From NCBI GenBank assembly GCA_041640295.1, contig JBEQAR010000001.1, positions 16,453 through 80,452 on the forward strand: a stretch of DNA of 64,000 nucleotides, read 5' to 3'. Source of the DNA: a bacterium. Its GTDB lineage: Bacteria; Patescibacteriota; Minisyncoccia; UBA6257; HR35. Made by a program: the position numbers and the translations under genes. How positions within the stretch are numbered: position 1 is the first letter of the stretch; each line of letters starts with the position of its first letter. The notes below the pieces were generated by a model. It was not told where the DNA came from. It did not search any database and saw only the letters and a list, made by a program, of their open reading frames with translations. Below are positions 1-64,000 of this stretch, piece by piece.

Positions 1-120
1 AGATAATAATCCGTTACGTCCTAAAAATTTAATTCTAAAATTCTCTAATTCATCAGAATTTTTTATTTGATAATAAATTTGCTGAGCTTCTCTTAAAATA
101 CTATCTAATTTTTCTTTCAT
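1..120 (-). CDS. pheS: Phenylalanyl-tRNA synthetase alpha subunit, N-terminal fragment; the gene continues past the window start
   Basis: The reverse-complement translation from the ATG at 120-118 reads MKEKLDSILREAQQIYYQIKNSDELENFRIKFLGRNGLLS, which matches the conserved PheS N-terminal helix and the (K/R)-Y/F-LGKKG-L-T motif. The ORF is open to position 1. Confidence 0.5.
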   Translation of the reverse strand, partial: MKEKLDSILREAQQIYYQIKNSDELENFRIKFLGRNGLLS

Positions 121-134
121 TTCTTAAATAAACT

Positions 135-158
135 AAATTTAAATTTAAATTTAAATTT
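135..158. repeat. Tandem hexamer repeat (AAATTT)x4 in the AT-rich spacer downstream of recR
   Basis: Read directly from the sequence at 135-158. An adjacent perfect 12-bp tandem, ATTCTATTATAA x2, lies at 189-212. Confidence 0.6.
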
Positions 159-206
159 TTAAGTTAATTTTAAAACAATTTTATTTCAATTCTATTATAA
201 ATTCTA

Positions 207-797
207 TTATAAATCCAAAGCTTCTCTTAAGGTTTCTGGGTCAATAAATTCTATCTCTCCACCGGTTGGTATTCCTCTTTTGGGTTTTTTGATATTAAGA
301 TGATTAAATTTAGAAATTATTTTTTCAACTTCCTTTCTTGTCGGTTCAGCGTCTCTGGTTAATGGTAAAGCAATTATTACCTCTTTTATTTTTTTATCAA
401 CCGCCAATCTTTCTGATAACTTTTTCATTCTTTCTCTTAAAATTTCTTTATCTTCAAAGGGTAAAATTAATCCCCCTAAAACAAAGTAAACTCCTTTATA
501 TCTTTTTAAATTTTCAATTGTGATTAAATCTGTTTCTCTCGCTACAAGACAAAGTTTCGAAAAATCTCTTTTGGTATCTGAACAAATTTCACATAATTTT
601 TCATCAACAGTAGGAAAATAACATTTTTCACAAAAATTTAATTTCTCGATTAATAATTTAAAATAATCTAAAAATTTATTTTTAAATTTCTGATCTTGTT
701 TAAGAAACCAAAAAAACAATCGCCAAGCTTGACGCGGACCAATTTCGGGAAAACTATCAAAAATTTCAATAATTTTTTTGAATAAAGGATTAATCAT
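207..797 (-). CDS. recR: Recombination protein RecR
   Basis: The 196-aa protein has an N-terminal HhH region, a C4 zinc finger CEKC-x-CEIC and a Toprim-like C-terminal half, which is the RecR architecture. Confidence 0.85.
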   Translation of the reverse strand: MINPLFKKIIEIFDSFPEIGPRQAWRLFFWFLKQDQKFKNKFLDYFKLLIEKLNFCEKCYFPTVDEKLCEICSDTKRDFSKLCLVARETDLITIENLKRYKGVYFVLGGLILPFEDKEILRERMKKLSERLAVDKKIKEVIIALPLTRDAEPTRKEVEKIISKFNHLNIKKPKRGIPTGGEIEFIDPETLREALDL

Positions 798-934
798 AAA
801 GATTTAATTAAAATTCTTTTTACACTAAAATTATAAAGTTAATCACGACATTTTAAATTACTACCTTTCTTAATGATTTGATGATGAAATTTTATTGATT
901 AACTTTCGCTTATTTAATTTTATTAATTAACATT

Positions 935-1297
935 TTAAAGTATTCTAAAAAGATATTTTAGGTTTAAAAATATAAATAGCAATAAACTTAAGATTACCGA
1001 CAACAACACTAAAGCTCCTGACATATCTTTAATAATTCTAATCTTTTCATGATATTGCTGGCTTATTAAATTACAAATTTCTTCAATGGCAGTATTAAGA
1101 ATTTCTGAAAATAAAACAAAAAAAATTGTTAAAATTACAATTAAAAATTCAAGATAAGAAATTTTTAAAAAAGTAAAATAAATAATAGTTAAAATACCAA
1201 TCAATATTTCAATCTTAAAATGTTTATGAGTTAAATAAATATAATATAAACCTAAAAAGGCGTTTTTAAAACTTTGAAAAATATTTTTATTTTTCAT
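935..1297 (-). CDS. dgkA: Diacylglycerol kinase / undecaprenol kinase family membrane protein
   Basis: The 120-aa product has three TM segments and the conserved motif SEILNTAIEEICN, which matches the DgkA E-x-L-N-T-A-I-E signature. The size is typical of DgkA. Confidence 0.65.
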   Translation of the reverse strand: MKNKNIFQSFKNAFLGLYYIYLTHKHFKIEILIGILTIIYFTFLKISYLEFLIVILTIFFVLFSEILNTAIEEICNLISQQYHEKIRIIKDMSGALVLLSVILSLLLFIFLNLKYLFRIL

Positions 1298-1348
1298 ATA
1301 ATTATTTTAAAATATAAAGGTTATAATTTATATAAATTTAAAAATTAT

Positions 1349-1434
1349 GCCCGGGTGGCGGAATTGGCAGACGCGTTGGGCTTAAAACCCAATGGCCTAA
1401 TTAGGCCGTGTGGGTTCGACTCCCACCCCGGGCA
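1349..1434 (+). tRNA. tRNA-Leu (anticodon TAA), class II with a long variable arm
   Basis: The acceptor stem GCCCGGG pairs with CCCGGGC, the anticodon loop is CTTAAAA and the T-arm is GGTTCGACTCC. No CCA is encoded. Confidence 0.85.
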
Positions 1435-1438
1435 AAAA

Positions 1439-1522
1439 CCAGGGGTGGCAGAGTGGTCAATTGCACCTGGCTGTAAACCAGGCGCCCTTGTGGCTGCGCA
1501 GGTTCGAATCCTGCCCCCTGGA
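1439..1522 (+). tRNA. tRNA-Tyr (anticodon GTA), class II
   Basis: The acceptor stem CCAGGGG pairs with CCCCTGG, the anticodon stem-loop is CCTGG-CTGTAAA-CCAGG, there is a long variable arm and the T-loop is GGTTCGAATCC. Confidence 0.85.
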
Positions 1523-1534
1523 ATCATTTTATTT

Positions 1535-1607
1535 GCCAGGGTAGCTCAGTGGTTAGAGCACCGCTCTGGTAATGCGGAGGTCGCGGGTTCAAATCCCGTC
1601 CCTGGCT
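1535..1607 (+). tRNA. tRNA-Thr (anticodon GGT)
   Basis: The acceptor stem GCCAGGG pairs with CCCTGGC, the D-arm is GCTCAGTGGTTAGAGC, the anticodon loop is CTGGTAA and the T-arm is GGGTTCAAATCCC. Confidence 0.85.
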
Positions 1608-1612
1608 AAAAA

Positions 1613-1701
1613 GGAGAGGTGGCCGAATGGTTAAGGCAAGGTCCTGCTAAGACCTGTCCGTCTAAAAAACGGACTTGTGGGTTCGAATCCCACCCTCTCC
1701 G
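1613..1701 (+). tRNA. tRNA-Ser (anticodon GCT), class II
   Basis: The acceptor stem GGAGAGG pairs with CCTCTCC, the anticodon loop is CTGCTAA, there is a long variable arm and the discriminator is G. Confidence 0.85.
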
Positions 1702-1751
1702 CATAAAATAATTTTTAGTTTGAGTGATTAACTTTAATTTAAAAATTCGAA

Positions 1752-1836
1752 GGAGGGGTGGCAGAACGGCTAATGCGCTGGTCTTGAAAACCAGTGGCCC
1801 TTAGTGGCCTTGTGGGTTCGAATCCCACCCCCTCCG
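1752..1836 (+). tRNA. tRNA-Ser (anticodon TGA), class II
   Basis: The acceptor stem GGAGGGG pairs with CCCCTCC, the anticodon stem-loop is CTGGT-CTTGAAA-ACCAG and there is a long variable arm. Confidence 0.85.
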
Positions 1837-1962
1837 CTATTTTCATCTATCTTTTAATAGAAAAATTTTTTGATGAGATAATTAAAAATAATCTTCTGTA
1901 ATTATGTAGTTAGTTTACTTTTACTATTAAAATTTTTAATTTATATACCGATTAATAATTTG

Positions 1963-2034
1963 TGGACTGAGGGGGATTCGAACCCCCGACCTCTGCTTTG
2001 CGATAGCAGCGCTCTACCACTGAGCTATCAGCCC
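1963..2034 (-). tRNA. tRNA-Ala (anticodon CGC)
   Basis: The reverse complement gives GGGCTGATAGCTCAGTGGTAGAGCGCTGCTATCGCAAAGCAG...TCAGTCCA, with the G3:U70 Ala identity pair, anticodon loop ATCGCAA and T-arm GGGGGTTCGAATCCCCC. Confidence 0.8.
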
Positions 2035-2073
2035 ATTAAATTATATTTACTATTTAAATTATTTTACTTCAAA

Positions 2074-2505
2074 TTATAAGTTAAGAATAAAATTAATTGG
2101 ACCGGCATTTTGGCTTTCAATTATCATCTCCTCACCAAAAACACCATTAACAAAAGAGAAATTTTTACTTGCTAATAAGCTTAAAAATTTATCATAAATA
2201 TTTTTAGCTACATCTTTAGATAGATTATTAAACTCTGGTTTATTTTTTTCAATTTTTGCTATTAAAGTAACATTAGGAATAATCATTAAATAAATTTTTT
2301 TGTCTAAATCTGATAATGACTTTTTGAATTTCCCACCATCATCTATAAATTTAATTTTTAATAATTTATTAACAATTTCTTCTTCCCTATTTTCATCAAA
2401 TTTTTCTATTCCTAAATATATTAAATAGCCATCATTAATCTCTCCAAGTATTCTGTCCTTAACTAACAATTTTGCATATTTTACTTTTTGTATTAAAATT
2501 TTCAT
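2074..2505 (-). CDS. dtd: D-aminoacyl-tRNA deacylase
   Basis: The 143-aa product has the typical Dtd length, a conserved C-terminal SQNAGPINFIL that matches the Dtd (S/N)xGPVT motif, and a Dtd-like N-terminus (MKILIQKV). Confidence 0.8.
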   Translation of the reverse strand: MKILIQKVKYAKLLVKDRILGEINDGYLIYLGIEKFDENREEEIVNKLLKIKFIDDGGKFKKSLSDLDKKIYLMIIPNVTLIAKIEKNKPEFNNLSKDVAKNIYDKFLSLLASKNFSFVNGVFGEEMIIESQNAGPINFILNL

Positions 2506-2524
2506 TATAAGTTTTGTATTGAAG

Positions 2525-2668
2525 ATGACATTTTTAATTTTAATAGGGATATTTTTATTATTTTTATATTTTGCCTGGCAAGAACAAAAAGCTGGTAATA
2601 GCCAATGGGCAATTATTTTTATTATAGCTGGTTTTGCTTTTTTAATTATGGCAATGGTAGCTCGTTAA
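2525..2668 (+). CDS. Small hypothetical TM-hairpin protein, 47 aa; not in the supplied ORF track
   Basis: An ATG at 2525 opens an ORF that encodes MTFLILIGIFLLFLYFAWQEQKAGNSQWAIIFIIAGFAFLIMAMVAR. That is two hydrophobic helices separated by a short polar loop. No homology is recognised. Confidence 0.3.
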   Translation: MTFLILIGIFLLFLYFAWQEQKAGNSQWAIIFIIAGFAFLIMAMVAR

Positions 2669-2718
2669 TAATTTTATCTAAGATTAAGAAGGTACAGTAG
2701 CTAATAAAATTAAAACTC

Positions 2719-3609
2719 TTATTGAATTTTAAATGGAGCTTCCAGATGGAAGTGTCGTCCTGTCGTATATTTAAATGTTCTAGGATTAATAACTGTTCCA
2801 TTTTTTAATCTAATAGGAGGACCGGCTTCATAGATGATTTTTGCAAAACCTGCATCTTGAGCTGCTTCATATATATTTGCCCAGGCTTCATTATCATCTC
2901 TCCTTGTAGGTACTACATCGATAGCGGTACCATATAAAGTGTGACTTTTTGATTGATGATCGCCCCTCGAATAACCATCTGTTAAAATAACTGTAGTATC
3001 TCTATTTTTTAATTCTTCGTTAAATTTTATTAACAAATCTTTTAAATTTCTATTCACATATTCGGTTCCGTTATCGTTGTTTTCTGGAATAATATTACTT
3101 AAACCCGAAGGGAATAATTCTCTCCAAGAAACAATTTCTTCCTTTCTGCCAGTAATTATAATTAAAGCTCCAACCTTAGAATTTGTAGGAAAATTTCTTA
3201 TGTCTGTATCTGTTAAACTTTCAATCTCTAATCTTACCACCTGATAAATAACAATCCTTGGATCAAAAATAAATGGATTAATCCAATAAAGAACAGCACC
3301 AGAAAGAAAAATAACTACCAAACCAATAATAGCATTTTTCATCATTGATTTACCTTCCATTTTAACATCAGGTACAACACTTAATAAATTCTTAAAAGCA
3401 CCAAATAAAAAAACAAAAAATGCTAAAACAACAGCAATAGCTACACCTAAATTGTATAATCCTTGAAGACAATAAGAAATAGCATTAGGATTACCAATAT
3501 TAGACTCTCCACAATAATTTGAAATAAAATCTATTGGATTTTGTCCAAAAGTTTGCAAGGGTAATAATAGTAAAAAAATGAAATAAATTAATAAGAAATT
3601 AAACTGCAT
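2719..3609 (-). CDS. Secreted, membrane-anchored protein combining an N-terminal pilin-like TM hairpin with a C-terminal peptidase M15 (VanY/D-Ala-D-Ala carboxypeptidase-like) domain
   Basis: There is a signal peptide with a TFG-Q cleavage context and a Cys pair ahead of two TM helices separated by a K-rich loop. The C-terminus carries M15/LAS zinc-ligand motifs (SKSHTLYGTAIDV and HFHLE). It is tightly coupled to glyQS. Confidence 0.6.
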   Translation of the reverse strand: MQFNFLLIYFIFLLLLPLQTFGQNPIDFISNYCGESNIGNPNAISYCLQGLYNLGVAIAVVLAFFVFLFGAFKNLLSVVPDVKMEGKSMMKNAIIGLVVIFLSGAVLYWINPFIFDPRIVIYQVVRLEIESLTDTDIRNFPTNSKVGALIIITGRKEEIVSWRELFPSGLSNIIPENNDNGTEYVNRNLKDLLIKFNEELKNRDTTVILTDGYSRGDHQSKSHTLYGTAIDVVPTRRDDNEAWANIYEAAQDAGFAKIIYEAGPPIRLKNGTVINPRTFKYTTGRHFHLEAPFKIQ

Positions 3610-3610
3610 C

Positions 3611-4948
3611 TTAATTTTTTCTCAATTTTTCATTAATATAATTTAATAAATCATCGAAATGAACTCTATCTTGTTTAGCTGTATCTCTATCTCTAATAGT
3701 AAATGTATTATCTTCAAGTGATTGGAAATCAACCGTTAAACAAAATGGTGTACCTATTTCGTCTTGTCTTCGATAGCGTCTACCAATTGAACCACTTTCA
3801 TCATAAAAAACAATATAATAGTTCTTTAAATAATTATAAATTTCTTTTGCTTTTTTTATTAAGTTATCTTTATTTGAAAGTAATGGGAAGATAGCAATTT
3901 TTATTGGTGCAACCTGAGGAGCAAGTTTTAAAACTATTCTTTTTTCTCCATCAATTTCATCTTCATCATAAGCATCACAAATTAAAGCCAGAAAAATTCT
4001 TTCCACTCCCCAAGAAGGTTCAATAACATAAGGAATTATTTTTTTATTTTCTCTTTCATCAAAATAAGATAGATCTTTACCAGAAAATTTATTATGAGCC
4101 GATAAATCATAATCACCCCGATGAGCAATACCTTGAATCTCGTCATCACCAAAAGGAAATTTATAATAAATATCAATAGTTCTTTTTGAATAATGGGCTA
4201 ATTCTTCTTTTGCTTGCTCATAGATTATTAAATTTTTTTCTTTAAAGCCAAGAAATTTTGTATACCAGATTAAACTTTTTTCTAACCAATAATTTAACCA
4301 ATCAAAATTATCTTGAGGGTGAATGAAAAATTCAATTTCCATCTGTTCAAATTCTCTCATTCTAAAAATAAAATTTTTAGGTGTAATTTCATTTCGAAAA
4401 GCTTTACCAACTTGAGCGATTCCAAAAGGTAACTTAGCTCGATAAATTTTTAAATATTTATCAAAATTAACAAAAATTCCTTGAGCTGTTTCTGGTCTTA
4501 AAAAAGCTTGATAGGCTGATTCTTCTGTCGGACCAACATAAGTTTTGAACATTAAATTAAATTTTTTAGGTTCAGTTAAATTTCCACCACAAAGTGGGCA
4601 TAAATAATTTTCATTATTCTTTTTCACTTCACCATATTCACCCTTGAGATAATGATCGTACCTAAATCGATTATGACAATTTTTACACTCTATTAATAAA
4701 TCATAAAAATTTTCTAAATGACCTGAGGCTTGAAAAACTTCTGATTTACTAATTATCGGTGTTTCCAATAAGAAAATATTATTTTCTTGAAGAATAAAAT
4801 TAAACCACAAATTTTTAATATTATTTTTCATTAAAACCCCTAAATGACCAAAATCATAGAAACCCTTTAAACCGCCATATAAATCATAAGAATAAAAAAC
4901 AAATCCTCTTCTAGTAATTAAATTAACTATTTTTTCAAAATTAGACAT
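3611..4948 (-). CDS. glyQS: Glycyl-tRNA synthetase, dimeric class II type
   Basis: The 445-aa protein starts YDLYGGLKGFYDFGHLGVLMKNNIKNLW and carries class II motifs, consistent with the alpha2-type GlyRS. Confidence 0.9.
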   Translation of the reverse strand: MSNFEKIVNLITRRGFVFYSYDLYGGLKGFYDFGHLGVLMKNNIKNLWFNFILQENNIFLLETPIISKSEVFQASGHLENFYDLLIECKNCHNRFRYDHYLKGEYGEVKKNNENYLCPLCGGNLTEPKKFNLMFKTYVGPTEESAYQAFLRPETAQGIFVNFDKYLKIYRAKLPFGIAQVGKAFRNEITPKNFIFRMREFEQMEIEFFIHPQDNFDWLNYWLEKSLIWYTKFLGFKEKNLIIYEQAKEELAHYSKRTIDIYYKFPFGDDEIQGIAHRGDYDLSAHNKFSGKDLSYFDERENKKIIPYVIEPSWGVERIFLALICDAYDEDEIDGEKRIVLKLAPQVAPIKIAIFPLLSNKDNLIKKAKEIYNYLKNYYIVFYDESGSIGRRYRRQDEIGTPFCLTVDFQSLEDNTFTIRDRDTAKQDRVHFDDLLNYINEKLRKN

Positions 4949-4972
4949 TATTTTAAATTTTTGAATTAATTG

Positions 4973-6817
4973 CTATTTAATATTTAAAACTGTTATTGGT
5001 CGCGTTTTAATCTCAAAAATTTTTTGAGAAAATTTCCCTTGAGCAGTAATGTTAAATTCAGGTAATACAACGAAATCTCTAATATCACCGTATAGAGGCG
5101 GAGTAACGCTAATTTGAAAAGCAATTTGATAAGGTGGATAGACATCACAATAACCATACGAAAGATCATTAATTAAATAACTAAATTCACCTGTATCTGG
5201 ATTAAATTGCAAATTATTAGTATCAAAATTTAAATCAAAATTTCCCGTTAAACTCACTCCTAAAGGTATTTTCCCTTTAATCATTACATTTTGAAAATCT
5301 TCTCCAAAGGAACAAATATTAAAATAAGCACTTAGTGTAGTTTGTTGACCTTTAACTAATGGGAATGGACCGCTATTAGAAAAATATTTATCATAAGTAA
5401 TTTTAGGTTCTATTTTTATTTCGCCTGGAATAACTTTTGTTTCCTGAGTTTCGACAGTTAATTTTTTTGAAAGAATTTGAACTTCGGGAGGTATTGATTC
5501 TGTTTCTAAAACTGCTTTGGTTATTAAGGTTAAATCTTTTTTACCTGCTGGGTAGTTATTGACAGTTTTAATAGTAAAACGCACTGAATTTTTATTACCA
5601 GGTTGAATAGAAATTAATTCTGGTTTATTCCTTGCATTCCAAATAATTGAATTCTCAACAGGAGAAAAATAGCCATCAGTATTAATAGACTCAAAGTTAA
5701 AATCACCACTCAAATAAACTTTTACTTGTACATTTTCTAATGAAATTTTAGATTTATTTTCCCAAGTAATTTCATAAGTTAAATATTTATTTAACTCAAC
5801 TAAATAATCGGATGGATTAGAAGTAATAAACAATCTGATTGGGCTCTCAATAATATTTAAAGTTAAATTATAAGTTTTCAAAGCAAACTTTTTATTTCGA
5901 TAAATAATTTCAGGTTTAAAAGAAATTAAAGCATTATTAACAGGATGCGTTATTTTTGCAGTTATATTAATTTCTTCAGGTTGATTAATTTTTATTTGGT
6001 TAAATTGCCATTCCAATCCATAAGTAGGTGGAGGTTCAATCACTAAAGCTTCAATTCGAGGATTGGTTTCTAAAGATAAATTTAAATCATAAGTGGCTTC
6101 GGCAATATTGGTAAACTTAAGTGAAAGCAAAAACGGTTCATTGGTAAAAATTTGATTAGGAGCGAAAACTTGAAATAAAATAGGTTCTTTATTAACAGTA
6201 ATTAACAAATTTTTAGTTAAAGAAAATGATTGATTTTTCTTAGGGCTTAAATAATAAAGTTCAACATTAAGATTTAAATTTTTCCCAACATTAGCAAGAA
6301 AAAATAATTTAACTTTAATTTCTTTGCTCTCTTTCGACTGGAAATTACCCAAGTTATAAACAATTTTATTCTCCTCTGGATTATCAAAAGAGTAAATACC
6401 TTCATCTAATTTAATAATTGCTTTTACTTCATTAATTTCGTAATTAGAACCATTAGTTATTTTTATTGAGTATTCGTAGTTTTGGAGAGAGTTAACTTCA
6501 ATTGGACCAATGATTTCAATATTAATTCCTTTTAAATAAATACTACGATAATAAAAAATAAATGAAAATATACCAACACTAACTAAAAATAATAAAAATG
6601 AAATAATAAAAATTTTTTTCAAATTAAATTTAAAAAATGGAAACAGACTTGCTTCTTCTAATTGTTGTTGCCAATCTTCTTCTTGGGCTGGCGATTTTAA
6701 TTTCTTTCCCCAAATTTTTTTAACTTTACCTAATCGCTCTGATTTAATTTCACCATATAACTCTTTTTCTAATTTTTCTTCTAAGGAAGAATCTTCTTTG
6801 GGAATCTTATCTTCCAT
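4973..6817 (-). CDS. Hypothetical membrane-anchored surface protein with repeated beta-sandwich-like segments
   Basis: The 614-aa product has a charged N-terminus, a single TM at about residues 65-90, then a long extracytoplasmic region rich in N, Y, T and E with repetitive periodicity, reminiscent of CARDB/DUF11-like domains. There is no catalytic motif. Confidence 0.45.
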   Translation of the reverse strand: MEDKIPKEDSSLEEKLEKELYGEIKSERLGKVKKIWGKKLKSPAQEEDWQQQLEEASLFPFFKFNLKKIFIISFLLFLVSVGIFSFIFYYRSIYLKGINIEIIGPIEVNSLQNYEYSIKITNGSNYEINEVKAIIKLDEGIYSFDNPEENKIVYNLGNFQSKESKEIKVKLFFLANVGKNLNLNVELYYLSPKKNQSFSLTKNLLITVNKEPILFQVFAPNQIFTNEPFLLSLKFTNIAEATYDLNLSLETNPRIEALVIEPPPTYGLEWQFNQIKINQPEEINITAKITHPVNNALISFKPEIIYRNKKFALKTYNLTLNIIESPIRLFITSNPSDYLVELNKYLTYEITWENKSKISLENVQVKVYLSGDFNFESINTDGYFSPVENSIIWNARNKPELISIQPGNKNSVRFTIKTVNNYPAGKKDLTLITKAVLETESIPPEVQILSKKLTVETQETKVIPGEIKIEPKITYDKYFSNSGPFPLVKGQQTTLSAYFNICSFGEDFQNVMIKGKIPLGVSLTGNFDLNFDTNNLQFNPDTGEFSYLINDLSYGYCDVYPPYQIAFQISVTPPLYGDIRDFVVLPEFNITAQGKFSQKIFEIKTRPITVLNIK

Positions 6818-6828
6818 TATTCTATAAA

Positions 6829-7491
6829 TTATAAATTAATTTCTTTCAAATGACTTTTAAAAATTCTCTTTAAAAAATCTATTAATTTTTTATCTTTAAT
6901 ATACAAAAGTTTATTATTTTTGTAGTAAAAAACTAAATTTTTATAAAATTGGGCATCAATTTTCTCATAACTTGGTTTACGACAGCGATAACAATAAAAT
7001 TTAGCACCACGGTAATAAACATCACCACTAAGCTGTCGGTTACATTTACTACAATGAGTTAAATTAGGTGTTATTCCTAATTCTTCAAAAATTGAATTCA
7101 AAAACCAAATTAAAAAAGTTTTTTTATGTTTTAAGAGATAATAATCTAAATTGATTATTTGATTAAAAAAAGTAGAAGAAACTGAAAATAAACTAAAATA
7201 TCTTAAAAATCTTAGTGCCCATAGATAAGAATAAGGAAATTTTTTAAAAACTTTAATCGGTATTTTAAATGGTAAAAATGATAATATTTTAAAAAAATTC
7301 AACTCGGAGACTAAAAAAAATCTACCCCAAACTCCTGGTTGAATAACAGAAATAAGCTTACTTTCACTTCTATTAATTCCATCAATTCTTGCTTTGATAA
7401 TTCCTAATTCTTGTGTTAAAATATAAATAAGTGCTGATTTTTCTTTAATATTTTTTTTTATTAAAATTAAACCATTAATCTTTACATACAT
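6829..7491 (-). CDS. recO: DNA repair protein RecO
   Basis: The 220-aa product has an N-terminal OB-fold-like region and a C-terminal Cys4 zinc finger CSKC-x14-CYRC typical of RecO. recR is also present in the window. Confidence 0.7.
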   Translation of the reverse strand: MYVKINGLILIKKNIKEKSALIYILTQELGIIKARIDGINRSESKLISVIQPGVWGRFFLVSELNFFKILSFLPFKIPIKVFKKFPYSYLWALRFLRYFSLFSVSSTFFNQIINLDYYLLKHKKTFLIWFLNSIFEELGITPNLTHCSKCNRQLSGDVYYRGAKFYCYRCRKPSYEKIDAQFYKNLVFYYKNNKLLYIKDKKLIDFLKRIFKSHLKEINL

Positions 7492-7494
7492 ATA

Positions 7495-8736
7495 ATGGAT
7501 AGATTAAAAACAAAAAAATTAAAAACAATTTTGATATTTTTTATTTTAACATTAAATATTGCTTTAGCAATTACATTTTCATATTCGAAACCTAACTTCA
7601 ATTTTGAATTTGATTTAAAAAATACTAAAGAAAGCTCAAAAAATTTACTTGATAATTTTTTCCTTTCTAAATTACCTGGAGTTAGTCAAGAATACGATAA
7701 ACTCTTACTAAAGGTTTGGCAAAAAATAAATAATTACTATATAGAACAAGAAAAAATTAATCCAGATAAGGCAGCATTTGAAGCTATTCGGGGTATAGTA
7801 AAATCTTTAGAAGATCCTTATTCAGAAATTTATACCCCGAAGCAAGCAAAAATTTTTGAAGAAGATTTATCTGGTAAATTTTGTGGTATGGGAGCAGAAA
7901 TTGGATTTAGGAATAATGTTCTTACAATTATTTCTCCGCTTGAAGGTACACCAGCAGAAAGAGCAGGTATAAAAGCTGGAGATTTAATTTTAAAAATCAA
8001 TAACGAAGATACAGCTAAGATGACTTTAGAAGAAGCGGTTTCGAAGATTAGAGGGGAATGTAAAACTAAAGTGATACTTACAATCTTTAGAGAAGGTTGG
8101 GAAAAAGAAAAAGAAATTGAAATCATCAGAGAAGAGATAAAAATTTTACCAGTCAAAAGTGAATTTATTCCTCCTAATATTGGATATATAAAAATTAATA
8201 GCTTTAATCAAGAAACATTAGCTGATTTTTTAAAAAATTACAACAGCTTAAAACAAAAAGGGGCTAATAGGTTTATTTTAGATTTAAGAAATAATCCTGG
8301 TGGTTATTTAGATACTGCTATTAATCTATCAGAATTATTTATTCCAAGAGGTAAGGTTATTTTAAAAGAATTATGGGGTAAAGAAAAAAATAAAAAAAGA
8401 GTAGTTTCTGAAGGACCAGGTTATTTGGCAAATGAAAAAATTGTTGTTTTAGTTAATAAAGGAAGTGCTTCAGCTGCAGAAATTTTTGCCGGTGCTTTAA
8501 GAGATAATTTAGGAACAAAATTAATAGGAGAAAAAACATTCGGTAAAGGTAGTGTCCAGCAAGTATTTAAAATTGATGATTATTTATTAAAATTAACTGT
8601 GGCTTATTGGTTAACTCCTTCGGAAATAAAATTAGAAGGTCAAGGATTAGAACCTGATATTAAAATTGAAGATAAAAAAGAAAACGATAAAGATTTAATT
8701 TTAGAAAAGGCTAAAGAAATTATTAATAAATACTAA
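7495..8736 (+). CDS. ctpA: Carboxyl-terminal processing protease, S41 family
   Basis: The protein has an N-terminal TM, a PDZ domain (GIKAGDLILKIN), S41 motifs (LDLRNNPGGYL and NKGSASAAEIFAGAL) and a catalytic Ser/Lys context. Confidence 0.85.
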   Translation: MDRLKTKKLKTILIFFILTLNIALAITFSYSKPNFNFEFDLKNTKESSKNLLDNFFLSKLPGVSQEYDKLLLKVWQKINNYYIEQEKINPDKAAFEAIRGIVKSLEDPYSEIYTPKQAKIFEEDLSGKFCGMGAEIGFRNNVLTIISPLEGTPAERAGIKAGDLILKINNEDTAKMTLEEAVSKIRGECKTKVILTIFREGWEKEKEIEIIREEIKILPVKSEFIPPNIGYIKINSFNQETLADFLKNYNSLKQKGANRFILDLRNNPGGYLDTAINLSELFIPRGKVILKELWGKEKNKKRVVSEGPGYLANEKIVVLVNKGSASAAEIFAGALRDNLGTKLIGEKTFGKGSVQQVFKIDDYLLKLTVAYWLTPSEIKLEGQGLEPDIKIEDKKENDKDLILEKAKEIINKY

Positions 8737-8744
8737 AAATAAAA

Positions 8745-9227
8745 ATGGCAAAAAAAATTAAAAAAGACAAAAATTTACCTGTTCTTCTTTTGGAAGATAT
8801 TCCTCAAGTTGGTAATCAGGGTGAAATTAAAAAAATCAAAAGAGGGTTTGTTGCTTTTTTAATTCGACAAAAAAAAGCAATAGTAGTTAATAAGAATAAT
8901 CTGAAAAAATTAGAAAATTTAAAATTAATTGCAGAAAAAAATAGAGAAGAAAGAATTCATAGATTGAATCAATTAAAAGAAGAAATAGAAAAATTAATTT
9001 TTGAAACTACAATAAGAGTTGGCCCCAATAAAGAAATTTATAATTCTGTTAGTGCAAATGATATTATTAGCTTTCTCAAAAAACACGATATTAATGTAAC
9101 TCGAAATCAAATTGAATTAGAAAAATCAATAAAAACAGTTGGTGAATATTTAATACCAATAAATTTAGGACACGGAATTAAAGCCACTCTTAAAATTATA
9201 GTTAAAGAAGAAAAAGTAAATATTTAA
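8745..9227 (+). CDS. rplI: 50S ribosomal protein L9 with a short N-terminal extension
   Basis: The L9 N-domain pattern VLLLEDIPQVGNQGEIKKIKRGFVAFLIRQKKA is followed by a C-domain that ends in a GHGIKATLKIIV-like segment. Confidence 0.7.
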   Translation: MAKKIKKDKNLPVLLLEDIPQVGNQGEIKKIKRGFVAFLIRQKKAIVVNKNNLKKLENLKLIAEKNREERIHRLNQLKEEIEKLIFETTIRVGPNKEIYNSVSANDIISFLKKHDINVTRNQIELEKSIKTVGEYLIPINLGHGIKATLKIIVKEEKVNI

Positions 9228-9287
9228 AATCTACTTAAATAAGCATACTTTAATTCTGAAAAAATTTATTGTATAATTTTATTTGAA

Positions 9288-11897
9288 ATGTTTTCGTTTA
9301 ATAGATTTACAATTAAGGCGCAAGAGGCTTTACAAAAAGCTCAAGATTTAACTTTAAAATATCATCATTCAGAAATTAAAGGAATACATTTACTTTATGC
9401 CCTGCTTTTGCAGGATGATACTATTGTTAATGATATTTTTAAAGAAATAAAAATTGATAAAAATTATCTTATTCAAATTGTTGAAGAAGAGCTTAATCGG
9501 ATGCCTAAAATTTTTTCTATAACAAATATTGGTCAAATTTATTTAGCCCAAGAAACATTTCAAATTTTGGACCAAGCTTCTTTAATTGCCAGAAAATATA
9601 ATGATGAATTTATTTCTGTTGAACATATTTTTCTTAGTTTAACAGAAATTAGATCGGTAGCTAGATATATTTTAGAAAGATTCGGATTAACGACTGAAAG
9701 AGTGTCAAAAGTTTTAAATCAACTAAAGAAAGGGCAAAAAATAACAGACGAAAGTCCGGAAACAAAATATCGTGCTTTAGAGAAATATAGTGTTAATTTA
9801 ACTGATTTAGCTCGTCAGAAAAAATTAGATCCAATTATTGGTAGAGAAAAAGAAATTAAAAGAATCATAGAAATTCTATCGCGCCGAACGAAAAATAATC
9901 CCATTTTGATTGGTGAACCTGGTGTGGGAAAAACTGCTATTGTCGAAGGTTTAGCTCAAAAAATAGTTAATAATGAAGTGCCATATTCTTTAACTGGTAG
10001 AGAAATTGTTTCACTAGATTTAGGAGCTTTGATTGCCGGTGCTAAATATCGTGGTGAATTCGAAGATAGATTTAAGTCTATCTTAAGAGAAATAAAAAGT
10101 AATCCTGGAAAATTTATTATCTTTATTGATGAAGCGCATACTTTAGTAGGAGCAGGAGCAGCTGAAGGAGCAATTGATGCTTCTAATTTATTAAAACCCT
10201 TTTTAACTAAAGGAGAAATACAATTAATTGGTGCTACTACTCTTAGGGATTATAAATTATATTTTGAAAAAGATCCTGCTTTGGTCAGAAGATTTCAACC
10301 AGTAATTATTGAAGAACCGAAACGAGATGATGCTATTGCTATTTTAAGAGGTCTAAAAGAAAAATACGAAATTCATCATGGAATAAGAATAACCGATAAC
10401 GCAATTATTGCAGCTGTTGATTTATCTATTAGATATATCACTGATAGGTTTTTACCCGATAAAGCTATTGATTTAATTGATGAATCGGCAGCAAGTTTAA
10501 GATTAGAAGCAGAAAGTATGCCTCAAGAATTAGAAAACATCAAAAAGGAAATTAGAAAGTTAGAAATTGAAAGAGAGGCAATTTTAAAGGAGGAAAATTC
10601 TCAAAATAAAATTAAAGCTATAGACAATAAATTGAAAAAAATGAAAAAAGTAGAAGAAAAATTAGAAAATGAATGGAATAAAGAAAAGAAAATAAAAGAT
10701 CGATATAATCAACTTAAGAAAAAATTAGAAGATTTACAAAAAGAAGTTGAAGAACAAGAAGCAGAAGGTAATTTATCTCGAGTGGCAGAAATTATTTATG
10801 GAGAAATTCCAGGAGTCAAGAAGGAAATTTCAGAAATAGAAGAAAATATTAAAAAAAATAAATTGAAATTTATTAAAGAAGAAGTAACAGAAGAAACAGT
10901 AGCTCAGATAGTTTCTCGTTGGACGGGTATTCCGGTTCATAAAATTTTAGAAGATGAAGCCAAAAAACTTTTAAATGCAGAAAAAATTTTAAAACAAAGG
11001 GTAATTGGTCAGGATGAAGCAATATCAGCAGTAGCAAATGCTATTCGCCGAGCAAGAGCTGGGTTATCAGACGAAAAAAGGCCTATTGCTTCATTTATCT
11101 TTCTTGGTCCAACAGGTGTAGGAAAAACAGAAACTGCTCGAGCGTTAGCTGAATTTATGTTCAATGATGAAAAAGCAATGATTAGGTTTGATATGTCAGA
11201 ATATATGGAACCACATTCGGTAGCTAAATTAATTGGTTCACCTCCAGGTTATGTAGGCTATGAAGAAGGTGGACAATTAACTGAAGCTGTAAAAAGAAGG
11301 CCTTATAGTTTGATATTATTTGACGAGATTGAAAAAGCTCATCAAGAAGTTTTTAATATTCTTCTTCAAATTTTAGACGAAGGTCGATTAACAGATAGTA
11401 AGGGCTTCACTGCTAATTTTAGAAATACTATTATTATTATGACTTCAAATATTGGTAGTTATTATTTTAAAAAAATGGGTTCAATTGGTTTTGACAAGGA
11501 AGAAAATAAAGAATTCGAGGATTATCAAAATAAAGCCTTAAGAGCCTTGAAAGAATTTTTCAAACCAGAATTTATAAATAGAATAGATGAAATTATTGTT
11601 TTTAAACCTCTTAATAAAGAACACTTAAAAGAAATTGTTGAAATTCAATTAGAAAGAGTGAAAAATTTATTAATAAAAAGAGGATTAAAAATAGACTTTA
11701 GTGAAGAAATTAAAGATTATTTAATAGAAAAAGGATTTGATCCAGAATATGGTGCTCGACCTCTCCAAAGAGCAATTCAAAGATTTATTTTAAATCCTTT
11801 AGCAGAAAGATTAATACAAAACAAAATTAAACAAGGTCAAAAATTATTTTTAAGGTTAAGGGCAAACAAAGATTTAGAAATTATTTATCCTAAATAA
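9288..11897 (+). CDS. clpB: ATP-dependent chaperone ClpB
   Basis: The 869-aa protein has a Clp N-domain, two AAA+ modules ([15 protein letters not shown] and [15 protein letters not shown]), a long coiled-coil middle domain and C-terminal ClpB motifs. Confidence 0.95.
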
Positions 11898-11899
11898 AA

Positions 11900-12079
11900 A
11901 TGTTGAATAGAATTTTAAATTATTTAAAAGAATCTATTACTGAATTAAAAAAAATTAGTTGGTTAAATTGGAAGGAAACTTTAATCTTAACAATCAATAT
12001 TGTTCTTTTTGTTTTTTTATTTGTAATTATTTATTGGTTGTTTGATTTTATTTTACTAAAACTTATTTTTCTTAGATAA
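11900..12079 (+). CDS. secE: SecE-like small membrane protein, interrupted by an apparent frameshift (41 codons then stop; the TM helix continues in the +1 frame)
   Basis: From the ATG at 11900 the frame encodes MLNRILNYLKESITELKKISWLNWKETLILTINMFFLFFYL and a stop at 12023. The SecE-like motif is ELKKISWLNWKE. Shifting +1 at about 11999 yields VLFVFLFVIIYWLFDFILLKLIFLR and a stop at 12077, which restores a normal SecE length and TM helix. Confidence 0.35.
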   Translation: MLNRILNYLKESITELKKISWLNWKETLILTINIVLFVFLFVIIYWLFDFILLKLIFLR

Positions 12080-12096
12080 TTAACTTCAGAAACAAT

Positions 12097-13347
12097 TTAT
12101 AATTTGAAAATATATTTTCTAACTAAATAATAACTTAATAGTAAATTAAGTAACTGAGCGATATAAGTGGTTATTGCTGCGCCATACATACCGTAATAAG
12201 GAATCAGTAAAAAATTTAATAGTAAATTTAAAGACGCGCAAAAAGCGGTGATAAAGAAGTTTTGCCATTGTTTATTATAAATAAATAAAAGATGATCTAA
12301 AATAGAAATAAAAGATATTAATAAAATTATCCAGATTAAAAATTTAAATAGATTGATTGATGGTTCATAATGACCATTACTAAAAAATAAAGTAAAAATA
12401 GGTTCAATTAATATTAAACTAAGTAAGCATATTGAAAAATAAATTAGAAAATTATAAACAACTACTTTATTAATAATTCTTTTAATTTTTCCAACATCTT
12501 CTCTCATTTCTGAAAGATGTGGAAAAAGTGCTGCTAAAAAGAAACCAATAATTAAATGCAAATTAAGAATTAATTTAGTTACTAAAGTATAATAACCAAC
12601 CTCTTGATAGCCCTTTAAATAACCTAAAATTATTTGATCGGTAGTAAAAAATATAAAACCTAAAACACCAAAAAACATTATTGGTGTTCCATTAATTAAA
12701 AAATATTTTGCTCTATTCAATTGAAATTTAAAATTTTCTAAATTAATTATCTTTTTGAAAATTAATAACGCGTAAAAGAAAGAAATTGTAATTCCAATTA
12801 AGTAAGCAACAGATAAAAAGATAGGTTTGTTAATTTCTCTTAAGAAAAAAATTACCAAAATTAAAATTAAAAAAGATTCAATTAATGTTGAAATACCTTC
12901 GTATTCCATTCTTTTTAATGCTTGAAAGATTGTGTGGAGCATGTATTTCACCTGAGAAATTAAAGAAAAAATAAAAATAATTAAAAACATTAATCTTGAT
13001 TGATAATCTTTAAAAATTAAAAAGCCTAAAAATATTAAAAGAGAAGTTAAAGCTAAAATAATTAATCTAAAAGTAATAAAATTTTCTATTAACTCCTTTT
13101 TATTTTCTTCTTTTTGATAATCTCTAACTGTTAAATAACCACTACCCCAATCAGCAAAAATAAAAAAAGAACCAACAATAGCTAAAACATAAGAAAAATG
13201 TCCATAACCTTGAGGACCAAGATATTTAGCTGAAGTTATAATAATTAATAATTTAAATATTTTAGAAAAAAAATTACTGAAATATAACCAAAAAGTGTTT
13301 TTTAAAACGGTTTGTTTAGGGTTAAGATTTTCGAATAAAATCTTCAT
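12097..13347 (-). CDS. MOP-superfamily polysaccharide/lipid-linked oligosaccharide flippase (Wzx/PST-like)
   Basis: The 416-aa polytopic membrane protein has about 12 TM segments and the N-terminal pattern NTFWLYFSNFFSKIFKLLIIITSAKYLGPQGYGHF, typical of the PST family. Confidence 0.65.
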   Translation of the reverse strand: MKILFENLNPKQTVLKNTFWLYFSNFFSKIFKLLIIITSAKYLGPQGYGHFSYVLAIVGSFFIFADWGSGYLTVRDYQKEENKKELIENFITFRLIILALTSLLIFLGFLIFKDYQSRLMFLIIFIFSLISQVKYMLHTIFQALKRMEYEGISTLIESFLILILVIFFLREINKPIFLSVAYLIGITISFFYALLIFKKIINLENFKFQLNRAKYFLINGTPIMFFGVLGFIFFTTDQIILGYLKGYQEVGYYTLVTKLILNLHLIIGFFLAALFPHLSEMREDVGKIKRIINKVVVYNFLIYFSICLLSLILIEPIFTLFFSNGHYEPSINLFKFLIWIILLISFISILDHLLFIYNKQWQNFFITAFCASLNLLLNFLLIPYYGMYGAAITTYIAQLLNLLLSYYLVRKYIFKL

Positions 13348-13349
13348 AA

Positions 13350-14258
13350 TTACAAAATTTTAAATGAATTATATTGCTTAATTATTCTTCGCCAAATGAT
13401 TGTCATTTTATCTACTTTAGCTAAGATAGGTCCTTTTTTCAAATTACCAATAAAATCATCAAGTTTATTCAAATAACCTTGAGCAATTATTTTTACTCTT
13501 CCATCTAATAAATTTTGAGCATAACCAGTAATATTTAATTTTTTAGCAGATTGATAACAAAAATAACGGTAACCTACTCCCTGAACCCTTCCCTTAACAT
13601 ATATTTTAACTTCTAAAATTTTTTTTTCTATATCCTTGAAAGTTAATGCTTGTTTAAGGTCAAAATTGTTAATCTTTTCTCTAATTAAATTCCACAAAAC
13701 TCCACCGCAAGAAAGTTCTTCTCCTAAATCATTAGCAAAACTTCTTACATAAAAACCAGAACTAACTGTTAATCTAATTTTTAATAAATTATCATAAAAA
13801 TCGACAATTTGATAATCATAAAGATTAACTTCTTTAGGTGTTAAAGTAAAATCAATCCCCCGCCGAACTAATTTATAGGCTGGTTGACCTTTAATTTTGA
13901 TTGCTGAATATTTAGGCGGTATTTGTTTAATTTTTCCTTGAAATTTTTTTAATTTTTCTTTAATTTTTTCTAAATCAATTTGACAATTTCCTTTTTTAAT
14001 CAATTTTCCTTCTCGATCATAAGTTTCAGAAACATAACCGAATTTAATTTCTGCTAAATAAGTTTTTTTTGTTTTTGTCAAAAAATAACGAAGATATTTT
14101 GTACCAGTACCAATTCCAATAATTAATAAACCCTGAGCCAATTTATCTAAAGTCCCACCATGGCCTATTTTTTTCTCTTTTGTTATTTGTTTAAAATAAT
14201 CTAAAACCTGCTGAGAAGTATATCCTGATGGTTTATTAAACAACACAATTCCTTCCAT
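13350..14258 (-). CDS. truB: tRNA pseudouridine(55) synthase TruB fused to a C-terminal acylphosphatase-like domain
   Basis: Residues 1 to about 210 carry TruB motifs (GYTSQQV and the catalytic HGGTLD). Residues from about 218 to 302 carry both acylphosphatase signatures, VKGRVQGVGYR and GYAQNLLDGRVKIIAQG. Confidence 0.85.
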   Translation of the reverse strand: MEGIVLFNKPSGYTSQQVLDYFKQITKEKKIGHGGTLDKLAQGLLIIGIGTGTKYLRYFLTKTKKTYLAEIKFGYVSETYDREGKLIKKGNCQIDLEKIKEKLKKFQGKIKQIPPKYSAIKIKGQPAYKLVRRGIDFTLTPKEVNLYDYQIVDFYDNLLKIRLTVSSGFYVRSFANDLGEELSCGGVLWNLIREKINNFDLKQALTFKDIEKKILEVKIYVKGRVQGVGYRYFCYQSAKKLNITGYAQNLLDGRVKIIAQGYLNKLDDFIGNLKKGPILAKVDKMTIIWRRIIKQYNSFKIL

Positions 14259-14259
14259 T

Positions 14260-15246
14260 TTATTCTAAATTATTCAAAATATATTTAACAATTTTTTTTA
14301 CTGATAATTCACTAATAAAACCAGCAGAATACTTATGTCCACCGCCACCCAGTTTTTTAGCTATTTGACCAACATTAATTTTTTCTGATCTTAAACTACC
14401 GTAAATTTTATTTTTTTTCTTAACTAATAAAGCAATAGTTTCTATATCAGTAATTAATCTTAAGTATTCTAAAAATGAACCTAATCTTTTTATTCTTTTG
14501 TTTTTTTCTAAATAGATTAACATAAATCTTTTTTTATAATATATTTTTATTTTATCAATTAAAAATATTAACTTTTTAAACTCTGAAAATTTAAAACCAT
14601 AAATTTTCTTAATAATAGCGAACAAATCAATTTTTTCATCATATAACTTTTCTAAAATCTTGAATGTTTCTTTATTTTTAATATAACGTAAACCAACTGT
14701 ATCACCAATTATTCCTGTGAGAATATTAAGTTTAAATTTGGAAGTTAATTTAAAATTAAAAAATTCAGCTAATTTAAAAATAATAACAGAACAAGAGTCA
14801 GCATTTTCTTCTAAATAGTAAACGCTCTCTTTAATAGAAAATGAGGCATGATGATCAATAATAAAAACTTTGTTATAATCAATAAATTTTTTTTCTAAAC
14901 CTAATCTTTCTTCATCAGTAGTTTCAATACCAATAATTAAATCGATTTCATTAGGTGATTCATTGATCTTGTTTTGAATTAATTTTAAATCATCGTTAAT
15001 ATTTTTTAGAATATCTTTTTCGTAAAAATAATCTTTATTAAATAAAATAATTGTTTTCGTAGGATAATTTTTCTTAAGAAGATAATATAAGGCTAATTGA
15101 GAAAATAAACAATCAGGGTCAGGTTTACGATGAGAAACGATTAAAATTTTTGATGAGTTTTCTAATTTACTTTTTAACTTTTTACAAAATTTATTTAAAT
15201 TATCAATTTTCATGTTGATGGAGCTGGTAAATAAAGTTTTCTCCAT
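14260..15246 (-). CDS. nrnA: DHH-family phosphoesterase, NrnA-like oligoribonuclease / pAp phosphatase
   Basis: DHH motifs are present (SHRKPDPD, IDHH and a DHHA1 GGGH). Confidence 0.8.
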   Translation of the reverse strand: MEKTLFTSSINMKIDNLNKFCKKLKSKLENSSKILIVSHRKPDPDCLFSQLALYYLLKKNYPTKTIILFNKDYFYEKDILKNINDDLKLIQNKINESPNEIDLIIGIETTDEERLGLEKKFIDYNKVFIIDHHASFSIKESVYYLEENADSCSVIIFKLAEFFNFKLTSKFKLNILTGIIGDTVGLRYIKNKETFKILEKLYDEKIDLFAIIKKIYGFKFSEFKKLIFLIDKIKIYYKKRFMLIYLEKNKRIKRLGSFLEYLRLITDIETIALLVKKKNKIYGSLRSEKINVGQIAKKLGGGGHKYSAGFISELSVKKIVKYILNNLE

Positions 15247-15904
15247 ATAACTTTTTCAAATTTTCTTCATTTAATTCTTTTTTTACTTCTCCATAACATA
15301 AAGGACGAACGTTCAAACATAAAACTTTTTTAGCGAAACTGTAAACAATATTAATTTCATGTGTTACAAAAATTATAGTAATTTTATGGACTTCATTTAG
15401 ATAAAGAATAAGTTCATAAATTTTCTTTTCACCCTCGATATCAATTCCTGATGTTGGCTCATCCATTAAAATTAACTTAGGTTTTTTAAATAAAGATTTA
15501 GCAATTAATGTTCGTTGAATTTGACCACCAGATAATTCGCCTAATTTTTTATCTAAAATAGTTGAGATGCCAATTTCTTTAATTATTTGATCATTAAAAT
15601 CAATACTATTATTGTTTATTGTTAAAAATTCTCTCACGGTTAAGGGGAAATTTTTATCAAAATCAAATTTTTGAGGTATATAGGCTATCTCTGATAATTT
15701 ATTTTTTATTGAACTCCCAGCATAAATAATTTCACCCTGGTAATCAATTAATCCCAAAATACATCTTAGAAGAGTAGTTTTTCCTGCACCGTTGGGTCCA
15801 ATGATAGCTAAAATATCTCCTTCCTTTAATTTAAAATTTATATTATTTAAAATAATTTGATTATTAAACTTAACAGTTAAATTTTTTACTTCTAAAATAT
15901 TCAT
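15203..15904 (-). CDS. znuC: Metal (Zn/Mn-type) ABC transporter ATP-binding protein
   Basis: The protein has Walker A GPNGAGKTTLL, the ABC signature LSGGQIQR and Walker B ILMDEP. It overlaps nrnA by 44 nt and znuA by 4 nt. Confidence 0.8.
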   Translation of the reverse strand: MNILEVKNLTVKFNNQIILNNINFKLKEGDILAIIGPNGAGKTTLLRCILGLIDYQGEIIYAGSSIKNKLSEIAYIPQKFDFDKNFPLTVREFLTINNNSIDFNDQIIKEIGISTILDKKLGELSGGQIQRTLIAKSLFKKPKLILMDEPTSGIDIEGEKKIYELILYLNEVHKITIIFVTHEINIVYSFAKKVLCLNVRPLCYGEVKKELNEENLKKLYGENFIYQLHQHEN

Positions 15905-16788
15905 TTTAATGCTTCTTGGATAGTTTCAATATTATTTTTCATTAGTTGATAATAACTTTCATTCTCTTTAATTACTTCAACTGGATTAAGGGAAAATATT
16001 TTTAAATTATAAATATTAGCAATTTGGCTTACTAAATTAGTTACAAAACCGCTTTCAACAAAAATTATCTCAATTTTTTCATTTTTAATCAATTTACCCA
16101 GATTCAAAATATCTTGTGGTAATAAATCCTTTAATTCATCATTATAAATAGTTGCTCCGATCTTAATGTTATAATCTTTAAAAAGATAATTAAAAGCTGG
16201 ATGAGTAATAATTACTGTTTTTTTATCAAGATTAGTTAATTTATTTTTAGCTAATTCTTCTAACTCATTCAATTTTGTTAAGTAATCATTAGTCTTTTTA
16301 TTATAATAAAAAGAATTTTTTTTATCCAAACTATTCAAAATATTATTCAAATTCTTTATTATAATTTTTGCATTTTTGATTGATAACCAATAGTGAGGAT
16401 TAATAATATTATTTTCTTGAAAAAGTTCAACACCTTTATTTAATTCGTAAATTTTAATTTGAGGATTGTTTATATATTTATTTATCCAATCATCAAGTCC
16501 GTATCCAATTTTTAAAACAATATCAGCTGAATTAAGTTTAGAAATATCTTGTGGTAATAAATCAACATTATGAATATGACCACCTTGAGAAATAAATGAC
16601 AAATTTAAAAGCTCAACTTTGTCACCTCCAATATTTTTCACAAAATCATAAAAAGTTCCATTAGTAACAACAATTCTCAATTTATTCTTTTCTTTATTCA
16701 AAGAAGAGAAGTTAAGAAAACTAAATATGAATAACAACAAAGAAATAACTATAAAAAAAATTACCAATTTATTTTCTAACTTTAACAT
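15901..16788 (-). CDS. znuA: Metal ABC transporter substrate-binding protein, ZnuA/TroA family
   Basis: An N-terminal signal/TM is followed by a TroA-like two-lobed SBP with conserved His residues (GGHIHN). Confidence 0.7.
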   Translation of the reverse strand: MLKLENKLVIFFIVISLLLFIFSFLNFSSLNKEKNKLRIVVTNGTFYDFVKNIGGDKVELLNLSFISQGGHIHNVDLLPQDISKLNSADIVLKIGYGLDDWINKYINNPQIKIYELNKGVELFQENNIINPHYWLSIKNAKIIIKNLNNILNSLDKKNSFYYNKKTNDYLTKLNELEELAKNKLTNLDKKTVIITHPAFNYLFKDYNIKIGATIYNDELKDLLPQDILNLGKLIKNEKIEIIFVESGFVTNLVSQIANIYNLKIFSLNPVEVIKENESYYQLMKNNIETIQEALK

Positions 16789-16905
16789 TAATTTAATAAT
16801 AATAAAATAAAATTTTTTAATTAATACTAAATTTTATTAAAATCACTTTATATTATAATTTGCTAATAATATTATAATAGCAAGATTAAAAATTAACTAA
16901 TAGTT

Positions 16906-18543
<1,638 letters not shown>

Positions 18544-18586
18544 TTAAAAATATAAAAATCCATAACCCACAATTTGGAGTTATGGA

Positions 18587-18880
18587 TTAATCTTCTAAAA
18601 TTGCCATTACATCATCTTCTCTAATGAAATAATACTCTTTATCATCTATTTTAATTTCATCTGGTGCATATTTTTTAAATAAAATAGTTTGACCTTCTTT
18701 AATGTTAATAGGAATTCTTTCACCTTTTTCATTTAATCTCCCTGGACCAACAGCAATTACTTTACCTCTGATTGTTCTTTCTTCTCTGGCTGTTTCCGGA
18801 ATAATAATCCCTCCCTTAGTAACCTCTTCGGGTTTTATTGGTTCAACTAAAATATAATCATTAATTGGTTTTATCTTCAT
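18587..18880 (-). CDS. groS: Co-chaperonin GroES; start placed at the internal Met of the longer ORF
   Basis: From MKIKPINDYILVEP onward this is a canonical 97-aa GroES, immediately upstream of groEL. The 12-codon N-terminal extension in the ORF track is probably not translated. Confidence 0.9.
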   Translation of the reverse strand: MKIKPINDYILVEPIKPEEVTKGGIIIPETAREERTIRGKVIAVGPGRLNEKGERIPINIKEGQTILFKKYAPDEIKIDDKEYYFIREDDVMAILED

Positions 18881-18925
18881 TATTTTAATTTTGAGGGAAA
18901 TTGAACAAAATGCCAATTCCCCTCT

Positions 18926-18944
18926 TTATCACCCTCAGTGATAA
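18926..18944. promoter_or_regulatory. Inverted repeat TTATCAC-N5-GTGATAA in the groES leader; candidate operator. It is not a canonical CIRCE element.
   Basis: A perfect 7-bp inverted repeat lies 46-64 nt upstream of the groES ATG at 18880. Confidence 0.3.
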
Positions 18945-19063
18945 GATGACAAATCCTGTTGAAGATAAATATTATAATAAAAACAAAATGAAATTTCAAC
19001 CCCTATCTAATTTATTTATAGAGATATTATTCTATTTAAATTTAAAGAGAAAAATTCTTAAAA

Positions 19064-20515
19064 TTAATCTAAATCTGGTAAGAGAAAGCGTAGAATTCTT
19101 TCTAAATTTAAATTATTTTTAATAGAAATAACTAATTCGCTTGTGGTAGAAATATTAACATTTCTCAATCTTAAGCTAAAAGTTTGATTTCTTAAATTAA
19201 CTGGTATATTCTCACCGCTAAGTGTTGCCCTAACATCAAAGGGGGGATTATCATCTATGATTTTACCACTAATATCGATTAATAAATAAGTACCTGTTGC
19301 TTGACTTGAAAGAAAATTAGCTCGTAAATTAGAAACAGCTGGCAAAGTAGAAGCTAAGGTAGTAAAGGACCTAATGGTTGAAGTAGTTGTTAAACCAGCT
19401 TCATTCACTAAAGCAACATAAAAATTATATCCAGTATTAGGAGAAAGACCGGTAAGATTATGTTGAGCACAATCATAGCGAATAGTATTAACTAAACAAA
19501 CCTTGTTTACTTCACTAGTATTTGTTTGGTTTAGATTAGTTCCTGTACCATAATTAATAGTTGATCTTGTACCAATTTCTCTTCTTAAATCTCTAATTTT
19601 ACTTGTTAATACCCAAATCTCAGCTCTATTTGCAGAAACTCTTTTGATTACCACATCATTTAAAACTGGGTTATTAAAATTATATCCAGGAGTATTAAAA
19701 GTAATTCTTGTTGAAGCTTCAGCATTTTCTAAATCTCTAATTCTTAAACTAAGGGTTAATCTTTGTTGAGGAGGAATATTAGTTAAACTTGCAGGAACAA
19801 CAAATGATGTTTGTTGACCATCAGTGGTAGATGAATATTCAAAAAATACTTGATTTGAAGTTCTACCGGTAATTTTAAGACTTAATAGATTCAATGGTTC
19901 GTCGACATCAATACTTATTAATAATTCCCTTCTATTTAAATCGTAATCAAAATTAACTCTATTAACTACCGGAGGTTGATTGATTCTTTCAATAATTAAT
20001 TTAACACCTCGACCACAATTATAACCTCTACCTAAAATTTGTCTTGGTGAAATATAAATATAATTTGAACTATCTTGGAATCTAAAAGTTTTTGATGTCA
20101 GTAAAGTATTATCCAAAACTCTTCTTAAAGTTATTTTCACTTTATCTTTTTGATATAAAAAACCAAACGAAGTAGAGGCATTATAATTGTAACTGGTTAT
20201 TAATTTAGCAAAATTATTAATTGAAGTATGATCTCTAAGTGCTCTTTCTAAATTTCTTCTCGCAGAAGAATTGGATTGAATATTAATAGGATTATCACCT
20301 TCATTACGGGTATCATTTCGATAAGAGTTAGCAATGTGAATTTTATTATCATTAGTAAAAGATGTTAAATACAAACTCCGCGTATTGTTTACAGAATAAT
20401 AAATTAAGTTAATAGATTCATCGGTACAAAAATAAGCCTCAGTAGATGTTGATTGAGCAAAGGTAAAAACAGGTATGAAAAGAAGGTTTAATAAAATAAG
20501 AAAAGAAAATTTCAT
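19064..20515 (-). CDS. Hypothetical secreted protein
   Basis: The 483-aa product has a signal peptide (MKFSFLILLNLLFIPVFTFA-QS) and an N/T/S-rich, beta-rich composition. No catalytic motifs are recognised. Confidence 0.45.
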   Translation of the reverse strand: MKFSFLILLNLLFIPVFTFAQSTSTEAYFCTDESINLIYYSVNNTRSLYLTSFTNDNKIHIANSYRNDTRNEGDNPINIQSNSSARRNLERALRDHTSINNFAKLITSYNYNASTSFGFLYQKDKVKITLRRVLDNTLLTSKTFRFQDSSNYIYISPRQILGRGYNCGRGVKLIIERINQPPVVNRVNFDYDLNRRELLISIDVDEPLNLLSLKITGRTSNQVFFEYSSTTDGQQTSFVVPASLTNIPPQQRLTLSLRIRDLENAEASTRITFNTPGYNFNNPVLNDVVIKRVSANRAEIWVLTSKIRDLRREIGTRSTINYGTGTNLNQTNTSEVNKVCLVNTIRYDCAQHNLTGLSPNTGYNFYVALVNEAGLTTTSTIRSFTTLASTLPAVSNLRANFLSSQATGTYLLIDISGKIIDDNPPFDVRATLSGENIPVNLRNQTFSLRLRNVNISTTSELVISIKNNLNLERILRFLLPDLD

Positions 20516-20615
20516 TGAATAAAATTTAATTAATGATCGACTTAAAAATTTAACTTTTTACTCTTTTTATAATTTTATAATAAGATAAACTGGTAATCAA
20601 TCATTAGTTAGCAAA

Positions 20616-23102
20616 TTAAGATTGAGCAAATGATTTTATTTTTTTCATATTGACTTGATGTTCTTCAGTATTTAACAAACCGCATTTTTTCCACTTTTTT
20701 CCACTACCGCAAGGACAAGGGGAATTTCTATCTATTTTAAATTCTTGTGGTTTAATTTCTAAATTCATTAAATTACTTACCAGGTTAAGATTGATTAGTC
20801 GATAAAAATTATTAAAACTTTGTAAGGCTTCTCTTTTATATTCAACTAAAGGATCTTTTTGAGCATAGCCACGCCAACCAATTGTTTCTTTTAATTCTTC
20901 TAAATAGCTTAAATGTTCTATCCATAAATAATCGAAAGTTTTTAAAATAATAATTCTCAATAATTCATTAAAATTATCAATATTTTCTTTTAAATGATTG
21001 TAATGAAGGTAAAATTTTTCTCTTGCTTTTTCTTTTAAATTTTCCCCATCAATTTTCAAATAAAATTTAATTACCTCATCTTCTTCATTTAAGAATTGAT
21101 TAAAAGCATTATCAACAAATTCTTCTAAATTAATTTCATCTAATAAAATTTTTCTCCTTTCAGCATAAACTTTATCCCTTTGTGAATTGATTACATCATC
21201 GTATTCTAATAAATGTTTCCTTAAATCGAAGTTAAAACCCTCTACTCGACTTTGGGCTTCTTCAATAGCTTTAGAAATTAAATGATGGTCAATAATACCT
21301 TCTTTAATATTAAATTTTTCTAAAATACTTTTTATTCTTTCACCACCAAAAATTTTGATTAATTCATCATCTAAAGCAACAAAAAATTGGCTTTCACCTG
21401 GATCTCCTTGTCTACCAGCTCGACCACGAAGCTGATTATCTATTCTTCTAGCTTCATGTCTTTCAGTACCAATAACAAATAATCCACCTAATTCTCTTAC
21501 CTTATTTGCTTCTTCTAAATCTGGAGGATTACCACCTAAAATAATATCTACACCCCTACCAGCCATATTAGTAGCGACAGTAACCATTTTTAATCTTCCT
21601 GCCTGAGCAATTATTTTTCCTTCCTCTTCGTGATTTTTAGCGTTTAAAACTTGGTGTGGAATATTTTTTTCTTTTAATTTTCTAGATAAAAATTCATTTT
21701 TTTCTATAGAAGTAGTTCCAACTAACACTGGTCTGCCGATTTTATATAGTTCTTCAATTTTATTAACAATTGCTTCCCATTTTTGTTTTTGATTAAAAAA
21801 AACTTTATCAGGGTGGTCGATTCTAATGCAAGGTTTATTAGGTGGAATACTGATTGTTTCTAAACCATAAATTTTATAAAATTCTTCAGCTGAAGTTATA
21901 GCTGTACCAGTCATTCCGCTTAGTTTTTTGTATTTTCTAAAAAAATTTTGAATAGTTATCTGAGCAATTGTTTTTGATTCAGGTTGAATTGGTACTCCCT
22001 CTTTAGCTTCAATCGCTTGATGTAAACCTCCCGACCATCTTCTTCCCCACATTAATCTTCCAGTAAATTCATCAACTATGATTACTTGACCGTCTTTAAC
22101 TATATAATCCTTATCGCGAAAGAAAAGATAATTAGCCCTCAAAGCTTGCTCTAAATGATGAATAGCATGTAAATTTTCTACTTTATAAGGATCATAACCC
22201 AAAATTTTAGCTACTTTTTCTTGCCCTTCTTCAGTTAAATAGATACTTTTTCTTTTTTCATCAATAGTAAAGTCAATTTCTCTATTTAAAGATTTGGCTA
22301 TTTTGTCAAAAACATAATAAACATTATTCGCTTCTTGTTGTAAACCAGAAATAATTAACGGTGTTCTTGCTTCATCAATTAAGATACTATCAACTTCATC
22401 AACAATTGCATAATTAAATCCTCTTTGAACCAAATCAAACTTATTAACTGCTAAATTATCTTTTAAATAATCAAAACCGAATTCATGATTTGTACCATAA
22501 ACAATATCTGCCTGATAAGCTGTTTTTCGGTCAACTGGCCTAAGATAATCATAAAACACAATAAATAAACCCTGACTATCCCTAAATTTATCTTTTTCTT
22601 CATTAACGAAAGATGGATCGTAAAGAAAACTTTGTTCGTGAACAATACAAACTGTAGTAACTCCCAAAAGATAATAAATTTGTCCCATCCAAACAGTATC
22701 TCTTTTAGCTAAATAATCATTAACAGTACAAATATGAACACCATCACCAGTAAGTGAATTCAAGTAGGCTGCTAAGGTTGCTGTTAAGGTTTTACCTTCA
22801 CCAGTCATCATTTCCACCACCATACCTTTATGAAGACCAATACCACCTAAAAGTTGAACATCATAATGCCTTTGATTTAAAGTTCTTTTAGCTGCTTCTC
22901 TCACTAAAGCAAAAGCTTCTGGTAAAATATCATCTAAAGTCTCACCCTTTTTTAAACGTTCTTTAAACTCTTGAGTTTTATTTTTTAAATCATCATCAGT
23001 AAATTTTTCAAAACTACTTTCTAAAGAATTAATTTTTTCTACAACTTTCCACCAATCTTTCAGGTAATCTTTTTTAAATAAATCCAAAAGTTTCTTTAAC
23101 AT
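20616..23102 (-). CDS. secA: Preprotein translocase ATPase SecA
   Basis: The 828-aa product has a DEAD-like motor (MMTGEGKTLTATL and VDEVDSILIDEARTPLIIS) and a C-terminal zinc finger CPCGSGKKWKKCG. Confidence 0.95.
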   Translation of the reverse strand: MLKKLLDLFKKDYLKDWWKVVEKINSLESSFEKFTDDDLKNKTQEFKERLKKGETLDDILPEAFALVREAAKRTLNQRHYDVQLLGGIGLHKGMVVEMMTGEGKTLTATLAAYLNSLTGDGVHICTVNDYLAKRDTVWMGQIYYLLGVTTVCIVHEQSFLYDPSFVNEEKDKFRDSQGLFIVFYDYLRPVDRKTAYQADIVYGTNHEFGFDYLKDNLAVNKFDLVQRGFNYAIVDEVDSILIDEARTPLIISGLQQEANNVYYVFDKIAKSLNREIDFTIDEKRKSIYLTEEGQEKVAKILGYDPYKVENLHAIHHLEQALRANYLFFRDKDYIVKDGQVIIVDEFTGRLMWGRRWSGGLHQAIEAKEGVPIQPESKTIAQITIQNFFRKYKKLSGMTGTAITSAEEFYKIYGLETISIPPNKPCIRIDHPDKVFFNQKQKWEAIVNKIEELYKIGRPVLVGTTSIEKNEFLSRKLKEKNIPHQVLNAKNHEEEGKIIAQAGRLKMVTVATNMAGRGVDIILGGNPPDLEEANKVRELGGLFVIGTERHEARRIDNQLRGRAGRQGDPGESQFFVALDDELIKIFGGERIKSILEKFNIKEGIIDHHLISKAIEEAQSRVEGFNFDLRKHLLEYDDVINSQRDKVYAERRKILLDEINLEEFVDNAFNQFLNEEDEVIKFYLKIDGENLKEKAREKFYLHYNHLKENIDNFNELLRIIILKTFDYLWIEHLSYLEELKETIGWRGYAQKDPLVEYKREALQSFNNFYRLINLNLVSNLMNLEIKPQEFKIDRNSPCPCGSGKKWKKCGLLNTEEHQVNMKKIKSFAQS

Positions 23103-23143
23103 TATCTTTAAATTATAACATTGTTAAATAGCTTAGTGAAAAT

Positions 23144-24514
23144 TTAATGCAATTCAATTTCTTCAATTGTTTGTTCAGTGCTATAAAATGAAGTAGTTTC
23201 AGGATCAAAATAAAGAGTAACAACGCCTAATGGACCATTTCTTTGTTTAGCAATAATAATATCAGTTTGATTAGAAGGTACTACCTGACCACTTTCTTTG
23301 GGTCGATGAATGAATAGTACCACATCAGCATCCTGTTCAATTGAACCAGAATCCCTTAAATCAGAAAGTTTGGGTACTTGTGAAATTCTCTGCTCTGGTG
23401 CTCGAGAAAGCTGAGATAAAGCTAAAATAGGAACATTTAATTCACGGGCTAATTCTTTTAAATTTCTTGAAATTTCTGTAATCTCTTGTACTCGACTATC
23501 ATAATATTTATTAGCTCTTAAAAGTTGCAAATAATCAATAATTATTAAACCAATTTCTTTTACTTGATGTTTTAATTTTCTTGACATTGTTCTTATTTGT
23601 AATGTATTTAGATTAGGACTATCATCAATATATATAGGAGCTTGATTTAATTTATCCAAAGCATCAGAAATTAAGGCTAATTCATTAATTTCACCTTCAT
23701 AGAACAATTTACCCGTTCTTAATCGCCATAAACTAACGCCTGCTTCACTGGCTAATAGACGATCAATAATTTGATCTCGAGACATCTCTAAACTAAAAAT
23801 AGCTACTGGTTTATTTTCATTAATAGCGATATGACGCGCAAAAGTTAATGCTAATGAAGTTTTACCTAAAGATGGTCTTGAAGCTAAAATAATTAAATCA
23901 GAATTTTGTAAACCACCTAAATATTCATCTAACAAAGGAAAGCCAGTACTAACTCCTCTTAATTTTTTCTGTTGATTGTGTAATTCTTCAATTCTTTGAT
24001 AGGCAGATTCTAAAAATTGTGAAATATGAGAAAATTCCTTAGGATAAACTCTTTCAGCTACCTTAAATATCTTGACTTCAATTTCATCAATTAATTCTTC
24101 TGAATTCTTTTCTTCTTCATAAGCAATGCTTTGAATTTCGTAAGCAGTTTGAATTAAATCTCTTCTAGCTTTTTTATCGCGAATTATTTTAGCGTAATTA
24201 ATAATATTAGAAATAGTAGGAGTTTTACTGATTAATTCAAAAATATAACCTGCACCACCAATATTTTCTAACTCACCTAATTCTCGCAAGCGATTAGTAA
24301 CGGTAATAACATCAATAGATTCTCTGCGTTCAAATAGATACAACATAGCAGAATAAATTATTTGATGAGCAGGTTTATAAAAATCATCAGGCTTTAAAAT
24401 ATCAACAACTTTATAAATAGCTTCCGGATCTATCAAGATAGCTCCCAATAAAGCAATTTCTGCTTCTTGGTTGTTTGGTAAGGATTTAAAAATTTCTTCT
24501 GGCATCCTTACCAA
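23144..24514 (-). CDS. dnaB: Replicative DNA helicase DnaB
   Basis: The protein has an N-terminal DnaB domain and a RecA-like C-domain with Walker A SRPSLGKTSLAL and the DnaB motifs H1-H4. Confidence 0.95.
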   Translation of the reverse strand: MVRMPEEIFKSLPNNQEAEIALLGAILIDPEAIYKVVDILKPDDFYKPAHQIIYSAMLYLFERRESIDVITVTNRLRELGELENIGGAGYIFELISKTPTISNIINYAKIIRDKKARRDLIQTAYEIQSIAYEEEKNSEELIDEIEVKIFKVAERVYPKEFSHISQFLESAYQRIEELHNQQKKLRGVSTGFPLLDEYLGGLQNSDLIILASRPSLGKTSLALTFARHIAINENKPVAIFSLEMSRDQIIDRLLASEAGVSLWRLRTGKLFYEGEINELALISDALDKLNQAPIYIDDSPNLNTLQIRTMSRKLKHQVKEIGLIIIDYLQLLRANKYYDSRVQEITEISRNLKELARELNVPILALSQLSRAPEQRISQVPKLSDLRDSGSIEQDADVVLFIHRPKESGQVVPSNQTDIIIAKQRNGPLGVVTLYFDPETTSFYSTEQTIEEIELH

Positions 24515-24730
24515 TATTTTTTAAATCAAAAAATTTTTTTGTCAAATTTTTAGAAATGAGGATAAAAAGTGGATATTTTTATTTTTTAAAAAAATTTTTT
24601 AATTTATTCGGGTGCTATAATAAGATTTATTTTAATACGATTTTTAATAAGATGAAATTATTTAAATTTAAACTCATAAGATGATTTGTATGTAAGCTTT
24701 AAATTAGTATATTTTTATAATTTTGAAATA

Positions 24731-27349
24731 TTATCTTGTTGTAGAATTTTGGGTTGCGGATAATATCTTGATTTCTATTTCATTACTTTTTCTTCCATCA
24801 TCACTTAAAAGGAGTAATTTATATTCGCCTGGTAAAATTATAGTTAATGCAAAGCAGATAGAGTCAGATGGATTAAAAGAATAACATCTAGCAACTGATC
24901 GAGGAAATGAAGATATTTCTATAGTATTATTATCTATAACTTTGAAATTATCTATATAACCACTATAAACACTAATAGTATCCGGTGAATTAGAATATTT
25001 TCCTTTTACCTCTATAACTAATCTATTAGCTGTTTTGAAATTTTCTCCTTTAATTATTACCTTATCACCAGGAAGAATTGCTTGTGGGTCTATAGAAAAT
25101 ATCTTTAATTCTTTAACATTATACATCAAATCGGGTTTAAGATCCCCTCTTTTACCAAAATTATTTAAGACAATCCTAAGATCTTTATCATCAATTTTAT
25201 TATCTAAGTTTAAATCATATCTTATCCCATTTTCTTTTAGAACATCTTGACCAAAATTAAAGGTAATATTCAAAATATCGCTATCATTAATAACATCATC
25301 ATTATTAGTATCACCATTAGTGAGATATATTTTATCAGTATAATTAAGAGAAATAATTTTCCTAAAATGACTTAAAAAATGAGGAAATTGAAAACTAACT
25401 GCAGGATCAGAGCATTTAGGAATCTCTATTGAGCCCTCATAACTACGATTAGCTAAATTAACATTAATTCTTTTTTGATTATAAATAGTATTTCCACAAT
25501 AAGTAGTAATAGTTCCTTCAGTAATTACATTTTTAGCAGTATCAGCTATATCATTAAAGTAAAGAACAAAATTATAATTTTCAAAAGTTCCTACTTCGTC
25601 ATCATAAATTTCAAATTCAACTCTATTACTTTCTTTATTATAAGCATTAATTACAAAGATTTCATATTTTCCTACAAATTGTTCTTTAAACCATTTATAT
25701 CTACTAGTTTCATCAAAGAAAGCTTGTGGTTCACCTTGTGTAAGAAGACAAATTATTGGGTTATTAATATCATAATCAGTAATACTACAACTAGTCATAT
25801 TAAGAGCATTCAAAGCTGTAACATAGATTTTATCATAAACACCTATAAGATCATTGATTGGCGGTGTTTTGCCAGTGCTAGCTATAAAATCAAAAGTTCT
25901 TTGATTATCTTTTTTAACAAACCTTAATATATTTTGTTGCGTAAAACCAGTACCTTCTAATGTTAAACTTGTTATAGGCATATTACCCATAAAGCTTTTT
26001 AGTGATATTCTTTTAGGATAATAATTATCTATTCTAGGTATAATATTTAAATCTTCCTGACATTCTTCATATTCTTTGTTTACCATTATTTGAATTATTT
26101 TTAATGTTTCACCAGAAACTATACCATTAGCTGGTAATTGATAAAATCTTTGAAATTTTTTAACTGCTCCCTCGGTTAATCTTCCAAAATAACCAGTTAT
26201 TAACCTCTCGGGATAAAATCCTTTATTAGTTAAAATTAATTGAAAAAGATAAACTTCATTTCTACGATCACCTCTTTTCATTTCTGGTAAATCACAAGAT
26301 ACTTCAGGACTACCAGGTAATTCATCAAGAATTATTGTTCTTTTAGATTTTGGAGTTTCTTTATTAACAATCTTAAAATAAGCTGAATCAAAATAACCAC
26401 CTATAAAATAATTATTCTCTAAAGTTGGCTTATAATGTCTAATATCTAAATCATAATATTTTTCAAGTAAATATAAAGGGAAAACTGAAAACCTGATTCG
26501 GTAATTACCATTTTGAATATATTCAGGTATAGTCCAATCATAAGATCGTTTAAAAATCGGAACTTTGGCAATATGAGTTACATACCCTCTATCAGAAACT
26601 AAATCAAGAGAAAGGGTTTGAATAGGAAGATAAAAATAAGTTTGATTTTCTGTAGGAAAAACTGAATATTGATCAGAACCACCTCCTTGAGGAATATAAT
26701 TTTGAGATGATGTGCTTGAAATCTGATGACGAGGTGCTTCTAAAATACTACTAGTTGATTCGCTTTCAACTTGAGGATTTCTACCAGACATTGGTTGAGC
26801 TACATATTCCCATTCAATAGTGTAAGTTTGACCGACATACCAAGTATCATTAGCTTTAGGAGAAAGTACAGTTAAAGAAAAATTATTTCTCGGCGAATAC
26901 AATAAATCAGTTTCTTGTGGTCCTACTGTTGTTTCCGCTCTTTCTGGTAATTTTGATCCTCCCGCTGATGTTTCTGCTGGTGTTCTTAATTCTCTTCCTT
27001 TTGTTTCTTGAGTAAATAGAGGAGAAAGAAGACTTAAGATCACCTCAATAGTTTTTTTATCTAATTTTCCAGTTGTAGGTAAATCAAATCTTTTTTGAAA
27101 TTCTTTTAAGGCTTGAACTGTTTGATTATCAATTTGACCTGTAATTTTTAAATCTTTCTTATTCAAAGTTTCTCTTAATAATTCTTGAACAAAACGAATG
27201 TCATTAACAGTTGGTTGCTTTTCTAATTTTAATTTTAATTGATTAACATCGGTAATTTTTTTGGTTGGCGTTGAAGTTTGCGCAAAACTTAAATTAAAAA
27301 CTATAATAGAGATCAATAAAAATATATAAATCTTAATAAAACTTTTCAT
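24731..27349 (-). CDS. Large secreted protein with two peptidoglycan-binding (PG_binding_1-like) domains and a dockerin-type calcium-binding repeat pair
   Basis: The 872-aa product has a signal peptide (SFA-QT). PGBD-like segments are VNDIRFVQELL...ALKEFQKRFDLPTTGKLD and VYLFQLILTNKGFYP...VKKFQRFYQLPANGIV. Dockerin-like repeats are GDTNNDDVINDSDILNITFNFG and DLNLDNKIDDKDLRIVLNNFG. Confidence 0.55.
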   Translation of the reverse strand: MKSFIKIYIFLLISIIVFNLSFAQTSTPTKKITDVNQLKLKLEKQPTVNDIRFVQELLRETLNKKDLKITGQIDNQTVQALKEFQKRFDLPTTGKLDKKTIEVILSLLSPLFTQETKGRELRTPAETSAGGSKLPERAETTVGPQETDLLYSPRNNFSLTVLSPKANDTWYVGQTYTIEWEYVAQPMSGRNPQVESESTSSILEAPRHQISSTSSQNYIPQGGGSDQYSVFPTENQTYFYLPIQTLSLDLVSDRGYVTHIAKVPIFKRSYDWTIPEYIQNGNYRIRFSVFPLYLLEKYYDLDIRHYKPTLENNYFIGGYFDSAYFKIVNKETPKSKRTIILDELPGSPEVSCDLPEMKRGDRRNEVYLFQLILTNKGFYPERLITGYFGRLTEGAVKKFQRFYQLPANGIVSGETLKIIQIMVNKEYEECQEDLNIIPRIDNYYPKRISLKSFMGNMPITSLTLEGTGFTQQNILRFVKKDNQRTFDFIASTGKTPPINDLIGVYDKIYVTALNALNMTSCSITDYDINNPIICLLTQGEPQAFFDETSRYKWFKEQFVGKYEIFVINAYNKESNRVEFEIYDDEVGTFENYNFVLYFNDIADTAKNVITEGTITTYCGNTIYNQKRINVNLANRSYEGSIEIPKCSDPAVSFQFPHFLSHFRKIISLNYTDKIYLTNGDTNNDDVINDSDILNITFNFGQDVLKENGIRYDLNLDNKIDDKDLRIVLNNFGKRGDLKPDLMYNVKELKIFSIDPQAILPGDKVIIKGENFKTANRLVIEVKGKYSNSPDTISVYSGYIDNFKVIDNNTIEISSFPRSVARCYSFNPSDSICFALTIILPGEYKLLLLSDDGRKSNEIEIKILSATQNSTTR

Positions 27350-27566
27350 AGTTATTTAAAAATTTAATTTAATTCCCGACTTTCTTAAATTATATTACTA
27401 TAAAAATCCGATGTCAAATTTTATTATATAGTTATTGCCATTATAAAGAATTTACAAAAAGGGTGGATAAATTTGTATAAATTTTAATGGGTTTTTATTA
27501 TATTATTAGAATTATAAACTTCGCAAGTAGATGGGATTGAGAGAGGTAGCTTAATATTATTGGATT

Positions 27567-27637
27567 TACCCGTGGAGGGAATTGAACCCCCATCTCCTCC
27601 TTAGGACGGAGGCGCTTTTCCATTAAGCTACACGGGC
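27567..27637 (-). tRNA. tRNA-Arg (anticodon CCT)
   Basis: The reverse complement gives GCCCGTGTAGCTTAATGG...CCTCC-GTCCTAA-GGAGG...GGGGGTTCAATTCCCTCCACGGGTA. The acceptor, anticodon and T arms are intact. Confidence 0.8.
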
Positions 27638-27648
27638 TAATTAAAAAA

Positions 27649-28932
27649 TTATATAGTATATTGTCTACTACCAACCTCGGATTCAATCTTCTTTATAGTT
27701 TCAATCGCTACTGAGACGACAATTAAAATTGATGTTCCACCAATACCAACAAATGATAAACCTGTTACTACTTGAGTAATATAAGGTAAAATTGCAATTA
27801 AACCTAAAAATATTCCACCGAAAAGATTTATACGATTAACTATATTTTTAAAATACTGAGCTGTTTCTTTACCTGGACGAATGCCTGGAATAAAAGCACC
27901 TGAGCGTTGAAAATTTAAAGCTAATTCATTTGGTTCAAAAGTAATTGAGGTATAAAAATAAGTAAAACCAAAAACTAAAATAAAATACAATAAACTAAAA
28001 ATTAATTGGTTTTGGAAGAAACGATTGATGTCTTGAGCCAAAGTAGAAAAAAAAGTTATCCCAGCAGCAGATAAAAATTGAAAAAGTGTCTGGGGAAAAA
28101 GTAAAACAGAAATAGCAAAAATAATCGGAATAACTCCAGCTTGATTTATTTTAATAGGTAAATAAGTAGAAACACCGCCATATAGTTTTGTTCCTCTAAC
28201 TCGTTTAGAAAAATTAAGAGGAATTCTTCTTTCAGCTTCATTAATATAAGCAATACTGGCAGTAATAAAAAGAGAAATGAAAATTAAAATAAGATAGTTA
28301 TTAAGTTTATCAAAACTGAAATTGATTATTGCTTGTTGAAAAAATTGCGGACCTTGAGCAACAATACCAGAAAATATTAAAAGAGAAATTCCGTTAGCTA
28401 ATTTTTGTTCAGTAATTAATTCACCTAACCACATCAAAAATATAGTACCAGTAGTTACCAAAATAACATCCCTAAAAATATCGAAATACGAAGAAAAAAT
28501 AATTAAATTTTGAGCTTCAAGAAATTTCAAAAAACCAAAAGATTGAATAACTGCTAAAGGAATAGTAATAATTCTGGCATATTGATTAAATTTCGCTCGG
28601 CCAGCTTCACCTTCTTCATAATACATTTCTTTTAATTTCGGATAAACTAAAGTTAATAATTGCATAATTATAATAGCAGTAATATAAGGACCTAAACCTA
28701 AAAGTGCAATTGAAAAGTTAGCTAAAGTATTACCAGTAAAAACATTTAATAAACCAAGAAATTGATTAGCTTGAAGTAAATTTTTAACTCTCTCTAAATC
28801 AACTCCGGGAAGAGGAATATTGGCAGTGATTCTAAAAATAAACAAAAATAAAATTATTAGTAAAACTCTTTTTTTTAAATCTCTATCTTTAAATAAACCG
28901 GCTAAATTTTTAAAGAAATCTATTTTAATCAT
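27649..28932 (-). CDS. secY: Preprotein translocase subunit SecY
   Basis: The 427-aa product has 10 TM segments and a SecY-like N-terminus. It sits at the end of the spc-type ribosomal cluster, directly after rplO. Confidence 0.95.
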   Translation of the reverse strand: MIKIDFFKNLAGLFKDRDLKKRVLLIILFLFIFRITANIPLPGVDLERVKNLLQANQFLGLLNVFTGNTLANFSIALLGLGPYITAIIIMQLLTLVYPKLKEMYYEEGEAGRAKFNQYARIITIPLAVIQSFGFLKFLEAQNLIIFSSYFDIFRDVILVTTGTIFLMWLGELITEQKLANGISLLIFSGIVAQGPQFFQQAIINFSFDKLNNYLILIFISLFITASIAYINEAERRIPLNFSKRVRGTKLYGGVSTYLPIKINQAGVIPIIFAISVLLFPQTLFQFLSAAGITFFSTLAQDINRFFQNQLIFSLLYFILVFGFTYFYTSITFEPNELALNFQRSGAFIPGIRPGKETAQYFKNIVNRINLFGGIFLGLIAILPYITQVVTGLSFVGIGGTSILIVVSVAIETIKKIESEVGSRQYTI

Positions 28933-29359
28933 TTATTATCTCTGAACCGCTTTGTTTAATTTTCTCCAAAGCAGATTGACTAAATAAAAATTTATTTGAG
29001 AAAAATAATTTTTTATCTAAACTTCCGTTACCAAGAATTTTGATTTTAATTTTTTTACTTTTAGGAAGTTTAACAATTCTTTTTTCTTTTAAATATTGAT
29101 AATCTACTTTTTCGCCATTAGTGAATTTTTTATTAATTATATCTAAATTAACAACTATTGGTTTTTCTTTTAATGATTTAAATTTTATTCCTCTTAATTT
29201 AGGGAACTTTAAAATAATATCTCTTTCTGCTGGTCTAATTTTTCTACCTGCTCGAGATTTTTGTCCTTTCATTCCTCGACCAGAATAATTACCTTTCTTA
29301 CCACCACGGCCAATTCTTTTTTTCTTTTTTAATTTAAAATTAATTTGATTGATTAACAT
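28925..29359 (-). CDS. rplO: 50S ribosomal protein L15
   Basis: The N-terminus is Gly/Arg/Lys-rich (RIGRGGKKGNYSGRGMKGQKSRAGR). The gene lies between rpsE and secY. Confidence 0.85.
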   Translation of the reverse strand: MLINQINFKLKKKKRIGRGGKKGNYSGRGMKGQKSRAGRKIRPAERDIILKFPKLRGIKFKSLKEKPIVVNLDIINKKFTNGEKVDYQYLKEKRIVKLPKSKKIKIKILGNGSLDKKLFFSNKFLFSQSALEKIKQSGSEIIND

Positions 29360-29810
29360 TTTGGTAATATTTAGATAATTTTTTTAACGCCTCTAAAGCG
29401 GCTAAAGCATTAGTTAATGGATTTTTTGTTACGCCAATAATTTTTGAAACTACATCTTTAATCCCTGCTAATTCCAAAACCAACCTTACTGAACTCCCAG
29501 CAATTATTCCTTTACCTTTTTTAGCAGGCTTAATTAGAACTTTGGCTGCACTTACCTTACCTTGAACTTCGTAAGGGATGGTATTTTCAACTATCGGTAC
29601 ATAAACAGAATTTTTAATAGCACTATTAAGGGCTTTATTAACTGCTTGGGAAACATCATCTCCTTTATCAATACCAATGCCTACCTTGCCTTGTTTGTTA
29701 CCAGCAATCACTACAGCTCTAATTTTAAATCTTTTTCCACCTTTGGTTACTTTAGTAACTCTTTTAATTTCTATTACTCGGTATTCCCAATTAGTCTTTT
29801 TATCAATCAT
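29340..29810 (-). CDS. rpsE: 30S ribosomal protein S5
   Basis: An S5 dsRBD and C-domain are present (VTKVTKGGKRFKIRAVVIAGN and GKGIIAGSSVR). The operon position agrees. Confidence 0.9.
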   Translation of the reverse strand: MIDKKTNWEYRVIEIKRVTKVTKGGKRFKIRAVVIAGNKQGKVGIGIDKGDDVSQAVNKALNSAIKNSVYVPIVENTIPYEVQGKVSAAKVLIKPAKKGKGIIAGSSVRLVLELAGIKDVVSKIIGVTKNPLTNALAALEALKKLSKYYQNVNQSN

Positions 29811-29813
29811 TGA

Positions 29814-30188
29814 TTAAAATTCTAATCCTTTTTCTCTTAAGGTTTCTGCTAAAATTTTTATTCGACCATGATATTGATAACCACTTCTATCAAAAACTAT
29901 TTTTTTTATTCCTAATTTCAAAGCTCTTTCAGCTAAGATTTCTGCTACTCTTTTTGCTTTTTCTTTACCAGATAATTTTTCGTTTCTAAATTCTAAGCTT
30001 GATGCTGAAGTTAATGTTCTTCCTTGTTCGTCGTCTATTAATTGAATGTAGATATGTTGATTTGATCTAAAAACAGAAGCTCTGGGCCTTTCTTTATTCC
30101 CTTTTATTTTTTTTCTTATCCTTAAGTGTCTAATTAATCTTCGATCTTCTCTATTTAAATTTTTTTTCTTGAAAATTATTGTTTTCAT
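29814..30188 (-). CDS. rplR: 50S ribosomal protein L18
   Basis: L18 pattern: [36 protein letters not shown] ... [23 protein letters not shown]. Confidence 0.9.
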
Positions 30189-30194
30189 TTTATT

Positions 30195-30767
30195 TTATTT
30201 ACCAACAGCTCTTTTAACTGGTTTTACTTTGACCTTTTCATCTAAGTATCTGAAACCTTTTAATTTATAAATATTTCTTGGCTTAATTTTCCTAACAAAA
30301 GAAGCAAATTGACCAACTTTTTCTTTATCATTCCCACTAATAATAATATGAAATTGACCTTTTAATGGTTTAATTTCAACTTTGATATTATCTGGAATTT
30401 TAATTTTTACTGGATGGGAATATCCTAACTTGAAAACTAATTCTTTTTCTGGAGTAATTTCAACATTATAACCTAATCCTTCTAAAATAAGCGTTTTAGT
30501 AAAACCAGAAGAAACACCAATCAATCTATTATTAATTAATGACCATAAAGTACCCCAAAGCATTCTAGTTTTTTTATTAATAATCTTTGGTTTAACTCTT
30601 AAGAATTTATCTTCTTGTATTATTTCAAAATCAGGAAATAATTTCAATTCACTTTCTCCTAAAGGACCTTTAAAAAATAACACATCATCTTTAATATTCA
30701 ATTCTACTTTGTCTGGAATAATTATTGGTTTTTTCCCTAATCTAGACATTTTTAAAGAACTTCGCAA
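30195..30767 (-). CDS. rplF: 50S ribosomal protein L6
   Basis: MSRLGKKPIIIPDKVELNIKDDVLFFKGPLGE is a canonical L6 N-terminus. Confidence 0.9.
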   Translation of the reverse strand: MRSSLKMSRLGKKPIIIPDKVELNIKDDVLFFKGPLGESELKLFPDFEIIQEDKFLRVKPKIINKKTRMLWGTLWSLINNRLIGVSSGFTKTLILEGLGYNVEITPEKELVFKLGYSHPVKIKIPDNIKVEIKPLKGQFHIIISGNDKEKVGQFASFVRKIKPRNIYKLKGFRYLDEKVKVKPVKRAVGK

Positions 30768-31156
30768 ATTATTTCACCGCCTAATTTTCTTTTTTTCGCC
30801 TCTGAATCTAACATTACCCCTCGTGAGGTTGAAATAATTCTAAAACCAAAATTTGAACGGACAGGTTTTAAATCACGATAACCAGCATAAACTCTTCTAC
30901 CAGGCTTTGAAATTCTTCTTAAATCTTCATATGGCGGTTGTTTGTTAATATAGTTAAGGTAAATAATTAAAAATTTTTTCTTATTTTCTTCTTTCAATCT
31001 AATAGATCTTACTATGTTTTTTTCTTTAAAAATCTTCAAAATAGCAATTTTCATATTTGAATAAGGAACAACAATTTTTTCCTTGCCTACTTTCCAGGCG
31101 TTCTTAATTTGAGCTAATAAATCAGCGATAGGATCAGTTACTGTCATTTTTACCAA
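30752..31156 (-). CDS. rpsH: 30S ribosomal protein S8
   Basis: [15 protein letters not shown] ... GGEIICEV is canonical S8. Confidence 0.9.
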
Positions 31157-31335
31157 GAAGATTTTTTAATACCGGGAATCTCACCTCTATGGGCTAATTC
31201 CCTAAAACAAATTCGACAAAGTCCAAAATCTCTTAAATAACCTTTTGCTCGACCACAACGAAAGCAATTATTAACTTGTCTTGTTTTAAATTTTGGTGGC
31301 TTACGCCATCTTGCTATTTGTGATTTTTTGGGCAT
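31150..31335 (-). CDS. rpsZ: 30S ribosomal protein S14, zinc-binding type Z (61 aa)
   Basis: [38 protein letters not shown] is the S14 type-Z C4 zinc form. Confidence 0.9.
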
Positions 31336-31337
31336 TT

Positions 31338-31886
31338 TTATATTTTAACAGGAAATCCTAATTTTTTCCATAAAATAATATTCTCGTTTTTGTTATTTGA
31401 ATTAGTAACAATAGTTATTTGTAAACCAAAATTATGTTTAATTTTATCAGAAATAGCTTCAGGGAAAATAGAAATTTCTTTGAAACCTAAATTTAAATTA
31501 CCCTTATTGTCTAAATTATTTTTTTGAATTCCCTTAAAATCTCGATATCGTGGTAAATAATAAGTAACTAACCTTTCAATAAAATCAAATAACCTTTTTT
31601 TTCTTAAAGTTACTAAAACAGCAACTGGCATTCCTTTTTTTAATTTAAAACCAGCAATTGATTTTCGTGCTTTTACTACCATTCCCCTTTGACCAGTAAT
31701 TCTTGCCAAAGCATAAAGAGCTTCTTCAATAATTTTATCTTTATTATCAGGATTTTGATTAATCAATTTTCCAATACCAATATTAACAACTGCTTTTATT
31801 GGTTTAGGCACTGCTAAAATATTTTTTATTCCTAATTCTTCCTTTAATTCAAATTTTATTTTATTGTTAAATTCTTCGTAAAGCAT
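31338..31886 (-). CDS. rplE: 50S ribosomal protein L5; start placed at the internal Met that matches L5
   Basis: From [39 protein letters not shown] the sequence matches the L5 N-terminus. The upstream 17 codons in the ORF track overlap rplX and are probably not part of L5. Confidence 0.85.
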
Positions 31887-31887
31887 T

Positions 31888-32196
31888 TTAATTAAAAAGT
31901 TCCTTACACTTTTTACACCTTCTAAATTTTTGATCATTACTTATTTCATAACCGACCCGAGTTGGTTTCTTGCATTTAGGACAAATTAATTTAACCTTAC
32001 TCACATAAAGAGGTTGGGGAATACTAACAATTTGACCTTTTTCACCACTTCTCTTTGGTCGCAAATGTTTTTTAACCAAATTTAAACCTTCAACAATTAC
32101 TTTATTTTCCTTTGGTAAAGCTTTGATCACTTTTCCTGTTCTTCCCTTATCTTTACCACTAATTATTAAAACGGTATCACCTTTTTTAATTTTCAT
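31888..32196 (-). CDS. rplX: 50S ribosomal protein L24 with a Cys4 zinc-ribbon C-terminus
   Basis: The KOW N-terminus MKIKKGDTVLIISGKDKGRTGKVI is followed by the C-terminus CPKCKKPTRVGYEISNDQKFRRCKKCKELFN. Confidence 0.85.
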   Translation of the reverse strand: MKIKKGDTVLIISGKDKGRTGKVIKALPKENKVIVEGLNLVKKHLRPKRSGEKGQIVSIPQPLYVSKVKLICPKCKKPTRVGYEISNDQKFRRCKKCKELFN

Positions 32197-32200
32197 TTTT

Positions 32201-32569
32201 TTAAACTAATTCTCTTGCCATACTTGCAATTTTCTCAAATTTTTTTTCTTTAATTTCTCTTGGTATTGGACCGAAAATTCTATTACCAATTGGATCGTCT
32301 TTTGTTCTTACAACAACAGCTGCATTTTCATCAAATCTAATCCAAGTACCATTTTTTCTCAAATAGGGTTTTCTTTGTCTAACAACAACTGCTTTTACTA
32401 CTTGCCCTTTTTTAATTTGCTTACCTGGTTCAGCTTCTTTTACTGAACAAACAATAATATCACCAATTTGAGCATACTTTCTATTACCAATACCAACAAA
32501 ACCAATACACATTAATTTAATTGCTCCACTATTATCAGCTGCTTTTAATATTGTTCTCGGTTGAATCAT
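32201..32569 (-). CDS. rplN: 50S ribosomal protein L14
   Basis: MIQPRTILKAADNSGAIKLMCIGFVG is canonical L14. Confidence 0.95.
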   Translation of the reverse strand: MIQPRTILKAADNSGAIKLMCIGFVGIGNRKYAQIGDIIVCSVKEAEPGKQIKKGQVVKAVVVRQRKPYLRKNGTWIRFDENAAVVVRTKDDPIGNRIFGPIPREIKEKKFEKIASMARELV

Positions 32570-32825
32570 TGTTATTATTTAAAACTTTAACTAATCGCCA
32601 CCTTTTTAATTTTGAAATTGGACGAACATATTCAATTAAAACAGTATCACCTTCTTTTGCTATTTCTCGCTCATCATGGGCATAATATTTCGTTCTATGT
32701 TTCAAATATTTCTTATACAAAGGATGTTGTTTAATAGTTTCTGATAAAACAACAATTGTTTTTTGCATTTTGGTTGATATTACTTTCCCGATTACTCTTT
32801 TTCTAACCATTTCTCTGTTTTTCAT
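32535..32825 (-). CDS. rpsQ: 30S ribosomal protein S17
   Basis: RVIGKVISTKMQKTIVVLSETIKQHPLYKKYLKHRTKYYAHDE is the S17 OB fold, followed by an unusual N/S-rich C-terminal tail. The true start is probably the internal Met at about 32810. Confidence 0.8.
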   Translation of the reverse strand: MKNREMVRKRVIGKVISTKMQKTIVVLSETIKQHPLYKKYLKHRTKYYAHDEREIAKEGDTVLIEYVRPISKLKRWRLVKVLNNNNDSTENNIKSS

Positions 32826-32997
32826 TAATAACCGTTAATATCCGCGCAATATTTTTTTTAGTTAATTTTAATAAATGTGGTTTGTTTAATTTTTTTAATG
32901 ATTTTTCTATCTTTAAATTAAACAATTTTTTTCTTTCTTCGGCTAATAATTTAAATAATTCTGATAAAGATTTTAATCTCAATTCTTTAGCTTTCAT
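32803..32997 (-). CDS. rpmC: 50S ribosomal protein L29
   Basis: The 64-aa helical product begins MKAKELRLKSLSELFKLLAEERKKLFNLKIEKS, which is the L29 pattern. It lies between rplP and rpsQ. Confidence 0.8.
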   Translation of the reverse strand: MKAKELRLKSLSELFKLLAEERKKLFNLKIEKSLKKLNKPHLLKLTKKNIARILTVINEKQRNG

Positions 32998-33406
32998 CTT
33001 TTTTAATAATTTTTACCTTAATTGGTAATTTACATCCAGCTGATTTTAAAGCTTCAAAAGCTAAATCTTCAGATAAAGTATAAACTTCAAAAAGAATATT
33101 ACCAGCCTTAACTAAGGTAGCATAATGATCAATATCTCCTTTACCTCCACCCATTCTCACACCCTCTGGTTTTTTAGTTCTTGTTAAATGAGGAAAAATT
33201 TTTAACCATACTCTCCCTTTCTTACCTAAAATTCTTTTCAATTCTTTTAAAGCTGCTTCGATTTGTTTATCTTTTAAATATTTGGTTTCCAAACTTTTTA
33301 AACCATAATTACCAAAATCTAAATCAATATTAGCAGTTGCTATTGCCCTTTTTAACCTTCTACCCTTCATCCATTTACGATGTTTTAACTTTCTTGGCTG
33401 AAGCAT
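32987..33406 (-). CDS. rplP: 50S ribosomal protein L16
   Basis: MLQPRKLKHRKWMKGR ... GRVWLKIFPH ... RMGGGKGDIDHY is canonical L16. Confidence 0.9.
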   Translation of the reverse strand: MLQPRKLKHRKWMKGRRLKRAIATANIDLDFGNYGLKSLETKYLKDKQIEAALKELKRILGKKGRVWLKIFPHLTRTKKPEGVRMGGGKGDIDHYATLVKAGNILFEVYTLSEDLAFEALKSAGCKLPIKVKIIKKDES

Positions 33407-34080
33407 TATTCCTCTTTATAATCTTTACTTTCGCCCTTATACAACCAAACTTTAATTCCTATTATTCCATATTTAGTTAAAGCCTCAACGAAAGCATAAT
33501 CTATTTTAGCTTTAAATGTTGATAAAGGTAATTTCCCCCATGACAATGTTTCTGTTCTGTGAATAGTAGCACCATTAATTCTTCCAGAAATTTTAATTTT
33601 TATTCCTTGAATTTCTTTATGTTGTCTAGCTTTTTCTATTATTTTTTTCATCACTCCTCTTGCTGGTTTATTTTTTTCAATATCAATAGCTGCTAATTGA
33701 GCCAAATAGCTTGCATAAAGTGTTGGTTTTTTTACTTCTTCAACAGAAATTTCTAAAGCTGGTTGAGGAAGATTGTTCTTTTTAAACAAAGGATCCAATT
33801 TTTTAACAATTTCTTCTTGTAATCTTTTTAACTTCTGCCCTTCTCTACCTATTAAATTACCAGGTTTAGCTGATCTTAAAATTACTCGGCAATGCTCTTG
33901 ATCCTTCCTTTCAATAATAACTTCAATAACATCTCCTTTTTTAATTCGTTCATTAATTATTTTTCTAATCAAATAATCAGCCTCAAGAAATATTCTAAAA
34001 TTTCTTTTGAAAAACCATTTTGATTTCCAATACTCATTAATCCCTAATCGATTAGCATAAGGTGAAACTTTATGACCCAT
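33406..34080 (-). CDS. rpsC: 30S ribosomal protein S3
   Basis: MGHKVSPYANRLGINEYWKSKWF is followed by a KH domain and an S3 C-domain. Confidence 0.9.
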   Translation of the reverse strand: MGHKVSPYANRLGINEYWKSKWFFKRNFRIFLEADYLIRKIINERIKKGDVIEVIIERKDQEHCRVILRSAKPGNLIGREGQKLKRLQEEIVKKLDPLFKKNNLPQPALEISVEEVKKPTLYASYLAQLAAIDIEKNKPARGVMKKIIEKARQHKEIQGIKIKISGRINGATIHRTETLSWGKLPLSTFKAKIDYAFVEALTKYGIIGIKVWLYKGESKDYKEE

Positions 34081-34408
34081 TTTTTTTATCTAATTCCAAA
34101 GCAATATGAGAAGTTCGTTTAATAATTCGACCGACATGACCTCTTGACATTGCTCGATATCGTTTTTGTTTTGGTCCTTCATTAACGATAATGTTTTTAA
34201 TAACTAAATTCTCTTTTTTTAATTGTTTTTGTTTTTCAGCAACATCAATTCCGTGTTTTAATAATTTTAACAAACTTTTTGCTGCTCTTTTAGGCGATAA
34301 GATTAATTGTTTCTCAGCATTTACCACTTCTAAGCCTTTAATCATATTAGCTACCATTCTTACTTTTCTTGGTGAAATATTTAAATAACGTAAATGAACC
34401 TTAATCAT
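34070..34408 (-). CDS. rplV: 50S ribosomal protein L22
   Basis: The 112-aa product includes ISPRKVRMVANMIKG and the hairpin-forming YRAMSRGHVGRIIKRTSH. Confidence 0.85.
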   Translation of the reverse strand: MIKVHLRYLNISPRKVRMVANMIKGLEVVNAEKQLILSPKRAAKSLLKLLKHGIDVAEKQKQLKKENLVIKNIIVNEGPKQKRYRAMSRGHVGRIIKRTSHIALELDKKNGS

Positions 34409-34425
34409 TTTTTAAAAATTAATTT

Positions 34426-34737
34426 TTATTTTTGTAAGGCTTGTTTTTTCTCTAACTCTCTTTGTAATTTTCCACCATGTTTAAGAAACTTTCTTGTCGG
34501 AGCAAATTCTCCTAAACGATGACCCACCATATCTTCAATCACCTTAAATTTTATAAACTGTTTACCATTATAGACTTCAAAAACCATTCCCACCATTTCC
34601 GGTATAATAATTGAATCCCGTGACCAAGTTTTAATTGGATATTTATCCCTTTCTTCTATTGGCAACTGAAGCAACTTTTTAACTTTCTTAAGTAATTTTT
34701 CATTAACATATGGTCCTTTTTTTAAACTTCGTGACAT
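34426..34737 (-). CDS. rpsS: 30S ribosomal protein S19; start placed at the internal Met [10 protein letters not shown]
   Basis: [19 protein letters not shown] ... [13 protein letters not shown] is canonical S19. The 7-codon upstream extension in the ORF track overlaps the rplB stop. Confidence 0.9.
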
Positions 34738-34738
34738 T

Positions 34739-35575
34739 TTATTTTCTTCTCTTGGCAATTAATTTAGAATAAGGATTTCTTTTTCTTCTTGTTTTTCGAC
34801 CACCAGTAATTTTACCCCACTTTGTTTTTGGTCTTCTTGTTCCTCGGGGAGCGCGACCTTCACCTCCACCATAAGGATGATCGCGTGGATTCATAGCGCT
34901 TCCTCTAACATTTGGTCGAAAACCTTTCCAAATTTTTCTTCCTGCTTTTCCTAATCTGATATTACGATGATTAACATTTGATACTCTTCCTACAGTAGCA
35001 TAACACTCTTTAGATACTTTTCTAATTTCACTAGATGGCATTTTAAGAGTAGCATATTTTTCATCACAACCCATCATAATAGCTGCTGAACCGGCTGAAC
35101 GAACTAATTTACCTTTTCCTTTAGGAACTAATTCAATTTCATAAATTTCTGTACCTGGTGGAATATTTTTTAAAGGCAACCGATTGCCAATTTTTATTGG
35201 CGCTGATTCAGAACAAATTATTTCATCTCCAACCTTTATTCCTTCAGGAGCTAAATGATACCTTCTTTCTCCATCTCGATAACAAACAAGCATAATAAAA
35301 GCACTCCGATTAGGATCATATTCAATTGTTTCCACTTTAGCTAAAATATCTTTTTTATCTAAACGAGAAAAATCTATTAATCGATAAAGTCTTCGATGCA
35401 CTGGATTTTTCCTAAAGCGAGTAGTTATCCTTCCTTGATTATTCCTTGCTGTTCTTTTTTTTAAAGAAATCAAAAGTGGCTTATATGGTTCATCAGTAGT
35501 TAAAACTTTTTTATAATCAACAAGAATAGTTACTCTCTTTCCTGGTCCTCTTGATTTAATAATTTTTAATGACAT
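34739..35575 (-). CDS. rplB: 50S ribosomal protein L2
   Basis: The 278-aa product includes canonical L2 motifs ([10 protein letters not shown] and [30 protein letters not shown]). Confidence 0.95.
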
Positions 35576-35673
35576 AATAAAAATTGCTTTTAATTAATTT
35601 CCTCGACAACTGATTTTTAGAAAAATTAAATTAAATTATATCAAAAAAATAATTGAAATCAAAATTATATTAT

Positions 35674-35748
35674 CGGGGGAGGTAGGATTCGAACCTACAA
35701 CCTCTGGTTTTGGAGACCAGCGCTCTACCAATTAGGAGCTACTCCCCC
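35674..35748 (-). tRNA. tRNA-Trp (anticodon CCA)
   Basis: The reverse complement gives GGGGGAGTAGCTCCTAATTGGTAGAGCGCTGGT-CTCCAAA-ACCAG...GTAGGTTCGAATCCTACCTCCCCCG. The discriminator is G. Confidence 0.8.
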
Positions 35749-35766
35749 TTATTAAAAATTATAACA

Positions 35767-37203
35767 TTAAATATCAGAATTTTGACTATTTTTTTTATTA
35801 ATTTCTATTTTTATTCCTAATTCATCTAATTGTTCTTTTTTTACTTCATCAGGTGCAAGCATCATTAAATCTCTACCTTCACCAGTCTTAGGAAAAGCAA
35901 TAACTTCTCTAATATTAGGTTCATTTTCTAAAACCATAATTATCCTATCTAAACCAGGAGCAATACCTCCATGAGGCGGTACGCCATAATCAAAAGCTTT
36001 CAACAAGTGACCAAATTTTTTATATATCTCCTCTTCTTGATGACCTAATACTTTAAATACTTCTATTAAAATATCTTTATCGGTTGTTCTAATACTACCC
36101 CCACCTATTTCATAACCATTACAAACAAAATCGTATTGTTCACTAATTAAATCTAAGGGTGAAGATTTTAATTTTGCAATTATTTTATCTTTATTAAAAT
36201 TACCCTCAGTTAATTTGGGTTGGGTAAAAGGATGGTGCATTGGATTCAGTGTTCCATCTTCTAAAATCTCAAACATTGGAAAATCAACAATAAAACAAAA
36301 AGCTAATTCGTCTTTATCTTCTTTATTTTTTCTTAAATCCGGTTTATCAGTCTTAAAATTTTGTATTACTTCTTGGTAGCTTAGGCGGGGAAATGGGATT
36401 TGGGTAATTCTTTTGTGAGGATATAAATTTCTAACCAATTCAATAAATAATTCTTCAATAAGATTTAAAATATCATCACGACTAACAAAGCTCATTTCTA
36501 AATCAAGTTGAGTAAATTCTGGTTGTCGATCACCACGAGGATCTTCATCGCGAAAACAACGAGCAATTTGGAAATATTTTTCAATTCCTGCTACCATCAA
36601 AAGTTGTTTATATTGTTGAGGTGATTGAGGAAGAGCATAAAATTTACCCTTATGAAGCCTAGATGGTACTAAATAATCTCTTGCCCCCTCTGGTGTTGAT
36701 TTGGTTAAAATTGGTGTTTCGATTTCAATAAAGCCTCTTTGGGCTAACCAATTTCTAATAAATAAAATCACTCGATGTCTGTTCGTTAAATTTTTTTGCA
36801 ATCTTTCTCTTCTTAAATCAAGATAGCGATATTTTAATCTTATTTCTTCATTAATTTCATAACCATCGCTGTCGATAGGTAGTGGTAAAATTTGAGCTTC
36901 AGATAAAACTTCTATTCCATCAACAATTAACTCTATTTCGCCAGTTAAAATTTTTGGATTAATTAATTTCTCTTCCCTTTTTTTGATTAAACCCTCAACT
37001 TTAATAACAAATTCTTCTCTTAATTCCTTCGCTATTTGCCAAGAGGAAGAACTTTGCAGAACTACACATTGAATAATCCCACTTCTATCTCTTAAATCAA
37101 AAAAAATTATCTTCCCATGCGAACGAATTGAATGAATCCAACCAAAAAGTTCAACCCGTTCGCCAACTTTATCCCTCGTTTCCAAAATATCTATTTTTTT
37201 CAT
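35767..37203 (-). CDS. aspS: Aspartyl-tRNA synthetase, short form lacking the bacterial GAD insertion (archaeal/eukaryal-like architecture)
   Basis: The 478-aa product has an N-terminal OB anticodon-binding domain and class II motifs, including QSPQQYKQLLMVAG and FRDEDPRGDRQPEFTQLDLEMSF. Confidence 0.85.
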   Translation of the reverse strand: MKKIDILETRDKVGERVELFGWIHSIRSHGKIIFFDLRDRSGIIQCVVLQSSSSWQIAKELREEFVIKVEGLIKKREEKLINPKILTGEIELIVDGIEVLSEAQILPLPIDSDGYEINEEIRLKYRYLDLRRERLQKNLTNRHRVILFIRNWLAQRGFIEIETPILTKSTPEGARDYLVPSRLHKGKFYALPQSPQQYKQLLMVAGIEKYFQIARCFRDEDPRGDRQPEFTQLDLEMSFVSRDDILNLIEELFIELVRNLYPHKRITQIPFPRLSYQEVIQNFKTDKPDLRKNKEDKDELAFCFIVDFPMFEILEDGTLNPMHHPFTQPKLTEGNFNKDKIIAKLKSSPLDLISEQYDFVCNGYEIGGGSIRTTDKDILIEVFKVLGHQEEEIYKKFGHLLKAFDYGVPPHGGIAPGLDRIIMVLENEPNIREVIAFPKTGEGRDLMMLAPDEVKKEQLDELGIKIEINKKNSQNSDI

Positions 37204-37258
37204 TTTAACAATAATTATATACTAAAATATCCTTTAATTCATTAATCTTACTATATAT

Positions 37259-38419
37259 TTACATAAGATCCTCTTTGGTTGTAAAATTAGGTTTTGAATT
37301 GGGGCAGGTAGATGATTTTTTAAAATTAATAATTTTTTGATAATTATTTTCAATAATAGATTGCAGTTCTTGATCAGTATTTAAATTAATGTAAATTGTA
37401 TCAAAAATATTTTTTGTTTTTTCTAAATTATGTGAATACATTATTAAATTATGCCCAGCCTTAAGAGCTTTTATTCCTCTTTCTGCCGGATCTATTCCTT
37501 TAATATCTAAAATCATCTCCGAAAGATCATCGCTAATAATAATACCATTAAAATTTAATTGCCTCCCTAAAATTTCTTTAATAATTTTAGAAGAAAAAGT
37601 AGCTAAATTCTTAGAATCTATATTTTCATAAATAGCATGACCAGTCATTACAAAATCAGCTCCATTATTTATACCATCTTTAAAAATCATTAAAGATTGA
37701 TTAAACATATCTCGTTGAACACTAAGTATTGGTAATTCATCGTGTGGATCTTTGGTAAAAACTCCTAAACCAGGAAAATGCTTTAAGGTAGCTGAAATAT
37801 TGTATTTTTTTAATAAGTTAATAAATGTTCTATTAAATGATATTAAATCTTCATAATTATCAAAAGGAATTCGTTTTTTAATAAAGCTATCATTATTAAA
37901 AGGAAAATCGGCGAGAGGCGCAAGTAAAACATTAATTCCTAATTTAGATAAAACTTCGACTCCTTGTTCGATAGTTCTCCAATCAGGAAAATTAAAATAA
38001 AAAACATTTTGAAATAATTTAAGTCGAGTAGCCCCGTTAGGTTCTTCATCTATCATAATAAAATAACAAGTACCACTTTCCTCCTGGGAAATTTTTTGTA
38101 ATTGACTGATTAATTCTTTAAATTGCAAATTTGATTGATAATTTCTTGCATAAAGTACAATGCCTGCTGGTTTAATATATCGAAGAATAGCCTCAGTTTT
38201 TTCATCAATTATCTTATTAGGAATTCCAACTACCAAATTTTGTCCTAATTTTTCTTTAAAATTTTTATTTAAGTTAGTTTCAATATTATTCTTTTTAGAA
38301 AATAAAAGAAAAGGATTACTTGGTTGATAAAAATTTAAATTCGGTTGTTTAATAATAAATAAGCAAATAATTAATGTAGTAAAAAAGATTAATAGAACTA
38401 AATTTATTTTTAACCCCAT
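37259..38419 (-). CDS. Membrane-anchored glycoside hydrolase family 3 enzyme, NagZ-like beta-N-acetylhexosaminidase
   Basis: An N-terminal TM is followed by a GH3 N-domain with the motifs INVLLAPLADF and KHFPGLG, plus the catalytic Asp-His context DPHDELP. Confidence 0.7.
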   Translation of the reverse strand: MGLKINLVLLIFFTTLIICLFIIKQPNLNFYQPSNPFLLFSKKNNIETNLNKNFKEKLGQNLVVGIPNKIIDEKTEAILRYIKPAGIVLYARNYQSNLQFKELISQLQKISQEESGTCYFIMIDEEPNGATRLKLFQNVFYFNFPDWRTIEQGVEVLSKLGINVLLAPLADFPFNNDSFIKKRIPFDNYEDLISFNRTFINLLKKYNISATLKHFPGLGVFTKDPHDELPILSVQRDMFNQSLMIFKDGINNGADFVMTGHAIYENIDSKNLATFSSKIIKEILGRQLNFNGIIISDDLSEMILDIKGIDPAERGIKALKAGHNLIMYSHNLEKTKNIFDTIYINLNTDQELQSIIENNYQKIINFKKSSTCPNSKPNFTTKEDLM

Positions 38420-38422
38420 TAT

Positions 38423-41023
38423 CTAAAATTTGATATTTCCACGATCATCAACATTAAAATTTTTAACTCTTATTTTTCCTTCTAAATCAACCTCTCTTGT
38501 TGAATAATAGTAATAAGGATCTTTATTGATAAACCAAATTATAAATTTCTTTATATTTTGATTATCAATTCTATCACCTTCTACCCTTACAAGATTAAAA
38601 GCAACAGAATAAGAGGAATTTTTATTTAATTTCTCTAATAGAATTAACGGAATATTTATTTTTTTGCCTGGCTCTATATTTTTACCTAATAAAATATTTT
38701 TAATTTGATCAAATGGAATTTTTGCTATAGTATTCTTGTTAGAATCTTCTATTATAATATCTTTAATTTTCCAACTACCAAAGAACTCCTCAATTTTTTT
38801 TAAAGTATGATTATCTATTATGATTTTATCTCTACCTATGTTTTCAAAATAAATATCAAAAGAATTATTATTTAAATTTTTTTCAAAATCTATATTACCT
38901 ATTTCTTCATCAGCCAAATAAGCATAATATTTAAAATCAGGATTACATTCTGAAGATTCCCATTCAGCATATGATTCTACTAATAAATTATTTTTTTTAA
39001 GATTTCCTCTGTAAAAATTCTTATCTTTATCCATTAAAATCAAATCAGTTATTTCTATTGAAAGTTCTCCACCTTTATTATTAGGCTTATAATAAATTTG
39101 CATTACATCAACATCTTTATCTATAAAAATTGGTTGATCTAATTTGTACCAATATATTCCATCTCTCTCTTCAACTAAAGATAAAGTTGAACTGCCTACT
39201 GTTTCATAATCATAAAAAGGGCCGCAGGCATATGTTGGTTTTATTAAATTTTGAAAATATTTTCCAATATTACCTTCTCTTTTCAGAAACTCTATTTTGA
39301 ATTCTTTTATTAAATCAATATTATTAATATTAAAACCAATATAAACTAACAAAAACTTATCAGAAATTTTGATAACCGTTCCAATATAAGAGAAAAAATG
39401 ACTCTCTACACCCAAAATAGGATATTCATATTCTTTAGGTTTGTCTAATCCCCTTTTGTAAGCTTGAGAATATTTAGGAATTAATAAAAATTTTTTCTGA
39501 GTTACTTCATCTGTGTATTGATTAATACTATAATATTCACTATGCGGAGAATTAGGAAGATAAGCATAGCATAAATGAATAGTTACTTTATCTGTAGTTT
39601 TTAAATTTTTAATTGAAACGAAATCAATAATTTTATCGGCTAATGTTTTTTCAAAAATTAATTCTTCATCACTCCAATAAATTTCTGGCACTCTAATTTC
39701 TATTTTATTATATTTATAAGCTATTAAAGCTTCTTTTTCATTTAAAGCTTTTTTATAAATTCTTATACCATCTATATAACCAACAAAAGTTGATTCAATA
39801 TTTAAATTTGTTCCTCCAATTTGTAAATCACCTGGTTTCGCTATTTCTGTCCAATATTGAGAAACATTATCAATATCATTATCTTTTTTTTCTCCATTAA
39901 TATAAAAATTCACTTCTTTAGTTTTGAAATTCCAAGTAACGATTATATGATTCCATTCATTATCTTTTAAAGGATCAAAAATTAAGTTGTAATTTTTTTT
40001 AGGTGCTTGAGCAGGATAAAAATATAAATTACCATCAGGATCAATACCTAATTCGATGTTCCATTTACTATCAATAACTAATCTTTGGTATTTACCATTT
40101 TTTCTCTCAATTGGTTTGACCCATAACTCAATACTTCCTTCATTACCATTAATAGCTGATTCCTGATTTTCTTTTTGTAATATTTGGAAATAGGCGTCAT
40201 TAATATCCGTATAACCCTCTCTCTTATTCCAGTTATCAAAAAAAATAAAACATCTATTATGATGTTGGCAATTTATTAATAAATTTTGGGCAGATTGATA
40301 AATACTTAGTACTCCAAAAAATTCACTTTTGTAATTATTTCCAGTTAAATCTTCGAAATTTAATTTATATACATATTCTCCCAAGTATTTTTGGTCTGGT
40401 GTGAATAATTCGTCAGAAAATAAAAATTTTGGTTTATTAAGAATATACCAAATATCAGGTTGTGGTAATAAACTTTCACTATAATCAAAAGTTTTATTAT
40501 ATTGATTTTGTTTAATGCCAATTTTATTTTCTATTAAACTATTTATATTATTATTACTATAGTAAACAAAAACAGATTTCTTTTGATAAGGTTTTATTAT
40601 AGGAATCTCCAACAAAATTTCTGTAGTTTTATCAGTACATTTATTCAAAATTTTATATTTGATTTCCAAATTAAGATCAGGATCAATAAATTTTAAATTA
40701 TTACAATTAAAATCTAATTTACCACTTCTGACTAAAGACAAAGTGTCGAAACTGGTAAGAATTGGAAAATTTTTAAGGGAATCGTCGTTGTTTAAATTAA
40801 AAGAAAATTTACGACTATACAACTTATCAGATAAGAGATTATTATTTACATTTTCTGTTTTTTTTATTTGAAAATTAGAAATAATATTTTGTAATGAATT
40901 ATTATTACTGAAAAACTTATAAAATCCAAAAATTAAGCCAACTAAAAAAAGAAATAAAAGAATAACTATTAAAAATTTGTATTTCAACTTAAAATTTAAT
41001 AAATTAAACTTTTGAAATAACAT
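38423..41023 (-). CDS. Hypothetical membrane-anchored protein with a concanavalin-A/LamG-like lectin domain
   Basis: The 866-aa product has an N-terminal TM. The segment IELWVKPIERKNG...IIVTWNFKTKEVNFYINGEK...FVGYIDGIRIYKKAL has the LamG/Laminin-G jelly-roll pattern. Confidence 0.5.
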   Translation of the reverse strand: MLFQKFNLLNFKLKYKFLIVILLFLFLVGLIFGFYKFFSNNNSLQNIISNFQIKKTENVNNNLLSDKLYSRKFSFNLNNDDSLKNFPILTSFDTLSLVRSGKLDFNCNNLKFIDPDLNLEIKYKILNKCTDKTTEILLEIPIIKPYQKKSVFVYYSNNNINSLIENKIGIKQNQYNKTFDYSESLLPQPDIWYILNKPKFLFSDELFTPDQKYLGEYVYKLNFEDLTGNNYKSEFFGVLSIYQSAQNLLINCQHHNRCFIFFDNWNKREGYTDINDAYFQILQKENQESAINGNEGSIELWVKPIERKNGKYQRLVIDSKWNIELGIDPDGNLYFYPAQAPKKNYNLIFDPLKDNEWNHIIVTWNFKTKEVNFYINGEKKDNDIDNVSQYWTEIAKPGDLQIGGTNLNIESTFVGYIDGIRIYKKALNEKEALIAYKYNKIEIRVPEIYWSDEELIFEKTLADKIIDFVSIKNLKTTDKVTIHLCYAYLPNSPHSEYYSINQYTDEVTQKKFLLIPKYSQAYKRGLDKPKEYEYPILGVESHFFSYIGTVIKISDKFLLVYIGFNINNIDLIKEFKIEFLKREGNIGKYFQNLIKPTYACGPFYDYETVGSSTLSLVEERDGIYWYKLDQPIFIDKDVDVMQIYYKPNNKGGELSIEITDLILMDKDKNFYRGNLKKNNLLVESYAEWESSECNPDFKYYAYLADEEIGNIDFEKNLNNNSFDIYFENIGRDKIIIDNHTLKKIEEFFGSWKIKDIIIEDSNKNTIAKIPFDQIKNILLGKNIEPGKKINIPLILLEKLNKNSSYSVAFNLVRVEGDRIDNQNIKKFIIWFINKDPYYYYSTREVDLEGKIRVKNFNVDDRGNIKF

Positions 41024-41091
41024 AAAAATTTTCTGTATCTTTATTTTTTATTAATTTTAAAATTAATATTTAAATTATACAAATAAGTTTT

Positions 41092-41877
41092 TTACCTAAC
41101 AACAAGTGTGCCGTTGAGGTCGGTTCGCCAATAAGGAATATGAAGAATATTTAATTTTTGTATAGTTTCGTAATGAGGATGGCCATATCGATTTTCTCCT
41201 ACCTGAATGACTGCCCTTTTAAAATTAGCTAAAAAAAATCTATCAGAAGAATATTTTGAGCCATGGTGGGGAATCAAAAGATAATCAGCTTTAATTGATT
41301 TTTCATATTTGCTTAATAAATATTTTTCTATTTTTTGATCAATATCACCTGTAAGCAAGAAATTTTTATTATTTTTAAAAACCTTAATAACTAATGAATT
41401 TTGGTTATCGTTTTTATATCGGCGATCTGGATGTAAAATAAAAATTTTTTCAAATGGTGTTTCTATTTTATCATTAGCTTTAAGAGTAATCAGCGGAATA
41501 TTTTTTTCTTTAGCTAATTGAAGAAATTTCAAATACCCACTATCTGAAGAAAAATAAGGAGAAATAATTATGGCACCTATTTGATATCGTTCCATCAAAT
41601 CAAAAATTCCTCCGTAATGATCTTTATCTGAATGTGAAATTAAAATTAAATCAATCCGACGATGATAAAATTTAGATAAACTTTGTATTTCGCGAACTGT
41701 TTTTAGACCATAAGGACCAGCATCATAAAGAATTTTTAAGCGAGGATGATAAATTAATACACTACTTCCCTGCCCAACATTTAAAAAAGCTACAAAACTC
41801 TCATTATCAAAATTACTAACTATATACCAAAACAAAAAAATATTAATTAAAACTAAAATTAAAATCAAGCCTCTCAT
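41092..41877 (-). CDS. comEC: ComEC/Rec2 C-terminal metallo-beta-lactamase domain protein (separate ORF)
   Basis: MBL motifs are present: FLNVGQGSSVLIY and LILISHSDKDHYGG (HxHxDH-like), then IPHHGS. There is an N-terminal hydrophobic helix. The ORF overlaps the upstream ComEC membrane ORF by 35 nt in a different frame. Confidence 0.75.
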   Translation of the reverse strand: MRGLILILVLINIFLFWYIVSNFDNESFVAFLNVGQGSSVLIYHPRLKILYDAGPYGLKTVREIQSLSKFYHRRIDLILISHSDKDHYGGIFDLMERYQIGAIIISPYFSSDSGYLKFLQLAKEKNIPLITLKANDKIETPFEKIFILHPDRRYKNDNQNSLVIKVFKNNKNFLLTGDIDQKIEKYLLSKYEKSIKADYLLIPHHGSKYSSDRFFLANFKRAVIQVGENRYGHPHYETIQKLNILHIPYWRTDLNGTLVVR

Positions 41878-43129
41878 TTTTATTAATTTTAATCATATAA
41901 AAAAATATCAAAAAATAAATAGCAAGAGTAAAAACTAATGGCATTGGTAAGTATAATTTTGGTAATTTAGCTAAAAAATTAATAATTAATCCAAAGAGTT
42001 CAAAAGGTAAATTGATAATCTGATTAACTGGATAAAAATAAACTAAAAATAAACTAAAAAATCCAATAAGCATTAAATAAGGAATAATAGAAACAACTAG
42101 AGCATTATTAAAAAACGAAAAAAGATTAAATTCGCCAAATTTATACCACAAAAGAGGAATAACTAAAATTTGAGCTGAAATAACTTCACTTAAAAATTTA
42201 AATTTCAAAATTTTTCTAAAATATTCCTCCCAATAAACAAGACCAACGGTTGCTAAAATAGAAAGTTGAAAACCCAAATCATTAACTAAGGCTAAAGGGT
42301 CAAATAGACTAATTATCAAAGCAGTAAAAATTAAAACATTCCTTTGAAGAGCTGGCTTGCCAATTAATTTAGAAAAAATAAAAACTATCATCATTATTCC
42401 TGCTCGAATTACCGAAGATTGAAAACCAGTTAAAACAACAAAAATCAAAATAAAAATTATTGACAAAAAATTAATTAGAAAAAAATTAAAAGCTAAAGAA
42501 TTAAATAAACGATGAACAGCTGAAGAAATAACAATAAGGTTATAACCAGACATTGCTGTAATGTGAGAAAGTCCTGAATGACGAAAATTCTCTCTTAATT
42601 CTTTATCATTTATCTCACGACCATATAAAATCCCACTTATTATTTCTGAACTAACTAAGGAATAATTTTTATCAATCAATTGATTAATATAATTTCGTAA
42701 TTGATAAAATGGAGTATAAATTGAATGTTTGACTTCTTTCAGTTCCTTAATAAAAATTCTATTTCCCTGAATATCAAATTGAGCAATAAGACTATCTTTA
42801 GGAAATAATTTATTGTAATAATAAGGTAAATAGACAAAATAATTTTCTCCCTTGAATTTACCTAAATATTTATGGTAGTAATTAGTTGAAGGAAATTCTT
42901 TTATTAAATAAATTTTATTATCAGCAGTTTGCTTTTGAATTAATTGAAAAAATATCAAATAACCTCCACCCAATAAAAAAGCCAAAGAAAATAATAAAAC
43001 TAAAAATAATCTTCGAAAAAATACTAAACTAATAAAAACAAAAATCAACCAAAAATTAAAATAATACTTCAAAATAATACCCAAAAGAAAAAAGAGCGAA
43101 AAGAAAAAGAAAAGATTAGCAGGCATCAA
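41843..43129 (-). CDS. comEC: ComEC/Rec2 competence-domain polytopic membrane protein (DNA internalisation channel)
   Basis: The 428-aa product has multiple TM helices and the competence-domain motif NFRHSGLSHITAMSGYNLIVIS, which matches the ComEC SGLH..A.SG.N region. Confidence 0.7.
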   Translation of the reverse strand: MMPANLFFFFSLFFLLGIILKYYFNFWLIFVFISLVFFRRLFLVLLFSLAFLLGGGYLIFFQLIQKQTADNKIYLIKEFPSTNYYHKYLGKFKGENYFVYLPYYYNKLFPKDSLIAQFDIQGNRIFIKELKEVKHSIYTPFYQLRNYINQLIDKNYSLVSSEIISGILYGREINDKELRENFRHSGLSHITAMSGYNLIVISSAVHRLFNSLAFNFFLINFLSIIFILIFVVLTGFQSSVIRAGIMMIVFIFSKLIGKPALQRNVLIFTALIISLFDPLALVNDLGFQLSILATVGLVYWEEYFRKILKFKFLSEVISAQILVIPLLWYKFGEFNLFSFFNNALVVSIIPYLMLIGFFSLFLVYFYPVNQIINLPFELFGLIINFLAKLPKLYLPMPLVFTLAIYFLIFFYMIKINKNERLDFNFSFN

Positions 43130-43132
43130 TTT

Positions 43133-44599
43133 TTATGGCGAACCGAAAATAAATTTCAAAGCAGAGAAAATAGCTGAAACAACTAATAACAAAAAGTAAC
43201 CAATAACTGCCCACTTGAGATATTCTGAACCTGTTTTAATATATTCAACTTTAATGGGTGAAATAACATAAAAAATTGCTCCAACAATTAGAAGAATAAT
43301 AAAAATTATCGGTGCTAAATCGAAAATAAAATTTCTTACTTCATCAAAAATTCTTTCGGGAGTAATTTCTCCTAATGATTCAGCCCCTCGATGCTCATCT
43401 ACCCAAACCACGGGCGGTATTACTGCTATTGGTACTTCTGTTGTCGCTATTTCAAGCTCTACCCAATTAAAAGAAAATTGACTATTAAAATTTTGAACAG
43501 CTTCTTGAAAATCTTGGACTACCTCATCTATAGTATTACCCCCAGGAGTTTGACCTGTTATCAAGGTTTCTTTTAAACATAATCTAAAAAAATCATTAAA
43601 AAGTTTTTGACTAGAACTAGCTAAATTATTCCAGAAATCAGCCTCTTGTTCGATTTGATTGGGATAAATATTTTGAAACCCTCTTTGATATCCCTGATTT
43701 CTATTAAGATTCACTATGCTAGTTGTCTTATTAAATGTTATTAAAAAACCTTGTTTATATATTGTTTCTAATAAATCTGGTATGGTTCGTCCTTGCATCG
43801 TAGAAGACGATATTGCTGAAGAGAATTTATTTAAATTAGTTAAAATATTACTTAATGTTGTAACATCATTTATACTAGTAATATCATTCCTAATTTCATT
43901 TAAAGTATTTAAACACCCTTTAATTGACCTCACTGTATTTCCCCACAACACCCCATCGTATTCTTGAATAACTCGTGAAAAATAATTTAAATAATTTTCA
44001 ATTTTTTCTAATAAATTACTTTCTCTTAAAAAATTTAAGTAAGTACGTAATAACGAGCTATCGCTTCCGAGGTTTTTAGGTGAGCAATTTAAATTAGCAC
44101 AACTAAAAAAATCAATATAATTAGTACCCCTTTCACCGTCATTATTATTAACAATAAATATTCTAATAACATCCCGAGCAACACTTTCACCCGATAAAGT
44201 TCCTTCATCAACACCCATTCCAATCTCATAATCACCAAAATTTGAAATATTAAGATCAGGAAATATGTAATTCCACAAATCAATTATGGTATTGTAATTA
44301 GAAATACTAGAAGTAGGAAAATTCCTTAATCTAGTTTTTGCATCAATAAATTTAGAAAAAATATAAGGATAAGGAAATTCATCTCTGTAACAATTTCCAT
44401 TAATATATCTACAAGCATAATATACAGGACTTCCATCATTACCTATATTTTGTAATAACCTATTTATGCTACTAAATTTTCTTACTATCTCATCAATTTT
44501 TCCTATTATCTGTCCTCTTAACTCCTGAGCGGTTTGTCCATAAACAAAATTAGAATTGAAGAATATTAATAAAATTAAAACTATAATTACCCTCCTCAT
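43133..44599 (-). CDS. Secreted protein with a C-terminal pilin-like TM hairpin
   Basis: The 488-aa product has a signal peptide (VYG-QT), a Cys-containing N/S/T-rich ectodomain and a C-terminus of TM, short K-rich loop, TM. That hairpin has the same architecture as the two downstream small proteins. Confidence 0.5.
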   Translation of the reverse strand: MRRVIIVLILLIFFNSNFVYGQTAQELRGQIIGKIDEIVRKFSSINRLLQNIGNDGSPVYYACRYINGNCYRDEFPYPYIFSKFIDAKTRLRNFPTSSISNYNTIIDLWNYIFPDLNISNFGDYEIGMGVDEGTLSGESVARDVIRIFIVNNNDGERGTNYIDFFSCANLNCSPKNLGSDSSLLRTYLNFLRESNLLEKIENYLNYFSRVIQEYDGVLWGNTVRSIKGCLNTLNEIRNDITSINDVTTLSNILTNLNKFSSAISSSTMQGRTIPDLLETIYKQGFLITFNKTTSIVNLNRNQGYQRGFQNIYPNQIEQEADFWNNLASSSQKLFNDFFRLCLKETLITGQTPGGNTIDEVVQDFQEAVQNFNSQFSFNWVELEIATTEVPIAVIPPVVWVDEHRGAESLGEITPERIFDEVRNFIFDLAPIIFIILLIVGAIFYVISPIKVEYIKTGSEYLKWAVIGYFLLLVVSAIFSALKFIFGSP

Positions 44600-45048
44600 C
44601 TTACCAGTTGATTAATTGCTTCCAAAATTTCCCGGGCGATAAAAATTATTATAAAACCTAAAATAGTCCAAAAGAAAGTTTTTTTTGCTAAATCTAAATA
44701 ATCTTTTTTAAATGGGGAATAAATCAAAAATCCAGCAATTAAAGTTAAAGAAATTAAAAATAAAATAACTGCAATATATTGAAGTACTCCTAAAACTCTT
44801 ATCAAACAGTTGTTAATTTTTTCAAAAGCATTTGAACCCTGAAGACAAGCAACATCAGCTGCTGGTCTAAAATATTGATAAAAATATCGCCAACCTTCAG
44901 GAGACAAAACATTAACTTCAGAGGAAGTTGATTCTGTTGTAGTTGAAGTTGTAGAAGTAGTTGATGTTGATGATGTTTGTGAATAAATTAAATGATTGAC
45001 TATCAATAGATTAAAAACTAAAATTGAAATTAAAATAAATTTTCTCAT
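44596..45048 (-). CDS. Small secreted pilin-like protein (VirB2/TrbC-like topology) with a Ser/Thr-rich linker
   Basis: The 150-aa product has a signal peptide (IYS-QT), an STSTTSTTSTTTESTSS tract and a Cys pair (VAC...NNC), then two TM helices separated by a KK-containing loop. Confidence 0.55.
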   Translation of the reverse strand: MRKFILISILVFNLLIVNHLIYSQTSSTSTTSTTSTTTESTSSEVNVLSPEGWRYFYQYFRPAADVACLQGSNAFEKINNCLIRVLGVLQYIAVILFLISLTLIAGFLIYSPFKKDYLDLAKKTFFWTILGFIIIFIAREILEAINQLVR

Positions 45049-45050
45049 TT

Positions 45051-45419
45051 TTAATAACCAGTATAAATATAAATCTTCGGCTTAAGAAAATCTAAAATTA
45101 AATCAAAAAATATTCCAGCTAAAAGAAGCAAAACATAATAAGTAACTGCATTGACCATCATTGTTCTACCTTTTTCTAACCAATTTTTAGTAGCTCCACC
45201 AAACATCATCATAAAAGCACCAATTAAAGCTACTAAAGCAGCTATCCAATAACCTAAAATCAGTAAAAATCTAATTACATTTTGAACAGCATTAATAAAG
45301 TCCCTCAAAGTACAAGAATCAGGAGTGCAATTTTTACCAACTAAACCACCTGACTGAGCAAAAATATAATTATTAAAGATAGATAAAATAAAAATAAAAA
45401 TTAATAAATTTTTAATCAT
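45051..45419 (-). CDS. Small secreted pilin-like protein (VirB2/TrbC-like topology)
   Basis: The 122-aa product has a signal peptide (IFA-QS), a Cys pair (NCTPDSC), TM1 (VIRFLLILGYWIAALVALIGAFMMMFGG), a basic loop and TM2. Confidence 0.55.
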   Translation of the reverse strand: MIKNLLIFIFILSIFNNYIFAQSGGLVGKNCTPDSCTLRDFINAVQNVIRFLLILGYWIAALVALIGAFMMMFGGATKNWLEKGRTMMVNAVTYYVLLLLAGIFFDLILDFLKPKIYIYTGY

Positions 45420-46645
45420 TTTTTGAAAAATTTAAAAATATCAGTTCGTCTGAGAATATTTTTTAAATTATCTTTATTAGTTAGCCAACTATCAAAATAT
45501 TTTGGTAAAGCATTATTCAACTCATCATAATTAATATTAGTAAAGTAATCACCAATTAACATTTCATTAATTACTATCTTACTTTCTTTATCTAAATCAT
45601 TAAACAAATCTTTTCTTAAGGGAATTAAATTATTTCTTTTAGCAAATTCTGGATAAATCTTATCAAATTCTTCTAAAAATAACCAACTATATTTAGACTT
45701 TTTGTTTTTGATTACTCCTAAATAATAAACTTTTAGATAATTATATTTTTTCAGGGATTGGCTAAATTTTGGAAAACCAGCAACAGAAAATTCTAACCTT
45801 GAATTACTATCAATAATTTTTTTCTTTTGAGAATAGAAAGCTGGTAACATAATTAATCTTTCTTGAGCAAAAGCTAATAAAGCATTAGGTAAATTATCAT
45901 CCCAAGAATATAAATTTGAATAAGGATTAGTAAATTGAGTTAAATAATCAAAAGTTTTCTCAAAAGCGCTACTATTTTTTTCTGACTCTTGATTTAAATT
46001 TTTATTAATCACCAAAAAAATCTCAACAAAATTATCAATATTCGATTTTCCTAAAGCAATAGGGGCTAATTCAAGATAATTAAAATTAGCTTGTCTTAAC
46101 TGAGGGATAGCTTGTTCAATTTCTTCAAAAGTTTTTGGAGGTTCATACAAACCAGCATTAGCTAAATATCTATTATTAACAAACAAAACTAATGTATCAA
46201 AAGTTAATGGATAAAGATTGAATTTATTGTTTAATGGCTTAAAAATTATTTCAGGGTAATTATCAATAGTAAGCTTTTTATTTTTATATTCATCAAAAAT
46301 TTTCAAATTATTAAAAGCAAATTCGTTATCAACATAAACAATATCAGGACCGCGACCGGCAGCAGTTTCTAATAATAAAGTTTCTTTAATTTCTTCTAAT
46401 GATTTCTTTTCAACATTAACTGTTAAACAATATTTATTAACTGATTTAATTGCTTTTCTAAACTCTTGAAATGGAATTGGTGACCAAATAACTAATTTTT
46501 GATTATAGCAAGGAAATTCTGATTTCTTCCTCCGACTTGCAAAAAATGCCCGATCAATTAAAAAAGCTACCACAATTATTATTAAAAGAAAAAATATAAC
46601 TATAGTGATAGGTCTATCTCTTAAATCTTTTAATATTCGGTCCAT
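45416..46645 (-). CDS. Membrane-anchored extracytoplasmic solute-binding-protein-like protein
   Basis: The 409-aa product has an N-terminal TM anchor and then an SBP family-1-like pattern (QKLVIWSPIP and AAGRGPDIVYVDNEFAFNNL). Confidence 0.4.
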   Translation of the reverse strand: MDRILKDLRDRPITIVIFFLLIIIVVAFLIDRAFFASRRKKSEFPCYNQKLVIWSPIPFQEFRKAIKSVNKYCLTVNVEKKSLEEIKETLLLETAAGRGPDIVYVDNEFAFNNLKIFDEYKNKKLTIDNYPEIIFKPLNNKFNLYPLTFDTLVLFVNNRYLANAGLYEPPKTFEEIEQAIPQLRQANFNYLELAPIALGKSNIDNFVEIFLVINKNLNQESEKNSSAFEKTFDYLTQFTNPYSNLYSWDDNLPNALLAFAQERLIMLPAFYSQKKKIIDSNSRLEFSVAGFPKFSQSLKKYNYLKVYYLGVIKNKKSKYSWLFLEEFDKIYPEFAKRNNLIPLRKDLFNDLDKESKIVINEMLIGDYFTNINYDELNNALPKYFDSWLTNKDNLKNILRRTDIFKFFKK

Positions 46646-47152
46646 TTACTTTTGAGCTACTATTAGATAATAATCACCGAAAAATTTTTGAAAAATTATC
46701 CTCTTATTTTTAATTTTAAAATATGTTTGAATAAATTCATAATCTATTGGCGTTCCAGCAAGAAAAGGTAATTTCTTATTAGGCTCTAAAATAATTATTA
46801 ATCCATCTGGTTTTGTAATTCTTAAAGCACTATCTAAGATTTTATCATAACCTTCATTTTGAAATAAAATTTGACTAATAAAAACTACATCAAAATAATT
46901 GTCCTCTAAAGATAAATTTTTCACATCAGCCCTCAAAAAATGCACATTCTGATAACCATAAATATTAACTAATTCTTCAGCTTCTTTTAAATTATCTTCC
47001 AAAATATCAATAGCATAAACTTCTACACCTTTTTCAGCCAGCCATACAGTAAAATAACCACCACCACAACCGAATTCAGCAATTTTATCACCTTTCTTAA
47101 TAAACAAATTTTTAGTTAAGATATTAATAATTTCTTGTGGTTTAATAAACAT
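46646..47152 (-). CDS. Class I SAM-dependent methyltransferase
   Basis: Motif I is IAEFGCGGGYFTVWLAEKG, followed by the acidic motif II VYAIDILEDN. Confidence 0.75.
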   Translation of the reverse strand: MFIKPQEIINILTKNLFIKKGDKIAEFGCGGGYFTVWLAEKGVEVYAIDILEDNLKEAEELVNIYGYQNVHFLRADVKNLSLEDNYFDVVFISQILFQNEGYDKILDSALRITKPDGLIIILEPNKKLPFLAGTPIDYEFIQTYFKIKNKRIIFQKFFGDYYLIVAQK

Positions 47153-47154
47153 TA

Positions 47155-48495
47155 CTATTCTAAATTAATTTCTTCGTTGATTTTGGGTATTTCAGTTTTA
47201 ATCCCCAAATAATCTTCAAGACGAATTTTTAATTGAATTTTTGCTTTTTCATCGCCTTGAACTAAAAATACAGTTTTTAATCTTTTTCTTTGAGGACTAA
47301 CCCAATCAATAATTCCTTCTTGATCTTTATGACCTGAATAACTTAATAATTTTTCTATCTTAGCCTTAACTAAATATTTCTCACCATCTAAAGAAATATT
47401 TTTCACCCCCTCTAAAATTTCTCTTCCTAAAGATCCTTCTGGCTGATAACCAACAAATAAAATTGTCGTTAATGGCTTATCAATAAAATATTTTAAGATA
47501 TTAATAATTTTTCCACCCTTAAGCATTCCAGAGCTGGAAATAATAATTTTAGGATTAGGATAATCAACAATTTTTTTAATATCATTTTCTTCCACAATAT
47601 GTAAATAGGACAAATTTTCGTAATTTCTACGAATAAAAAAATTTTTTGCCTGCTCATTAAGAAAATCATAATACTTTTCGTAAATTCTTAAAATTCTAAT
47701 TCCCAAAGGAGTATCAAGAAAAATATTTATTTCTGGCACGCGTTTTTCTTCAACTAAAGAAATTAAATCATATAAAACTTCTTGACTTCTTTCCAAAGCG
47801 AAGGCTGGTATAATCAAGGTTCTTTTTTCTCTTAAGGTTTCTTCAACAATATCTTCTAAAATATCTTTTCGGTTCATTAAATCTTGATGAAGACGATCAC
47901 CATAAGTAGATTCTAAAACTAAATAATCTGCTTCGGGTAAGGGATCAGTTTCTCTTAAAAGTGGATCAATATTACCTAAATCGCCAGAAAAAATTAATAT
48001 TTTATTATCTCCTTTCACCTGAATAAATGCTGAACCTAAAATATGGCCGGCATCAAAGAACACTATTTCTAAATTATTAAAAGACAATTTTTCATAATAA
48101 TTAACTGTTCGCCATCTTTGAAAAACTTTTTTAATGTTTTCTTCTGTAACAAAATTATCTTTACCCAAAAAATGGCAATTTTCATTAATTACTTTTTGAG
48201 AGTCCAATAAAATTTCTTGAGCTAAATCTTTTGTAGGTAAAGTACTATAAATATAACCATTAAAACCCTCAGATAACAATTTAGGCAAACGACCAATATG
48301 GTCTAAATGAGAATGAGTAATTAATACAAAATCTATTTCTTTAGCCTGATAAATAAACGGTTCGAAATTTTCTAACTCACAAACATTTCTTCCTTGAATT
48401 AATCCGCAATCAACTAAAAATTTAGTATTATTAACTTCAACTAAATAATTAGCACCAGTTACCCTTTCTGCCCCTCCGCAAAATTTTATTTTCAT
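47155..48495 (-). CDS. MBL-fold beta-CASP family ribonuclease
   Basis: The MBL motif ITHSHLDHIGRLP is followed by a beta-CASP insertion and a C-terminal His motif. The 446-aa size is typical of the CPSF/Ysh1-like bacterial family. Confidence 0.75.
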   Translation of the reverse strand: MKIKFCGGAERVTGANYLVEVNNTKFLVDCGLIQGRNVCELENFEPFIYQAKEIDFVLITHSHLDHIGRLPKLLSEGFNGYIYSTLPTKDLAQEILLDSQKVINENCHFLGKDNFVTEENIKKVFQRWRTVNYYEKLSFNNLEIVFFDAGHILGSAFIQVKGDNKILIFSGDLGNIDPLLRETDPLPEADYLVLESTYGDRLHQDLMNRKDILEDIVEETLREKRTLIIPAFALERSQEVLYDLISLVEEKRVPEINIFLDTPLGIRILRIYEKYYDFLNEQAKNFFIRRNYENLSYLHIVEENDIKKIVDYPNPKIIISSSGMLKGGKIINILKYFIDKPLTTILFVGYQPEGSLGREILEGVKNISLDGEKYLVKAKIEKLLSYSGHKDQEGIIDWVSPQRKRLKTVFLVQGDEKAKIQLKIRLEDYLGIKTEIPKINEEINLE

Positions 48496-48530
48496 TTTTG
48501 ACTAAATTGACTAAATTTAATAATCTTGTT

Positions 48531-49130
48531 CTATATCGCAAAAATTTTTAATAATAAATTGAGAATAAAATTTTTAATTAATAAAATAAAATTAAAAGCG
48601 AAGAAGATAACAAAAATAATAAGTAAGAAACCGAATTGTTCAAGGTAGATTTGCATATTATAAGGCAAGAAAGAAAGAAAAATTCTTGAACCATCTAATG
48701 GTGGAATAGGTAAAAGATTAAAAATGGCAAGCAAGATATTTAAACTAATAAATGACAAAATTAACTGAGTATTAATAACCAAATTTAATAACATTGAAAT
48801 TTTTAACAAGGATAGCAAGATTAAAGCAATTAAAATATTAGTCACTGGTCCCATTAAAGCAACAATTGCCATATCTCTTTTAGGATTTTTAAAATTCAAA
48901 GGGTTAACAGGAACCGGTTTCGCCCAACCAAAAATAAAACCAGCGCTCAAAAAAGAAATTAGAGGTAAAATAATGGAACCAATAATATCTAAATGAGCAA
49001 TAGGATTAAGCGTTAATCTTCCCGCCAAACGTGGAGTATCATCACCCAATTTATCAGCAGTCAAACCATGAGCCAGCTCATGAAAAATAATTGAAATTAA
49101 CAAACCGGTAATCAAAATAATAATTTCCAT
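48531..49130 (-). CDS. Site-2 protease family zinc metalloprotease (peptidase M50)
   Basis: HELAHGLTA (HExxH) lies within a TM helix, with the downstream LDG motif (PPLDGSR). The protein is polytopic. Confidence 0.75.
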   Translation of the reverse strand: MEIIILITGLLISIIFHELAHGLTADKLGDDTPRLAGRLTLNPIAHLDIIGSIILPLISFLSAGFIFGWAKPVPVNPLNFKNPKRDMAIVALMGPVTNILIALILLSLLKISMLLNLVINTQLILSFISLNILLAIFNLLPIPPLDGSRIFLSFLPYNMQIYLEQFGFLLIIFVIFFAFNFILLIKNFILNLLLKIFAI

Positions 49131-49198
49131 TAAAAATTAATTATAACTTAAATAATTAGATAAAAATACTTAAATGATTATTTTTATATTTCTAAAAA

Positions 49199-50074
49199 TT
49201 AAGCAATTTCTCTCAAATAATCTTTAAACTCTTTAATTAACTCTAATTTTATCTTAGCTGAATAATATTCACCTAAATGAAATTTTGTCTTAAAAGAAAT
49301 AAATATTTCATAATATTCTGGAGTAATATTAAATTTTTCTTCTACTTTCAAATCATAAATTCTTTTATAGATACTTGCATTTTTTTCAACAAATTTATTA
49401 ATAGCTTCAATTTTTTCATCTATATTAACATCTTTATTAAATCTAATACCAACAAAAAATTTTTTATCATGACGACTTAAATTAGCAATGGTATTAATTT
49501 GACTATTGGGTAAAAAAATATAATTTCTTTCGCGATCCAAAAGAACCATCCCTCGCAAATCAAAATCAACTATTTTTCCAACAAAAGTATTATTAATATT
49601 TACCCACTCACCCTTACGAGCATGATCCTCAAAAATTAGTATCCAACCTCTAATAATATCTTGAATTATTCCTTGAAAACTAAAAACTATTGCTGCTCCC
49701 AAAACACCAGCACCAGTAATAATTGGGATAATTTGAATATTAAATTCACGAAGAACAAAAAGTAAAATAGCAAAAAAAGCCAAAATTTTAAAAATTGACC
49801 TAAAAACAGAAACTAAAGTAGCAACTCTTTCTTTATAGAATTCTAAATTTTTATGAGTTCTTATTCTGATAGTTATTTTTAATAATTGAGAAACTAAAAA
49901 CTTTAACAAGTAATAAAGAATAATAATCAAAAAAACAAAAATAATTATCTCAATTAAGTTATCATAATTAGTGCTAATAAATTTTCTTAATAAATCGTAA
50001 TAATTAGAAATATTGCTTTGAACAATTTTTATAAATGTTTTTGAAAATTCTTTAATATCCTCTAAAATGAACAT
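49199..50074 (-). CDS. mscS: Mechanosensitive ion channel, MscS family
   Basis: The protein has three N-terminal TM helices, and the pore-lining helix context GAGVLGAAIVFSFQGIIQDIIRGWILIFE is followed by the MscS beta-domain. Confidence 0.75.
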   Translation of the reverse strand: MFILEDIKEFSKTFIKIVQSNISNYYDLLRKFISTNYDNLIEIIIFVFLIIILYYLLKFLVSQLLKITIRIRTHKNLEFYKERVATLVSVFRSIFKILAFFAILLFVLREFNIQIIPIITGAGVLGAAIVFSFQGIIQDIIRGWILIFEDHARKGEWVNINNTFVGKIVDFDLRGMVLLDRERNYIFLPNSQINTIANLSRHDKKFFVGIRFNKDVNIDEKIEAINKFVEKNASIYKRIYDLKVEEKFNITPEYYEIFISFKTKFHLGEYYSAKIKLELIKEFKDYLREIA

Positions 50075-51191
50075 TATAAAAACTTATTTTACTTTGTTTA
50101 ATGATTTTAATTGCTTTATTAAAAAAATTAATAACTTCGTCATAGGTTTGTCGATCGACCGGATAAGGTGTACCATCTTTACCGCCATGAGTAAAAGTAT
50201 AGCGAGCTGGATCTTGATAAGATGGTTTAGCTCCATAAATTAATTCTGACACTAAAGACAACGCTCTGATTGTTCTTGGTCCAATTCCTTCAAATAACAA
50301 AAGCTCATCAATTGTTTTTGGTTTTAAAAATTGAGCCTTAGTAATGCTTTTTTTCAACCGATTAATATCAAATTTTTCTTCAATTACGGGATGATATTTA
50401 AATTCAACTGAAGGCAAAAAAAGAGACTTGTAATTATTTTTTCGAAAGATTAAATCCATCTCTTTAATCAATTTATTTTCTTCATTTAATAAATTAATTA
50501 TACCTTTTTTATTTTGATTACTTTGTTTAGAAGTTAAATTAAGAACTTTGTCAAAAATTTTATCGGAAACTATTCCTGAATGTGGTTCTTCTGTTAAATT
50601 TTCTCCTGATTTATCTACTAAAGTTTGCATAAGTTCGCGTTTAGGTTCACATAAGTTCGCGTCTGATCGATACCAATGATATCTTCTGGCTAAACCAAGA
50701 TTAGTATTCATTCCTTGCTGAATTACTGCCCATGAACCTTTTTGGGTTAAAATAAAACTATGATGATAAATATTAAAACCATCTTGAATTAAAGAATTAT
50801 CAACTTTTGCTACTAGCTTTGAAATCCTTACATATTTTTCTGGATCAATGCCAATTTTTTCACTTAAAGTTAAAATTTCATCCGGGGTTTTTCTTGAAGT
50901 TCTTCCCTTCCCTCCACAAATATAAATTCCTAAATTTCTTTTTCTTAATGCTTCTTTTAAGGCTGCAGTTGTTGTTACTGTTAAACCTGATGAATTCCAA
51001 TCAAACGCTAAAGCACAACCAAAAGATTGAAACCAAATAGGATCAGCTAATCTTTTTAAAAATTCATCTTCACCAAATTCTTCAATAATTATTTCAGACA
51101 TAATCCCAGCTAATTTTTCCATTCTTTCGAAAAGCCATCGCGGACATTTGCCAGTATCCAAACCAAAAGTTGCTACCCCTGTTTTCATCAT
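50052..51191 (-). CDS. Conserved hypothetical protein, possibly DUF763 family
   Basis: The 379-aa soluble protein has an N-terminus resembling the archaeal/bacterial DUF763 family (TGVATFGLDTGKCPRWLFERM). Identification is from memory only. Confidence 0.35.
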   Translation of the reverse strand: MMKTGVATFGLDTGKCPRWLFERMEKLAGIMSEIIIEEFGEDEFLKRLADPIWFQSFGCALAFDWNSSGLTVTTTAALKEALRKRNLGIYICGGKGRTSRKTPDEILTLSEKIGIDPEKYVRISKLVAKVDNSLIQDGFNIYHHSFILTQKGSWAVIQQGMNTNLGLARRYHWYRSDANLCEPKRELMQTLVDKSGENLTEEPHSGIVSDKIFDKVLNLTSKQSNQNKKGIINLLNEENKLIKEMDLIFRKNNYKSLFLPSVEFKYHPVIEEKFDINRLKKSITKAQFLKPKTIDELLLFEGIGPRTIRALSLVSELIYGAKPSYQDPARYTFTHGGKDGTPYPVDRQTYDEVINFFNKAIKIIKQSKISFYNVHFRGY

Positions 51192-51265
51192 TTTAAATTA
51201 TATAGTTAATTCCACTTAAGAGTATATAGTTAGGTATTTAAATTTAATTGAGTAAATTTATGATG

Positions 51266-51337
51266 AGCCAGCGGTGGGATTCGAACCCACGACCTGACGC
51301 TTACAAGGCGCCTGCTCTACCACTGAGCTACGCTGGC
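51266..51337 (-). tRNA. tRNA-Thr (anticodon TGT)
   Basis: The reverse complement gives GCCAGCGTAGCTCAGTGGTAGAGCAGGCGC-CTTGTAA-GCGTC...GTGGGTTCGAATCCCACCGCTGGCT. Confidence 0.8.
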
Positions 51338-51465
51338 AAATTATCTTCTAAAAACAATTTTAAATAAATCAAAATTAAACCTTGTATTTTAAATTATAAC
51401 AAAAAATAAAAATTTAAGAGTAAGATTTCAAAAAAATTAAAAAATTTCCTTACTAATTAAAAAAA

Positions 51466-52587
51466 TTAAATTTTTATTTCTTTCTTAATTTTCTCAACAA
51501 AATAAACAGGTAAAAAGAAAGCAAAAAAAGTAAACCAAAGTAAACCTCCTGCTATAGACATACCCCCTAAAATACCAATAAATTCTTTTATTTTCTCCCA
51601 ATTAGGATGTTTTATAAAATCTTTTCCTTTCTCTTTTTCTTTTTGAATCTCTCCCAAAAGTTCTCCTATTTGCTTCATTCCTTCTAAATACTGATTTAGC
51701 TGATCGGGGGGTAATTTTTTTAATTCTTCAAAATCTACTTCAGATAATTTTTCAAGATTTCTAATAATTCCATCTACCTCTTTTTCTGCTTCTTCCTCCC
51801 TTTTACCTTCTTCAATTAATCGTTTTTTTAAAGATTGTCTTAAGTCTTTTAGTTTCTTTTTAAAGCCATTACTAATAGTATCCCAATATTTTTCTATATC
51901 CTCAATTGATTTTATTCTTGCTAAACAAAGGTTTAAAAGTTCAACTTGCCATCTTTCATGAACTTGTGGAATTGCGATTTCAAGATTTAAATTTCTTGTT
52001 TTATCATCTATTGTCGTTATAGATATTAAAATAACACCTTCTTTATTTAAAATCTTAGAATACCACATTAGCTCATCAAAAGAAGCTTCTTCTAAAAATT
52101 TTTTAACCCTCTCGTTTCCCACAAGATCTTCCCTATTTAAAATAAAAACACCCAAGCATAATCTAAAAACTTCTTCAATTTTTCCTTCATTTTTTTGAAA
52201 GATAAGTGTACTTGCAATAACTTCAGTAGGTGTTGTGATTTCCATTTCAGTTAATCCTGTAGTTATTATACCAACTCCTTCTATTTTCAATTCTTCTAAC
52301 AAACCCACTACATTTTCAAGTTCTGCTCTAACATATTCGTCGAAAAATTTTCCTGATACTTCATCAGTCCTAACTAAACTTACTAAATCTTGATACTTCT
52401 CATACAATCTTTCTATTTTTTCTTTAATCAAGTTTTGTAAATCTCTCCCCTCTTGACTTGGTTGAACTTCTTGTTTATGTTCCTCAAAAGAAGGTTGTGT
52501 TCCGCTTTCAGTCATTGTTTGATCACGAGGATTAGTTCGGGACCTACCTCTTCTACGCGATTGGTCAGGATTAAATCTTGCTGTCAT
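51466..52587 (-). CDS. Hypothetical coiled-coil protein with a C-terminal TM anchor
   Basis: The 373-aa product has a basic, disordered N-terminus, long helical E/K-rich regions and a C-terminal hydrophobic helix. It sits behind a TGTGTTATAAT extended -10 motif. Confidence 0.45.
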   Translation of the reverse strand: MTARFNPDQSRRRGRSRTNPRDQTMTESGTQPSFEEHKQEVQPSQEGRDLQNLIKEKIERLYEKYQDLVSLVRTDEVSGKFFDEYVRAELENVVGLLEELKIEGVGIITTGLTEMEITTPTEVIASTLIFQKNEGKIEEVFRLCLGVFILNREDLVGNERVKKFLEEASFDELMWYSKILNKEGVILISITTIDDKTRNLNLEIAIPQVHERWQVELLNLCLARIKSIEDIEKYWDTISNGFKKKLKDLRQSLKKRLIEEGKREEEAEKEVDGIIRNLEKLSEVDFEELKKLPPDQLNQYLEGMKQIGELLGEIQKEKEKGKDFIKHPNWEKIKEFIGILGGMSIAGGLLWFTFFAFFLPVYFVEKIKKEIKI

Positions 52588-52762
52588 TTAATTATAACAC
52601 AAAATTGGATTAAAAAATTAATTAATATAATTATTATAACACAAAATTATAATTATTATAAAATTATATTTTTTTCTTATTTTAAAAATAAAATTAAAAT
52701 GGAAATGAAATTTTAGTTAAATATTTTTAATTTAATTATTGAAATTTTCTAATAAATAAACC

Positions 52763-52801
52763 AAAAAACCGCCGGCGGGGATTGTACCCACATCCGGCGG
52801 T
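52763..52801 (-). terminator. Rho-independent terminator of the Pro-rich small gene
   Basis: A GC stem (A)CCGCCGG pairs with CCGGCGG(T) around an 18-nt loop at 52768-52801, followed on the minus strand by a T6 tract. Confidence 0.6.
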
Positions 52802-52818
52802 GTACTGAGATAACCCCC

Positions 52819-53097
52819 CTAAGGGGGTGGCTGGGATGGTGAGGGTGGTGGGGACGGGGGTTGGGGGTGGTAGTCCTGGTTACGGACCACCACCCGGTTC
52901 TCCTGGGCAGTCGTGCTTACAGTGATACTACCCAACTGACCCCGCTGCCAGCCACCCTCAACCAACTCGGCACTCTTTTGGAGAGCGCCGAGAGAATCGA
53001 AAGAGTTGGAGGGGGGGCGGCTGCGACGGCCCGCCATAATAAGGGCAGCAATTGCCGCTGTCCCAGACGCCCCCGCTAAAATCCAAAGAATTTCCAT
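52819..53097 (-). CDS. Small high-GC gene: N-terminal TM anchor plus Pro-rich C-terminus (92 aa)
   Basis: The ATG at 53097 is preceded by GGAGGTG 7 nt upstream. The product is MEILWILAGASGTAAIAALIMAGRR...PQPPSPPPSPSQPPP. GC content is far above the window average. Confidence 0.5.
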   Translation of the reverse strand: MEILWILAGASGTAAIAALIMAGRRSRPPSNSFDSLGALQKSAELVEGGWQRGQLGSITVSTTAQENRVVVRNQDYHPQPPSPPPSPSQPPP

Positions 53098-53118
53098 TTT
53101 TTAGCACCTCCGTTTATT

Positions 53119-53146
53119 ATTATACTACAAAAAATTTTTTTGTCAA
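53119..53146 (-). promoter_or_regulatory. Near-consensus sigma70 promoter (TTGACA-N16-TATAAT) driving the Pro-rich small gene
   Basis: On the minus strand the -35 TTGACA (plus strand 53141-53146, tgtcaa) and the -10 TATAAT (plus strand 53119-53124, attata) are 16 nt apart. The SD GGAGGTG lies at 53105-53111. Confidence 0.6.
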
Positions 53147-53150
53147 GTAT

Positions 53151-53187
53151 AAAAAAGGCGCCCATTAATGAGCGCCTTTAAAAAAAA
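53151..53187 (-). terminator. Intrinsic terminator hairpin flanked by A/T tracts on both sides (bidirectional) after the collagen-like gene
   Basis: AAAGGCGC-ccattaatga-GCGCCTTT forms an 8-bp stem at 53154-53179, with A6 and A8 tracts either side. Confidence 0.6.
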
Positions 53188-53189
53188 TG

Positions 53190-53582
53190 TTACTCCTCTT
53201 CCCTGGCCATCAGGCCCAGAAGGAGTAACAACCCGAATACCTCGGCGGCGAGAATGCCGGCGAGGACGCCGGGCAGGGGGTCGCCCGGGTCCCCTTTTGG
53301 ACCCGGCGGACCCTCAGGTCCTCTTGGCCCTTGCGGGCCAAAAGGACCAGCAGGTCCTCTTGGCCCTTGCGGGCCACGAGGGCCCCTCAATTTCTCCCGA
53401 ACCTCCTTGTCCGGGAGAACTAGTTTATCCCACTCCGCATCCTGCGGAGTGGTCCCGCCTCTCTCAATGCGGGCGGGGAGGACAATGGTTCCCTCGGCCC
53501 CCTTCTTCTCCTGAGCCAGGGCGACCGAGAAAGAAGTGAGAAGAAAAAGACCACTAAGGCCCAGGATTAAAATTAACCTCAT
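53190..53582 (-). CDS. Collagen-like (G-P-X)n repeat surface protein with a signal peptide and C-terminal TM anchor, high-GC
   Basis: The start is placed at the ATG at 53582, which has GGAGGTG 6 nt upstream; the ORF track starts at the GTG at 53591. The product has a signal peptide ([11 protein letters not shown]), 11 uninterrupted Gly-X-Y triplets ([33 protein letters not shown]) and a C-terminal hydrophobic helix. Confidence 0.6.
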
Positions 53583-53601
53583 ATAGTTCACCTCCGTTTT
53601 A

Positions 53602-53630
53602 ATTATAACACATCAATTTTTCTTTGTCAA
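53602..53630 (-). promoter_or_regulatory. Consensus sigma70 promoter (TTGACA-N17-TATAAT with extended -10 TGTGTTATAAT) driving the collagen-like gene
   Basis: The -35 is at plus strand 53625-53630 (tgtcaa) and the -10 at 53602-53607 (attata), with a 17-nt spacer. The SD GGAGGTG is at 53589-53595. Confidence 0.6.
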
Positions 53631-53868
53631 TTATTTGTATAACCTACATACACTTGAGACTCCTTGTTAAAAATAACATCTAAGAGGAATTGGAAGGGTG
53701 TTTTCCTGTCTACCAACAAAGCAGGGATTTTCCATTCTTTTAGAGAGTCTAATATGTGTTTGAGGTTAGACAGCTTTGTACCTAATATAGATTTATATAC
53801 CAAGAAAGGGCACAAATACTTTACTTATTTAATTTCCTAAAAAACTTCTTTAAACTAATTAAAAAATT

Positions 53869-54099
53869 TTAGCCCCATACTTTTCTCCAAAAATCTTTTT
53901 CTTCAATTTGAGCTAATTTTAGTATTCCTTTTATAGTTCCAGGGGCTAATTCTTTATGAAGGGGAACTATTGTTATAATCTCTTGTTTATCAACTTGCTT
54001 TTTTAATTTCACATGGCTACCTTTTTGAGAAATAAAATAAAAACCAAAATTTTTACACAAAATCTTAATCACTTGCCTTCCCGAGAGTGGCTTATACAT
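53869..54099 (-). CDS. hicA: HicA-family mRNA interferase toxin
   Basis: The 76-aa product (SGRQVIKILCKNFGFYFISQKGSHVKL...TIVPLHKELAPGTIKGILKLAQI) matches the HicA dsRBD-like fold and the conserved GSH motif. Confidence 0.75.
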   Translation of the reverse strand: MYKPLSGRQVIKILCKNFGFYFISQKGSHVKLKKQVDKQEIITIVPLHKELAPGTIKGILKLAQIEEKDFWRKVWG

Positions 54100-54310
54100 T
54101 CTCTAATTCAAGAGTAGTTATCAAAGGAGCATTTTTAGGAAGAGATTTTTTGATTTTTGGTTGATCTTCTAAATATAATTCAACAGCCTCTTTAAGGTTT
54201 TTTTGAGCATCCTCAATTGTTTTTCCTTGACTTACTACACCTAATTCAATACATCTAGCTACATACCATCTTCCTTCTTTAATAATAATTGTGGTGAACC
54301 GATAGGCCAT
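54092..54310 (-). CDS. hicB: HicB-family antitoxin (RNase H-like fold, no DNA-binding extension)
   Basis: The 72-aa product YRFTTIIIKEGRWYVARCIELGVVSQGKTIEDAQKNLKEAVELYLE matches the HicB/UPF0150 core. It overlaps hicA by 8 nt. Confidence 0.7.
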   Translation of the reverse strand: MAYRFTTIIIKEGRWYVARCIELGVVSQGKTIEDAQKNLKEAVELYLEDQPKIKKSLPKNAPLITTLELENV

Positions 54311-54443
54311 CTTAATTTTATTTTATTCTATTTTTAAACTATTGTCAAATCAAGGAGATTTCATTTTTAAGGAATAATATAGCCATTGGTTAGTAATAAA
54401 TTAATAAATAAAAATACTTCTTAATAATAAAAATGCATATTTA

Positions 54444-54459
54444 CAGACGATCGTCCGTA
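54444..54459. promoter_or_regulatory. Near-palindrome ACAGACGATCGTCCGT (core GACGATCGTC is a perfect palindrome) in the hicBA upstream region
   Basis: Read directly from the sequence. It is a GC-containing palindrome in an AT-rich spacer about 135 nt upstream of the hicB start. Confidence 0.3.
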
Positions 54460-54602
54460 TTTGTGCAGTAAGTCATTTTATAAAAAAAATTTGAAACATC
54501 TATCAATCATCAAATTAGGATGAAGGACTTAAAAATGTACAAATAAATTGCTCAAATTAACACCAAATTATAATAACTCGAATGTTGGCCAAATAAAGTG
54601 CC

Positions 54603-54672
54603 GAAATATTTTACCCGAATATTTACTGAATATTTTGAACGAGTGTTGATTGAATATTAACCAAGAATATTT
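54603..54672. repeat. Five direct GAATATT(T) repeats at about 11-14-bp spacing (iteron-like array)
   Basis: Copies begin at 54603 (GAAATATT), 54617, 54628, 54652 and 54665 (GAATATT), in the spacer between the end of the 96-aa ORF and the hicBA promoter region. Confidence 0.5.
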
Positions 54673-54691
54673 AGTTAGCAATAGTTTGTTT

Positions 54692-54982
54692 TTACATCTC
54701 TTCTATTTCTCTTTTGAGTTCAAGTTCTTTTATTCTGTCTTCAAAAACTTTTTTAAGTGAAGATAATTCTTTATGAGTTGAAAGAAGTTCTTCGAGATAT
54801 TTATTTAGGCTTTCTAATCTACCTAAGGAAATATCAACGGCTTCTTCAAAAAATGTCCCAACTATTGCTCTTTGTAAATCTTCGGGAAATTCATTAAAAT
54901 TTTCGGTTATAAAATTTCTAATTTCCTCTTCTGTTCCTGTTTTAAGAATTTCATAAAATTTTGTTAAAATTTCTTCTGTCAT
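54692..54982 (-). CDS. Hypothetical acidic helical protein (96 aa)
   Basis: ORF only; no recognisable motif. Confidence 0.35.
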   Translation of the reverse strand: MTEEILTKFYEILKTGTEEEIRNFITENFNEFPEDLQRAIVGTFFEEAVDISLGRLESLNKYLEELLSTHKELSSLKKVFEDRIKELELKREIEEM

Positions 54983-54989
54983 TTTTTAA

Positions 54990-55211
54990 TTATTTATTTT
55001 GCAAAAAACTATCTAAATTTTGAGAAATTATATTTAAAATGTAAGTTAATAAACCGCCGCATTTTGCCCGCGTTCTTTTATTTTTGTACCAATCTTTAAA
55101 TTCATCTTTGTATTTCTTTCTTAGGTACCGAGCTTGTATTTCTTCCCATTTTATTCCTTCCTCCTGTAAAAATTCATTCCATTCTTTTTCTAGTTTTGAT
55201 TGATCTTCCAC
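54990..55211 (-). CDS. Hypothetical basic protein (73 aa from a GTG start); it lies in the same frame as the upstream 257-aa ORF
   Basis: The ORF is in-frame with 55311..56084, with only the TAG at 55311-55313 between them. The 99-nt segment after that TAG (55212-55310) is also an open reading frame. Confidence 0.3.
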   Translation of the reverse strand: MEDQSKLEKEWNEFLQEEGIKWEEIQARYLRKKYKDEFKDWYKNKRTRAKCGGLLTYILNIISQNLDSFLQNK

Positions 55212-55310
55212 CTCTTCTAATATACCGCCTGCTTCCTTAAAAGAAATATTTTTTCCCGAATCTGCGATTCCGTATAATATATCTGAAAGAAGTTCCCTTC
55301 CTCTTTCGTT

Positions 55311-56084
55311 CTAACTTGCAAACACTGCTTCAGCTATCATTTTTCCAATTTCTTGTAGGTTATTATCTATTTCCGCTAACTTTGTTTGAACTTCTTCAAT
55401 TCTATCTAATTGTTCTGCTCTTCCTCTACTAAATCTCCCCCCGAACATATCTCTTAATTTACCAATTATACCAAGATGAGCTCTTACCAATTCTTGAAGA
55501 TTACCTCCTGAAGCATAAACTCTACTTAATTCTTCTATTGGTATGTTGTACTCTTGAGCTAATGCTCTTACCTGGGCATTAAGACTTTCATATGTTTGTT
55601 CTTCTTTTTTAATATTTTCTAATTTCTCTCTTAATTCCTTGAAATTATCTTGATTCAACATATACAATTCTGCTAAATAATTTTCCAAAAATGTTCTTGT
55701 TTTCTCAACTCCTATTTGATTTACAATTTGCCTAAATTCAGGTGATATAGAAGCAAGATATTCAATTCGCTCTTTGGGCAATAAATCTAAAACTTCTTTT
55801 GTAGCATCTAAACACTCTTTAATTTTTGATCTTGCTTGTTCTAAAAAATCAAATTCTGCCTTTTCTAAGGTTTGCCTATTGAGCAATTTTTCTAGTAATT
55901 TATCTTTATCTATTCCTTGAGGAAGTTGGGTGGTTTCGATATATATCTTTAATAAATTCGATTGAAGTCTGTCGCTTAAAATCTCTTCAACCGTAGGTGG
56001 AATTCCACTAGTGCTTTCTCTATATGCTTCAACTTTTTGTTGTTCTTGCTTCTTTCGATATTGTTCAAAGGGTTTTTCTAACAT
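55311..56084 (-). CDS. Hypothetical coiled-coil protein translationally coupled to rpmG
   Basis: The 257-aa helical product has its ATG at 56084, 4 nt after the rpmG stop. Its own stop is a TAG. Confidence 0.45.
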   Translation of the reverse strand: MLEKPFEQYRKKQEQQKVEAYRESTSGIPPTVEEILSDRLQSNLLKIYIETTQLPQGIDKDKLLEKLLNRQTLEKAEFDFLEQARSKIKECLDATKEVLDLLPKERIEYLASISPEFRQIVNQIGVEKTRTFLENYLAELYMLNQDNFKELREKLENIKKEEQTYESLNAQVRALAQEYNIPIEELSRVYASGGNLQELVRAHLGIIGKLRDMFGGRFSRGRAEQLDRIEEVQTKLAEIDNNLQEIGKMIAEAVFAS

Positions 56085-56087
56085 TTT

Positions 56088-56249
56088 TTATTTTCTGCTT
56101 TCTTTGTGTTTGGTGTGCTTGGCACACCATTTGCAGAATTTTTTTAATTCTAATTTTTTTTCTGAACCTTTTTTCTTCCAATAATAATAGTTAGCTCGAT
56201 TGCATTCAGTGCATTTAAGTCTAATTAAATTTTTGGTTTTTACTGCCAT
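56088..56249 (-). CDS. rpmG: 50S ribosomal protein L33, zinc-ribbon form (53 aa); not in the ORF track
   Basis: The reverse-complement ORF encodes MAVKTKNLIRLKCTECNRANYYYWKKKGSEKKLELKKFCKWCAKHTKHKESRK, with the CxxC...CxxC pair and the L33 consensus. Confidence 0.8.
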   Translation of the reverse strand: MAVKTKNLIRLKCTECNRANYYYWKKKGSEKKLELKKFCKWCAKHTKHKESRK

Positions 56250-56252
56250 TAT

Positions 56253-56771
56253 TTATTGATTACTTTCTTCAATATTTGAATTTGGCAATTCTTGTTCTAT
56301 TATATTCGAAGGTGATGGTGATTGGTTAACTGGTGGTTGATTTTGGATAAACTGATTATTTTGAGGCGTACGTGGTTGATTGACTGGACCAAAATAATTA
56401 GTAATAGAATTACTCTGATTCCTGATTAAAGTTAATACTTGGCTATTTTCGCTCAAGGGTGCAATCCACAAAACTTGATTTTTATTTAAGTAAATATAAT
56501 TTTTAGGACCCCAATTTAACTGGACTAAGGGCACTAAAGTAGAATTGCCGTTTTGATCAATTCTTAAAATGTGGGGTGAGCTTAGTTTTAATCGTGGGAA
56601 ATAAGAAATTCTACCAAAATAAAGTTCACCATTAAGAAAATAAACGCCGACATATCTTTCGGTTAAAAATACTCGCCTAAATAAAACCGCCAAAAATATA
56701 ATAAGCAGAATAAAAACTAAATACCAAAAAATTTTAGGACTAAATTTTATTTTTATTTCTTTACCTTCCAT
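56253..56771 (-). CDS. Hypothetical membrane-anchored protein with a Q/N/P-rich tail
   Basis: The 172-aa product has an N-terminal TM and a low-complexity C-terminus. Confidence 0.4.
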   Translation of the reverse strand: MEGKEIKIKFSPKIFWYLVFILLIIFLAVLFRRVFLTERYVGVYFLNGELYFGRISYFPRLKLSSPHILRIDQNGNSTLVPLVQLNWGPKNYIYLNKNQVLWIAPLSENSQVLTLIRNQSNSITNYFGPVNQPRTPQNNQFIQNQPPVNQSPSPSNIIEQELPNSNIEESNQ

Positions 56772-56789
56772 TTTAATTTTTGATTAATT

Positions 56790-59135
56790 TCAGTTAATTA
56801 ATACTGAATCAATCTTGAAAGAAACAATCTTAATTGGTTGATTGGTTCTTTTTATTTCTTTAATATCTTTAACATTAATAAATTCTAATTTTTCATTCAC
56901 CACTATAATTTTATCATCATTATTTACTAAGTCAACAAATATTGGCAATCCAAATTTTTCTTTTAAATCAAATATTTTAATACCCCTTCCGCCTCTTTTT
57001 TGAAAATTAATTTCTTTAACTGGAAATTTTTTAGCATAACCTTCAGAAAAAATAATTAAAACATAATTTTTATCAACAAGAGAGGCATTAATAACCTCAT
57101 CACCACTTGCAATTTTTATTAACCTTACCCCTGATGAAGCTCGTCCTTGAAGAGGAATTTCATCTTTAATACCCAAAGCCAAACCATTACGAGTAAAAAT
57201 TATTAATTGTTGGTTATTGTTAATTGGTAAAATTTTCACTAATTGATCGTGTTGTTTAATTTTTATTATTTGGGTACCAGTTTTCCTATTGGTTAAAACA
57301 TCAGAAGCTTTTATTCTCTTCCCTAAACCGAAACGAGTAAGGCATAAAAAGAAATTATTGTTCGTTAATCTTAATACATCCAAAATGTGTTCATCTTTCT
57401 CTAAAGAAATTGTTGATTCTAAATATTTTTGTGATTCATAAAATTCAATTACAGGAATATTGTAAACTTTTCCTTTATGTGAATAAACTAAAATTTTTTC
57501 CTTGGTGTTAGTAAGTAAAATTTTTCCAAACTCTTCTCGGTTTTTAATAATTTTTGCCAAAGGAGTATCTAATTTAAATGATTTAACTAATTTCTTTTGA
57601 TTAATAAAAAGTAAAATATCTTCATCGATAATTTCTTTTTCTTCTCTAACAACAATTAAATCTTCTTCAATAATTTTGGTTCGGCGCTCATCACCATATT
57701 TTTTAATTAAATCATCAATATCTTTGATTATTAATTCATCAATTTTTTTAGGATATTTAAGAATCATCTCTAATTCTGCTTTTAGTTTTAATTTTTCATT
57801 CAATTCATCAATTATCTTTTTTGTTTCTAAAGAAGTTAATGATCTTAAAGGCATTTCTAAAATAGCTTCTGCTTGACGTTCATTAATTTTCAACTTAAGC
57901 ATTAAATTCTTTTTAGCAGTTTGTTTATCTTGTGATTTTTTAATTATTCTAATAACTAAATCGATATTTTGAATTGCTTTTTTGAACCCTTCTAAAATTT
58001 CTATTCTCTCTTTGGTTTTTTCTAAATCATATTTAGTTCTTCTTCTAATAACCTCCCGACGATGCTGAAGCCAATTCAACAATATATCTTTCAAATTAAA
58101 AATTTTTGGTTGGAGTCCATTTTCTAAAGCTATAAGATTGAAGTAATAATTTTTTTGTAAATCAGTTAATCGATAAAGTTTATTAATGGTGTTTTGGATT
58201 AATTTTTCATCTTTATCAGCTAATTCAATAATAATTCTGATCCCTTCCCTATTTGATTCATCTCTAACTTCTTTAATTTGAGGAAGAATTTTGTTTAAAC
58301 CTAAGTCAGCAATTTGTCTAACTAATTCTGCCTTATTTACCTGCCAAGGAATTTCAGTAATCACTAAATATTTATTACCCCTTTTTGTTTCTTCAATTTG
58401 AACTTTTCCTCTAACAACTACACTTCCTTTACCGGTTTTATAAGCTTCTAATAAATTTTTTTTACCATAAACAAAACCACCGGTAGGAAAGTCTGGACCT
58501 TTAATAACTTGAAGAATATCTTTGATTGTTGACTCTGGTTTATTAATTAATAATTTAATAGCCTGCCCAACTTCAATTAAATTATGGGGAGGAATGTTGG
58601 TCGCCATTCCTACCGCAATTCCTAACGAGCCATTAACAATTAAGTTTGGTAATTTCGAGGGTAAAACAACTGGTTCTTTGCGGGTATTATCATAATTTGG
58701 TCTAAAATCAACAGTATCTTTATCAATATCAACCAACATCTCAACAGCGATATGAGACAATTTAGCTTCTGTATAACGATAAGCAGCGGGTGGATCACCA
58801 TCTAAAGAACCAAAATTTCCCTGCCCCCAAATAAGAGGATAACGTAAAGAAAAATTTTGAGCTAAACGAACTAAAGTTTCATAAACTGCTTGATCACCAT
58901 GAGGATGATAACGAGCAATAGTATTTCCTACAATATTAGCACATTTAGTAAATTTTTCATTTGGCCAAAGACCTAATTCTTTCATAACAAACAATATTCT
59001 TCTTTGAACTGGTTTTAAGCCATCACGAACATCGGGTAAAGCACGAGAAACTATAACACTTAAGGCATAATCTAAATAAGAATGCTTAAGCTCTTGAGTA
59101 ATTTCAGAAAATTTAATAATCTCTTTCATCCTCAA
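56790..59135 (-). CDS. gyrA: DNA gyrase subunit A (type IIA topoisomerase A subunit)
   Basis: The N-terminus reads [27 protein letters not shown], the active site is [11 protein letters not shown] and there is a C-terminal beta-pinwheel region. The [10 protein letters not shown] context favours GyrA over ParC. No gyrB is adjacent. Confidence 0.85.
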
Positions 59136-59246
59136 CTTTTAATTTTATAAATTTTATTAAAAAATTTTAAATATTATAAATTACTAATCTTAAACTAAAT
59201 TTGGTTAATTCAAAAAATTATTGTCAATGATTGTTATTCAAAAATT

Positions 59247-59474
59247 TTATTTCAGCAATTCAACAAAAAAAGTATAAATATTAGCTAATCCCAATTTAAA
59301 AATATTCGCGGTGGTTGTGATAGCAATTTCAGCTGGTGAAGGTTGAGGTCGCAGAAAAGAAAGAATATGCCCTCCTTGTAACCACCATAAAAAAATTATG
59401 ATCATAAACACAGCAATAGCATATTTAAGTGATCTTATTTTGTTTTGAATGTGTCTTTGTTGTTTATTATTCAT
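59247..59474 (-). CDS. Hypothetical small membrane protein
   Basis: The 75-aa ORF has one TM helix. Confidence 0.3.
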   Translation of the reverse strand: MNNKQQRHIQNKIRSLKYAIAVFMIIIFLWWLQGGHILSFLRPQPSPAEIAITTTANIFKLGLANIYTFFVELLK

Positions 59475-59490
59475 AATTTAAAACTCAAAG

Positions 59491-59973
59491 TTAAACAAGA
59501 ATATAATCTTTCTCTTCAATTTTTTTAACATTAATTTTAGCTTCTTTTACTTTTTCTCCTTTAATATTATTTTTATTATCAACATCAATTAATATCTTTA
59601 ATTTTAACTTATTTTTAATTTTAAGTAAATCAGGTAATTTGCCTTTAATTAAAGCAATATCAATTTCTCCCCACTCATCTAAAATTTGATTAAGTAATCC
59701 GTCATTAATATTATCAGTTAAATAAATAAAATTAATTCCTTTATAATTAAAAACATAAATTAATGATTTATTGCTAAGATATCCTTTAAAATATACACCT
59801 TGAACTTCATATTCTCCGGGCAAATTAAAAAATTTATTAGTATTGAGATTTTTTTGAATATCTGATAAAATTGTAATACAATCAAGATTATCCTTAATTT
59901 TGGTTGGATCAAAAATTATTCTTTTATTATCCAAAAGTATTTCTAAATCATCGTGAATTTTTTTTATAATCAT
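59491..59973 (-). CDS. Hypothetical protein
   Basis: 160-aa ORF with no recognisable motif. Confidence 0.35.
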   Translation of the reverse strand: MIIKKIHDDLEILLDNKRIIFDPTKIKDNLDCITILSDIQKNLNTNKFFNLPGEYEVQGVYFKGYLSNKSLIYVFNYKGINFIYLTDNINDGLLNQILDEWGEIDIALIKGKLPDLLKIKNKLKLKILIDVDNKNNIKGEKVKEAKINVKKIEEKDYILV

Positions 59974-60064
59974 TTTTTTATAAAAATTTTATATTATTTG
60001 ATAAATTCGATCTTTAATATTAAAATAATAAGTGTAAAAGCAATTAAATTTAATTATAACATAA

Positions 60065-61096
60065 ATGACTTTAGTGTTAACAAGTAATTTAACAATGAAG
60101 AAAAAATTAGATGTAGGAGCGATTATTAGTGGAAGAGTAATTAAAAAAAGAGCGCGAGAAATATTTGTTGATCTTTCCCCTTATGGTATAGGTAGGGTAT
60201 ACGGAATATATTATTTAAGAAACAAAGATTTAATTGATAAATTAAATGAGGGTGATGAAGTTGTAGTAAAAATTATGAGTTTAGATGATGGTTATGGTAA
60301 TTTTGAAATTGAATTTCAAGATTCACACTTTGTTAATAATTGGCAAAAGATAAAAGAGTTGATGAATAATAAAGAAGTTGTTGAATTAGAAATTAAAGAA
60401 GCAAATAAAGGAGGATTAATAGTTGAATTAGAAGGAATAAAAGGATTTGTACCTGCCTCTCAACTAACGCCCGAACATTATCCTCGACTTAGTGGGGGTG
60501 ATAAAAAACAAATTTTAGAACATTTAAATAAATTTGTAGGTTCAAAATTGAAATTAAGAATAATTAATTTTGATCCCTCGGGAGGTAAATTAATTTTATC
60601 AGAAAAAGCAGTTAAATTAGATGAATATTTGAAAGTTTTATCACAATTTAAAGTTGGTGATTTAATTGATGTTGAGGTTTTGGGCATCAGTTCATTTGGG
60701 GTTTTTGTTAAGGTTAATGATAATCCTCAAATTGATGGTTTAATTCATATCACTGAAATTCCGGAAAATCTTAAAAATTTAGAAGAATCATTTCCTAAGG
60801 GTAAAGTTATTAAGGCGAGAATTATTAAAATTGAAAATGATCGCGTTAATTTAAGCTTATTAGAAGATCCGTGGGTAGAATTTGTTAACAAACATAAAGT
60901 CGGCGATGTATTAGAAGGATTAGTTTTAGAAAAAAATAGCGACATATTTGCCGTAATTAAAGTTGGAGAAGTTAAAGGAATACTGCTTGATAATTTAGAT
61001 AAAATTGAAGTTGAAAAAAAATATCAATTTAAGATTAATAAAATAGAACCTCAAGAAAAAAAACTGATTTTAGATTTAGTTGTCAATAATGGATAA
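60065..61096 (+). CDS. rpsA: 30S ribosomal protein S1-like protein with four S1 domains
   Basis: There are repeated S1 OB-fold motifs, including GDLIDVEVLGISSFGVFVKV and GKVIKARIIKIENDRVNLSL. The 343-aa product is a short S1 form. Confidence 0.7.
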   Translation: MTLVLTSNLTMKKKLDVGAIISGRVIKKRAREIFVDLSPYGIGRVYGIYYLRNKDLIDKLNEGDEVVVKIMSLDDGYGNFEIEFQDSHFVNNWQKIKELMNNKEVVELEIKEANKGGLIVELEGIKGFVPASQLTPEHYPRLSGGDKKQILEHLNKFVGSKLKLRIINFDPSGGKLILSEKAVKLDEYLKVLSQFKVGDLIDVEVLGISSFGVFVKVNDNPQIDGLIHITEIPENLKNLEESFPKGKVIKARIIKIENDRVNLSLLEDPWVEFVNKHKVGDVLEGLVLEKNSDIFAVIKVGEVKGILLDNLDKIEVEKKYQFKINKIEPQEKKLILDLVVNNG

Positions 61097-62915
61097 GAGA
61101 TTACTAAAATATTTAATTATTTTTGTCTTAATTATTTTCTTCTTCTTTCTATCATCAGCTTTCTTTTTTCAAAAATCGGTAAAGAATATTTCTTTCTTAG
61201 AACTAAAAAGGTTAATTGAAGATAATAAGGTAAAAGAATTATTTGTTGATGAAAATGCAATTATTGTTCAAACATTTGATAATAATTTTTTCAAGGTCAA
61301 TAAAGAAAGTAATCTTAGTTTTTGGCAAATTGCTAAAGATCTCCAAATATCTACACCTACTTTATTAACGTTAAAAATTACTTCTCAAAATAAAGGTTAT
61401 AAAGATTTAATTATAGTTATTTTAGTTAATCTTTTGCCTGTTTTAGTTATTATTTGGTTATTTTGGTATATGTTTTCACAAGCTCAGAAAGGAGCGGGAC
61501 AAATTTTTTCGTTTTCTCGCTCTGGAATTAGAGTTTATGATCCTAGAAAAGAAAGAATTACTTTTAATGATGTTGCTGGTTTAGAAGAAGCAAAAGAAGA
61601 ATTAAAGGAAGTAATTGATTTTTTAAAAAATACTCAAAAGTTTTTAGCTTTAGGCGCGAGAGTGCCTAAGGGTGTTTTATTAATTGGACCTCCGGGAACA
61701 GGCAAAACTCTCTTAGCAAGAGCAACAGCTTCAGAAGCTGGAGTTCCCTTCTTTTATATTTCTGGTTCAGAATTTATTGAATTATTTGTCGGTATTGGTG
61801 CCTCAAGAATAAGAGATGCTTTTGCTGTAGCAAAGAAAAATTCTCCTGCTATTTTATTTATTGATGAGATTGATTCTATTGGTAGAATAAGAGGTTTAGG
61901 AATTACTGGTGCTCATGAAGAACGAGAACAAACATTAAATCAATTACTTTCAGAAATGGATGGATTTGAGAAAGAAATACCTTTAGTGGTTTTGGCAGCT
62001 ACCAATCGTCCTGATGTTTTAGATCCAGCACTCTTAAGACCCGGTAGATTTGATCGCAAAATATTTTTAGATCTACCAACTGTCTCTGAAAGAGAAGAAA
62101 TTTTAAAAATTCATTTAAGAAATAAAAAAGTAGGTAAGGTTGATGTTAAGCAAATTGCTGAAAGAACGCCTGGATTTTCTGGAGCAGATTTAGCTAATTT
62201 ATGCAATGAAGCAGCAATCTTTGCTGCTAGAAAAAATAAAAGTCAAATTGAACAAGAAGATTTAAATGCGGCGATTGAAAAAGTTTTATTAGGACCAGAA
62301 AGAAAATCAAAAGTTTATACTAAAAAAGAAAAAGAAATTGCTGCTTATCATGAAGCGGGTCATGCTATTGTTGCTCATTATCTTCCCCATTCTTCGCCTG
62401 TTCAAAAAATTTCAATAATTGCTCGTGGTCGAGCTGGTGGTTATACTTTAAAAACACCATTAGAAGAACGAACATTTTATTTTAAAAAAGAATTTTTGGA
62501 TGAATTAGCAAGTATGTTAGGTGGTTATGCAGCTGAAAAATTAATTTTTGGCGATGTTTCAACTGGTGCCAGTTCAGATTTAGTTATTGCCACTAATTTA
62601 GCTAAAGAATTGGTTGTTACTTATGGAATGTCAGAAAAATTTGGACCAATTAGTTTAAGTAGAAAACAGGAATTAATTTATGGCGTGAAAGAATTCGTGG
62701 TGGAAAAAGATTATTCAGAAAAAACTGCTCAAGAAATTGATGAAGAAGTAAAAAATATTTTAAACAATGCTTTAGAACGAGCAACAAAAGTTTTAGAAAT
62801 AAAAAAAGATAAATTAGACTTAATTAGCAAAACATTAATTAAAAAAGAAACAATAGAAAAGAAACAATTTGAAAGATTAATTGGTGAAGAAAAAGGAAGT
62901 TTAACTAATATTTAA
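61080..62915 (+). CDS. ftsH: ATP-dependent zinc metalloprotease FtsH
   Basis: An N-terminal TM pair is followed by an AAA module ([13 protein letters not shown] and the SRH motif) and an M41 HEAGH zinc site. Confidence 0.95.
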
Positions 62916-64000
62916 ATTTCTGGTACCTCTGAACCTGGAGGAACGTATCTAACGGGAATTTTTTCAATACCATAAGCAGGGACTACTTCTTGAGGAACAT
63001 GGAAAATAGATGCTAGTTCCTCCGTATTTAATATTATTCTGTTAGAAGAAAAGTCAGTTGGGAATCTACCTTTAGTATATAACCAAATAAATCTTTTTCT
63101 AAAAAATATCTTCTCATCGTAAAATAAAATTTTTCCAGATATTGGCTTATCAATAGTAGTAATTGTTTTAGTATCACGCAAAATTCCATTACCACTTGGA
63201 TTATCAAAAACCTTTAAGGTACCCATAACTAAAGCTACATTCTTTTCTAAATTTTTTGCAAAAATATCCTTTTTAGCTACATAAGAAAATCTAATTGTAC
63301 ACCAATAACCTGGTTTAGATATCTTCTTTTCAATCGATTCTATAACTTCCCGCTCTCCTGGTGATAATTTCATAATTGAAACATCTTCAGCTTTTTGTTC
63401 TTCTTTACCAACCTTCCATTCAATTTGCTGACCAAGCATTGCTAAAAAAATATTTTTAATAAATTCTGCAATATAAGCAAAGGGACCTGGCTCTACTTTT
63501 TCTTTTCTTCCCATTAATTTACTTACTTCTTTTTCTCCTCTTTTTTGCCACTCAACACCGAATTCTTTATCATTGCCTAAAACAGGCATCGCCATTATTT
63601 GAAGAACTATCCATTCTTTATCTGTTAAATAACTAACACCTTCGGAAATAACAGAAATAGGATCAATTTTTTCTTCATCTTTTAGATTTTCCCAAACTTT
63701 ATATGTTTTTATAGGATAATAATTTTTGGGTGTCATTCCATCATCTTCCTTGCGAGTAAAAGTATACTCAGTACCAAAAACATTAAATGTCGGATTAGGA
63801 ATTTTCCAAGGTAAATCCTGTAATGGATCTTCAACTTCTTCAATTAAAGCTGCGGGATATTGTGAATATATTCTACTTGTGACAAAATCTTTAAGTCTTT
63901 CTTGGCATCGGATCAAAAATCTTAATTTACCATTATGACCGATTAATTCAAAAATATAAAAGGGTGGAGTAAAACCTAAAATATATTTACTATATGGATC
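62912..64000 (-). CDS. Hypothetical protein, partial; the N-terminus lies beyond the window end
   Basis: The ORF stays open from the stop at 62912 through position 64000. The ORF track's TTG start at 63916 sits inside this continuous frame. No motif is recognised. Confidence 0.4.
   Translation of the reverse strand, partial: DPYSKYILGFTPPFYIFELIGHNGKLRFLIRCQERLKDFVTSRIYSQYPAALIEEVEDPLQDLPWKIPNPTFNVFGTEYTFTRKEDDGMTPKNYYPIKTYKVWENLKDEEKIDPISVISEGVSYLTDKEWIVLQIMAMPVLGNDKEFGVEWQKRGEKEVSKLMGRKEKVEPGPFAYIAEFIKNIFLAMLGQQIEWKVGKEEQKAEDVSIMKLSPGEREVIESIEKKISKPGYWCTIRFSYVAKKDIFAKNLEKNVALVMGTLKVFDNPSGNGILRDTKTITTIDKPISGKILFYDEKIFFRKRFIWLYTKGRFPTDFSSNRIILNTEELASIFHVPQEVVPAYGIEKIPVRYVPPGSEVPEI

Follow-up and report, generated by a model that had tools for sequence, protein, structure and literature searches.

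A VirB2-like pilin module joined to a predicted Hedgehog/DD-peptidase-fold domain at a conserved housekeeping locus of Patescibacteria

We have analysed the open reading frame at positions 2719..3609 (minus strand) of a 64,000-nucleotide stretch of patescibacterial DNA, here called the window. It is a real ORF of 296 aa, as first proposed, and its product combines a predicted leader, a VirB2-like pilin module, a flexible linker and a domain predicted to adopt the Hedgehog/DD-peptidase fold. The exact protein (P0001) is contained in public assemblies, and 15 homologues share its architecture at 33-57% identity with conserved synteny, so the ORF and its architecture are more than chance. Immediately upstream lies the glycyl-tRNA synthetase gene glyQS (3611..4948, minus strand; Pfam tRNA-synt_2b and HGTP_anticodon), and a single base, 3610, separates its stop codon (3613-3611) from the ATG of the target (3609-3607), which agrees with the claimed start 2 nt after that stop. 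The coupling to glyQS suggested on that ground holds as a conserved adjacency, kept in L001-L003, L009, L012-L014, L016 and L018, but not as any evident functional link. On the other side, and convergent with the target, a six-frame reading gave a conserved 47-aa two-helix membrane ORF (2525..2668, plus strand), which is called as a gene in L001, L002 and L008. The target is thereby placed between glyQS and dtd, among housekeeping genes; it lies outside any T4SS cluster, no VirB4 or VirD4 gene was found within the 64-kb window, and a scan for promoters and terminators around the gene performed no better than shuffles.

The N-terminal part of about 115 aa has the topology that the sequence-only reading described, with a leader, two invariant Cys residues, two long helices and a Lys-bearing turn. 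The predicted cleavable leader (aa 1-22, MQFNFLLIYFIFLLLLPLQTFG, followed by QNP; 3544..3609, minus strand) appears in the AF2 model as a hydrophobic helix at residues 2-21, and its cleavage site probably lies after residue 22. Leaders of the orthologues have K-containing n-regions and A-x-A-like ends, terminating in SLA or TNA directly before Q, and a paralogue encoded in a T4SS operon has no leader and starts exactly at the mature N-terminus predicted for the target. A short segment, presumably extracytoplasmic, then carries the Cys pair C33 and C47 (3469..3513, minus strand), which is invariant in 15 sequences and may form a disulfide. The hairpin that follows (aa 48-110; 3280..3468, minus strand) is marked by a Pfam match to T4SS_pilin (PF18895), by the AF2 helices and by invariant columns, and consists of a hydrophobic helix 1 (about 53-72), a Lys-bearing turn region (73-92) and a hydrophobic helix 2 (about 93-110). 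In the AF2 model, the helices extend over residues 43-76 and 80-110 with a short Lys-bearing turn between them, and the pLDDT of the hairpin block is 86-94. Directly after helix 2 stands an invariant juxtamembrane motif, I-N-P-x-I-F (110-115), which is found with all types of C-terminal domain; Q-x-x-Y-N is a further conserved motif of the module. The tether to the C-terminal domain (aa 111-129; 3222..3279, minus strand) is poorly conserved and variable in length, with a pLDDT below 50 at residues 119-128.

PF18895 matches aa 48-110 of the target with an E-value of 3.1e-5 and 24.4 bits, just below the Pfam cut-off of 26.6; the orthologue L016 scores 35.7 bits, and proteins at the same locus in related genomes score 26.6 (L014, at the cut-off), 32.5 (P0018) and 39.9 bits (L013). 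In terms of layout, the target resembles VirB2/TrbC and PF18895 pilins, showing in sequence and in the AF2 model the leader, the two hydrophobic helices and the basic turn between them, while the other mark of VirB2/TrbC pilins, being encoded together with VirB4 and other T4SS genes, is seen in the paralogue but not in the target. VirB2-like pilins are known as small stand-alone proteins, whereas the module of the target bears a domain of about 180 aa at its C-terminus, and the literature searched gave no description of pilin–wall-enzyme fusions. A Foldseek search of the PDB with the full-length model recovered no pilin structure, the helical hairpin being a low-information query; the histidine-kinase rows in that search are non-significant look-alikes consisting of a hairpin plus an α/β domain. 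The proposed kinship with three pilin-like proteins at 43.1-45.4 kb of the window is real, but it is distant. All four proteins match PF18895 and/or TrbC (PF04956), an HMM of the target module finds the 122-aa protein among them at an E-value of 1.4e-6 and the other two at domain E-values of about 0.002-0.003, and hhalign gave E-values of 1.4e-4, 0.064 and 0.013 for the three.

The C-terminal domain (aa ~130-296; 2722..3221, minus strand) is predicted to have a Hedgehog/DD-peptidase (LAS) fold and is not a VanY domain. The AF2 model is confident (pLDDT 85, pTM 0.83), and it has a central antiparallel sheet with flanking helices that can be superposed on ShhN, VanX and MepA. The nearest structures are Hedgehog N-domains, at about 23% identity; Shh and Dhh were the sole significant matches when the full-length model was compared with the PDB by Foldseek, and a profile of the domain family matched Hedgehog alone among PDB sequences (E 3.6e-6). 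Structural scores to VanX, VanY, LdcB, MepA and phage M15C endolysins were lower than to Hedgehog. Accordingly, the earlier proposal of an M15/LAS-type domain is kept in the form of a real and conserved LAS, or Hedgehog/DD-peptidase, fold of a presumably extracytoplasmic domain, while its description as VanY-like is given up. The Pfam families VanY, Peptidase_M15 and HH_signal all gave no match, VanY (PF02557) not even at E <= 10; the register of the motifs differs; and the same slot in genome L014 holds a true VanY domain (58 bits), so the two domains are distinct. More widely, the models of Pfam, NCBIfam and PHROGs all fail to recognise the domain, the only PHROGs trace being a 12-bit endolysin hint, and the Pfam M15_3 and M15_4 models do not match it. 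Pfam likewise showed no homology to the SLT, CHAP and LytM domains of PrgK and TraG, and tblastn with the C-terminal domain as query detected nothing in 50,697 phage records.

Of the two peptidase motifs that had been pointed out, the late one is present as H286-F-H288 (2746..2754, minus strand), which is invariant, aligns by hhalign to H181-I-H183 of Shh and putatively supplies the second catalytic His and the third zinc ligand. The first motif reads S-H-x3-G-x-A-x-D (S222-H223-T-L-Y-G227-T-A229-I-D231) instead of S-x-H-x-x-G-x-A-x-D, its His standing one residue earlier than claimed. It forms part of the stretch H218-Q-S-K-S-H223-T-L-Y-G-T-A-I-D231 (2917..2958, minus strand), with an upstream His, a putative zinc ligand His and a candidate zinc ligand Asp that aligns to D148 of Shh. 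All 16 close members have the spacing H223-x7-D231 and not the canonical H-x6-D, which some remote relatives of the family keep; LAS families differ in His–Asp spacing, as in the H-x3-D of M23. E261 (2827..2829, minus strand; KIIYE against WVYYE of Shh) is the candidate general base, equivalent to E177 of Shh and E181 of VanX, and this position reads YE or DE in all 16 sequences. H218, H223, D231, H286 and H288 are invariant in the 16 family members, and in 51 remote relatives D231 is invariant while H218 and E261 are each at least 90% conserved. The candidate His/Asp/His zinc-ligand triad, on which the peptidase proposal depended, is thus conserved together with a Glu. The domain probably binds metal, and peptidoglycan is its likely substrate.

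Hedgehog is the nearest relative of the target domain, but the domain is not a member of the Hedgehog N-domain/bacHh group, given that it has no HH_signal (PF01085) match and that its positions for calcium ligands are only partly acidic. On the one hand, both share the core T-(D/E)-G...H-x-S...H...G-x-A-x-D...(Y)E...H-x-H, and the invariant acidic residues D179, E183, D211 and D217 of the target would, on the alignment, fall in the segments that contain the Ca2+ ligands E90/E91/D96/E127/D130/D132 of Shh. On the other hand, the target domain is only about 23% identical to Hedgehog, has the H-x7-D spacing and carries a 21-residue insertion between the Glu and H-x-H. The bacHh proteins are bacterial Hedgehog-like M15A peptidases that are more than 50% identical to ShhN with identical zinc and calcium ligands (Roelink 2018, PMC6027127). 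Like them, the target has its domain at the C-terminus of a membrane-anchored protein, but its anchor is a T4SS pilin module.

Comparison of related genomes showed the same gene order around the target, RecO–DUF11-like–GlyRS–[pilin-X]–47-aa ORF–Dtd, in which the pilin module is constant and X changes. At this slot, X is a Hedgehog-like domain of the target type, VanY (58 bits), Peptidase_C39_2 (65 bits), YkuD (35 bits) or a CHAP-like domain (23 bits, a weak match). The enzyme domain has therefore been replaced in place on a constant anchor, and the slot offers a natural case of such replacement. The downstream 47-aa ORF is 49-87% identical across Hedgehog-like, CHAP-like, VanY and YkuD loci, whatever the C-terminal domain. 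A constant N-terminal module with a C-terminal enzyme swapped at a fixed locus recalls polymorphic toxins, but the slot domains are all wall enzymes and not nucleases or deaminases, and each genome has a single copy, at a housekeeping locus. Considering that no neighbour co-varies with the C-terminal domain and that the 47-aa ORF is conserved throughout, we rejected a toxin/immunity reading.

The module also exists as a second copy, joined to a different domain and encoded two genes downstream of VirB4 in a T4SS operon. For the paralogues P0011 and P0009, the locus reads PrgI–TraC-like–VirB4–x–x–[pilin-Y]–x–x–YidC and adjoins dnaA; a same-module gene in a VirB3/VirB4 cluster next to dnaA corresponds to what is known of patescibacterial T4SS. 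When nine proteins of the cluster were scanned, PF18895 was seen in the pilin-Y fusion alone, and this fusion is the only other copy of the module found per genome. At the DNA level, local alignment showed 223 of 228 nt identical between the target and P0009 (L005) over codons 47-122 (gene nt 139-366; 3244..3471, minus strand). Five of the 76 codons differ, 3 synonymously and 2 non-synonymously, whereas counterparts in other genomes show 14-24 synonymous differences. In three genomes, the two modules are 97.8%, 98.7% and 98.2% identical in nucleotides, with 2-3 synonymous differences in 76 codons, compared with 73-84% from one of these genomes to another and 67-87% between genomes overall. This near-identity within genomes and lower identity between them indicates that the two module copies have been homogenised by gene conversion, and in three independent genomes the homogenised stretch is exactly the module. 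In two genomes, with VanY and C39 at the slot, the two module copies are just about 80% identical. An assembly artefact was rejected, since about 280 kb of a single 634-kb contig separate the copies, 3 of 240 positions distinguish them and the pattern recurs in independent assemblies. P0001 and P0009 occur together in the ENA assembly ERZ27314177, and this co-occurrence is what connects the window with L005. A search of a large protein set with the module profile yielded four fragments, as hydrophobic words saturated it.

Comparison of profiles of the paralogue C-terminal domains (A7 and A8) with PDB sequences gave no indication of their fold, and the sole Pfam trace was a hint of a 3D domain, at 14 bits, in a single member. 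A "3D" pattern of three Asp residues (TAARD...ITDxG...WLDLF) in these domains and an E-S "SLT-like" pattern in P0014/L019 are unconfirmed readings. The two genes may together encode a pair of a glycan-cutter and a peptide-cutter.

Patescibacteria are monoderms, and VirB2-like pilins are unusual in the T4SS of such bacteria. VirB2-like pilins and T4SS genes are widespread among them, often near dnaA, while canonical VirB1 is mostly unlinked to VirB4 (PMC12102498). Fusions of a pilin module and a wall enzyme would be a concrete and testable answer to how the apparatus passes the wall. Southlakia, the one tractable species, cannot grow epibiotically without its T4SS and pilins (PMC10633639). Considering the evidence as a whole, we regard it as on balance probable that the target is an extracytoplasmic zinc peptidase of LAS fold, held by a VirB2/TrbC-type pilin anchor, linked to the T4SS and acting on peptidoglycan. 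The leader would direct Sec-dependent insertion and would then be cleaved. The two hydrophobic helices would form a hairpin with the Lys-bearing turn on the cytoplasmic side, and the enzyme domain, on a flexible tether of about 20 residues after INPxIF, would lie at the outer face of the cytoplasmic membrane toward the wall. There, zinc held by H223, D231 and H288 would allow cleavage of a peptide bond in the peptidoglycan stem or cross-link, with E261 as general base and H218 and H286 assisting. Since the module is common to the T4SS-operon fusion and is kept near base-identical by gene conversion, both proteins may be brought to the same T4SS or pilus assembly site.

In that case, the target would supply the peptide-cutting part of a VirB1-like function that opens the wall, and its predicted fold and anchor are compatible with such a role. 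This idea is indirectly supported by the paralogue with its near-identical module in a VirB4 cluster and by P0054, which combines the pilin module, a target-type domain and SLT (70 bits) in one protein. PrgK of pCF10, TraG of pIP501 and TcpG are membrane-anchored hydrolases that serve monoderm T4SS, often with glycan- and peptide-cleaving domains, and P0054 has the same multi-hydrolase layout. The target differs from them in that its anchor is a pilin module, not a simple TM helix, and in that the two activities appear to be divided between two genes, of which one lies outside the operon. Several observations count against a T4SS-linked peptidase: the position of the target outside the T4SS cluster, its own sub-threshold PF18895 score, the departure from H-x6-D and the failure of Pfam, NCBIfam and PHROG models to match its C-terminal domain. 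To our knowledge, Hedgehog itself is not an established peptidase and is therefore a poor guide to activity. As regards the link to the T4SS, the module copies with about 80% identity in the VanY and C39 genomes and the unassigned fold of the paralogue's C-terminal domain also weigh against it, and gene conversion can persist neutrally once two repeats exist.

This last point belongs to an account in which the target is a housekeeping autolysin that trims the cell's own peptidoglycan during growth or division, the hairpin is a mere anchor and the identity of the modules is a by-product of neutral recombination. Its strictly kept place in a housekeeping gene string, tight against glyQS, would suit such a role, as would the lack of secretion genes nearby and of a co-varying immunity gene, and the exchange of VanY, YkuD and CHAP-like domains resembles non-orthologous displacement among wall-maintenance enzymes. 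We nevertheless consider an autolysin unlikely, because the only other module copy per genome sits in a T4SS operon, because homogenisation covers exactly the module in three independent genomes, and because a plain anchor needs no invariant Cys pair, Q-x-x-Y-N or INPxIF. The module might instead put the protein into, or along, a VirB2-type filament from which it cuts the wall of a host bacterium. In VirB2/TraA-type pili, both termini face outward, as seen in structures of the F-pilus, which would allow a fusion at the C-terminus to be displayed. Repeated swapping of the C-terminal domain at a fixed locus with the N-terminal module kept is typical of proteins facing a variable target, and epibiotic growth requires the T4SS and pilins of Patescibacteria, in which relaxase and coupling protein are lacking (PMC10633639, PMC12102498). 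However, the lineage has no known host and no immunity gene that co-varies with the domain, the producer's own wall would meet the enzyme first, and polymerisation of the fusion would have to be assumed. We rate a weapon or penetration enzyme aimed at a host as rather improbable.

The fusion could also be a precursor that is cleaved near INPxIF into a mature pilin of about 90 aa and a free wall enzyme, in which case two genes would supply the same pilin, and this would explain why the modules are kept identical. INPxIF is invariant right after helix 2 with every type of C-terminal domain and is followed by a disordered linker, near-identical modules stand in two genes with unrelated C-terminal domains, and in the T4SS cluster no gene other than the fusion was found to bear PF18895. 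C-terminal processing is known as well, as C-terminal residues are removed in the maturation of TrbC and VirB2, but we know of no precedent for the removal of a large enzyme domain from a VirB2-type pilin. No processing protease was identified in the T4SS cluster, the idea is purely inferential and we hold it to be very unlikely. Lastly, Hedgehog ligands are nearest by sequence and structure and the H-x7-D spacing could disable metal binding, from which one might read the domain as a non-catalytic Hedgehog-like module that attaches to peptidoglycan, or to a different polymer of glycan and peptide, and serves as an adhesin or sensor carried by a pilin stalk. This is highly improbable: a divergent family has kept all six catalytic-type residues, sister genomes have bona fide enzyme families in the same slot, and some members of the family show the canonical H-x6-D.

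Returning to the T4SS-linked peptidase, it is conceivable, though doubtful, that the T4SS pilin of these Parcubacteria is made only as wall-enzyme fusions, with two genes supplying the same module, each with a different enzyme. If so, a VirB2-type filament would carry hydrolases as subunits, or shed them by C-terminal processing at INPxIF, and could act as a self-drilling pilus that passes through the wall of the producer and perhaps also through that of the host. As for the C-terminal domain itself, its 23% identity gives it no direct bearing on the origin of Hedgehog. It represents a rare family, with 57 matches among 1.84 billion representatives, and gives the Hedgehog/DD-peptidase group a further, divergent branch from bacteria.

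The 296-aa protein encoded on the minus strand at 2719..3609 joins an N-terminal T4SS pilin module to a C-terminal domain of the Hedgehog/DD-peptidase (LAS) fold. Its ORF directly follows glyQS (3611..4948, minus strand, identified by Pfam), as the sequence-only reading had stated, and a single base separates the glyQS stop codon from its ATG. The exact protein is also found in public assemblies, and 15 proteins with the same two-part architecture were recovered (33-57% identity), so the gene is real and conserved. The window is AT-rich (~27% G+C), and its housekeeping genes, among them ClpB, GroEL, SecA, DnaB, GyrA, FtsH, RecO, RecR, a tRNA cluster and ComEC, are those of a small-genome bacterium; its nearest public relatives are MAGs named Candidatus Parcubacteria, Paceibacter or Patescibacteria.

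The pilin-like layout proposed earlier for the N-terminus was confirmed. The protein begins with a hydrophobic leader (residues 1-22; orthologue leaders end typically, in ...SLA/Q and ...TNA/Q), followed by a short segment with the invariant cysteines C33 and C47. The AF2 model places two long helices at 43-76 and 80-110 (block pLDDT 86-94 for the hairpin), with hydrophobic stretches at ~53-72 and ~93-110 and four lysines in the joining turn region. Residues 48-110 match Pfam T4SS_pilin PF18895 at 24.4 bits, just under the cut-off of 26.6, and the scores of orthologues and slot relatives lie between 26.6 and 39.9 bits; at family level the anchor belongs with the Patescibacteria VirB2-like pilins. 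The earlier reading had also related the hairpin to three proteins encoded on the minus strand at 45051..45419 (122 aa), 44596..45048 (150 aa, Ser/Thr-rich N-terminus) and the C-terminus of 43133..44599 (488 aa, C-terminal pilin module), all matching PF18895 and/or TrbC PF04956. All three share one superfamily with the hairpin, yet the direct similarity is weak, and they are not close paralogues: in a search with the module HMM the 122-aa protein has E 1.4e-6 and the others have domain E ~0.002-0.003, and hhalign gives E 1.4e-4, 0.064 and 0.013. These VirB2/TrbC-like genes abut or overlap in one same-strand string (41092-45419, minus) with ComEC, split into two ORFs (Competence domain 41843..43129; metallo-beta-lactamase 41092..41877), which links these T4SS-type pilins to a DNA-uptake channel rather than to VirB4.

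The C-terminal domain showed no family match in Pfam, NCBIfam or PHROG, and no relative was encoded in the phage records searched. Against PDB sequences, phmmer with the single sequence matched Hedgehog N-domains only (E ~0.007), and Hedgehog was again the sole match of a 7-sequence profile (E 3.6e-6). When a 16-sequence profile was aligned to mouse ShhN by hhalign, the match had 90% probability and E 1.5e-6 over 116 columns that include both metal motifs. Modelled by AF2 on the basis of the 16-sequence alignment (pLDDT 85, pTM 0.83), the domain gave structural scores of 11.7 and 11.3 against ShhN, 10.8 against fly Hh, 9.1 against VanX, 8.3 against both MepA and VanYB, 7.4 against LdcB, 6.5-6.8 against VanXY, ~6 against phage M15C endolysins and 6.0 against a Streptomyces DD-peptidase. 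Together, these matches and the model comparison assign the domain to the Hedgehog/DD-peptidase (LAS) fold. The earlier M15 (VanY-like) assignment thus had the superfamily right, but Hedgehog is closer by structural scores and PDB matches. The domain falls outside HH_signal, bacHh and VanY alike, and its family is small: a profile search of 1.84 billion representative proteins gave only 57 matches at E <= 1e-3, of which 21 reach E <= 1e-10. Most matches carry the pilin signature C-x-Q-x-x-Y-N, and one protein, P0054, combines T4SS_pilin, the Hedgehog-like domain and an SLT lytic transglycosylase (70 bits).

All 16 family members share D179, E183, T210-D211-G212, S214, D217-H218, S220, H223, G227-T228, D231, W243, G271, H286 and H288, and E261 is kept as YE or DE; in 51 remote relatives, exactly H218, G227, D231, E261, H286 and H288 are near-invariant. 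By alignment, D231, E261 and H286/H288 correspond to Shh D148, E177 and H181/H183. The first motif, S-H223-T-L-Y-G-T-A-I-D231, did not follow the register given by the sequence-only reading, which was otherwise essentially right apart from its subfamily label: it reads S-H-x3-G-x-A-x-D, an H-x7-D in which the candidate first ligand His is displaced. The defining motif of the group is H-x6-D (PMC6027127). Because some remote relatives retain H-x6-D, the H-x7-D has the look of a register shift specific to this clade; the span between H218 and D231 keeps its length despite the displaced His. The invariant acidic residues D179, E183, D211 and D217 map to segments holding the Shh calcium ligands, which suggests a possible second metal site.

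The N-terminal module (60-75% identity) is also fused to other C-domains, and among the 185,579 species genomes scanned, only 12 module loci occur, in 7 genomes and mostly two per genome. On the one hand, the glyQS-linked locus has a constant order: RecO, a 614-aa DUF11-like protein, GlyRS, the pilin fusion, a 47-aa ORF and Dtd. Here the C-domain is Hedgehog-like in the window, KatS3mg094 (L012) and SRBZ-1 (L016), VanY at L014 (58 bits), Peptidase_C39_2 at L013 (65 bits), YkuD at L018 (35 bits) and CHAP-like in P0008 at L009 (23 bits, under cut-off); the wall-active domain has been exchanged several times on an unchanging anchor and locus. The 47-aa ORF (2525-2668, plus strand, convergent with the fusion gene) has two hydrophobic helices and is kept in the same place at every such locus, whatever the enzyme domain (49-87% identity). 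The 614-aa protein (4973-6817, minus strand) carries a TM segment at its N-terminus, shows weak repeats of DUF11/CLIPPER-like type, and always lies directly upstream of glyQS (37-63% identity across genomes).

On the other hand, the second locus reads PrgI-like, TraC-like, VirB4 (assigned by DUF87/AAA_10/P-loop_TraG), x, x, pilin-Y, x, x, followed by YidC, rnpA, L34, dnaA and dnaN. An origin-proximal T4SS is known from Patescibacteria (PMC12102498), and this cluster is that system. Y is a Cys-rich domain of ~270 aa whose sole annotation is a 14-bit 3D-domain hint; its protein lacks a leader, starts where the mature N-terminus of the glyQS-linked protein starts, and is the only PF18895-bearing product among the cluster proteins scanned. 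The SKYB72 copy (P0086, L011:4642-5067, NCBI name 'pilin') has only 141 aa and ends soon after the module, which may reflect a frameshift or a pseudogene, or else a naturally free-standing pilin that arose from a fusion. Flanking VirB4 and the fusion in the dnaA-adjacent cluster (L004:916-3048 and flanking ORFs; L005 equivalents) are several conserved ORFs without Pfam match (710/879, 263/250, 168, 211, 212 and 376 aa).

The two modules of one genome can be nearly identical. In KatS3mg094, a single contig carries both, ~280 kb from each other, and 237/240 module nucleotides are identical; the module of the window gene shares 223/228 (tract 3244..3471) with that of P0009, the T4SS-operon paralogue, which occurs in the same ENA assembly as the window protein. 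Within-genome nucleotide identity is 98.2% in SRBZ-1, 92.1% in SKYB72 and only ~80% in the VanY and C39 genomes, and between genomes it is 67-87%. Since identity extends to synonymous sites (2-3 synonymous codon differences of 76 in near-identical within-genome pairs versus 14-30 between genomes), the pattern speaks for gene conversion and not just for selection on the protein.

We somewhat favor a pilin-tethered, extracytoplasmic zinc peptidase that would cut peptidoglycan stem peptides or cross-links and would be tied to the T4SS through the module that it has in common with the operon protein. The comparisons establish its architecture, fold and conserved residues, the paralogy, the gene conversion and the exchange of domains, whereas metal binding, the substrate, membrane topology and the T4SS connection are inferred. 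The wall-enzyme interpretation made earlier is supported in part, and the T4SS-operon paralogue carrying the same module strengthens it. The strongest competing reading, an ordinary autolysin of the cell's own upkeep with the pilin-derived hairpin as a mere anchor, is favored by the housekeeping position of the gene and by the lack of a co-varying immunity gene at slot B, the glyQS-linked locus; we regard it as unlikely. A host-directed enzyme carried on a filament is less probable still, a precursor processed into a pilin and a free enzyme is improbable, and a non-catalytic binding domain is very improbable.

As a pilin-tethered peptidase, the protein would work like LAS peptidoglycan peptidases, and Hedgehog N-domains are its nearest relatives. 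In function, the protein comes nearest to the VirB1-like hydrolases of Gram-positive T4SSs (PrgK, TraG, TcpG), which are multi-domain and membrane-anchored; its catalytic domain is not homologous to theirs. It would represent a secretion-system wall hydrolase with a new anchor type and a new Hedgehog-type catalytic family. The limited literature covered, in which Patescibacteria VirB2-like pilins are small stand-alone proteins, makes no mention of pilin–hydrolase fusions, which is no proof of novelty.

Elsewhere in the window, a ~900-bp island (52700-53600) has 51-59% G+C in a 27% G+C genome. None of its ORFs exceeds 133 aa, and Rfam gives no match that reaches the gathering score and only chance-level matches at E <= 1; the island is a candidate for foreign DNA or for a non-coding RNA that is large and structured. 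Two further minus-strand genes are wall-related: the product of 24731-27349 has 872 aa and two PG_binding_1 domains, and that of 37259-38419 is a NagZ-like member of glycoside hydrolase family 3 whose N-terminus bears a TM segment. The gene adjoining ComEC and the pilin genes (38423-41023, minus strand) encodes a membrane-anchored protein of 866 aa, which has a lectin domain of Laminin_G_3/concanavalin-like type and may be a surface adhesin.

Follow-up and report, generated by a model that had tools for sequence, protein, structure and literature searches.

A tRNA pseudouridine-55 synthase TruB with a C-terminal acylphosphatase domain in a clade of Patescibacteria

The window, a bacterial DNA stretch of 64,000 nucleotides, encodes a protein in which the catalytic core of the tRNA pseudouridine-55 synthase TruB is joined directly to an acylphosphatase (AcP) domain. 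The fusion protein is found in one clade of Parcubacteria/Paceibacteria-type Patescibacteria, where it is vertically inherited. In it, a known enzyme takes on a new architecture, of which no description was found in the literature searched. Few RNA-modifying enzymes are as strongly conserved as TruB, and what its accessory PUA domain does is still under investigation. A probability of about 0.5 was assigned to the reading that the protein is bifunctional and that its AcP site, placed where PUA would be, is intact for phosphate binding or hydrolysis. The features on which the analysis is based are given below, with positions counted from the first letter of the window.

12097..13347, minus strand: polysaccharide/MurJ-type flippase, downstream gene, 2 nt past the fusion stop (ORF listing; Pfam Polysacc_synt on the identical gene)
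13350..14258, minus strand: TruB-acylphosphatase fusion gene, 302 aa (ORF listing; Pfam and NCBIfam matches)
13353..13619, minus strand: AcP domain, residues 214–302, without a linker to the TruB core (PF00708, Foldseek, phmmer)
13476..13526, minus strand: AcP second signature GYAQNLLDGRVKIIAQG, residues 245–261, with the codon of catalytic Asn249 at 13512–13514 (read from the sequence)
13566..13598, minus strand: AcP phosphate-binding loop VKGRVQGVGYR, residues 221–231, with the codon of catalytic Arg231 at 13566–13568 (read from the sequence)
13620..14258, minus strand: TruB pseudouridine-55 synthase catalytic core, residues 1–213 (TIGR00431, Foldseek, phmmer)
14145..14162, minus strand: HGGTLD motif, residues 33–38, with the codon of catalytic Asp38 at 14145–14147 (read from the sequence)
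14260..15246, minus strand: DHH/DHHA1 phosphoesterase (NrnA-like), upstream gene, one base from the fusion gene (ORF listing; Pfam DHH and DHHA1 on the identical gene)

Domain architecture and predicted structure

The fusion ORF begins with an ATG start codon and remains open and uninterrupted up to the stop codon at 13350–13352, which is counted within the end coordinate. Pfam analysis revealed a TruB_N domain (PF01509) at residues 23–171 (E 4.5e-47; 160.6 bits against a threshold of 27.3) and an acylphosphatase domain (PF00708) at residues 218–301, which covered profile positions 2–85 of 85 (E 2.9e-26; 92 bits against a gathering score of 22.5). The NCBIfam TruB equivalog model TIGR00431 matched residues 1–208 with 207 bits, above its cut-off of 151.45. 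TruB_C_2 (PF16198) gave a partial, sub-threshold match at residues 172–214 (profile positions 1–43 of 66), while the Pfam search of the fusion protein returned no match to PUA families at E ≤ 1, and PF09157 (TruB-C_2) and PF09142 (TruB_C) were likewise absent. The initial annotation had described the N-terminal residues, approximately 210 in number, as a TruB catalytic domain with its Asp in HGGTLD, and the C-terminal part as an acylphosphatase with both family signatures. Both descriptions are borne out, the former by the TIGR00431 match and the presence of Asp38 and the latter by the PF00708 match and the presence of VKGRVQGVGYR and GYAQNLLDGRVKIIAQG; in the domain scan for PF01509 and PF00708, both were found and the C-terminal domain was AcP and not PUA.

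The TruB core is a complete one of the minimal type without PUA, and every active-site residue examined was located in it, namely His33, Asp38, Tyr67, Tyr170, and Arg172, which correspond to H43, D48, Y76, Y179, and R181 of E. coli TruB. The motif around the catalytic residue, written in full, is IGHGGTLD with Asp38 last. The fusion protein belongs to the TruB family on each criterion examined except the PUA domain, which is itself not universal. For the AcP loop, the strict PROSITE pattern is V-x-G-x-V-Q-G-V-x-[FM]-R, with Phe or Met before the Arg; the fusion protein carries Tyr at the [FM] position, as do 4 of the 14 stand-alone AcPs. The sequence GYAQNLLDGRVKIIAQG satisfies the second AcP signature, G-[FYW]-[AVC]-x-N-x(3)-G-x-V-x(5)-G, including the catalytic Asn. 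NCBIfam AcP equivalog models scored 45–75 bits on the fused AcP domain, under their whole-protein cut-offs of 86–119, so that the domain reaches the cut-off of no single named AcP equivalog model. Sequence, fold, and catalytic motifs all place the C-terminal domain in the acylphosphatase family.

The AlphaFold2 model of the fusion protein, built from an alignment of 35 sequences, had a mean pLDDT of 94.4 and a pTM of 0.89, with no segment below a pLDDT of 70. At the junction between the TruB and AcP parts, where the pLDDT was 92–98, helix 207–212 continued directly into strand 214–224. The secondary structure of the AcP part, with strands at 214–224, 244–249, 255–262, 281–290, and 299–301 and helices at 228–240 and 263–275, fits the beta-alpha-beta-beta-alpha-beta ferredoxin-like fold of approximately 90 residues. 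The two domains are predicted by this model to form one compact unit, in which the AcP domain is packed rigidly on the TruB core.

Foldseek comparison of the TruB part revealed an rmsd of 1.5 Å over 207 columns to T. maritima TruB (1r3e, 2ab4) and of 1.6 Å over 212 columns to E. coli TruB (1k8w). The C-terminal part matched the archaeal acylphosphatases 2bjd and 1w2i with TM-scores of 0.92–0.95 and an rmsd of 1.2–1.3 Å; the TM-score to 2bjd was 0.95, and 4oj3 was also within this range of TM-scores. In the same Foldseek comparison, the C-terminal domain superposed on acylphosphatases and not on the PUA part of TruB or Cbf5. The phmmer analysis showed residues 2–219 to be colinear with residues 3–219 of the T. 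maritima TruB chain (E 1.7e-43), and residues 215–301 to match the stand-alone acylphosphatase 1ulr (E 1.5e-17). The onset of the AcP domain is the exact point at which the T. maritima TruB chain enters its C-terminal domain. No solved chain that combines TruB and AcP parts was found. A divergent PUA domain, the other candidate for the identity of the C-terminal domain, was ruled out by both sequence and fold.

Occurrence, conservation, and origin of the fusion

Four independent assemblies (ENA ERZ27314177, Logan DRR082460, SRR27869038, and SRR27730029) contained the identical protein of 302 aa together with identical neighbours. Searching a collection of 5.8 billion proteins revealed PF01509 together with PF00708 in all of the 120 best homologues, at 43–70% identity, and fusions made up 25 of the best 150 cluster representatives in a library built at 50% identity. 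The GTDB species genomes contributed at least five further fusions (L001–L004 and L018), one of them labelled Wolfebacteria and one Patescibacteria group. The nearest named relatives of the protein were Candidatus Parcubacteria, Minisyncoccia, and 'Patescibacteria group' MAGs. Conservation in related lineages, which the initial annotation had proposed for examination, is therefore evident from the 120 homologues and the 25 clusters.

It was also considered that a missed stop, a frameshift, or a chimera could have joined truB to a neighbouring acyP, or that the C-terminal part could be a divergent PUA domain. We regard such an artefact as having a negligible probability. The frame is open and continuous, the protein is identical in the four assemblies, more than 150 homologues have a like architecture, no stand-alone AcP adjoins truB at the non-fusion loci searched, and both fold (TM-score 0.95 to 2bjd) and sequence identify the C-terminal domain as AcP. 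Frameshift, missed stop, and chimeric assembly, the first two of which had been raised as concerns at the outset, were ruled out by the four identical assemblies and the common architecture of the homologues.

Two peculiarities were observed among the homologues. One TruB-AcP protein, P0098, which is 52% identical to the window protein, carries the NCBI label 'Candidatus Aenigmatarchaeota archaeon'. A binning or labelling error is a more probable reason than an archaeal occurrence, because its TruB is of the bacterial type and its close relatives are Parcubacteria. Six homologues (P0100, P0104, P0112, P0114, P0116, and P0118) contain in-frame low-complexity insertions of 25–100 aa within the TruB core, such as EITLNNANLETKQHETFINNN, and these fall at two or three recurrent sites.

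Conservation was assessed over 155 non-identical fusion sequences. The catalytic Asp38 was present in all 154 sequences covering the position, Tyr170 and Arg172 were present in 155 of 155, and the whole set of His33, Asp38, Tyr67, Tyr170, and Arg172 was invariant across 154–155 sequences. In the AcP domain, Arg231, Asn249, and Gly223 were each found in 155 of 155 sequences, Val225 in 154, and Gln226 in 153. The invariance of the active sites persisted in a deliberately diverse fusion set with pairwise identity down to 36%. Pairwise identities of the two domains correlated with r = 0.93, and in distant fusion pairs the AcP domain (38% identity) had diverged only slightly faster than the TruB core (44%). 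Because identities co-vary and the catalytic residues are invariant, the sequences indicate that both active sites are under purifying selection and that the two domains have long been inherited together.

A degenerate relative, P0263 (288 aa; locus L090), is known from a single 973-bp contig alone. Its C-terminus aligns to AcP, but VKKIPFD replaces VQGVGFR, and both the loop Arg and the catalytic Asn are gone. This protein hints that a structural role of the AcP domain is able to outlast catalysis.

The closest non-fusion TruBs, which occur in other Patescibacteria, are minimal enzymes of 206–258 aa without a C-terminal domain, and in 21 of the 25 fusion representatives the core was closest, among non-fusion TruBs, to that of a minimal TruB. 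The AcP-less patescibacterial TruBs of Saccharibacteria, Roizmanbacteria, Magasanikbacteria, Moranbacteria, and Colwellbacteria end just after the core (219–246 aa), as do those of Ureaplasma (201–227 aa). Most of the non-patescibacterial TruBs recovered had a C-terminal extension of 82–115 residues; among the few of these that were scanned with Pfam, one matched PF09157 (TruB-C_2) and the rest matched PF16198 only. Since the nearest non-fusion relatives are minimal TruBs, the AcP domain was probably added to a TruB already without PUA, which had lost it or never had it, rather than swapped for PUA. The claim of the initial annotation that AcP replaces the PUA domain therefore stands as a statement about position in the chain, but as an evolutionary swap it is not supported by these relatives.

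Neighbour joining of the TruB core placed all of the 25 fusion representatives in one clade of 30 leaves, the remaining leaves being the minimal TruBs P0139, P0202, P0206, and P0213 and the degenerate P0263. Bootstrap analysis recovered the fusion clade in 17 of 100 replicates exactly and in 57 of 100 under a relaxed criterion. A single origin of the fusion is likely on the sequence tree but not established, as the bootstrap support is weak. The fusion would most likely have arisen once, by the addition of an AcP gene to a PUA-less TruB.

An HMM of the AcP domain, run against six-frame ORFs of 80 truB loci and of the whole 64-kb window, detected fusion genes only. Stand-alone AcPs were found neither next to a non-fusion truB in the 80 loci nor elsewhere in the window, hence nothing points to a precursor pair of genes, and a fusion of genes that are adjacent in relatives was rejected as the route of origin. 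A search with the AcP domain alone yielded 14 stand-alone AcPs and no other fusion architecture. P0139 (locus L088) is a genuine minimal TruB nested in the fusion clade. Between this gene and the convergent tgt gene lie 555 nt without a called gene (L088, 3621–4177), in which neither an AcP remnant nor an Rfam match was found; the gap could be an unrecognised RNA gene.

Genomic context

The fusion gene belongs to a tightly packed run of minus-strand genes. The gene order DHH-truB/acyP-flippase-secE-clpB was limited to close relatives: a gene with Pfam DHH and DHHA1 lies upstream in L081–L085 and is absent upstream of the fusion in L086 and L087, and distant fusions have unrelated neighbours, such as an HD-domain protein, a transketolase, and ftsE/ftsX. 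A conserved neighbourhood was consequently rejected as a clue to function, as gene order is not kept in the distant fusions. No conserved neighbour gene that would indicate a source of acyl phosphate was present in the fusion loci compared.

The window has a G+C content of approximately 27% and contains nine tRNA genes, all nine of which carry the T-loop motif GTTCRA, the TruB target. A cluster of six tRNA genes is located at 1348–2034 (Leu, Tyr, Thr at 1535–1607, Ser, and Ser, plus Ala on the opposite strand), and the 3' CCA is encoded in none of the nine genes.

Elsewhere in the window, a GC-rich island was observed at 52800–53600, where the 4-kb bin of 52–56 kb has a G+C fraction of 0.34 compared to 27% for the window. 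The island holds an ORF at 53190..53591 (minus strand) that encodes 133 aa, with hydrophobic N- and C-terminal segments and collagen-like G-P-x repeats between them. Rfam gave no match across 52.4–55.4 kb. Adjoining the island at 53869–54310 on the minus strand, two short ORFs that overlap each other and encode 76 and 72 aa resemble a HicA/HicB toxin-antitoxin pair by eye. Because this putative pair adjoins the island, the two together suggest a horizontally acquired patch.

Possible functions of the fusion protein and comparison with known systems

The TruB part is fully equipped for pseudouridine-55 synthesis and would form this residue in tRNA, as other bacterial TruBs do, and the AcP part may retain a working phosphate-binding, hydrolytic active site, which would make the protein a pseudouridine-55 synthase and an acyl-phosphate hydrolase. 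We favour a working phosphate site because the catalytic Arg and Asn are invariant, and since the AcP part is inferred to keep such a site, the protein is most likely bifunctional. Judged from its sequence, the AcP half has an even chance of still being an enzyme, as the water-orienting Asn and the Arg are equally invariant, and motif and fold are indistinguishable from those of stand-alone AcPs. The AcP domain may also help to position the acceptor-stem side of the tRNA, because it would be rigidly placed at the PUA position. Several points count against a bifunctional protein. A loop that only binds RNA phosphate would likewise be expected to keep Arg and Asn invariant, a rigid joining without a linker is more typical of an integrated domain than of two independent enzymes, and P0263 hints at a structural role by keeping an AcP-like C-terminus without the loop Arg and the Asn. 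Nor is pseudouridylation known to be physiologically linked to acyl phosphates.

A live but less probable alternative is that the AcP domain serves as a functional stand-in for PUA. It would be a tRNA-positioning module whose Arg231 loop takes hold of the RNA by a backbone phosphate or by the 5'-phosphate at the end of the acceptor stem, with acylphosphatase activity irrelevant or lost. Other pseudouridine-55 synthases vary their acceptor-end module, and here the AcP domain is joined at the chain position of PUA, with rigid packing predicted by the model. The fusion AcP domains had a mean net charge of +4.1 compared to about +1 for the 14 stand-alone AcPs, although this contrast is confounded by a Lys-rich proteome at 27% GC and by the small control set. 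At residue 291, in an F-R-K-P motif, 84% of the fusion representatives have Lys or Arg compared to 14% of the stand-alone AcPs, and the degenerate P0263 retains the domain without its catalytic residues. However, the water-orienting Asn249 is present in 155 of 155 sequences, and binding alone has no obvious need for it; moreover, sister lineages manage without any C-terminal domain. In PMC13492117, PUA is described as a probable contact of the acceptor stem that makes catalysis about 25-fold faster; the paper cites Keffer-Wilkes 2016 for E. coli TruB without PUA, in which tRNA binding is retained and catalysis is about 25-fold slower. The ferredoxin-like domain of Prp3, reported as closest to AcP, binds single-stranded RNA, but AcP itself is described in the same source as not recognising nucleic acids (PMC4520091). 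Our own literature search on nucleic-acid-related activities of AcPs yielded nothing useful. The enzyme and PUA-substitute readings, which correspond to the second activity and the preserved tRNA binding put forward in the initial annotation, are not mutually exclusive. A bolder proposal, which we consider speculative and rather doubtful, is that the domain is a new kind of tRNA-recognition module that would take over the positioning role of PUA, its loop either reading the 5'-phosphate or acceptor-stem backbone or hydrolysing a tRNA-associated group of the acyl-phosphate type. If true, an acylphosphatase fold would for the first time have been shown to act on RNA inside an RNA-modifying enzyme.

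The fusion could also be selectively neutral, with genome streamlining having joined unrelated genes and the AcP part being dispensable and decaying. The neighbourhoods are not conserved, the two domains have no known functional link, and the nesting of P0139, P0202, P0206, P0213, and the degenerate P0263 within the fusion clade is compatible with repeated loss. Against this, the fusion is kept across lineages at 36–40% identity with both AcP catalytic residues in 155 of 155 sequences, and the AcP domain diverges only slightly faster than the core in distant pairs (38% against 44% identity). Neutrality therefore seems improbable to us.

A full-text literature search found no paper on a TruB-AcP fusion, co-occurrences of the terms being incidental, and public annotation of the fusion proteins gives only 'tRNA pseudouridine(55) synthase TruB'. 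Since the annotation says simply TruB, the second domain has been overlooked. The Patescibacteria clade is a natural experiment on the contribution of the C-terminal domain to pseudouridine-55 formation, because a minimal TruB without PUA seemingly gained, and long kept, a domain with an enzyme fold and an unaltered active site at the same attachment point. Bacterial acylphosphatases have, to our knowledge, no settled physiological role, and the strict linkage of an AcP to a tRNA enzyme in genomes of approximately 0.5 Mb is a concrete, testable lead on that role.

Comparison with bacterial TruBs (E. coli 1K8W, T. maritima 1R3E) demonstrates a colinear core with 30–37% identity and an rmsd of 1.5–1.6 Å, the Asp of HGGTLD, the conserved Tyr and Arg, and a presumed T-loop substrate; unlike them, the fusion protein lacks PUA and has the AcP domain after residue 213. 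The minimal PUA-less TruBs of other Patescibacteria and Ureaplasma have a core that ends at the same point, whereas the fusion protein runs on for 89 residues as AcP. With stand-alone AcPs of about 90 aa (S. solfataricus 2BJD, P. horikoshii 1W2I, T. thermophilus 1ULR, and B. subtilis 2FHM), the fused domain shares the fold, both signatures, and the catalytic Arg and Asn, with 33–35% identity to solved AcPs and up to 47–51% to metagenomic stand-alone AcPs. It differs from these in being the C-terminal domain of an RNA-modifying enzyme, in being on average more basic, and in the family-specific F-R-K-P motif near the C-terminus.

HypF is the well-known case of an AcP domain within a larger enzyme with its catalytic residues kept, and weak sequence matches to it were obtained (4g9i, 2.4e-8; 3vth, 5.2e-5). 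At the N-terminus of HypF, this domain passes its carbamoyl phosphate chemistry on to YrdC/Kae1-like domains, partners that the fusion protein lacks. Among pseudouridine-55 synthases, the acceptor-end module is PUA in Cbf5 and THUMP in Pus10. Both enzymes resemble the fusion protein in having a pseudouridine synthase core with an appended module on the acceptor-stem side, and Cbf5 matches the fusion core; their accessory folds are other ones, whereas that of the fusion protein is an enzyme fold with an intact predicted active site. The DUF1115 domain of Prp3 is eukaryotic, has an expanded fold, and is without the AcP catalytic motifs, in which it is unlike the fused domain. Yet this ferredoxin-like single-stranded-RNA-binding domain, likened by its published description most closely to AcP and BLUF, binds an RNA 3' overhang and is a precedent for RNA binding by an AcP-like fold (PMC4520091).

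Follow-up and report, generated by a model that had tools for sequence, protein, structure and literature searches.

The question raised by this locus is why two small genes in an AT-rich bacterial genome (27% G+C) are written largely in the codons that the genome uses least, and whether they are native to that genome. The island in question lies at positions 52763–53630 of the window (the whole 64-kb stretch of DNA that was analyzed) and holds two minus-strand genes, each forming a single-gene expression unit with its own promoter, ribosome-binding site (RBS) and hairpin terminator (Table 1).

Composition and expression signals of the island

A GC-rich stretch of about 0.85 kb carrying two minus-strand genes within an AT-rich window had been described in the original prediction, and both the sliding-window G+C and the open reading frames agree with this description. 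The bin 53001–53500 has a G+C fraction of 0.57, compared with approximately 0.27 window-wide, and in 150-nt windows a fraction of 0.48 is reached at just two places in the 64 kb, namely 52721–53610 and a tRNA cluster at 1321–1720. Both coding regions of the island are 61% G+C. The codon-usage comparison called for in the original prediction reveals strongly atypical usage, with a GC3 of 0.62 in the collagen-like gene (hereafter gene 1) and gene 2 alike, versus 0.147 ± 0.026 (maximum 0.23) in a host reference of 51 ORFs that includes nine ribosomal-protein genes, a departure of z ~18. Host codon usage applied to the amino-acid composition of the island would yield only 43–44% G+C, and the codons chosen are the rarest in the host (GGC/GGG, CCC/CCG, GCC/GCG, CTC/CTG and GAG, each 1–14% of host usage). 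Since the ribosomal-protein genes in the window have a GC3 of at most 0.23, high expression alone cannot explain the composition.

An antisense ORF at 53168–53539 was considered as a gene and rejected, as its frame is lost in the related genome L010 (Candidatus Parcubacteria KatS3mg095); it is open because GC-rich sequence has few stops. Annotation pipelines call this antisense ORF or miss gene 2, and the family is therefore mostly invisible in databases.

The consensus sigma-70 promoters, Shine-Dalgarno (SD) sequences and intrinsic terminators claimed for the two genes were all recovered, so that each gene is, by sequence, a self-contained sigma-70 cassette with −35 and −10 boxes, an RBS, an intrinsic terminator and a single ORF. 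Perfect TTGACA/TATAAT matches occur three times in the 64 kb, two of them here, against a chance expectation of 0.12, and GGAGGTG is present in 6 copies in the window where 1.3 are expected. The element TGTGTTATAAT, previously noted as shared with a neighboring gene, is real (three copies in the window, every one in this locus) but represents no more than the kind of extended −10 promoter used locally. Equivalents of the gene 1 promoter (TTGACA/TATAAT) are found in the orthologous cassettes of L010, L036, L011, L014 and L039, a near-identical TTGACAAAAAA(A)TTTTTT promoter serves gene 2 of L010 and the long-form genes of L011 and L014, and TTGAC[AT]-N15-19-TA[TCA]AAT is matched by 9 of the 10 cassettes, from seven genomes; the long form of L034, read by eye, has TTGACA with a TATAGT −10 box. 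High expression of both genes from such optimal signals is plausible.

Table 1. Features of the island and of the adjacent partner gene, in window coordinates.
Feature	Position	Strand	Details
Gene 1 promoter	53602..53630	-	TTGACA-N17-TATAAT; TGT just before the −10 box (extended −10); 12/12 consensus match
Gene 1 SD	53589..53595	-	GGAGGTG, 6 nt before the ATG
Gene 1	53190..53582	-	Collagen-like membrane protein, 130 aa; ORF from ATG
Gene 1 signal peptide			Predicted, residues ~1–24
Gene 1 conserved head			PARxERGG-x7-WDxLxLP, ahead of the collagen run
Gene 1 collagen run	53277–53384	-	12 uninterrupted Gly-X-Y triplets, residues 67–102
Gene 1 GDPxPG motif			Listed between triplets and membrane helix
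Gene 1 C-terminal membrane helix	53274 to ~53196	-	Predicted, residues ~103–129
Gene 1 intrinsic terminator	53154..53179	-	11-pair stem and T-run
Gene 2 promoter	53119..53146	-	TTGACA-N16-TATAAT; A/T-only spacer core AAAAAATTTTTT; 12/12 match
Gene 2 SD	53105..53111	-	GGAGGTG, 7 nt before the ATG
Gene 2	52819..53097	-	Small single-pass membrane protein, 92 aa; ORF
Gene 2 N-terminal helix			Rich in small residues (MEILWILAGASGTAAIAALIMAG), then RRSR
Gene 2 cytoplasmic part			Predicted, ~65 aa, Pro-rich tail at its end
Gene 2 intrinsic terminator	52763..52801	-	ACCGCCGG...CCGGCGGT stem, then TTTTTT; sequence and predicted fold
Partner gene promoter-type elements	52591..52643	-	AATTTTGTGTTATAAT, present twice ahead of the partner gene; extended −10 promoter type
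Partner gene	51466..52587	-	373 aa, AT-rich; predicted mostly helical cytoplasmic protein with C-terminal membrane anchor (..LLWFTFFAFFLPVYFVEKIKKEIKI)

Origin of the locus

At least 19 contigs, assembled independently (NCBI, ENA and Logan), carry the same island with the same gene order, and this independent recurrence upholds the earlier claim of genuine integration. An assembly chimera, in which reads of a GC-rich organism are joined into an AT-rich contig, had been named as the other possibility; it has the sharp change of composition in its favor and nothing else. The same junctions appear in all of these contigs, across independent assemblers as well as assemblies, and the same architecture recurs in nine distinct lineages, which refutes the chimera.

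Beyond these contigs, the gene 1 protein has a counterpart approximately 51% identical at the same chromosomal position in L010, whose source is hot-spring sediment at 52 °C (PMC9671151). The gene order of L010 is that of the window: gyrA, a 172-aa gene, L33, a 370-aa gene, a 99-aa gene, the collagen gene, gene 2, the partner gene, DUF763 and MscS. Orthologues across L010 and eight other AT-rich lineages are 38–54% identical. Further split forms, with a separate gene 2, are found in L036/L037, L129, L130 and L131, and single-gene forms, in which the collagen gene itself bears the cytoplasmic tail, in L011–L014, L034/L035 and L039/L040. The collagen gene lies beside the same partner gene in six of these genomes: a homologue directly downstream of the collagen-like gene(s) was aligned in L010, L011 and L014, the same conserved C-terminal anchor was read by eye at this place in L034 and L039, and the homologue in L036 is fused to a calcineurin-like phosphoesterase domain. 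L129 has an ORF of 508 or more aa at the partner position, matched by position alone.

The neighbors of the island are housekeeping genes in conserved order, with no phage genes nearby. A HicAB toxin-antitoxin pair also lies near the island, and a tRNA-Thr gene is 1.5 kb away.

An acquisition of the island by horizontal transfer or from a phage had been suggested, and it shares with known transfer islands its atypical G+C and codon usage and its sharp borders; the adjoining HicAB pair, the nearby tRNA-Thr gene and the frequent occurrence of collagen repeats in phage tail fibers could be added in its support. But the composition here is conserved at the locus and follows the coding borders, the G+C contrast is seen in every lineage in which the family was found, orthologues stand at the same position in distant relatives with their silent sites saturated, and decay toward the host composition is not seen. 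The HicAB pair is missing from the corresponding spot in L010, the promoters belong to the AT-rich kind used by the host, no integrase or transposase was found among the island neighbors, and a search for flanking att-like repeats gave none that was convincing, only AT-rich low-complexity repeats. Bacterial collagen-like Scl/Bcl proteins and phage tail fibers had been named as the expected homologue classes; the matches obtained, to Scl, Lcl, PHROGs and viral contigs, are confined to the generic Gly-X-Y stretch (residues ~41–110 for PHROGs, and ~64–102 for the PHROG tail-fiber profiles). The head motif is absent from GC-rich-genome and viral homologues (0 of 80 viral loci), and a degenerate DNA pattern for PAxxERGG-7/8 aa-WD gave 19 matches among the GTDB species representatives, all of them chance matches in GC-rich genomes lacking the collagen repeat, so that by this motif the collection contains no member of the family. 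Recent acquisition of foreign or phage DNA is thus very improbable. On balance we regard the locus as probably a native, vertically inherited and conserved envelope module of a Parcubacteria-type (CPR) lineage, with its composition maintained by selection on the transcript.

Upkeep of the composition and folding of the transcripts

Ten family genes, from ten loci in nine distinct lineages, are 53–64% G+C within contigs of 25–30% G+C. At conserved degenerate amino-acid sites their codons differ in 0.59–0.81 of cases, close to the 0.69–0.78 of a random draw, so silent sites are saturated between orthologues. Despite this saturation the orthologues still have a GC3 of 0.40–0.68, compared with approximately 0.15 for the host. 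It is clear that the GC-rich composition is kept over long evolutionary time. The rise in G+C ends at the edges of the coding regions; both flanks are AT-rich, as are the 60 nt of promoter sequence that separate the two genes, and the first ~10 codons are AT-richer than the remainder. Gene 2, which is non-repetitive, is as GC-rich as the collagen gene, as are the single-gene tails, and gene 2 of L036 is inverted, yet GC-enriched. A second example of a coding region with this property is present in L011.

These borders bear on a non-adaptive explanation, in which the composition would simply result from GC-biased gene conversion or recombination at a hotspot rich in repeats, the Gly-X-Y repeats recombining often and biased repair pushing G+C up. 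Traces of such events are present: in the window, a 24-nt tract of the repeat has been overwritten by a downstream repeat copy, and the 1-kb island holds 5 of the 6 mismatches and 3 of the 6 gaps that distinguish the window from its near-identical relative L003 (99.86% identity over 14 kb). However, the confinement of the rise to the coding regions with an AT-rich intergenic promoter region, the sparing of the first codons, the equal richness of non-repetitive gene 2 and the single-gene tails, and the persistence of the property in an inverted gene 2 all weigh against this idea, as does a codon order that folds more than shuffles with the same codon counts (described below). We consider gene conversion a distinctly unlikely cause.

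Folding was predicted at 37 °C. The transcripts of genes 1 and 2 fold well beyond dinucleotide shuffles (z-scores of −7.7 and −6.5). When shuffles preserve both the protein and the codon counts, all 10 collagen cores fold in excess, with z from −2.8 to −5.3, compared with −0.2 to −1.8 for five host genes and +1.4 to −2.2 for four unrelated viral collagen genes, controls that average −0.9 (Mann-Whitney p = 1.4 × 10−4). Under 25-codon local shuffles the collagen z-scores are −1.4 to −4.0 (p = 0.012), with two family members overlapping the controls; the excess is weaker in the gene 2 homologues (z of −0.2 to −5.3) and not significant for them as a group (p = 0.12). The start region of gene 1 (−25 to +35) is only weakly folded, at −8.3 kcal/mol versus −27.7 kcal/mol for 60-nt windows of the gene body. 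Six orthologues share conserved hairpins where the head is encoded; in these, 87.9% of cells are paired, compared with 43–50% when the partners are slid, and 7 pairs are changed on both sides, a count taken from six sequences with the structure drawn from the same alignment. The hairpins coincide with invariant protein motifs (CCCCGC/GCGGGG for PA..RGG and UGGGAU/AUCCCA for WD..IP), and in the long forms a hairpin close to the predicted transcript 5' end is likewise conserved.

In AT-rich thermophile genomes, GC-rich islands classically mark RNA genes (tRNA, rRNA and other structured RNAs). The present island resembles them in its sharp borders and in folding far better than shuffles, and the other island of the window is indeed a tRNA cluster. 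With this in mind, the transcript might have a second, structural or regulatory RNA function on which the reading frames ride, as the very negative folding z-scores, the coincidence of conserved hairpins with invariant motifs and the origin of one relative in a 52 °C spring could indicate. Unlike an RNA gene, though, the island is clearly protein-coding: the glycine periodicity, signal peptide and membrane helix are kept and indels are in frame, a strong constraint at the protein level, while the nucleotide sequence is otherwise saturated between orthologues. Rfam covariance models at the gathering score found tRNAs only, in the window and six related loci. A dedicated RNA function therefore seems quite improbable.

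The rare G/C-ending codons might instead be selected to slow translation, with mRNA folding secondary, for the benefit of membrane targeting or insertion, or of trimer nucleation, of the nascent chains. It is in keeping with this proposal that the island codons are the host's rarest and that both genes encode membrane proteins, but it predicts neither the excess folding over shuffles that preserve codon counts nor conserved hairpins with compensatory changes, the consensus promoters and RBSs point to maximized rather than throttled output, and the other membrane proteins of the window are AT-rich. Slowed translation is thus unlikely as the main explanation.

A bolder reading, to which we give somewhat less than an even chance, is a lineage-wide and gene-specific recoding, in which a few small envelope genes of AT-rich, hot-spring-associated Parcubacteria would be kept G/C-ending by selection for a folded transcript. 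The selected property could be extreme mRNA stability, heat resistance, or a second role at the RNA level. In the mechanism that we favor for genes 1 and 2, the consensus promoter, strong RBS, weakly folded start and terminator hairpin would make each of the two GC-rich genes a separate transcription unit, and the G/C-ending codons of the gene bodies would give a very strongly folded mRNA; selection on the transcript would keep the composition, the most likely benefit being a long-lived (heat-stable) mRNA and therefore a high protein yield. Both the high expression and the stable mRNA would follow from the expression signals and from folding predictions made at 37 °C.

The proposed envelope module and its relation to known systems

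The original prediction of a secreted 130-aa collagen-like protein with a C-terminal membrane anchor agrees with our reading of gene 1, except that there are 12 Gly-X-Y triplets instead of 11. These are mostly Gly-Pro-Arg/Gln/Lys, and the Pfam Collagen model PF01391 matches with 27.6 bits (cut-off 27.2). Invariant across the family alignment are P36, A37, E40, R41, G43, W51, D52, L54 and the glycine columns, the latter in 19 homologues, so that glycine is fixed at every third position though the codons change. Population indels in the island, of 12 and 9 nt, are both in frame (the 9-nt one being a length variant of gene 2), as are all variants of gene 1. The AlphaFold monomer model is confident for the repeat and the C-terminal helix (103–129) only, and not for the head domain. 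An exact-sequence look-up gave no record of the gene 1 and gene 2 proteins, and near-identical variants came from the homology search.

Gene 2 encodes, as had been claimed, a 92-aa protein whose membrane helix is N-terminal and whose tail is Pro-rich. Its homologues adjoin the collagen gene in L010, L036 (inverted), L129 and L131 and share an MEI/VLW..AG helix and an RR(R) motif. An exhaustive phmmer search of 1.84 billion representatives with residues 1–78 returned only the protein itself and two spurious repeat proteins. Homology of gene 2 to the tails of the single-gene forms is weakly supported by profile comparison (hhalign E of 0.008 over 14 columns), and given so weak a match the idea of a split gene stays an inference from the architecture. 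The partner protein has no match in Pfam or NCBIfam; a homology search with its 373 aa gave two matches only, amid low-complexity candidates, and its AlphaFold model, made without an alignment, has a pLDDT of 45.

From these features we propose that the gene 1 product, ~106 residues after signal cleavage, would consist of a small conserved head and the 12 triplets, which would form a homotrimeric collagen stalk ~10 nm long, with the C-terminal helix in the cell membrane. The C-terminal motif, helix and charged end of the short form could also be a cleaved sorting signal instead of an anchor, and 12 triplets would make a triple helix that is short for hot-spring temperatures. Gene 2 would supply a small partner that crosses the membrane once and whose cytoplasmic tail diverges rapidly from one lineage to the next. 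Since the collagen genes of sister lineages carry a cytoplasmic tail of their own, the unit probably joins an extracellular stalk to a cytoplasmic tail. The tail-anchored cytoplasmic partner protein, its gene always next door, would complete the module, which may act as an envelope spacer or adhesin.

Such an arrangement resembles Scl1/Scl2, Lcl and BclA in its uninterrupted Gly-X-Y run, Pro- and charge-rich, behind a non-collagen head and with a predicted cell-surface location; as in other bacterial collagen-like proteins, the head would be expected to help three chains into register. The differences are considerable. Scl, Lcl and BclA extend over hundreds of residues, whereas this family has 12–17 triplets and ~130 aa in total, and its head carries a motif of its own, PARxERGG-x7/8-WD, unlike theirs. 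Scl is anchored by LPXTG and sortase, while the gene 1 protein is without LPXTG and has its own C-terminal membrane helix. BclA attaches to the exosporium and has a C-terminal globular trimerization domain after its collagen region; in gene 1 this domain is missing, the collagen region being followed by the membrane helix and the stop. The collagen-like protein here is also accompanied by a small membrane protein and by a cytoplasmic protein with a predicted tail anchor. The NCBIfam models NF038330, NF038329 and NF046116 (Scl1/Scl2, Lcl) score 24–36 bits against cut-offs of 325–500, in the repeat only (24–25 bits at residues 65–107 for the window protein).

A functional analogy may be drawn with Lpp of Escherichia coli, a very small, abundant, trimeric envelope rod whose gene stands alone between a strong promoter and terminator, and whose mRNA has many stable hairpins and a long half-life that supports very high abundance. 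The mRNAs and products of genes 1 and 2 may be comparable to this tether and its stable hairpin-rich mRNA. The analogy is functional only, since Lpp is a coiled coil with a lipid anchor, compared with a predicted collagen helix and membrane helix here, and the sequences are unrelated.

The locus is a clear exception to the rule that sharply bounded islands of unusual composition reflect horizontal transfer, as its atypical composition is older than silent-site saturation and keeps to the borders of the coding regions. It also provides a natural case, replicated in nine distinct lineages, of silent-site selection on single genes in uncultured organisms, with mRNA folding or stability as the likely target. 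If the recoding reading is true, such transcripts would constitute a class found in nature, "hard-wired stable mRNAs," and standard gene finders and transfer detectors would systematically misread their genes as antisense ORFs or foreign DNA. The literature searched held no relevant account of collagen-like proteins in Parcubacteria/Patescibacteria or of GC-rich recoded genes; with no Pfam, NCBIfam or literature description found, this is a previously unrecognized protein module. Its very short Gly-Pro-Arg-rich predicted triple helices, with a relative from a 52 °C habitat, are of possible interest for collagen-mimetic design. Patescibacteria "might be symbionts to others" (PMC9671151), and in these putative symbionts the module may rank among the major components of the envelope.

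Composition and expression signals of the island

The region 52763–53630 is the sole protein-coding G+C island of the 64 kb window, with a G+C content of 57% in the bin 53001–53500 compared to about 27% for the whole window, and in 150-nt windows a value of at least 48% is reached only by a tRNA cluster (1321–1720) and by 52721–53610. The third-position G+C (GC3) is 0.62 for the collagen-like membrane protein gene (gene 1) and likewise for the gene of the small membrane protein with a Pro-rich tail (gene 2), against 0.147 ± 0.026 (maximum 0.23) for 51 host ORFs that include nine ribosomal-protein genes, and the amino-acid composition of the two products combined with host codon usage gives an expected G+C of only 43–44%. 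Both the sliding-window and the codon-usage comparison bear out the original prediction of an anomalous island in an AT-rich window.

Two self-contained cassettes, each with a consensus promoter, Shine-Dalgarno sequence and hairpin terminator, had also been predicted, and all of these signals are present in the sequence. Perfect promoter matches number three in the window (0.12 expected), two of which belong to gene 1 and gene 2; the third, a TTGACA-N17-TATAAT at 27389–27417 (minus), lies upstream of an 872-aa ORF (24731–27349). The collagen run, described as 11 Gly-X-Y triplets, contains 12 on recounting. The shared element TGTGTTATAAT was indeed found in three copies, every one in the island locus and including upstream of the gene for the 373-aa tail-anchored partner. 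The −10 box of the proximal copy (52588–52648 region, minus) ends 3 nt before the annotated partner ATG, and no Shine-Dalgarno sequence is visible before this ATG; possibly transcription depends on the distal copy, a leaderless mRNA begins at another site, or translation really starts with the ATG of codon 25.

Features of the island locus
Feature	Coordinates	Strand	Description
Gene 1	53190–53582	minus	ORF, 130 aa
Gene 2	52819–53097	minus	ORF, 92 aa
Promoters			Perfect TTGACA-N17-TATAAT or TTGACA-N16-TATAAT upstream of each of the two ORFs
Ribosome-binding sites			GGAGGTG 6 or 7 nt 5' of ATG, both genes
Terminators			G+C-rich hairpin then T-run, 3' of each gene
HicA toxin/HicB-like antitoxin pair	53869–54310	minus	Directly upstream of the island
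Antisense ORF	53168–53539	plus	119–123 aa

The antisense ORF is called instead of gene 1 in NCBI and Logan copies, and gene 2 is often omitted. We reject it as a real gene, since its frame is not conserved in the same-position locus of Candidatus Parcubacteria KatS3mg095 (L010), which makes it an artefact of stop-poor GC-rich sequence.

The collagen-like family and the origin of the island

The locus recurs with identical junctions and neighbors (HicB/HicA upstream; the 373-aa gene, tRNA-Thr and DUF763 downstream) in at least 19 contigs of independent assemblies, the sources of which include NCBI GCA_900098825.1 and GCA_964468575.1, ENA and several Logan runs. This recurrence excludes the mis-assembly chimera that had been offered as an alternative and upholds genuine integration. 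The copies vary in the signal peptide (a deletion of 12 nt) and in the Pro-rich tail (an indel of 9 nt), with the reading frame kept in both cases, and in a tract of the Gly-X-Y repeat. Within this repeat (53331–53387, minus) a 25-nt segment GGCCCGCAAGGGCCAAGAGGACCTG is present twice in the window, 36 nt apart, whereas the upstream copy is GGCCCCAGGGGCCTCCAGGGACCTG in all other population copies; because a 24-nt tract of the window equals the downstream repeat copy, intragenic conversion between repeats is indicated. Over 14 kb, five of the six mismatches to a near-identical copy of the locus (L003) fall inside the 1-kb island. At 55311–55313, within a conserved 364-aa hypothetical gene (54993–56084, minus), the window has TAA where L003 has CAA (Gln258), which divides the gene into 257-aa and 73-aa ORFs; the change is a nonsense polymorphism or else an error of sequencing.

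Homology search defines a small family that shares a signal peptide, a PARxERGG-x7/8-WDxLxxP head, 11–17 Gly-X-Y triplets, GDPxPG and a membrane helix. The L010 genome, which comes from the sediment of a 52 °C spring (PMC9671151), carries a gene 1 orthologue of 51% identity at the same chromosomal position (gyrA, 172-aa gene, L33, 370-aa gene, 99-aa gene, collagen gene, gene 2, partner, DUF763, MscS), again split in two cassettes with a promoter, ribosome-binding site and terminator for each. Further split forms are L036/L037 (gene 2 inverted), L129, L130 and L131. The single-gene (long) forms encode 217–226 aa, in which the collagen part and membrane helix are joined by a cytoplasmic tail some 90 aa long, and adjoin LemA and M48 peptidase genes, a neighborhood conserved among long forms and not seen in the window. 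LemA is upstream in all four loci (L011, L014, L034, L039), and the M48 (HtpX-like) peptidase gene immediately precedes the collagen gene in L011, L014 and L039; in L034 it lies beyond the partner, on its downstream side. A partner homologue aligns directly next in L010, L011 and L014 and is recognized through its conserved C-terminal anchor in L034 and L039. In L129 a 508+ aa ORF occupies the corresponding position. In L036 (1238–3526) the partner is fused to an N-terminal calcineurin-like phosphoesterase domain (Pfam Metallophos, E 1.9e-15), which hints at a possible phosphatase-linked role at the cytoplasmic side of the module.

A horizontal or phage-derived origin had been suggested, and we reject recent or phage-derived acquisition given the same-position L010 orthologue, the confinement of matches among viral contigs, PHROGs and Scl/Lcl models to the generic Gly-X-Y repeat, and flanks in which no att-like repeats or mobility genes were found. 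Of four features expected in a recently acquired island the locus lacks three, and a head-motif scan of GTDB species representatives gave chance matches only. Of the anticipated hit classes, Scl and phage tail fibres were matched through the repeat and nothing beyond it. The gene 1 product is a collagen-repeat protein in the broad sense, but by the defining tests of each group it is not an Scl1/Scl2, Lcl or BclA protein or a phage tail fibre. The HicAB pair is missing at the same L010 position and is therefore a lineage-specific insertion outside the module.

Maintained composition and mRNA folding

Ten family genes in ten loci (nine distinct lineages) have 53–64% G+C within contigs of 25–30% G+C. 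Orthologue pairs use different codons at 0.59–0.81 of their conserved degenerate sites, where random draws predict 0.69–0.78, so silent sites are saturated; since GC3 nevertheless holds at 0.40–0.68 among orthologues, left-over composition of an old transfer cannot explain the island. Biased gene conversion, as a source of this composition, explains only part of the data, as does slow translation via rare codons. The G+C enrichment respects functional boundaries: AT-rich sequence makes up both flanks and the promoter spacer that separates the genes, codons 1–10 are AT-richer than the remainder, and start regions fold weakly (−3 to −13 kcal/mol vs. −11 to −28 for 60-nt windows of the gene body).

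A second small raised-G+C single-gene unit occurs in long forms (L011 1076–1327, L014 about 1341–1650, L039 about 1391–1600). In L011 it encodes an 83-aa product with CxC...CxxC (zinc-ribbon-like) at G+C 0.47 and GC3 0.54 in a 27% G+C contig; it matches no Rfam family, and the window has no homologue. This unit suggests that the raised-G+C property is common to a set of small genes. Its terminator (L011 1330–1370) is like a tRNA acceptor/T-arm minihelix (GGTAGGCGTGGGGAGTTCGATCCCCTGCCTACC then T-run).

Folding energy relative to shuffled sequences (negative z, stronger fold)
Sequences	Shuffle	z	Controls
Whole transcripts	Dinucleotide	−7.7 and −6.5	
Collagen cores	Protein and codon counts kept	−2.8 to −5.3 (10/10)	Host genes −0.2 to −1.8; viral collagen genes +1.4 to −2.2
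Collagen cores	Protein and codon counts kept, within 25-codon blocks	−1.4 to −4.0	+1.4 to −1.7
Gene 2 homologues (n = 5)	Protein and codon counts kept	−0.2 to −5.3	Host and viral collagen
Long-form tails (n = 4)	Protein and codon counts kept	−1.7 to −3.7	Host and viral collagen

Compared with controls, the collagen cores give p = 1.4e-4 (p = 0.012 with local shuffles), and the gene 2 homologues as a group do not differ significantly (p = 0.12). We take the folding results as evidence that selection acts on the mRNA fold. For the 22 pairs predicted in the head-coding region, 87.9% of cells across six orthologues retain pairing vs. 43–50% with slid partners, and seven pairs are altered on both sides; with six sequences and a structure drawn from the same alignment, this covariation is suggestive only. 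The invariant motifs PA..RGG and WD..(I/V)P are encoded by mutually complementary RNA segments, and long forms have a conserved hairpin near the predicted transcript 5' end. A second RNA function of the transcripts again accounts for part of the data only. Both genes are single-gene units that are native, conserved and protein-coding; their signals are optimal, and each has a G+C-rich body that folds strongly and is maintained.

A proposed envelope module

Gene 1 would encode a type I membrane protein in which a Gly-Pro-X run of 36 residues may form a trimeric stalk of about 10 nm. The gene 2 product would be a partner that crosses the membrane once, from an outer N terminus to an inner C terminus. 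Gene 2 may supply the cytoplasmic tail that single-gene forms carry themselves, to which homology lends weak support, and together with the tail-anchored partner the two products could build a membrane-spanning complex. The G+C-rich bodies may make the mRNAs long-lived, possibly also heat-stable, and the proteins abundant as a result. We propose E. coli Lpp, an abundant protein with a long-lived mRNA, as an analogue. No description of this collagen-like family or its compositional behavior was found in the literature searched. We infer that the locus is a conserved, mis-annotated envelope gene module, the atypical composition of which would be a selected, gene-specific property.

Follow-up and report, generated by a model that had tools for sequence, protein, structure and literature searches.

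In the 64,000-nt stretch of DNA analysed here (the window), a minus-strand open reading frame (ORF) ends with a TAG codon, and the same frame stays open beyond it and runs into a second, shorter ORF. The question raised by this locus is whether the TAG ends a gene or breaks one and, if it breaks one, whether it is a mutation, an error of the assembly or a codon that is read through. A first-pass annotation, made from the letters of the window alone, had offered a recent nonsense mutation (pseudogene), a sequencing error, and programmed readthrough or suppression as possible explanations. Comparison with other genomes favours the nonsense mutation, since at least 16 conspecific contigs have CAG in place of the TAG and each orthologue is a single ORF within a conserved gene order. 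The TAG is very probably a recent nonsense mutation in a single gene of 364 amino acids (aa), which makes the locus an ordinary young pseudogene or truncated allele.

Organization of the interrupted gene

The ORF at 55311..56084 (minus strand) has an ATG start and 257 codons, and ends with the TAG at 55313-55311. Past this codon the same frame contains 106 more open codons, followed by a TAA at 54990-54992, and the joined frame of 257 + 1 + 106 codons gives a conceptual product of 364 aa. Between the TAG and the listed 73-aa ORF the frame reads through NERGRELLSDILYGIADSGKNISFKEAGGILEEV. Re-reading of the minus strand bore out the layout described by the first-pass annotation, including its coordinates, its frame arithmetic and the linker peptide. 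The gene and its two direct neighbours are composed of the following features:

56088..56249, minus strand: rpmG (ribosomal protein L33, PF00471), located directly upstream, with its stop 3 nt ahead of the ATG of the gene; the neighbour relation is kept in the related contigs L004, L005, L007 and L087
55314..56084, minus strand: the N-terminal 257 codons, whose product matches residues 1-257 of P0156, the intact protein of conspecifics, at 100% identity
55311..55313, minus strand: the premature TAG at codon 258; the derived base is at 55313, T on the coding strand versus C (CAG, Gln) in 15 other near-identical sequences
54990..55310, minus strand: the stranded C-terminal 106 codons and the original TAA, including the 73-aa GTG ORF (54990..55211); the DNA equals the intact allele except for one synonymous polymorphism in two other strains
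54692..54982, minus strand: a 96-aa ORF, the downstream partner; homologues with 51-75% identity lie directly downstream in L004, L005 and L007

Only the N-terminal 257 codons are expected to be translated in the window strain. Regarding the open frame after the TAG, the 60 long ORFs of the window provide a comparison. Their post-stop frames usually close within 0-21 codons, and those that stay open for more than 100 codons coincide with the next listed ORF in the same frame. The expected probability of an open run of 106 codons at about 27% GC, estimated from base composition, is about 1e-4. The open extension after the TAG is not due to chance.

The GTG "start" of the 73-aa ORF corresponds to an internal Val codon, within ...EEVEDQ..., of the intact protein, and this ORF is an artefact of ORF listing. 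The earlier remark that the GTG has no clear SD is true; however, it is uninformative, because the real start of the gene and that of its downstream neighbour are also without SD.

Orthologues and gene order

A search with the joined sequence identified two distant homologues of full length, P0003 (358 aa, 51% identity) and P0004 (368 aa, 49%), each covering both parts of the interrupted frame. The further members P0005 (363 aa, KatS3mg094_546), P0006 (356 aa) and P0007 (370 aa) are also single ORFs. The orthologues of related Parcubacteria are thus single ORFs of 356-370 aa, that is, one long protein and not two genes with independent starts. An exhaustive HMM search identified 294 family representatives at E<=1e-3, of which 188 have E<=1e-10. 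Among the best 150 of these 294 representatives, 138 have at least 343 aa, and for most the alignment spans almost all of the profile. All 62 members of the family alignment continue for 95-144 residues (median 106) beyond the column of the TAG. This column is a variable polar position, occupied by E (21 members), G (13), K (5), Q (4) and other residues, with three gaps and never a stop. Downstream of it, the positions that are invariant in the five closest relatives include S285, F286, A289, G290, W306, F332 and G346 (P0004 numbering).

A scan of genome contigs with the family alignment found no relative; the relatives were found instead by a GyrA scan and local tblastn, together with protein look-ups. 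The window has a GC content of about 27%, and its GyrA is 80%, 75% and 67% identical to those of the Patescibacteria/Parcubacteria MAGs SKYB72, KatS3mg094 and SRBZ-1.bins.49, respectively. Where the flanks suffice, the conserved gene order is gyrA, a 172-aa gene, rpmG, the interrupted gene, a gene of about 97 aa and a collagen-like gene. Family members found in matching gene order have 36-51% identity to the window protein and full-length profile matches. For L087, a 99-aa ORF is called at the position of the 96-aa partner gene, a correspondence of position only.

These comparisons indicate that the 257-aa ORF and the tail belong to one gene. The proposal that one TAG interrupts a single protein of about 365 aa agrees both with the intact alleles of the same species, described below, and with the single-ORF orthologues.

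The predicted protein product

AlphaFold2, run with the 62-sequence alignment, produced an all-helical model with a pLDDT of 93.3 and a pTM of 0.84, and the helices encoded after the TAG score 85-98. According to this model the intact protein would be one folded unit. The TAG is located between the helix of residues 235-261 and the helix of residues 264-274, and the truncation removes five well-modelled helices. The lost segment corresponds to about 29% of the protein and includes family-conserved positions. From these positions and the five helices we infer that the 257-aa fragment has probably lost its function.

The protein is a lineage-restricted (Parcubacteria-specific) conserved hypothetical protein, adjoining rpmG and the partner of about 97 aa, and the window gene is a member of the uncharacterised Parcubacteria family that includes, for example, the hypothetical protein KatS3mg094_546. 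When the fragments and members of the family were scanned against Pfam and NCBIfam, no domain scored above the cut-off, and just sub-threshold coiled-coil noise appeared. Profile searches of the PDB returned only short, sub-significant matches, and Foldseek gave no significant fold match (best E 0.11, TM about 0.13). One JGI record labels a fragment of the family as "DNA polymerase III delta prime subunit"; that family was not returned by any of the family or structure searches run.

Origin of the TAG at codon 258

Near-identical contigs from other samples have CAG (Gln) at codon 258. By cluster look-up, at least 16 nearly identical contigs, which come from many samples, encode the intact 364-aa protein (P0156, with Gln258); their sources are NCBI (GCA_964468575.1 and GCA_900098825.1), ENA (ERZ27314177) and several Logan assemblies. 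In the alignment of 17 near-identical sequences (the window and 16 conspecific contigs), position 55313 is C in 15, and T is found only in the window and in L086. The latter contig, from the independent Logan assembly of SRR27869038, is identical to the window over 5660 nt, TAG included. It also shares three other private variants of the window, namely the length of the T run at 54480, a 13-nt block in the collagen-like gene (53358-53370), and the G6 state. The sense codon elsewhere, and the reproduction of the T together with linked private variants, argue that the TAG is a derived CAG-to-TAG (C-to-T) transition on a real haplotype. An exact-pattern scan of metagenome contigs with the sequence around the TAG returned no match.

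The window strain differs from its conspecifics at about 0.1% of sites or fewer, and its stranded tail has no further private change. The lesion is probably very recent, because the tail is undecayed. Among the first SNPs seen between strains in a 5.9-kb region, six of seven are GC-to-AT transitions, and one of these is a CAA-to-TAA nonsense change in hicA (Q25*) of L002. This spectrum fits the mutational bias expected in so AT-rich a genome.

We propose that the ancestral gene, in a low-GC genome of the Parcubacteria/Patescibacteria, encoded a 364-aa all-helical protein and was located between rpmG and the conserved 96-aa gene. In the window strain a C-to-T transition would have turned codon 258 from CAG (Gln) into TAG. 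Ribosomes would then stop at codon 258 and release a 257-aa fragment without the last five helices, and the remaining 106 codons would persist as an untranslated remnant. The locus resembles a strain-specific (unitary) nonsense pseudogene of a bacterial accessory gene in several respects. One transition accounts for the early stop; conspecifics, and orthologues with matching gene order, carry the intact allele; the stretch after the stop has kept its frame and shows no decay; and the genome is AT-rich, with regional SNPs that are mostly GC-to-AT transitions. It is unusual only in that several other, independent frameshifts are found among conspecifics.

Stop codon usage in the window

The 60 long ORFs of the window end with TAA in 49 cases, TGA in six and TAG in five. 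The RNase J-like gene at 47155..48495 has a complete RMMBL domain, followed by TAG and, directly after it, by a second stop. After two other TAGs, at distances of 1 and 8 codons, comes the ATG of a distinct gene that has Pfam domains of its own; one of these genes is a GH3 gene, and the other encodes a class II aminoacyl-tRNA synthetase. TAG is a real stop in this genome. A genome-wide reassignment of TAG was considered and rejected, as TAG terminates complete genes in the window. The first-pass annotation had already judged a global recoding unlikely, and the five TAG-terminated ORFs, the domain-complete RNase J-like gene among them, uphold that judgement. It had named a Pro-rich gene as its example of a TAG-terminated gene, which is correct for the ORF at 52819..53097; the other Pro-rich, collagen-like ORF (53190..53591) ends with TAA.

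Alternative explanations of the TAG

The TAG could be a sequencing or consensus error, in which case the true codon would be CAG and the gene unbroken. Every other conspecific assembly has C at the site, metagenome-assembled genomes can carry consensus errors, and the T may be a within-population variant picked by the assemblers, or a shared error if the window and L086 derive from the same run. However, consensus-level substitution errors are rare in short-read assemblies, and the independent assembly of SRR27869038 has the same T, together with the three other private variants of the window, over an identical 5.66 kb, as expected of a distinct haplotype. We consider an error very unlikely. 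The probability is lower still for a functional split gene, in which the 257-aa piece and a 73-aa (or longer) piece are both made and either assemble or act separately. Gene callers do annotate the two pieces separately, but the sole in-frame start after the TAG is the GTG at the internal Val codon, 33 codons downstream, which has no ribosome-binding motif at a usable spacing, and none of the 62 aligned relatives is split there.

Under programmed readthrough or suppression, an amino acid such as Gln would be inserted at the TAG and the complete 364-aa protein would be made, possibly at a regulated level. The frame is fully open past the TAG and the tail is undamaged; a 106-codon tail without decay fits continued use as well as it fits a very recent lesion. 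In addition, the base after the TAG is A, which in E. coli is reported to make a comparatively weak termination context. In contrast to these points, the stop is absent from every orthologue compared and from every conspecific apart from L086, which has the same TAG haplotype. None of the nine tRNAs of the 64-kb window has a CUA anticodon, and the 126-nt stretch that begins just before the TAG and extends about 110 nt past it does not fold significantly better than its shuffles (z = -1.56). TAG terminates other genes in the window, and the frameshifts that break the same gene in other strains are beyond rescue by readthrough. Known cases of readthrough or reassignment (UAG as Gln or pyrrolysine) have in common with this locus an in-frame UAG followed by an open homologous frame. 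The window UAG differs from them in that it is not conserved, in the use of TAG as an ordinary terminator, in the suppressor tRNA and stimulatory RNA structure that were searched for in the window and not found, and in an ancestral codon that was a plain CAG. Of the explanations put forward at first, this is the one that we find hardest to credit.

Other lesions in the gene

Besides the nonsense mutation, other breaks of the gene are present in the species. Over the 1095 nt of the gene, the 17 near-identical sequences contain five lesions that inactivate it, one change that is synonymous and not a single missense change:

55930, minus strand: 1-bp deletion in a CCC run, after codon 52, in L001 (DRR082460)
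55508, minus strand: 1-bp deletion at codon 193, within CAGGAGG, in L100 and L101, with 199-aa products
55437..55442, minus strand: G6 to G7, codons Gly215-Gly216, in L002 (SRR22462154) and L003 (JGI 3300038392)
55437..55442, minus strand: G6 to G8, codons Gly215-Gly216, in L100 (SRR27730029) and L101 (SRR27730028)
55311..55313, minus strand: TAG at codon 258, in the window and L086
55071, minus strand: synonymous SNP, in L096 and L099

Both G7 and G8 shift the frame, and the G6 tract at 55437..55442 appears to be a mutational hot spot. The possibility that the deletion of L100 and L101 compensates for their expanded G tract was rejected, as -1 and +2 leave a net +1. The gene looks dispensable in the window species, because it is broken by different frameshifts in other conspecific populations.

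The neighbouring coding sequence, of about 4.2 kb, has one inactivating change, in hicA, and five of the six inactivating events are in the interrupted gene (binomial P about 0.002). A 20-kb control region, which contains the ribosomal protein operon, secY and other genes, was compared among seven near-identical contigs. Ten SNPs were found, five synonymous and five non-synonymous, and the single frameshift is in a LamG-domain gene of L102. This gene (38423..41023, minus strand, 866 aa) has a 1-bp deletion at 39448 in L102 (SRR34065980), which gives ORFs of 525 aa and 330 aa and is a further case of an accessory gene frameshifted in one strain.

The pattern of five lesions hints at recurrent inactivation and is no proof of selection. 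If inactivation is recurrent and either selected or phase-variable, the TAG would count among several adaptive knock-outs and would not be a product of neutral decay. Consistent with this are the five independent lesions within 1.1 kb, the G tract seen as G6, G7 and G8, and the single inactivating change in the surrounding 4.2 kb and single frameshift in the 20-kb control. However, the comparison sequence is largely essential (ribosomal proteins, gyrA, secY) and inactivation cannot persist there; therefore the enrichment may show dispensability alone. The counts are also small, several samples come from one SRA series and may be non-independent, and the intact allele is the commonest. In L100, besides, an intergenic G run close by is expanded too, which makes a technical or mutator effect possible. 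As regards phase variation, the locus shares with the contingency loci of host-adapted bacteria a coding poly-G tract that varies in length between populations, with a shift of frame; here the length variation is seen between assemblies. In contrast to those loci, the tract is short (six bases) and was not found in the orthologues, for which reason a conserved contingency tract was rejected. Unlike contingency switching, the TAG, a point mutation, and the two deletions in runs of 2-3 bases are not reversible by slippage. We regard recurrent, selected or phase-variable inactivation as a doubtful account of the locus, and the particular version in which selection, maybe aided by the slippage-prone G tract, has made the TAG one of at least five parallel knock-outs as rather unlikely. 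Were selected inactivation true, the conserved all-helical product would be conditionally costly, for example through an interaction with host cells or phages.

Variation at neighbouring loci

Several genes around the pseudogene also differ between strains or relatives. The collagen-like gene (53190..53591, minus strand) encodes a small membrane-anchored protein with G-P-x repeats and lies in a GC-rich island, with about 45% GC per kb versus about 27% in the genome. It keeps its position in the gene order of relatives (L007 10620-11237, L087 6583-6978). The 13-nt block at 53358-53370, present in the window and L086, copies a neighbouring repeat; L090, L091 and L095 have a 12-nt in-frame deletion, and several non-synonymous SNPs distinguish strains. 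A hicA/hicB toxin-antitoxin pair (53869..54310, minus strand) is located between the 96-aa gene and the collagen-like gene, and is absent at the corresponding position in KatS3mg094 (L007). The Pro-rich ORF at 52819..53097 (minus strand) has in the window a 9-nt in-frame deletion between CCCTT direct repeats, relative to L090, L093, L094 and L100. Just after the TAG of this ORF is a G6 run (52814-52819), which is G7 in L100 and G6 elsewhere.

In gyrA (56790..59135) all five SNPs among the near-identical strains are non-synonymous: H358Y, E490K and I638M in L001, A336V in L092 and R364I in L093. The listed start of gyrA is a TTG (MRMKE...); the gene probably begins at the ATG two codons further on, because the conspecific gene calls give 779 aa. 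Further away, L105 (SRR21619497), compared with window positions 23000-36000, represents a second lineage of the species, roughly 1% divergent. Its differences in the ribosomal protein operon are mostly synonymous. In the PG_binding_1 protein (24731..27349, 872 aa), the C-terminal 60 or so codons are hypervariable between L105 and the window, with densely spaced non-synonymous differences and indels. Six tRNA genes are clustered at 1348..2034, namely Leu-TAA, Tyr-GTA, Thr-GGT, Ser-GCT and Ser-TGA on the plus strand and Ala-CGC on the minus strand, all with standard anticodons.

Implications

For annotation, the 257-aa and 73-aa ORFs should be merged and flagged as one gene with an internal stop; neither is a separate protein or a candidate for recoding. 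The wider significance of the locus is small. It illustrates cleanly how stops arise by GC-to-AT mutation in a very AT-rich, reduced genome, by CAG to TAG in this gene and by CAA to TAA in an allele of the neighbouring hicA. Its only mildly interesting aspect is the cluster of knock-outs in a near-clonal species of uncultured Parcubacteria. Five different breaks of one gene in near-clonal populations could hint at which conserved hypothetical genes of these bacteria are dispensable or conditionally selected against.
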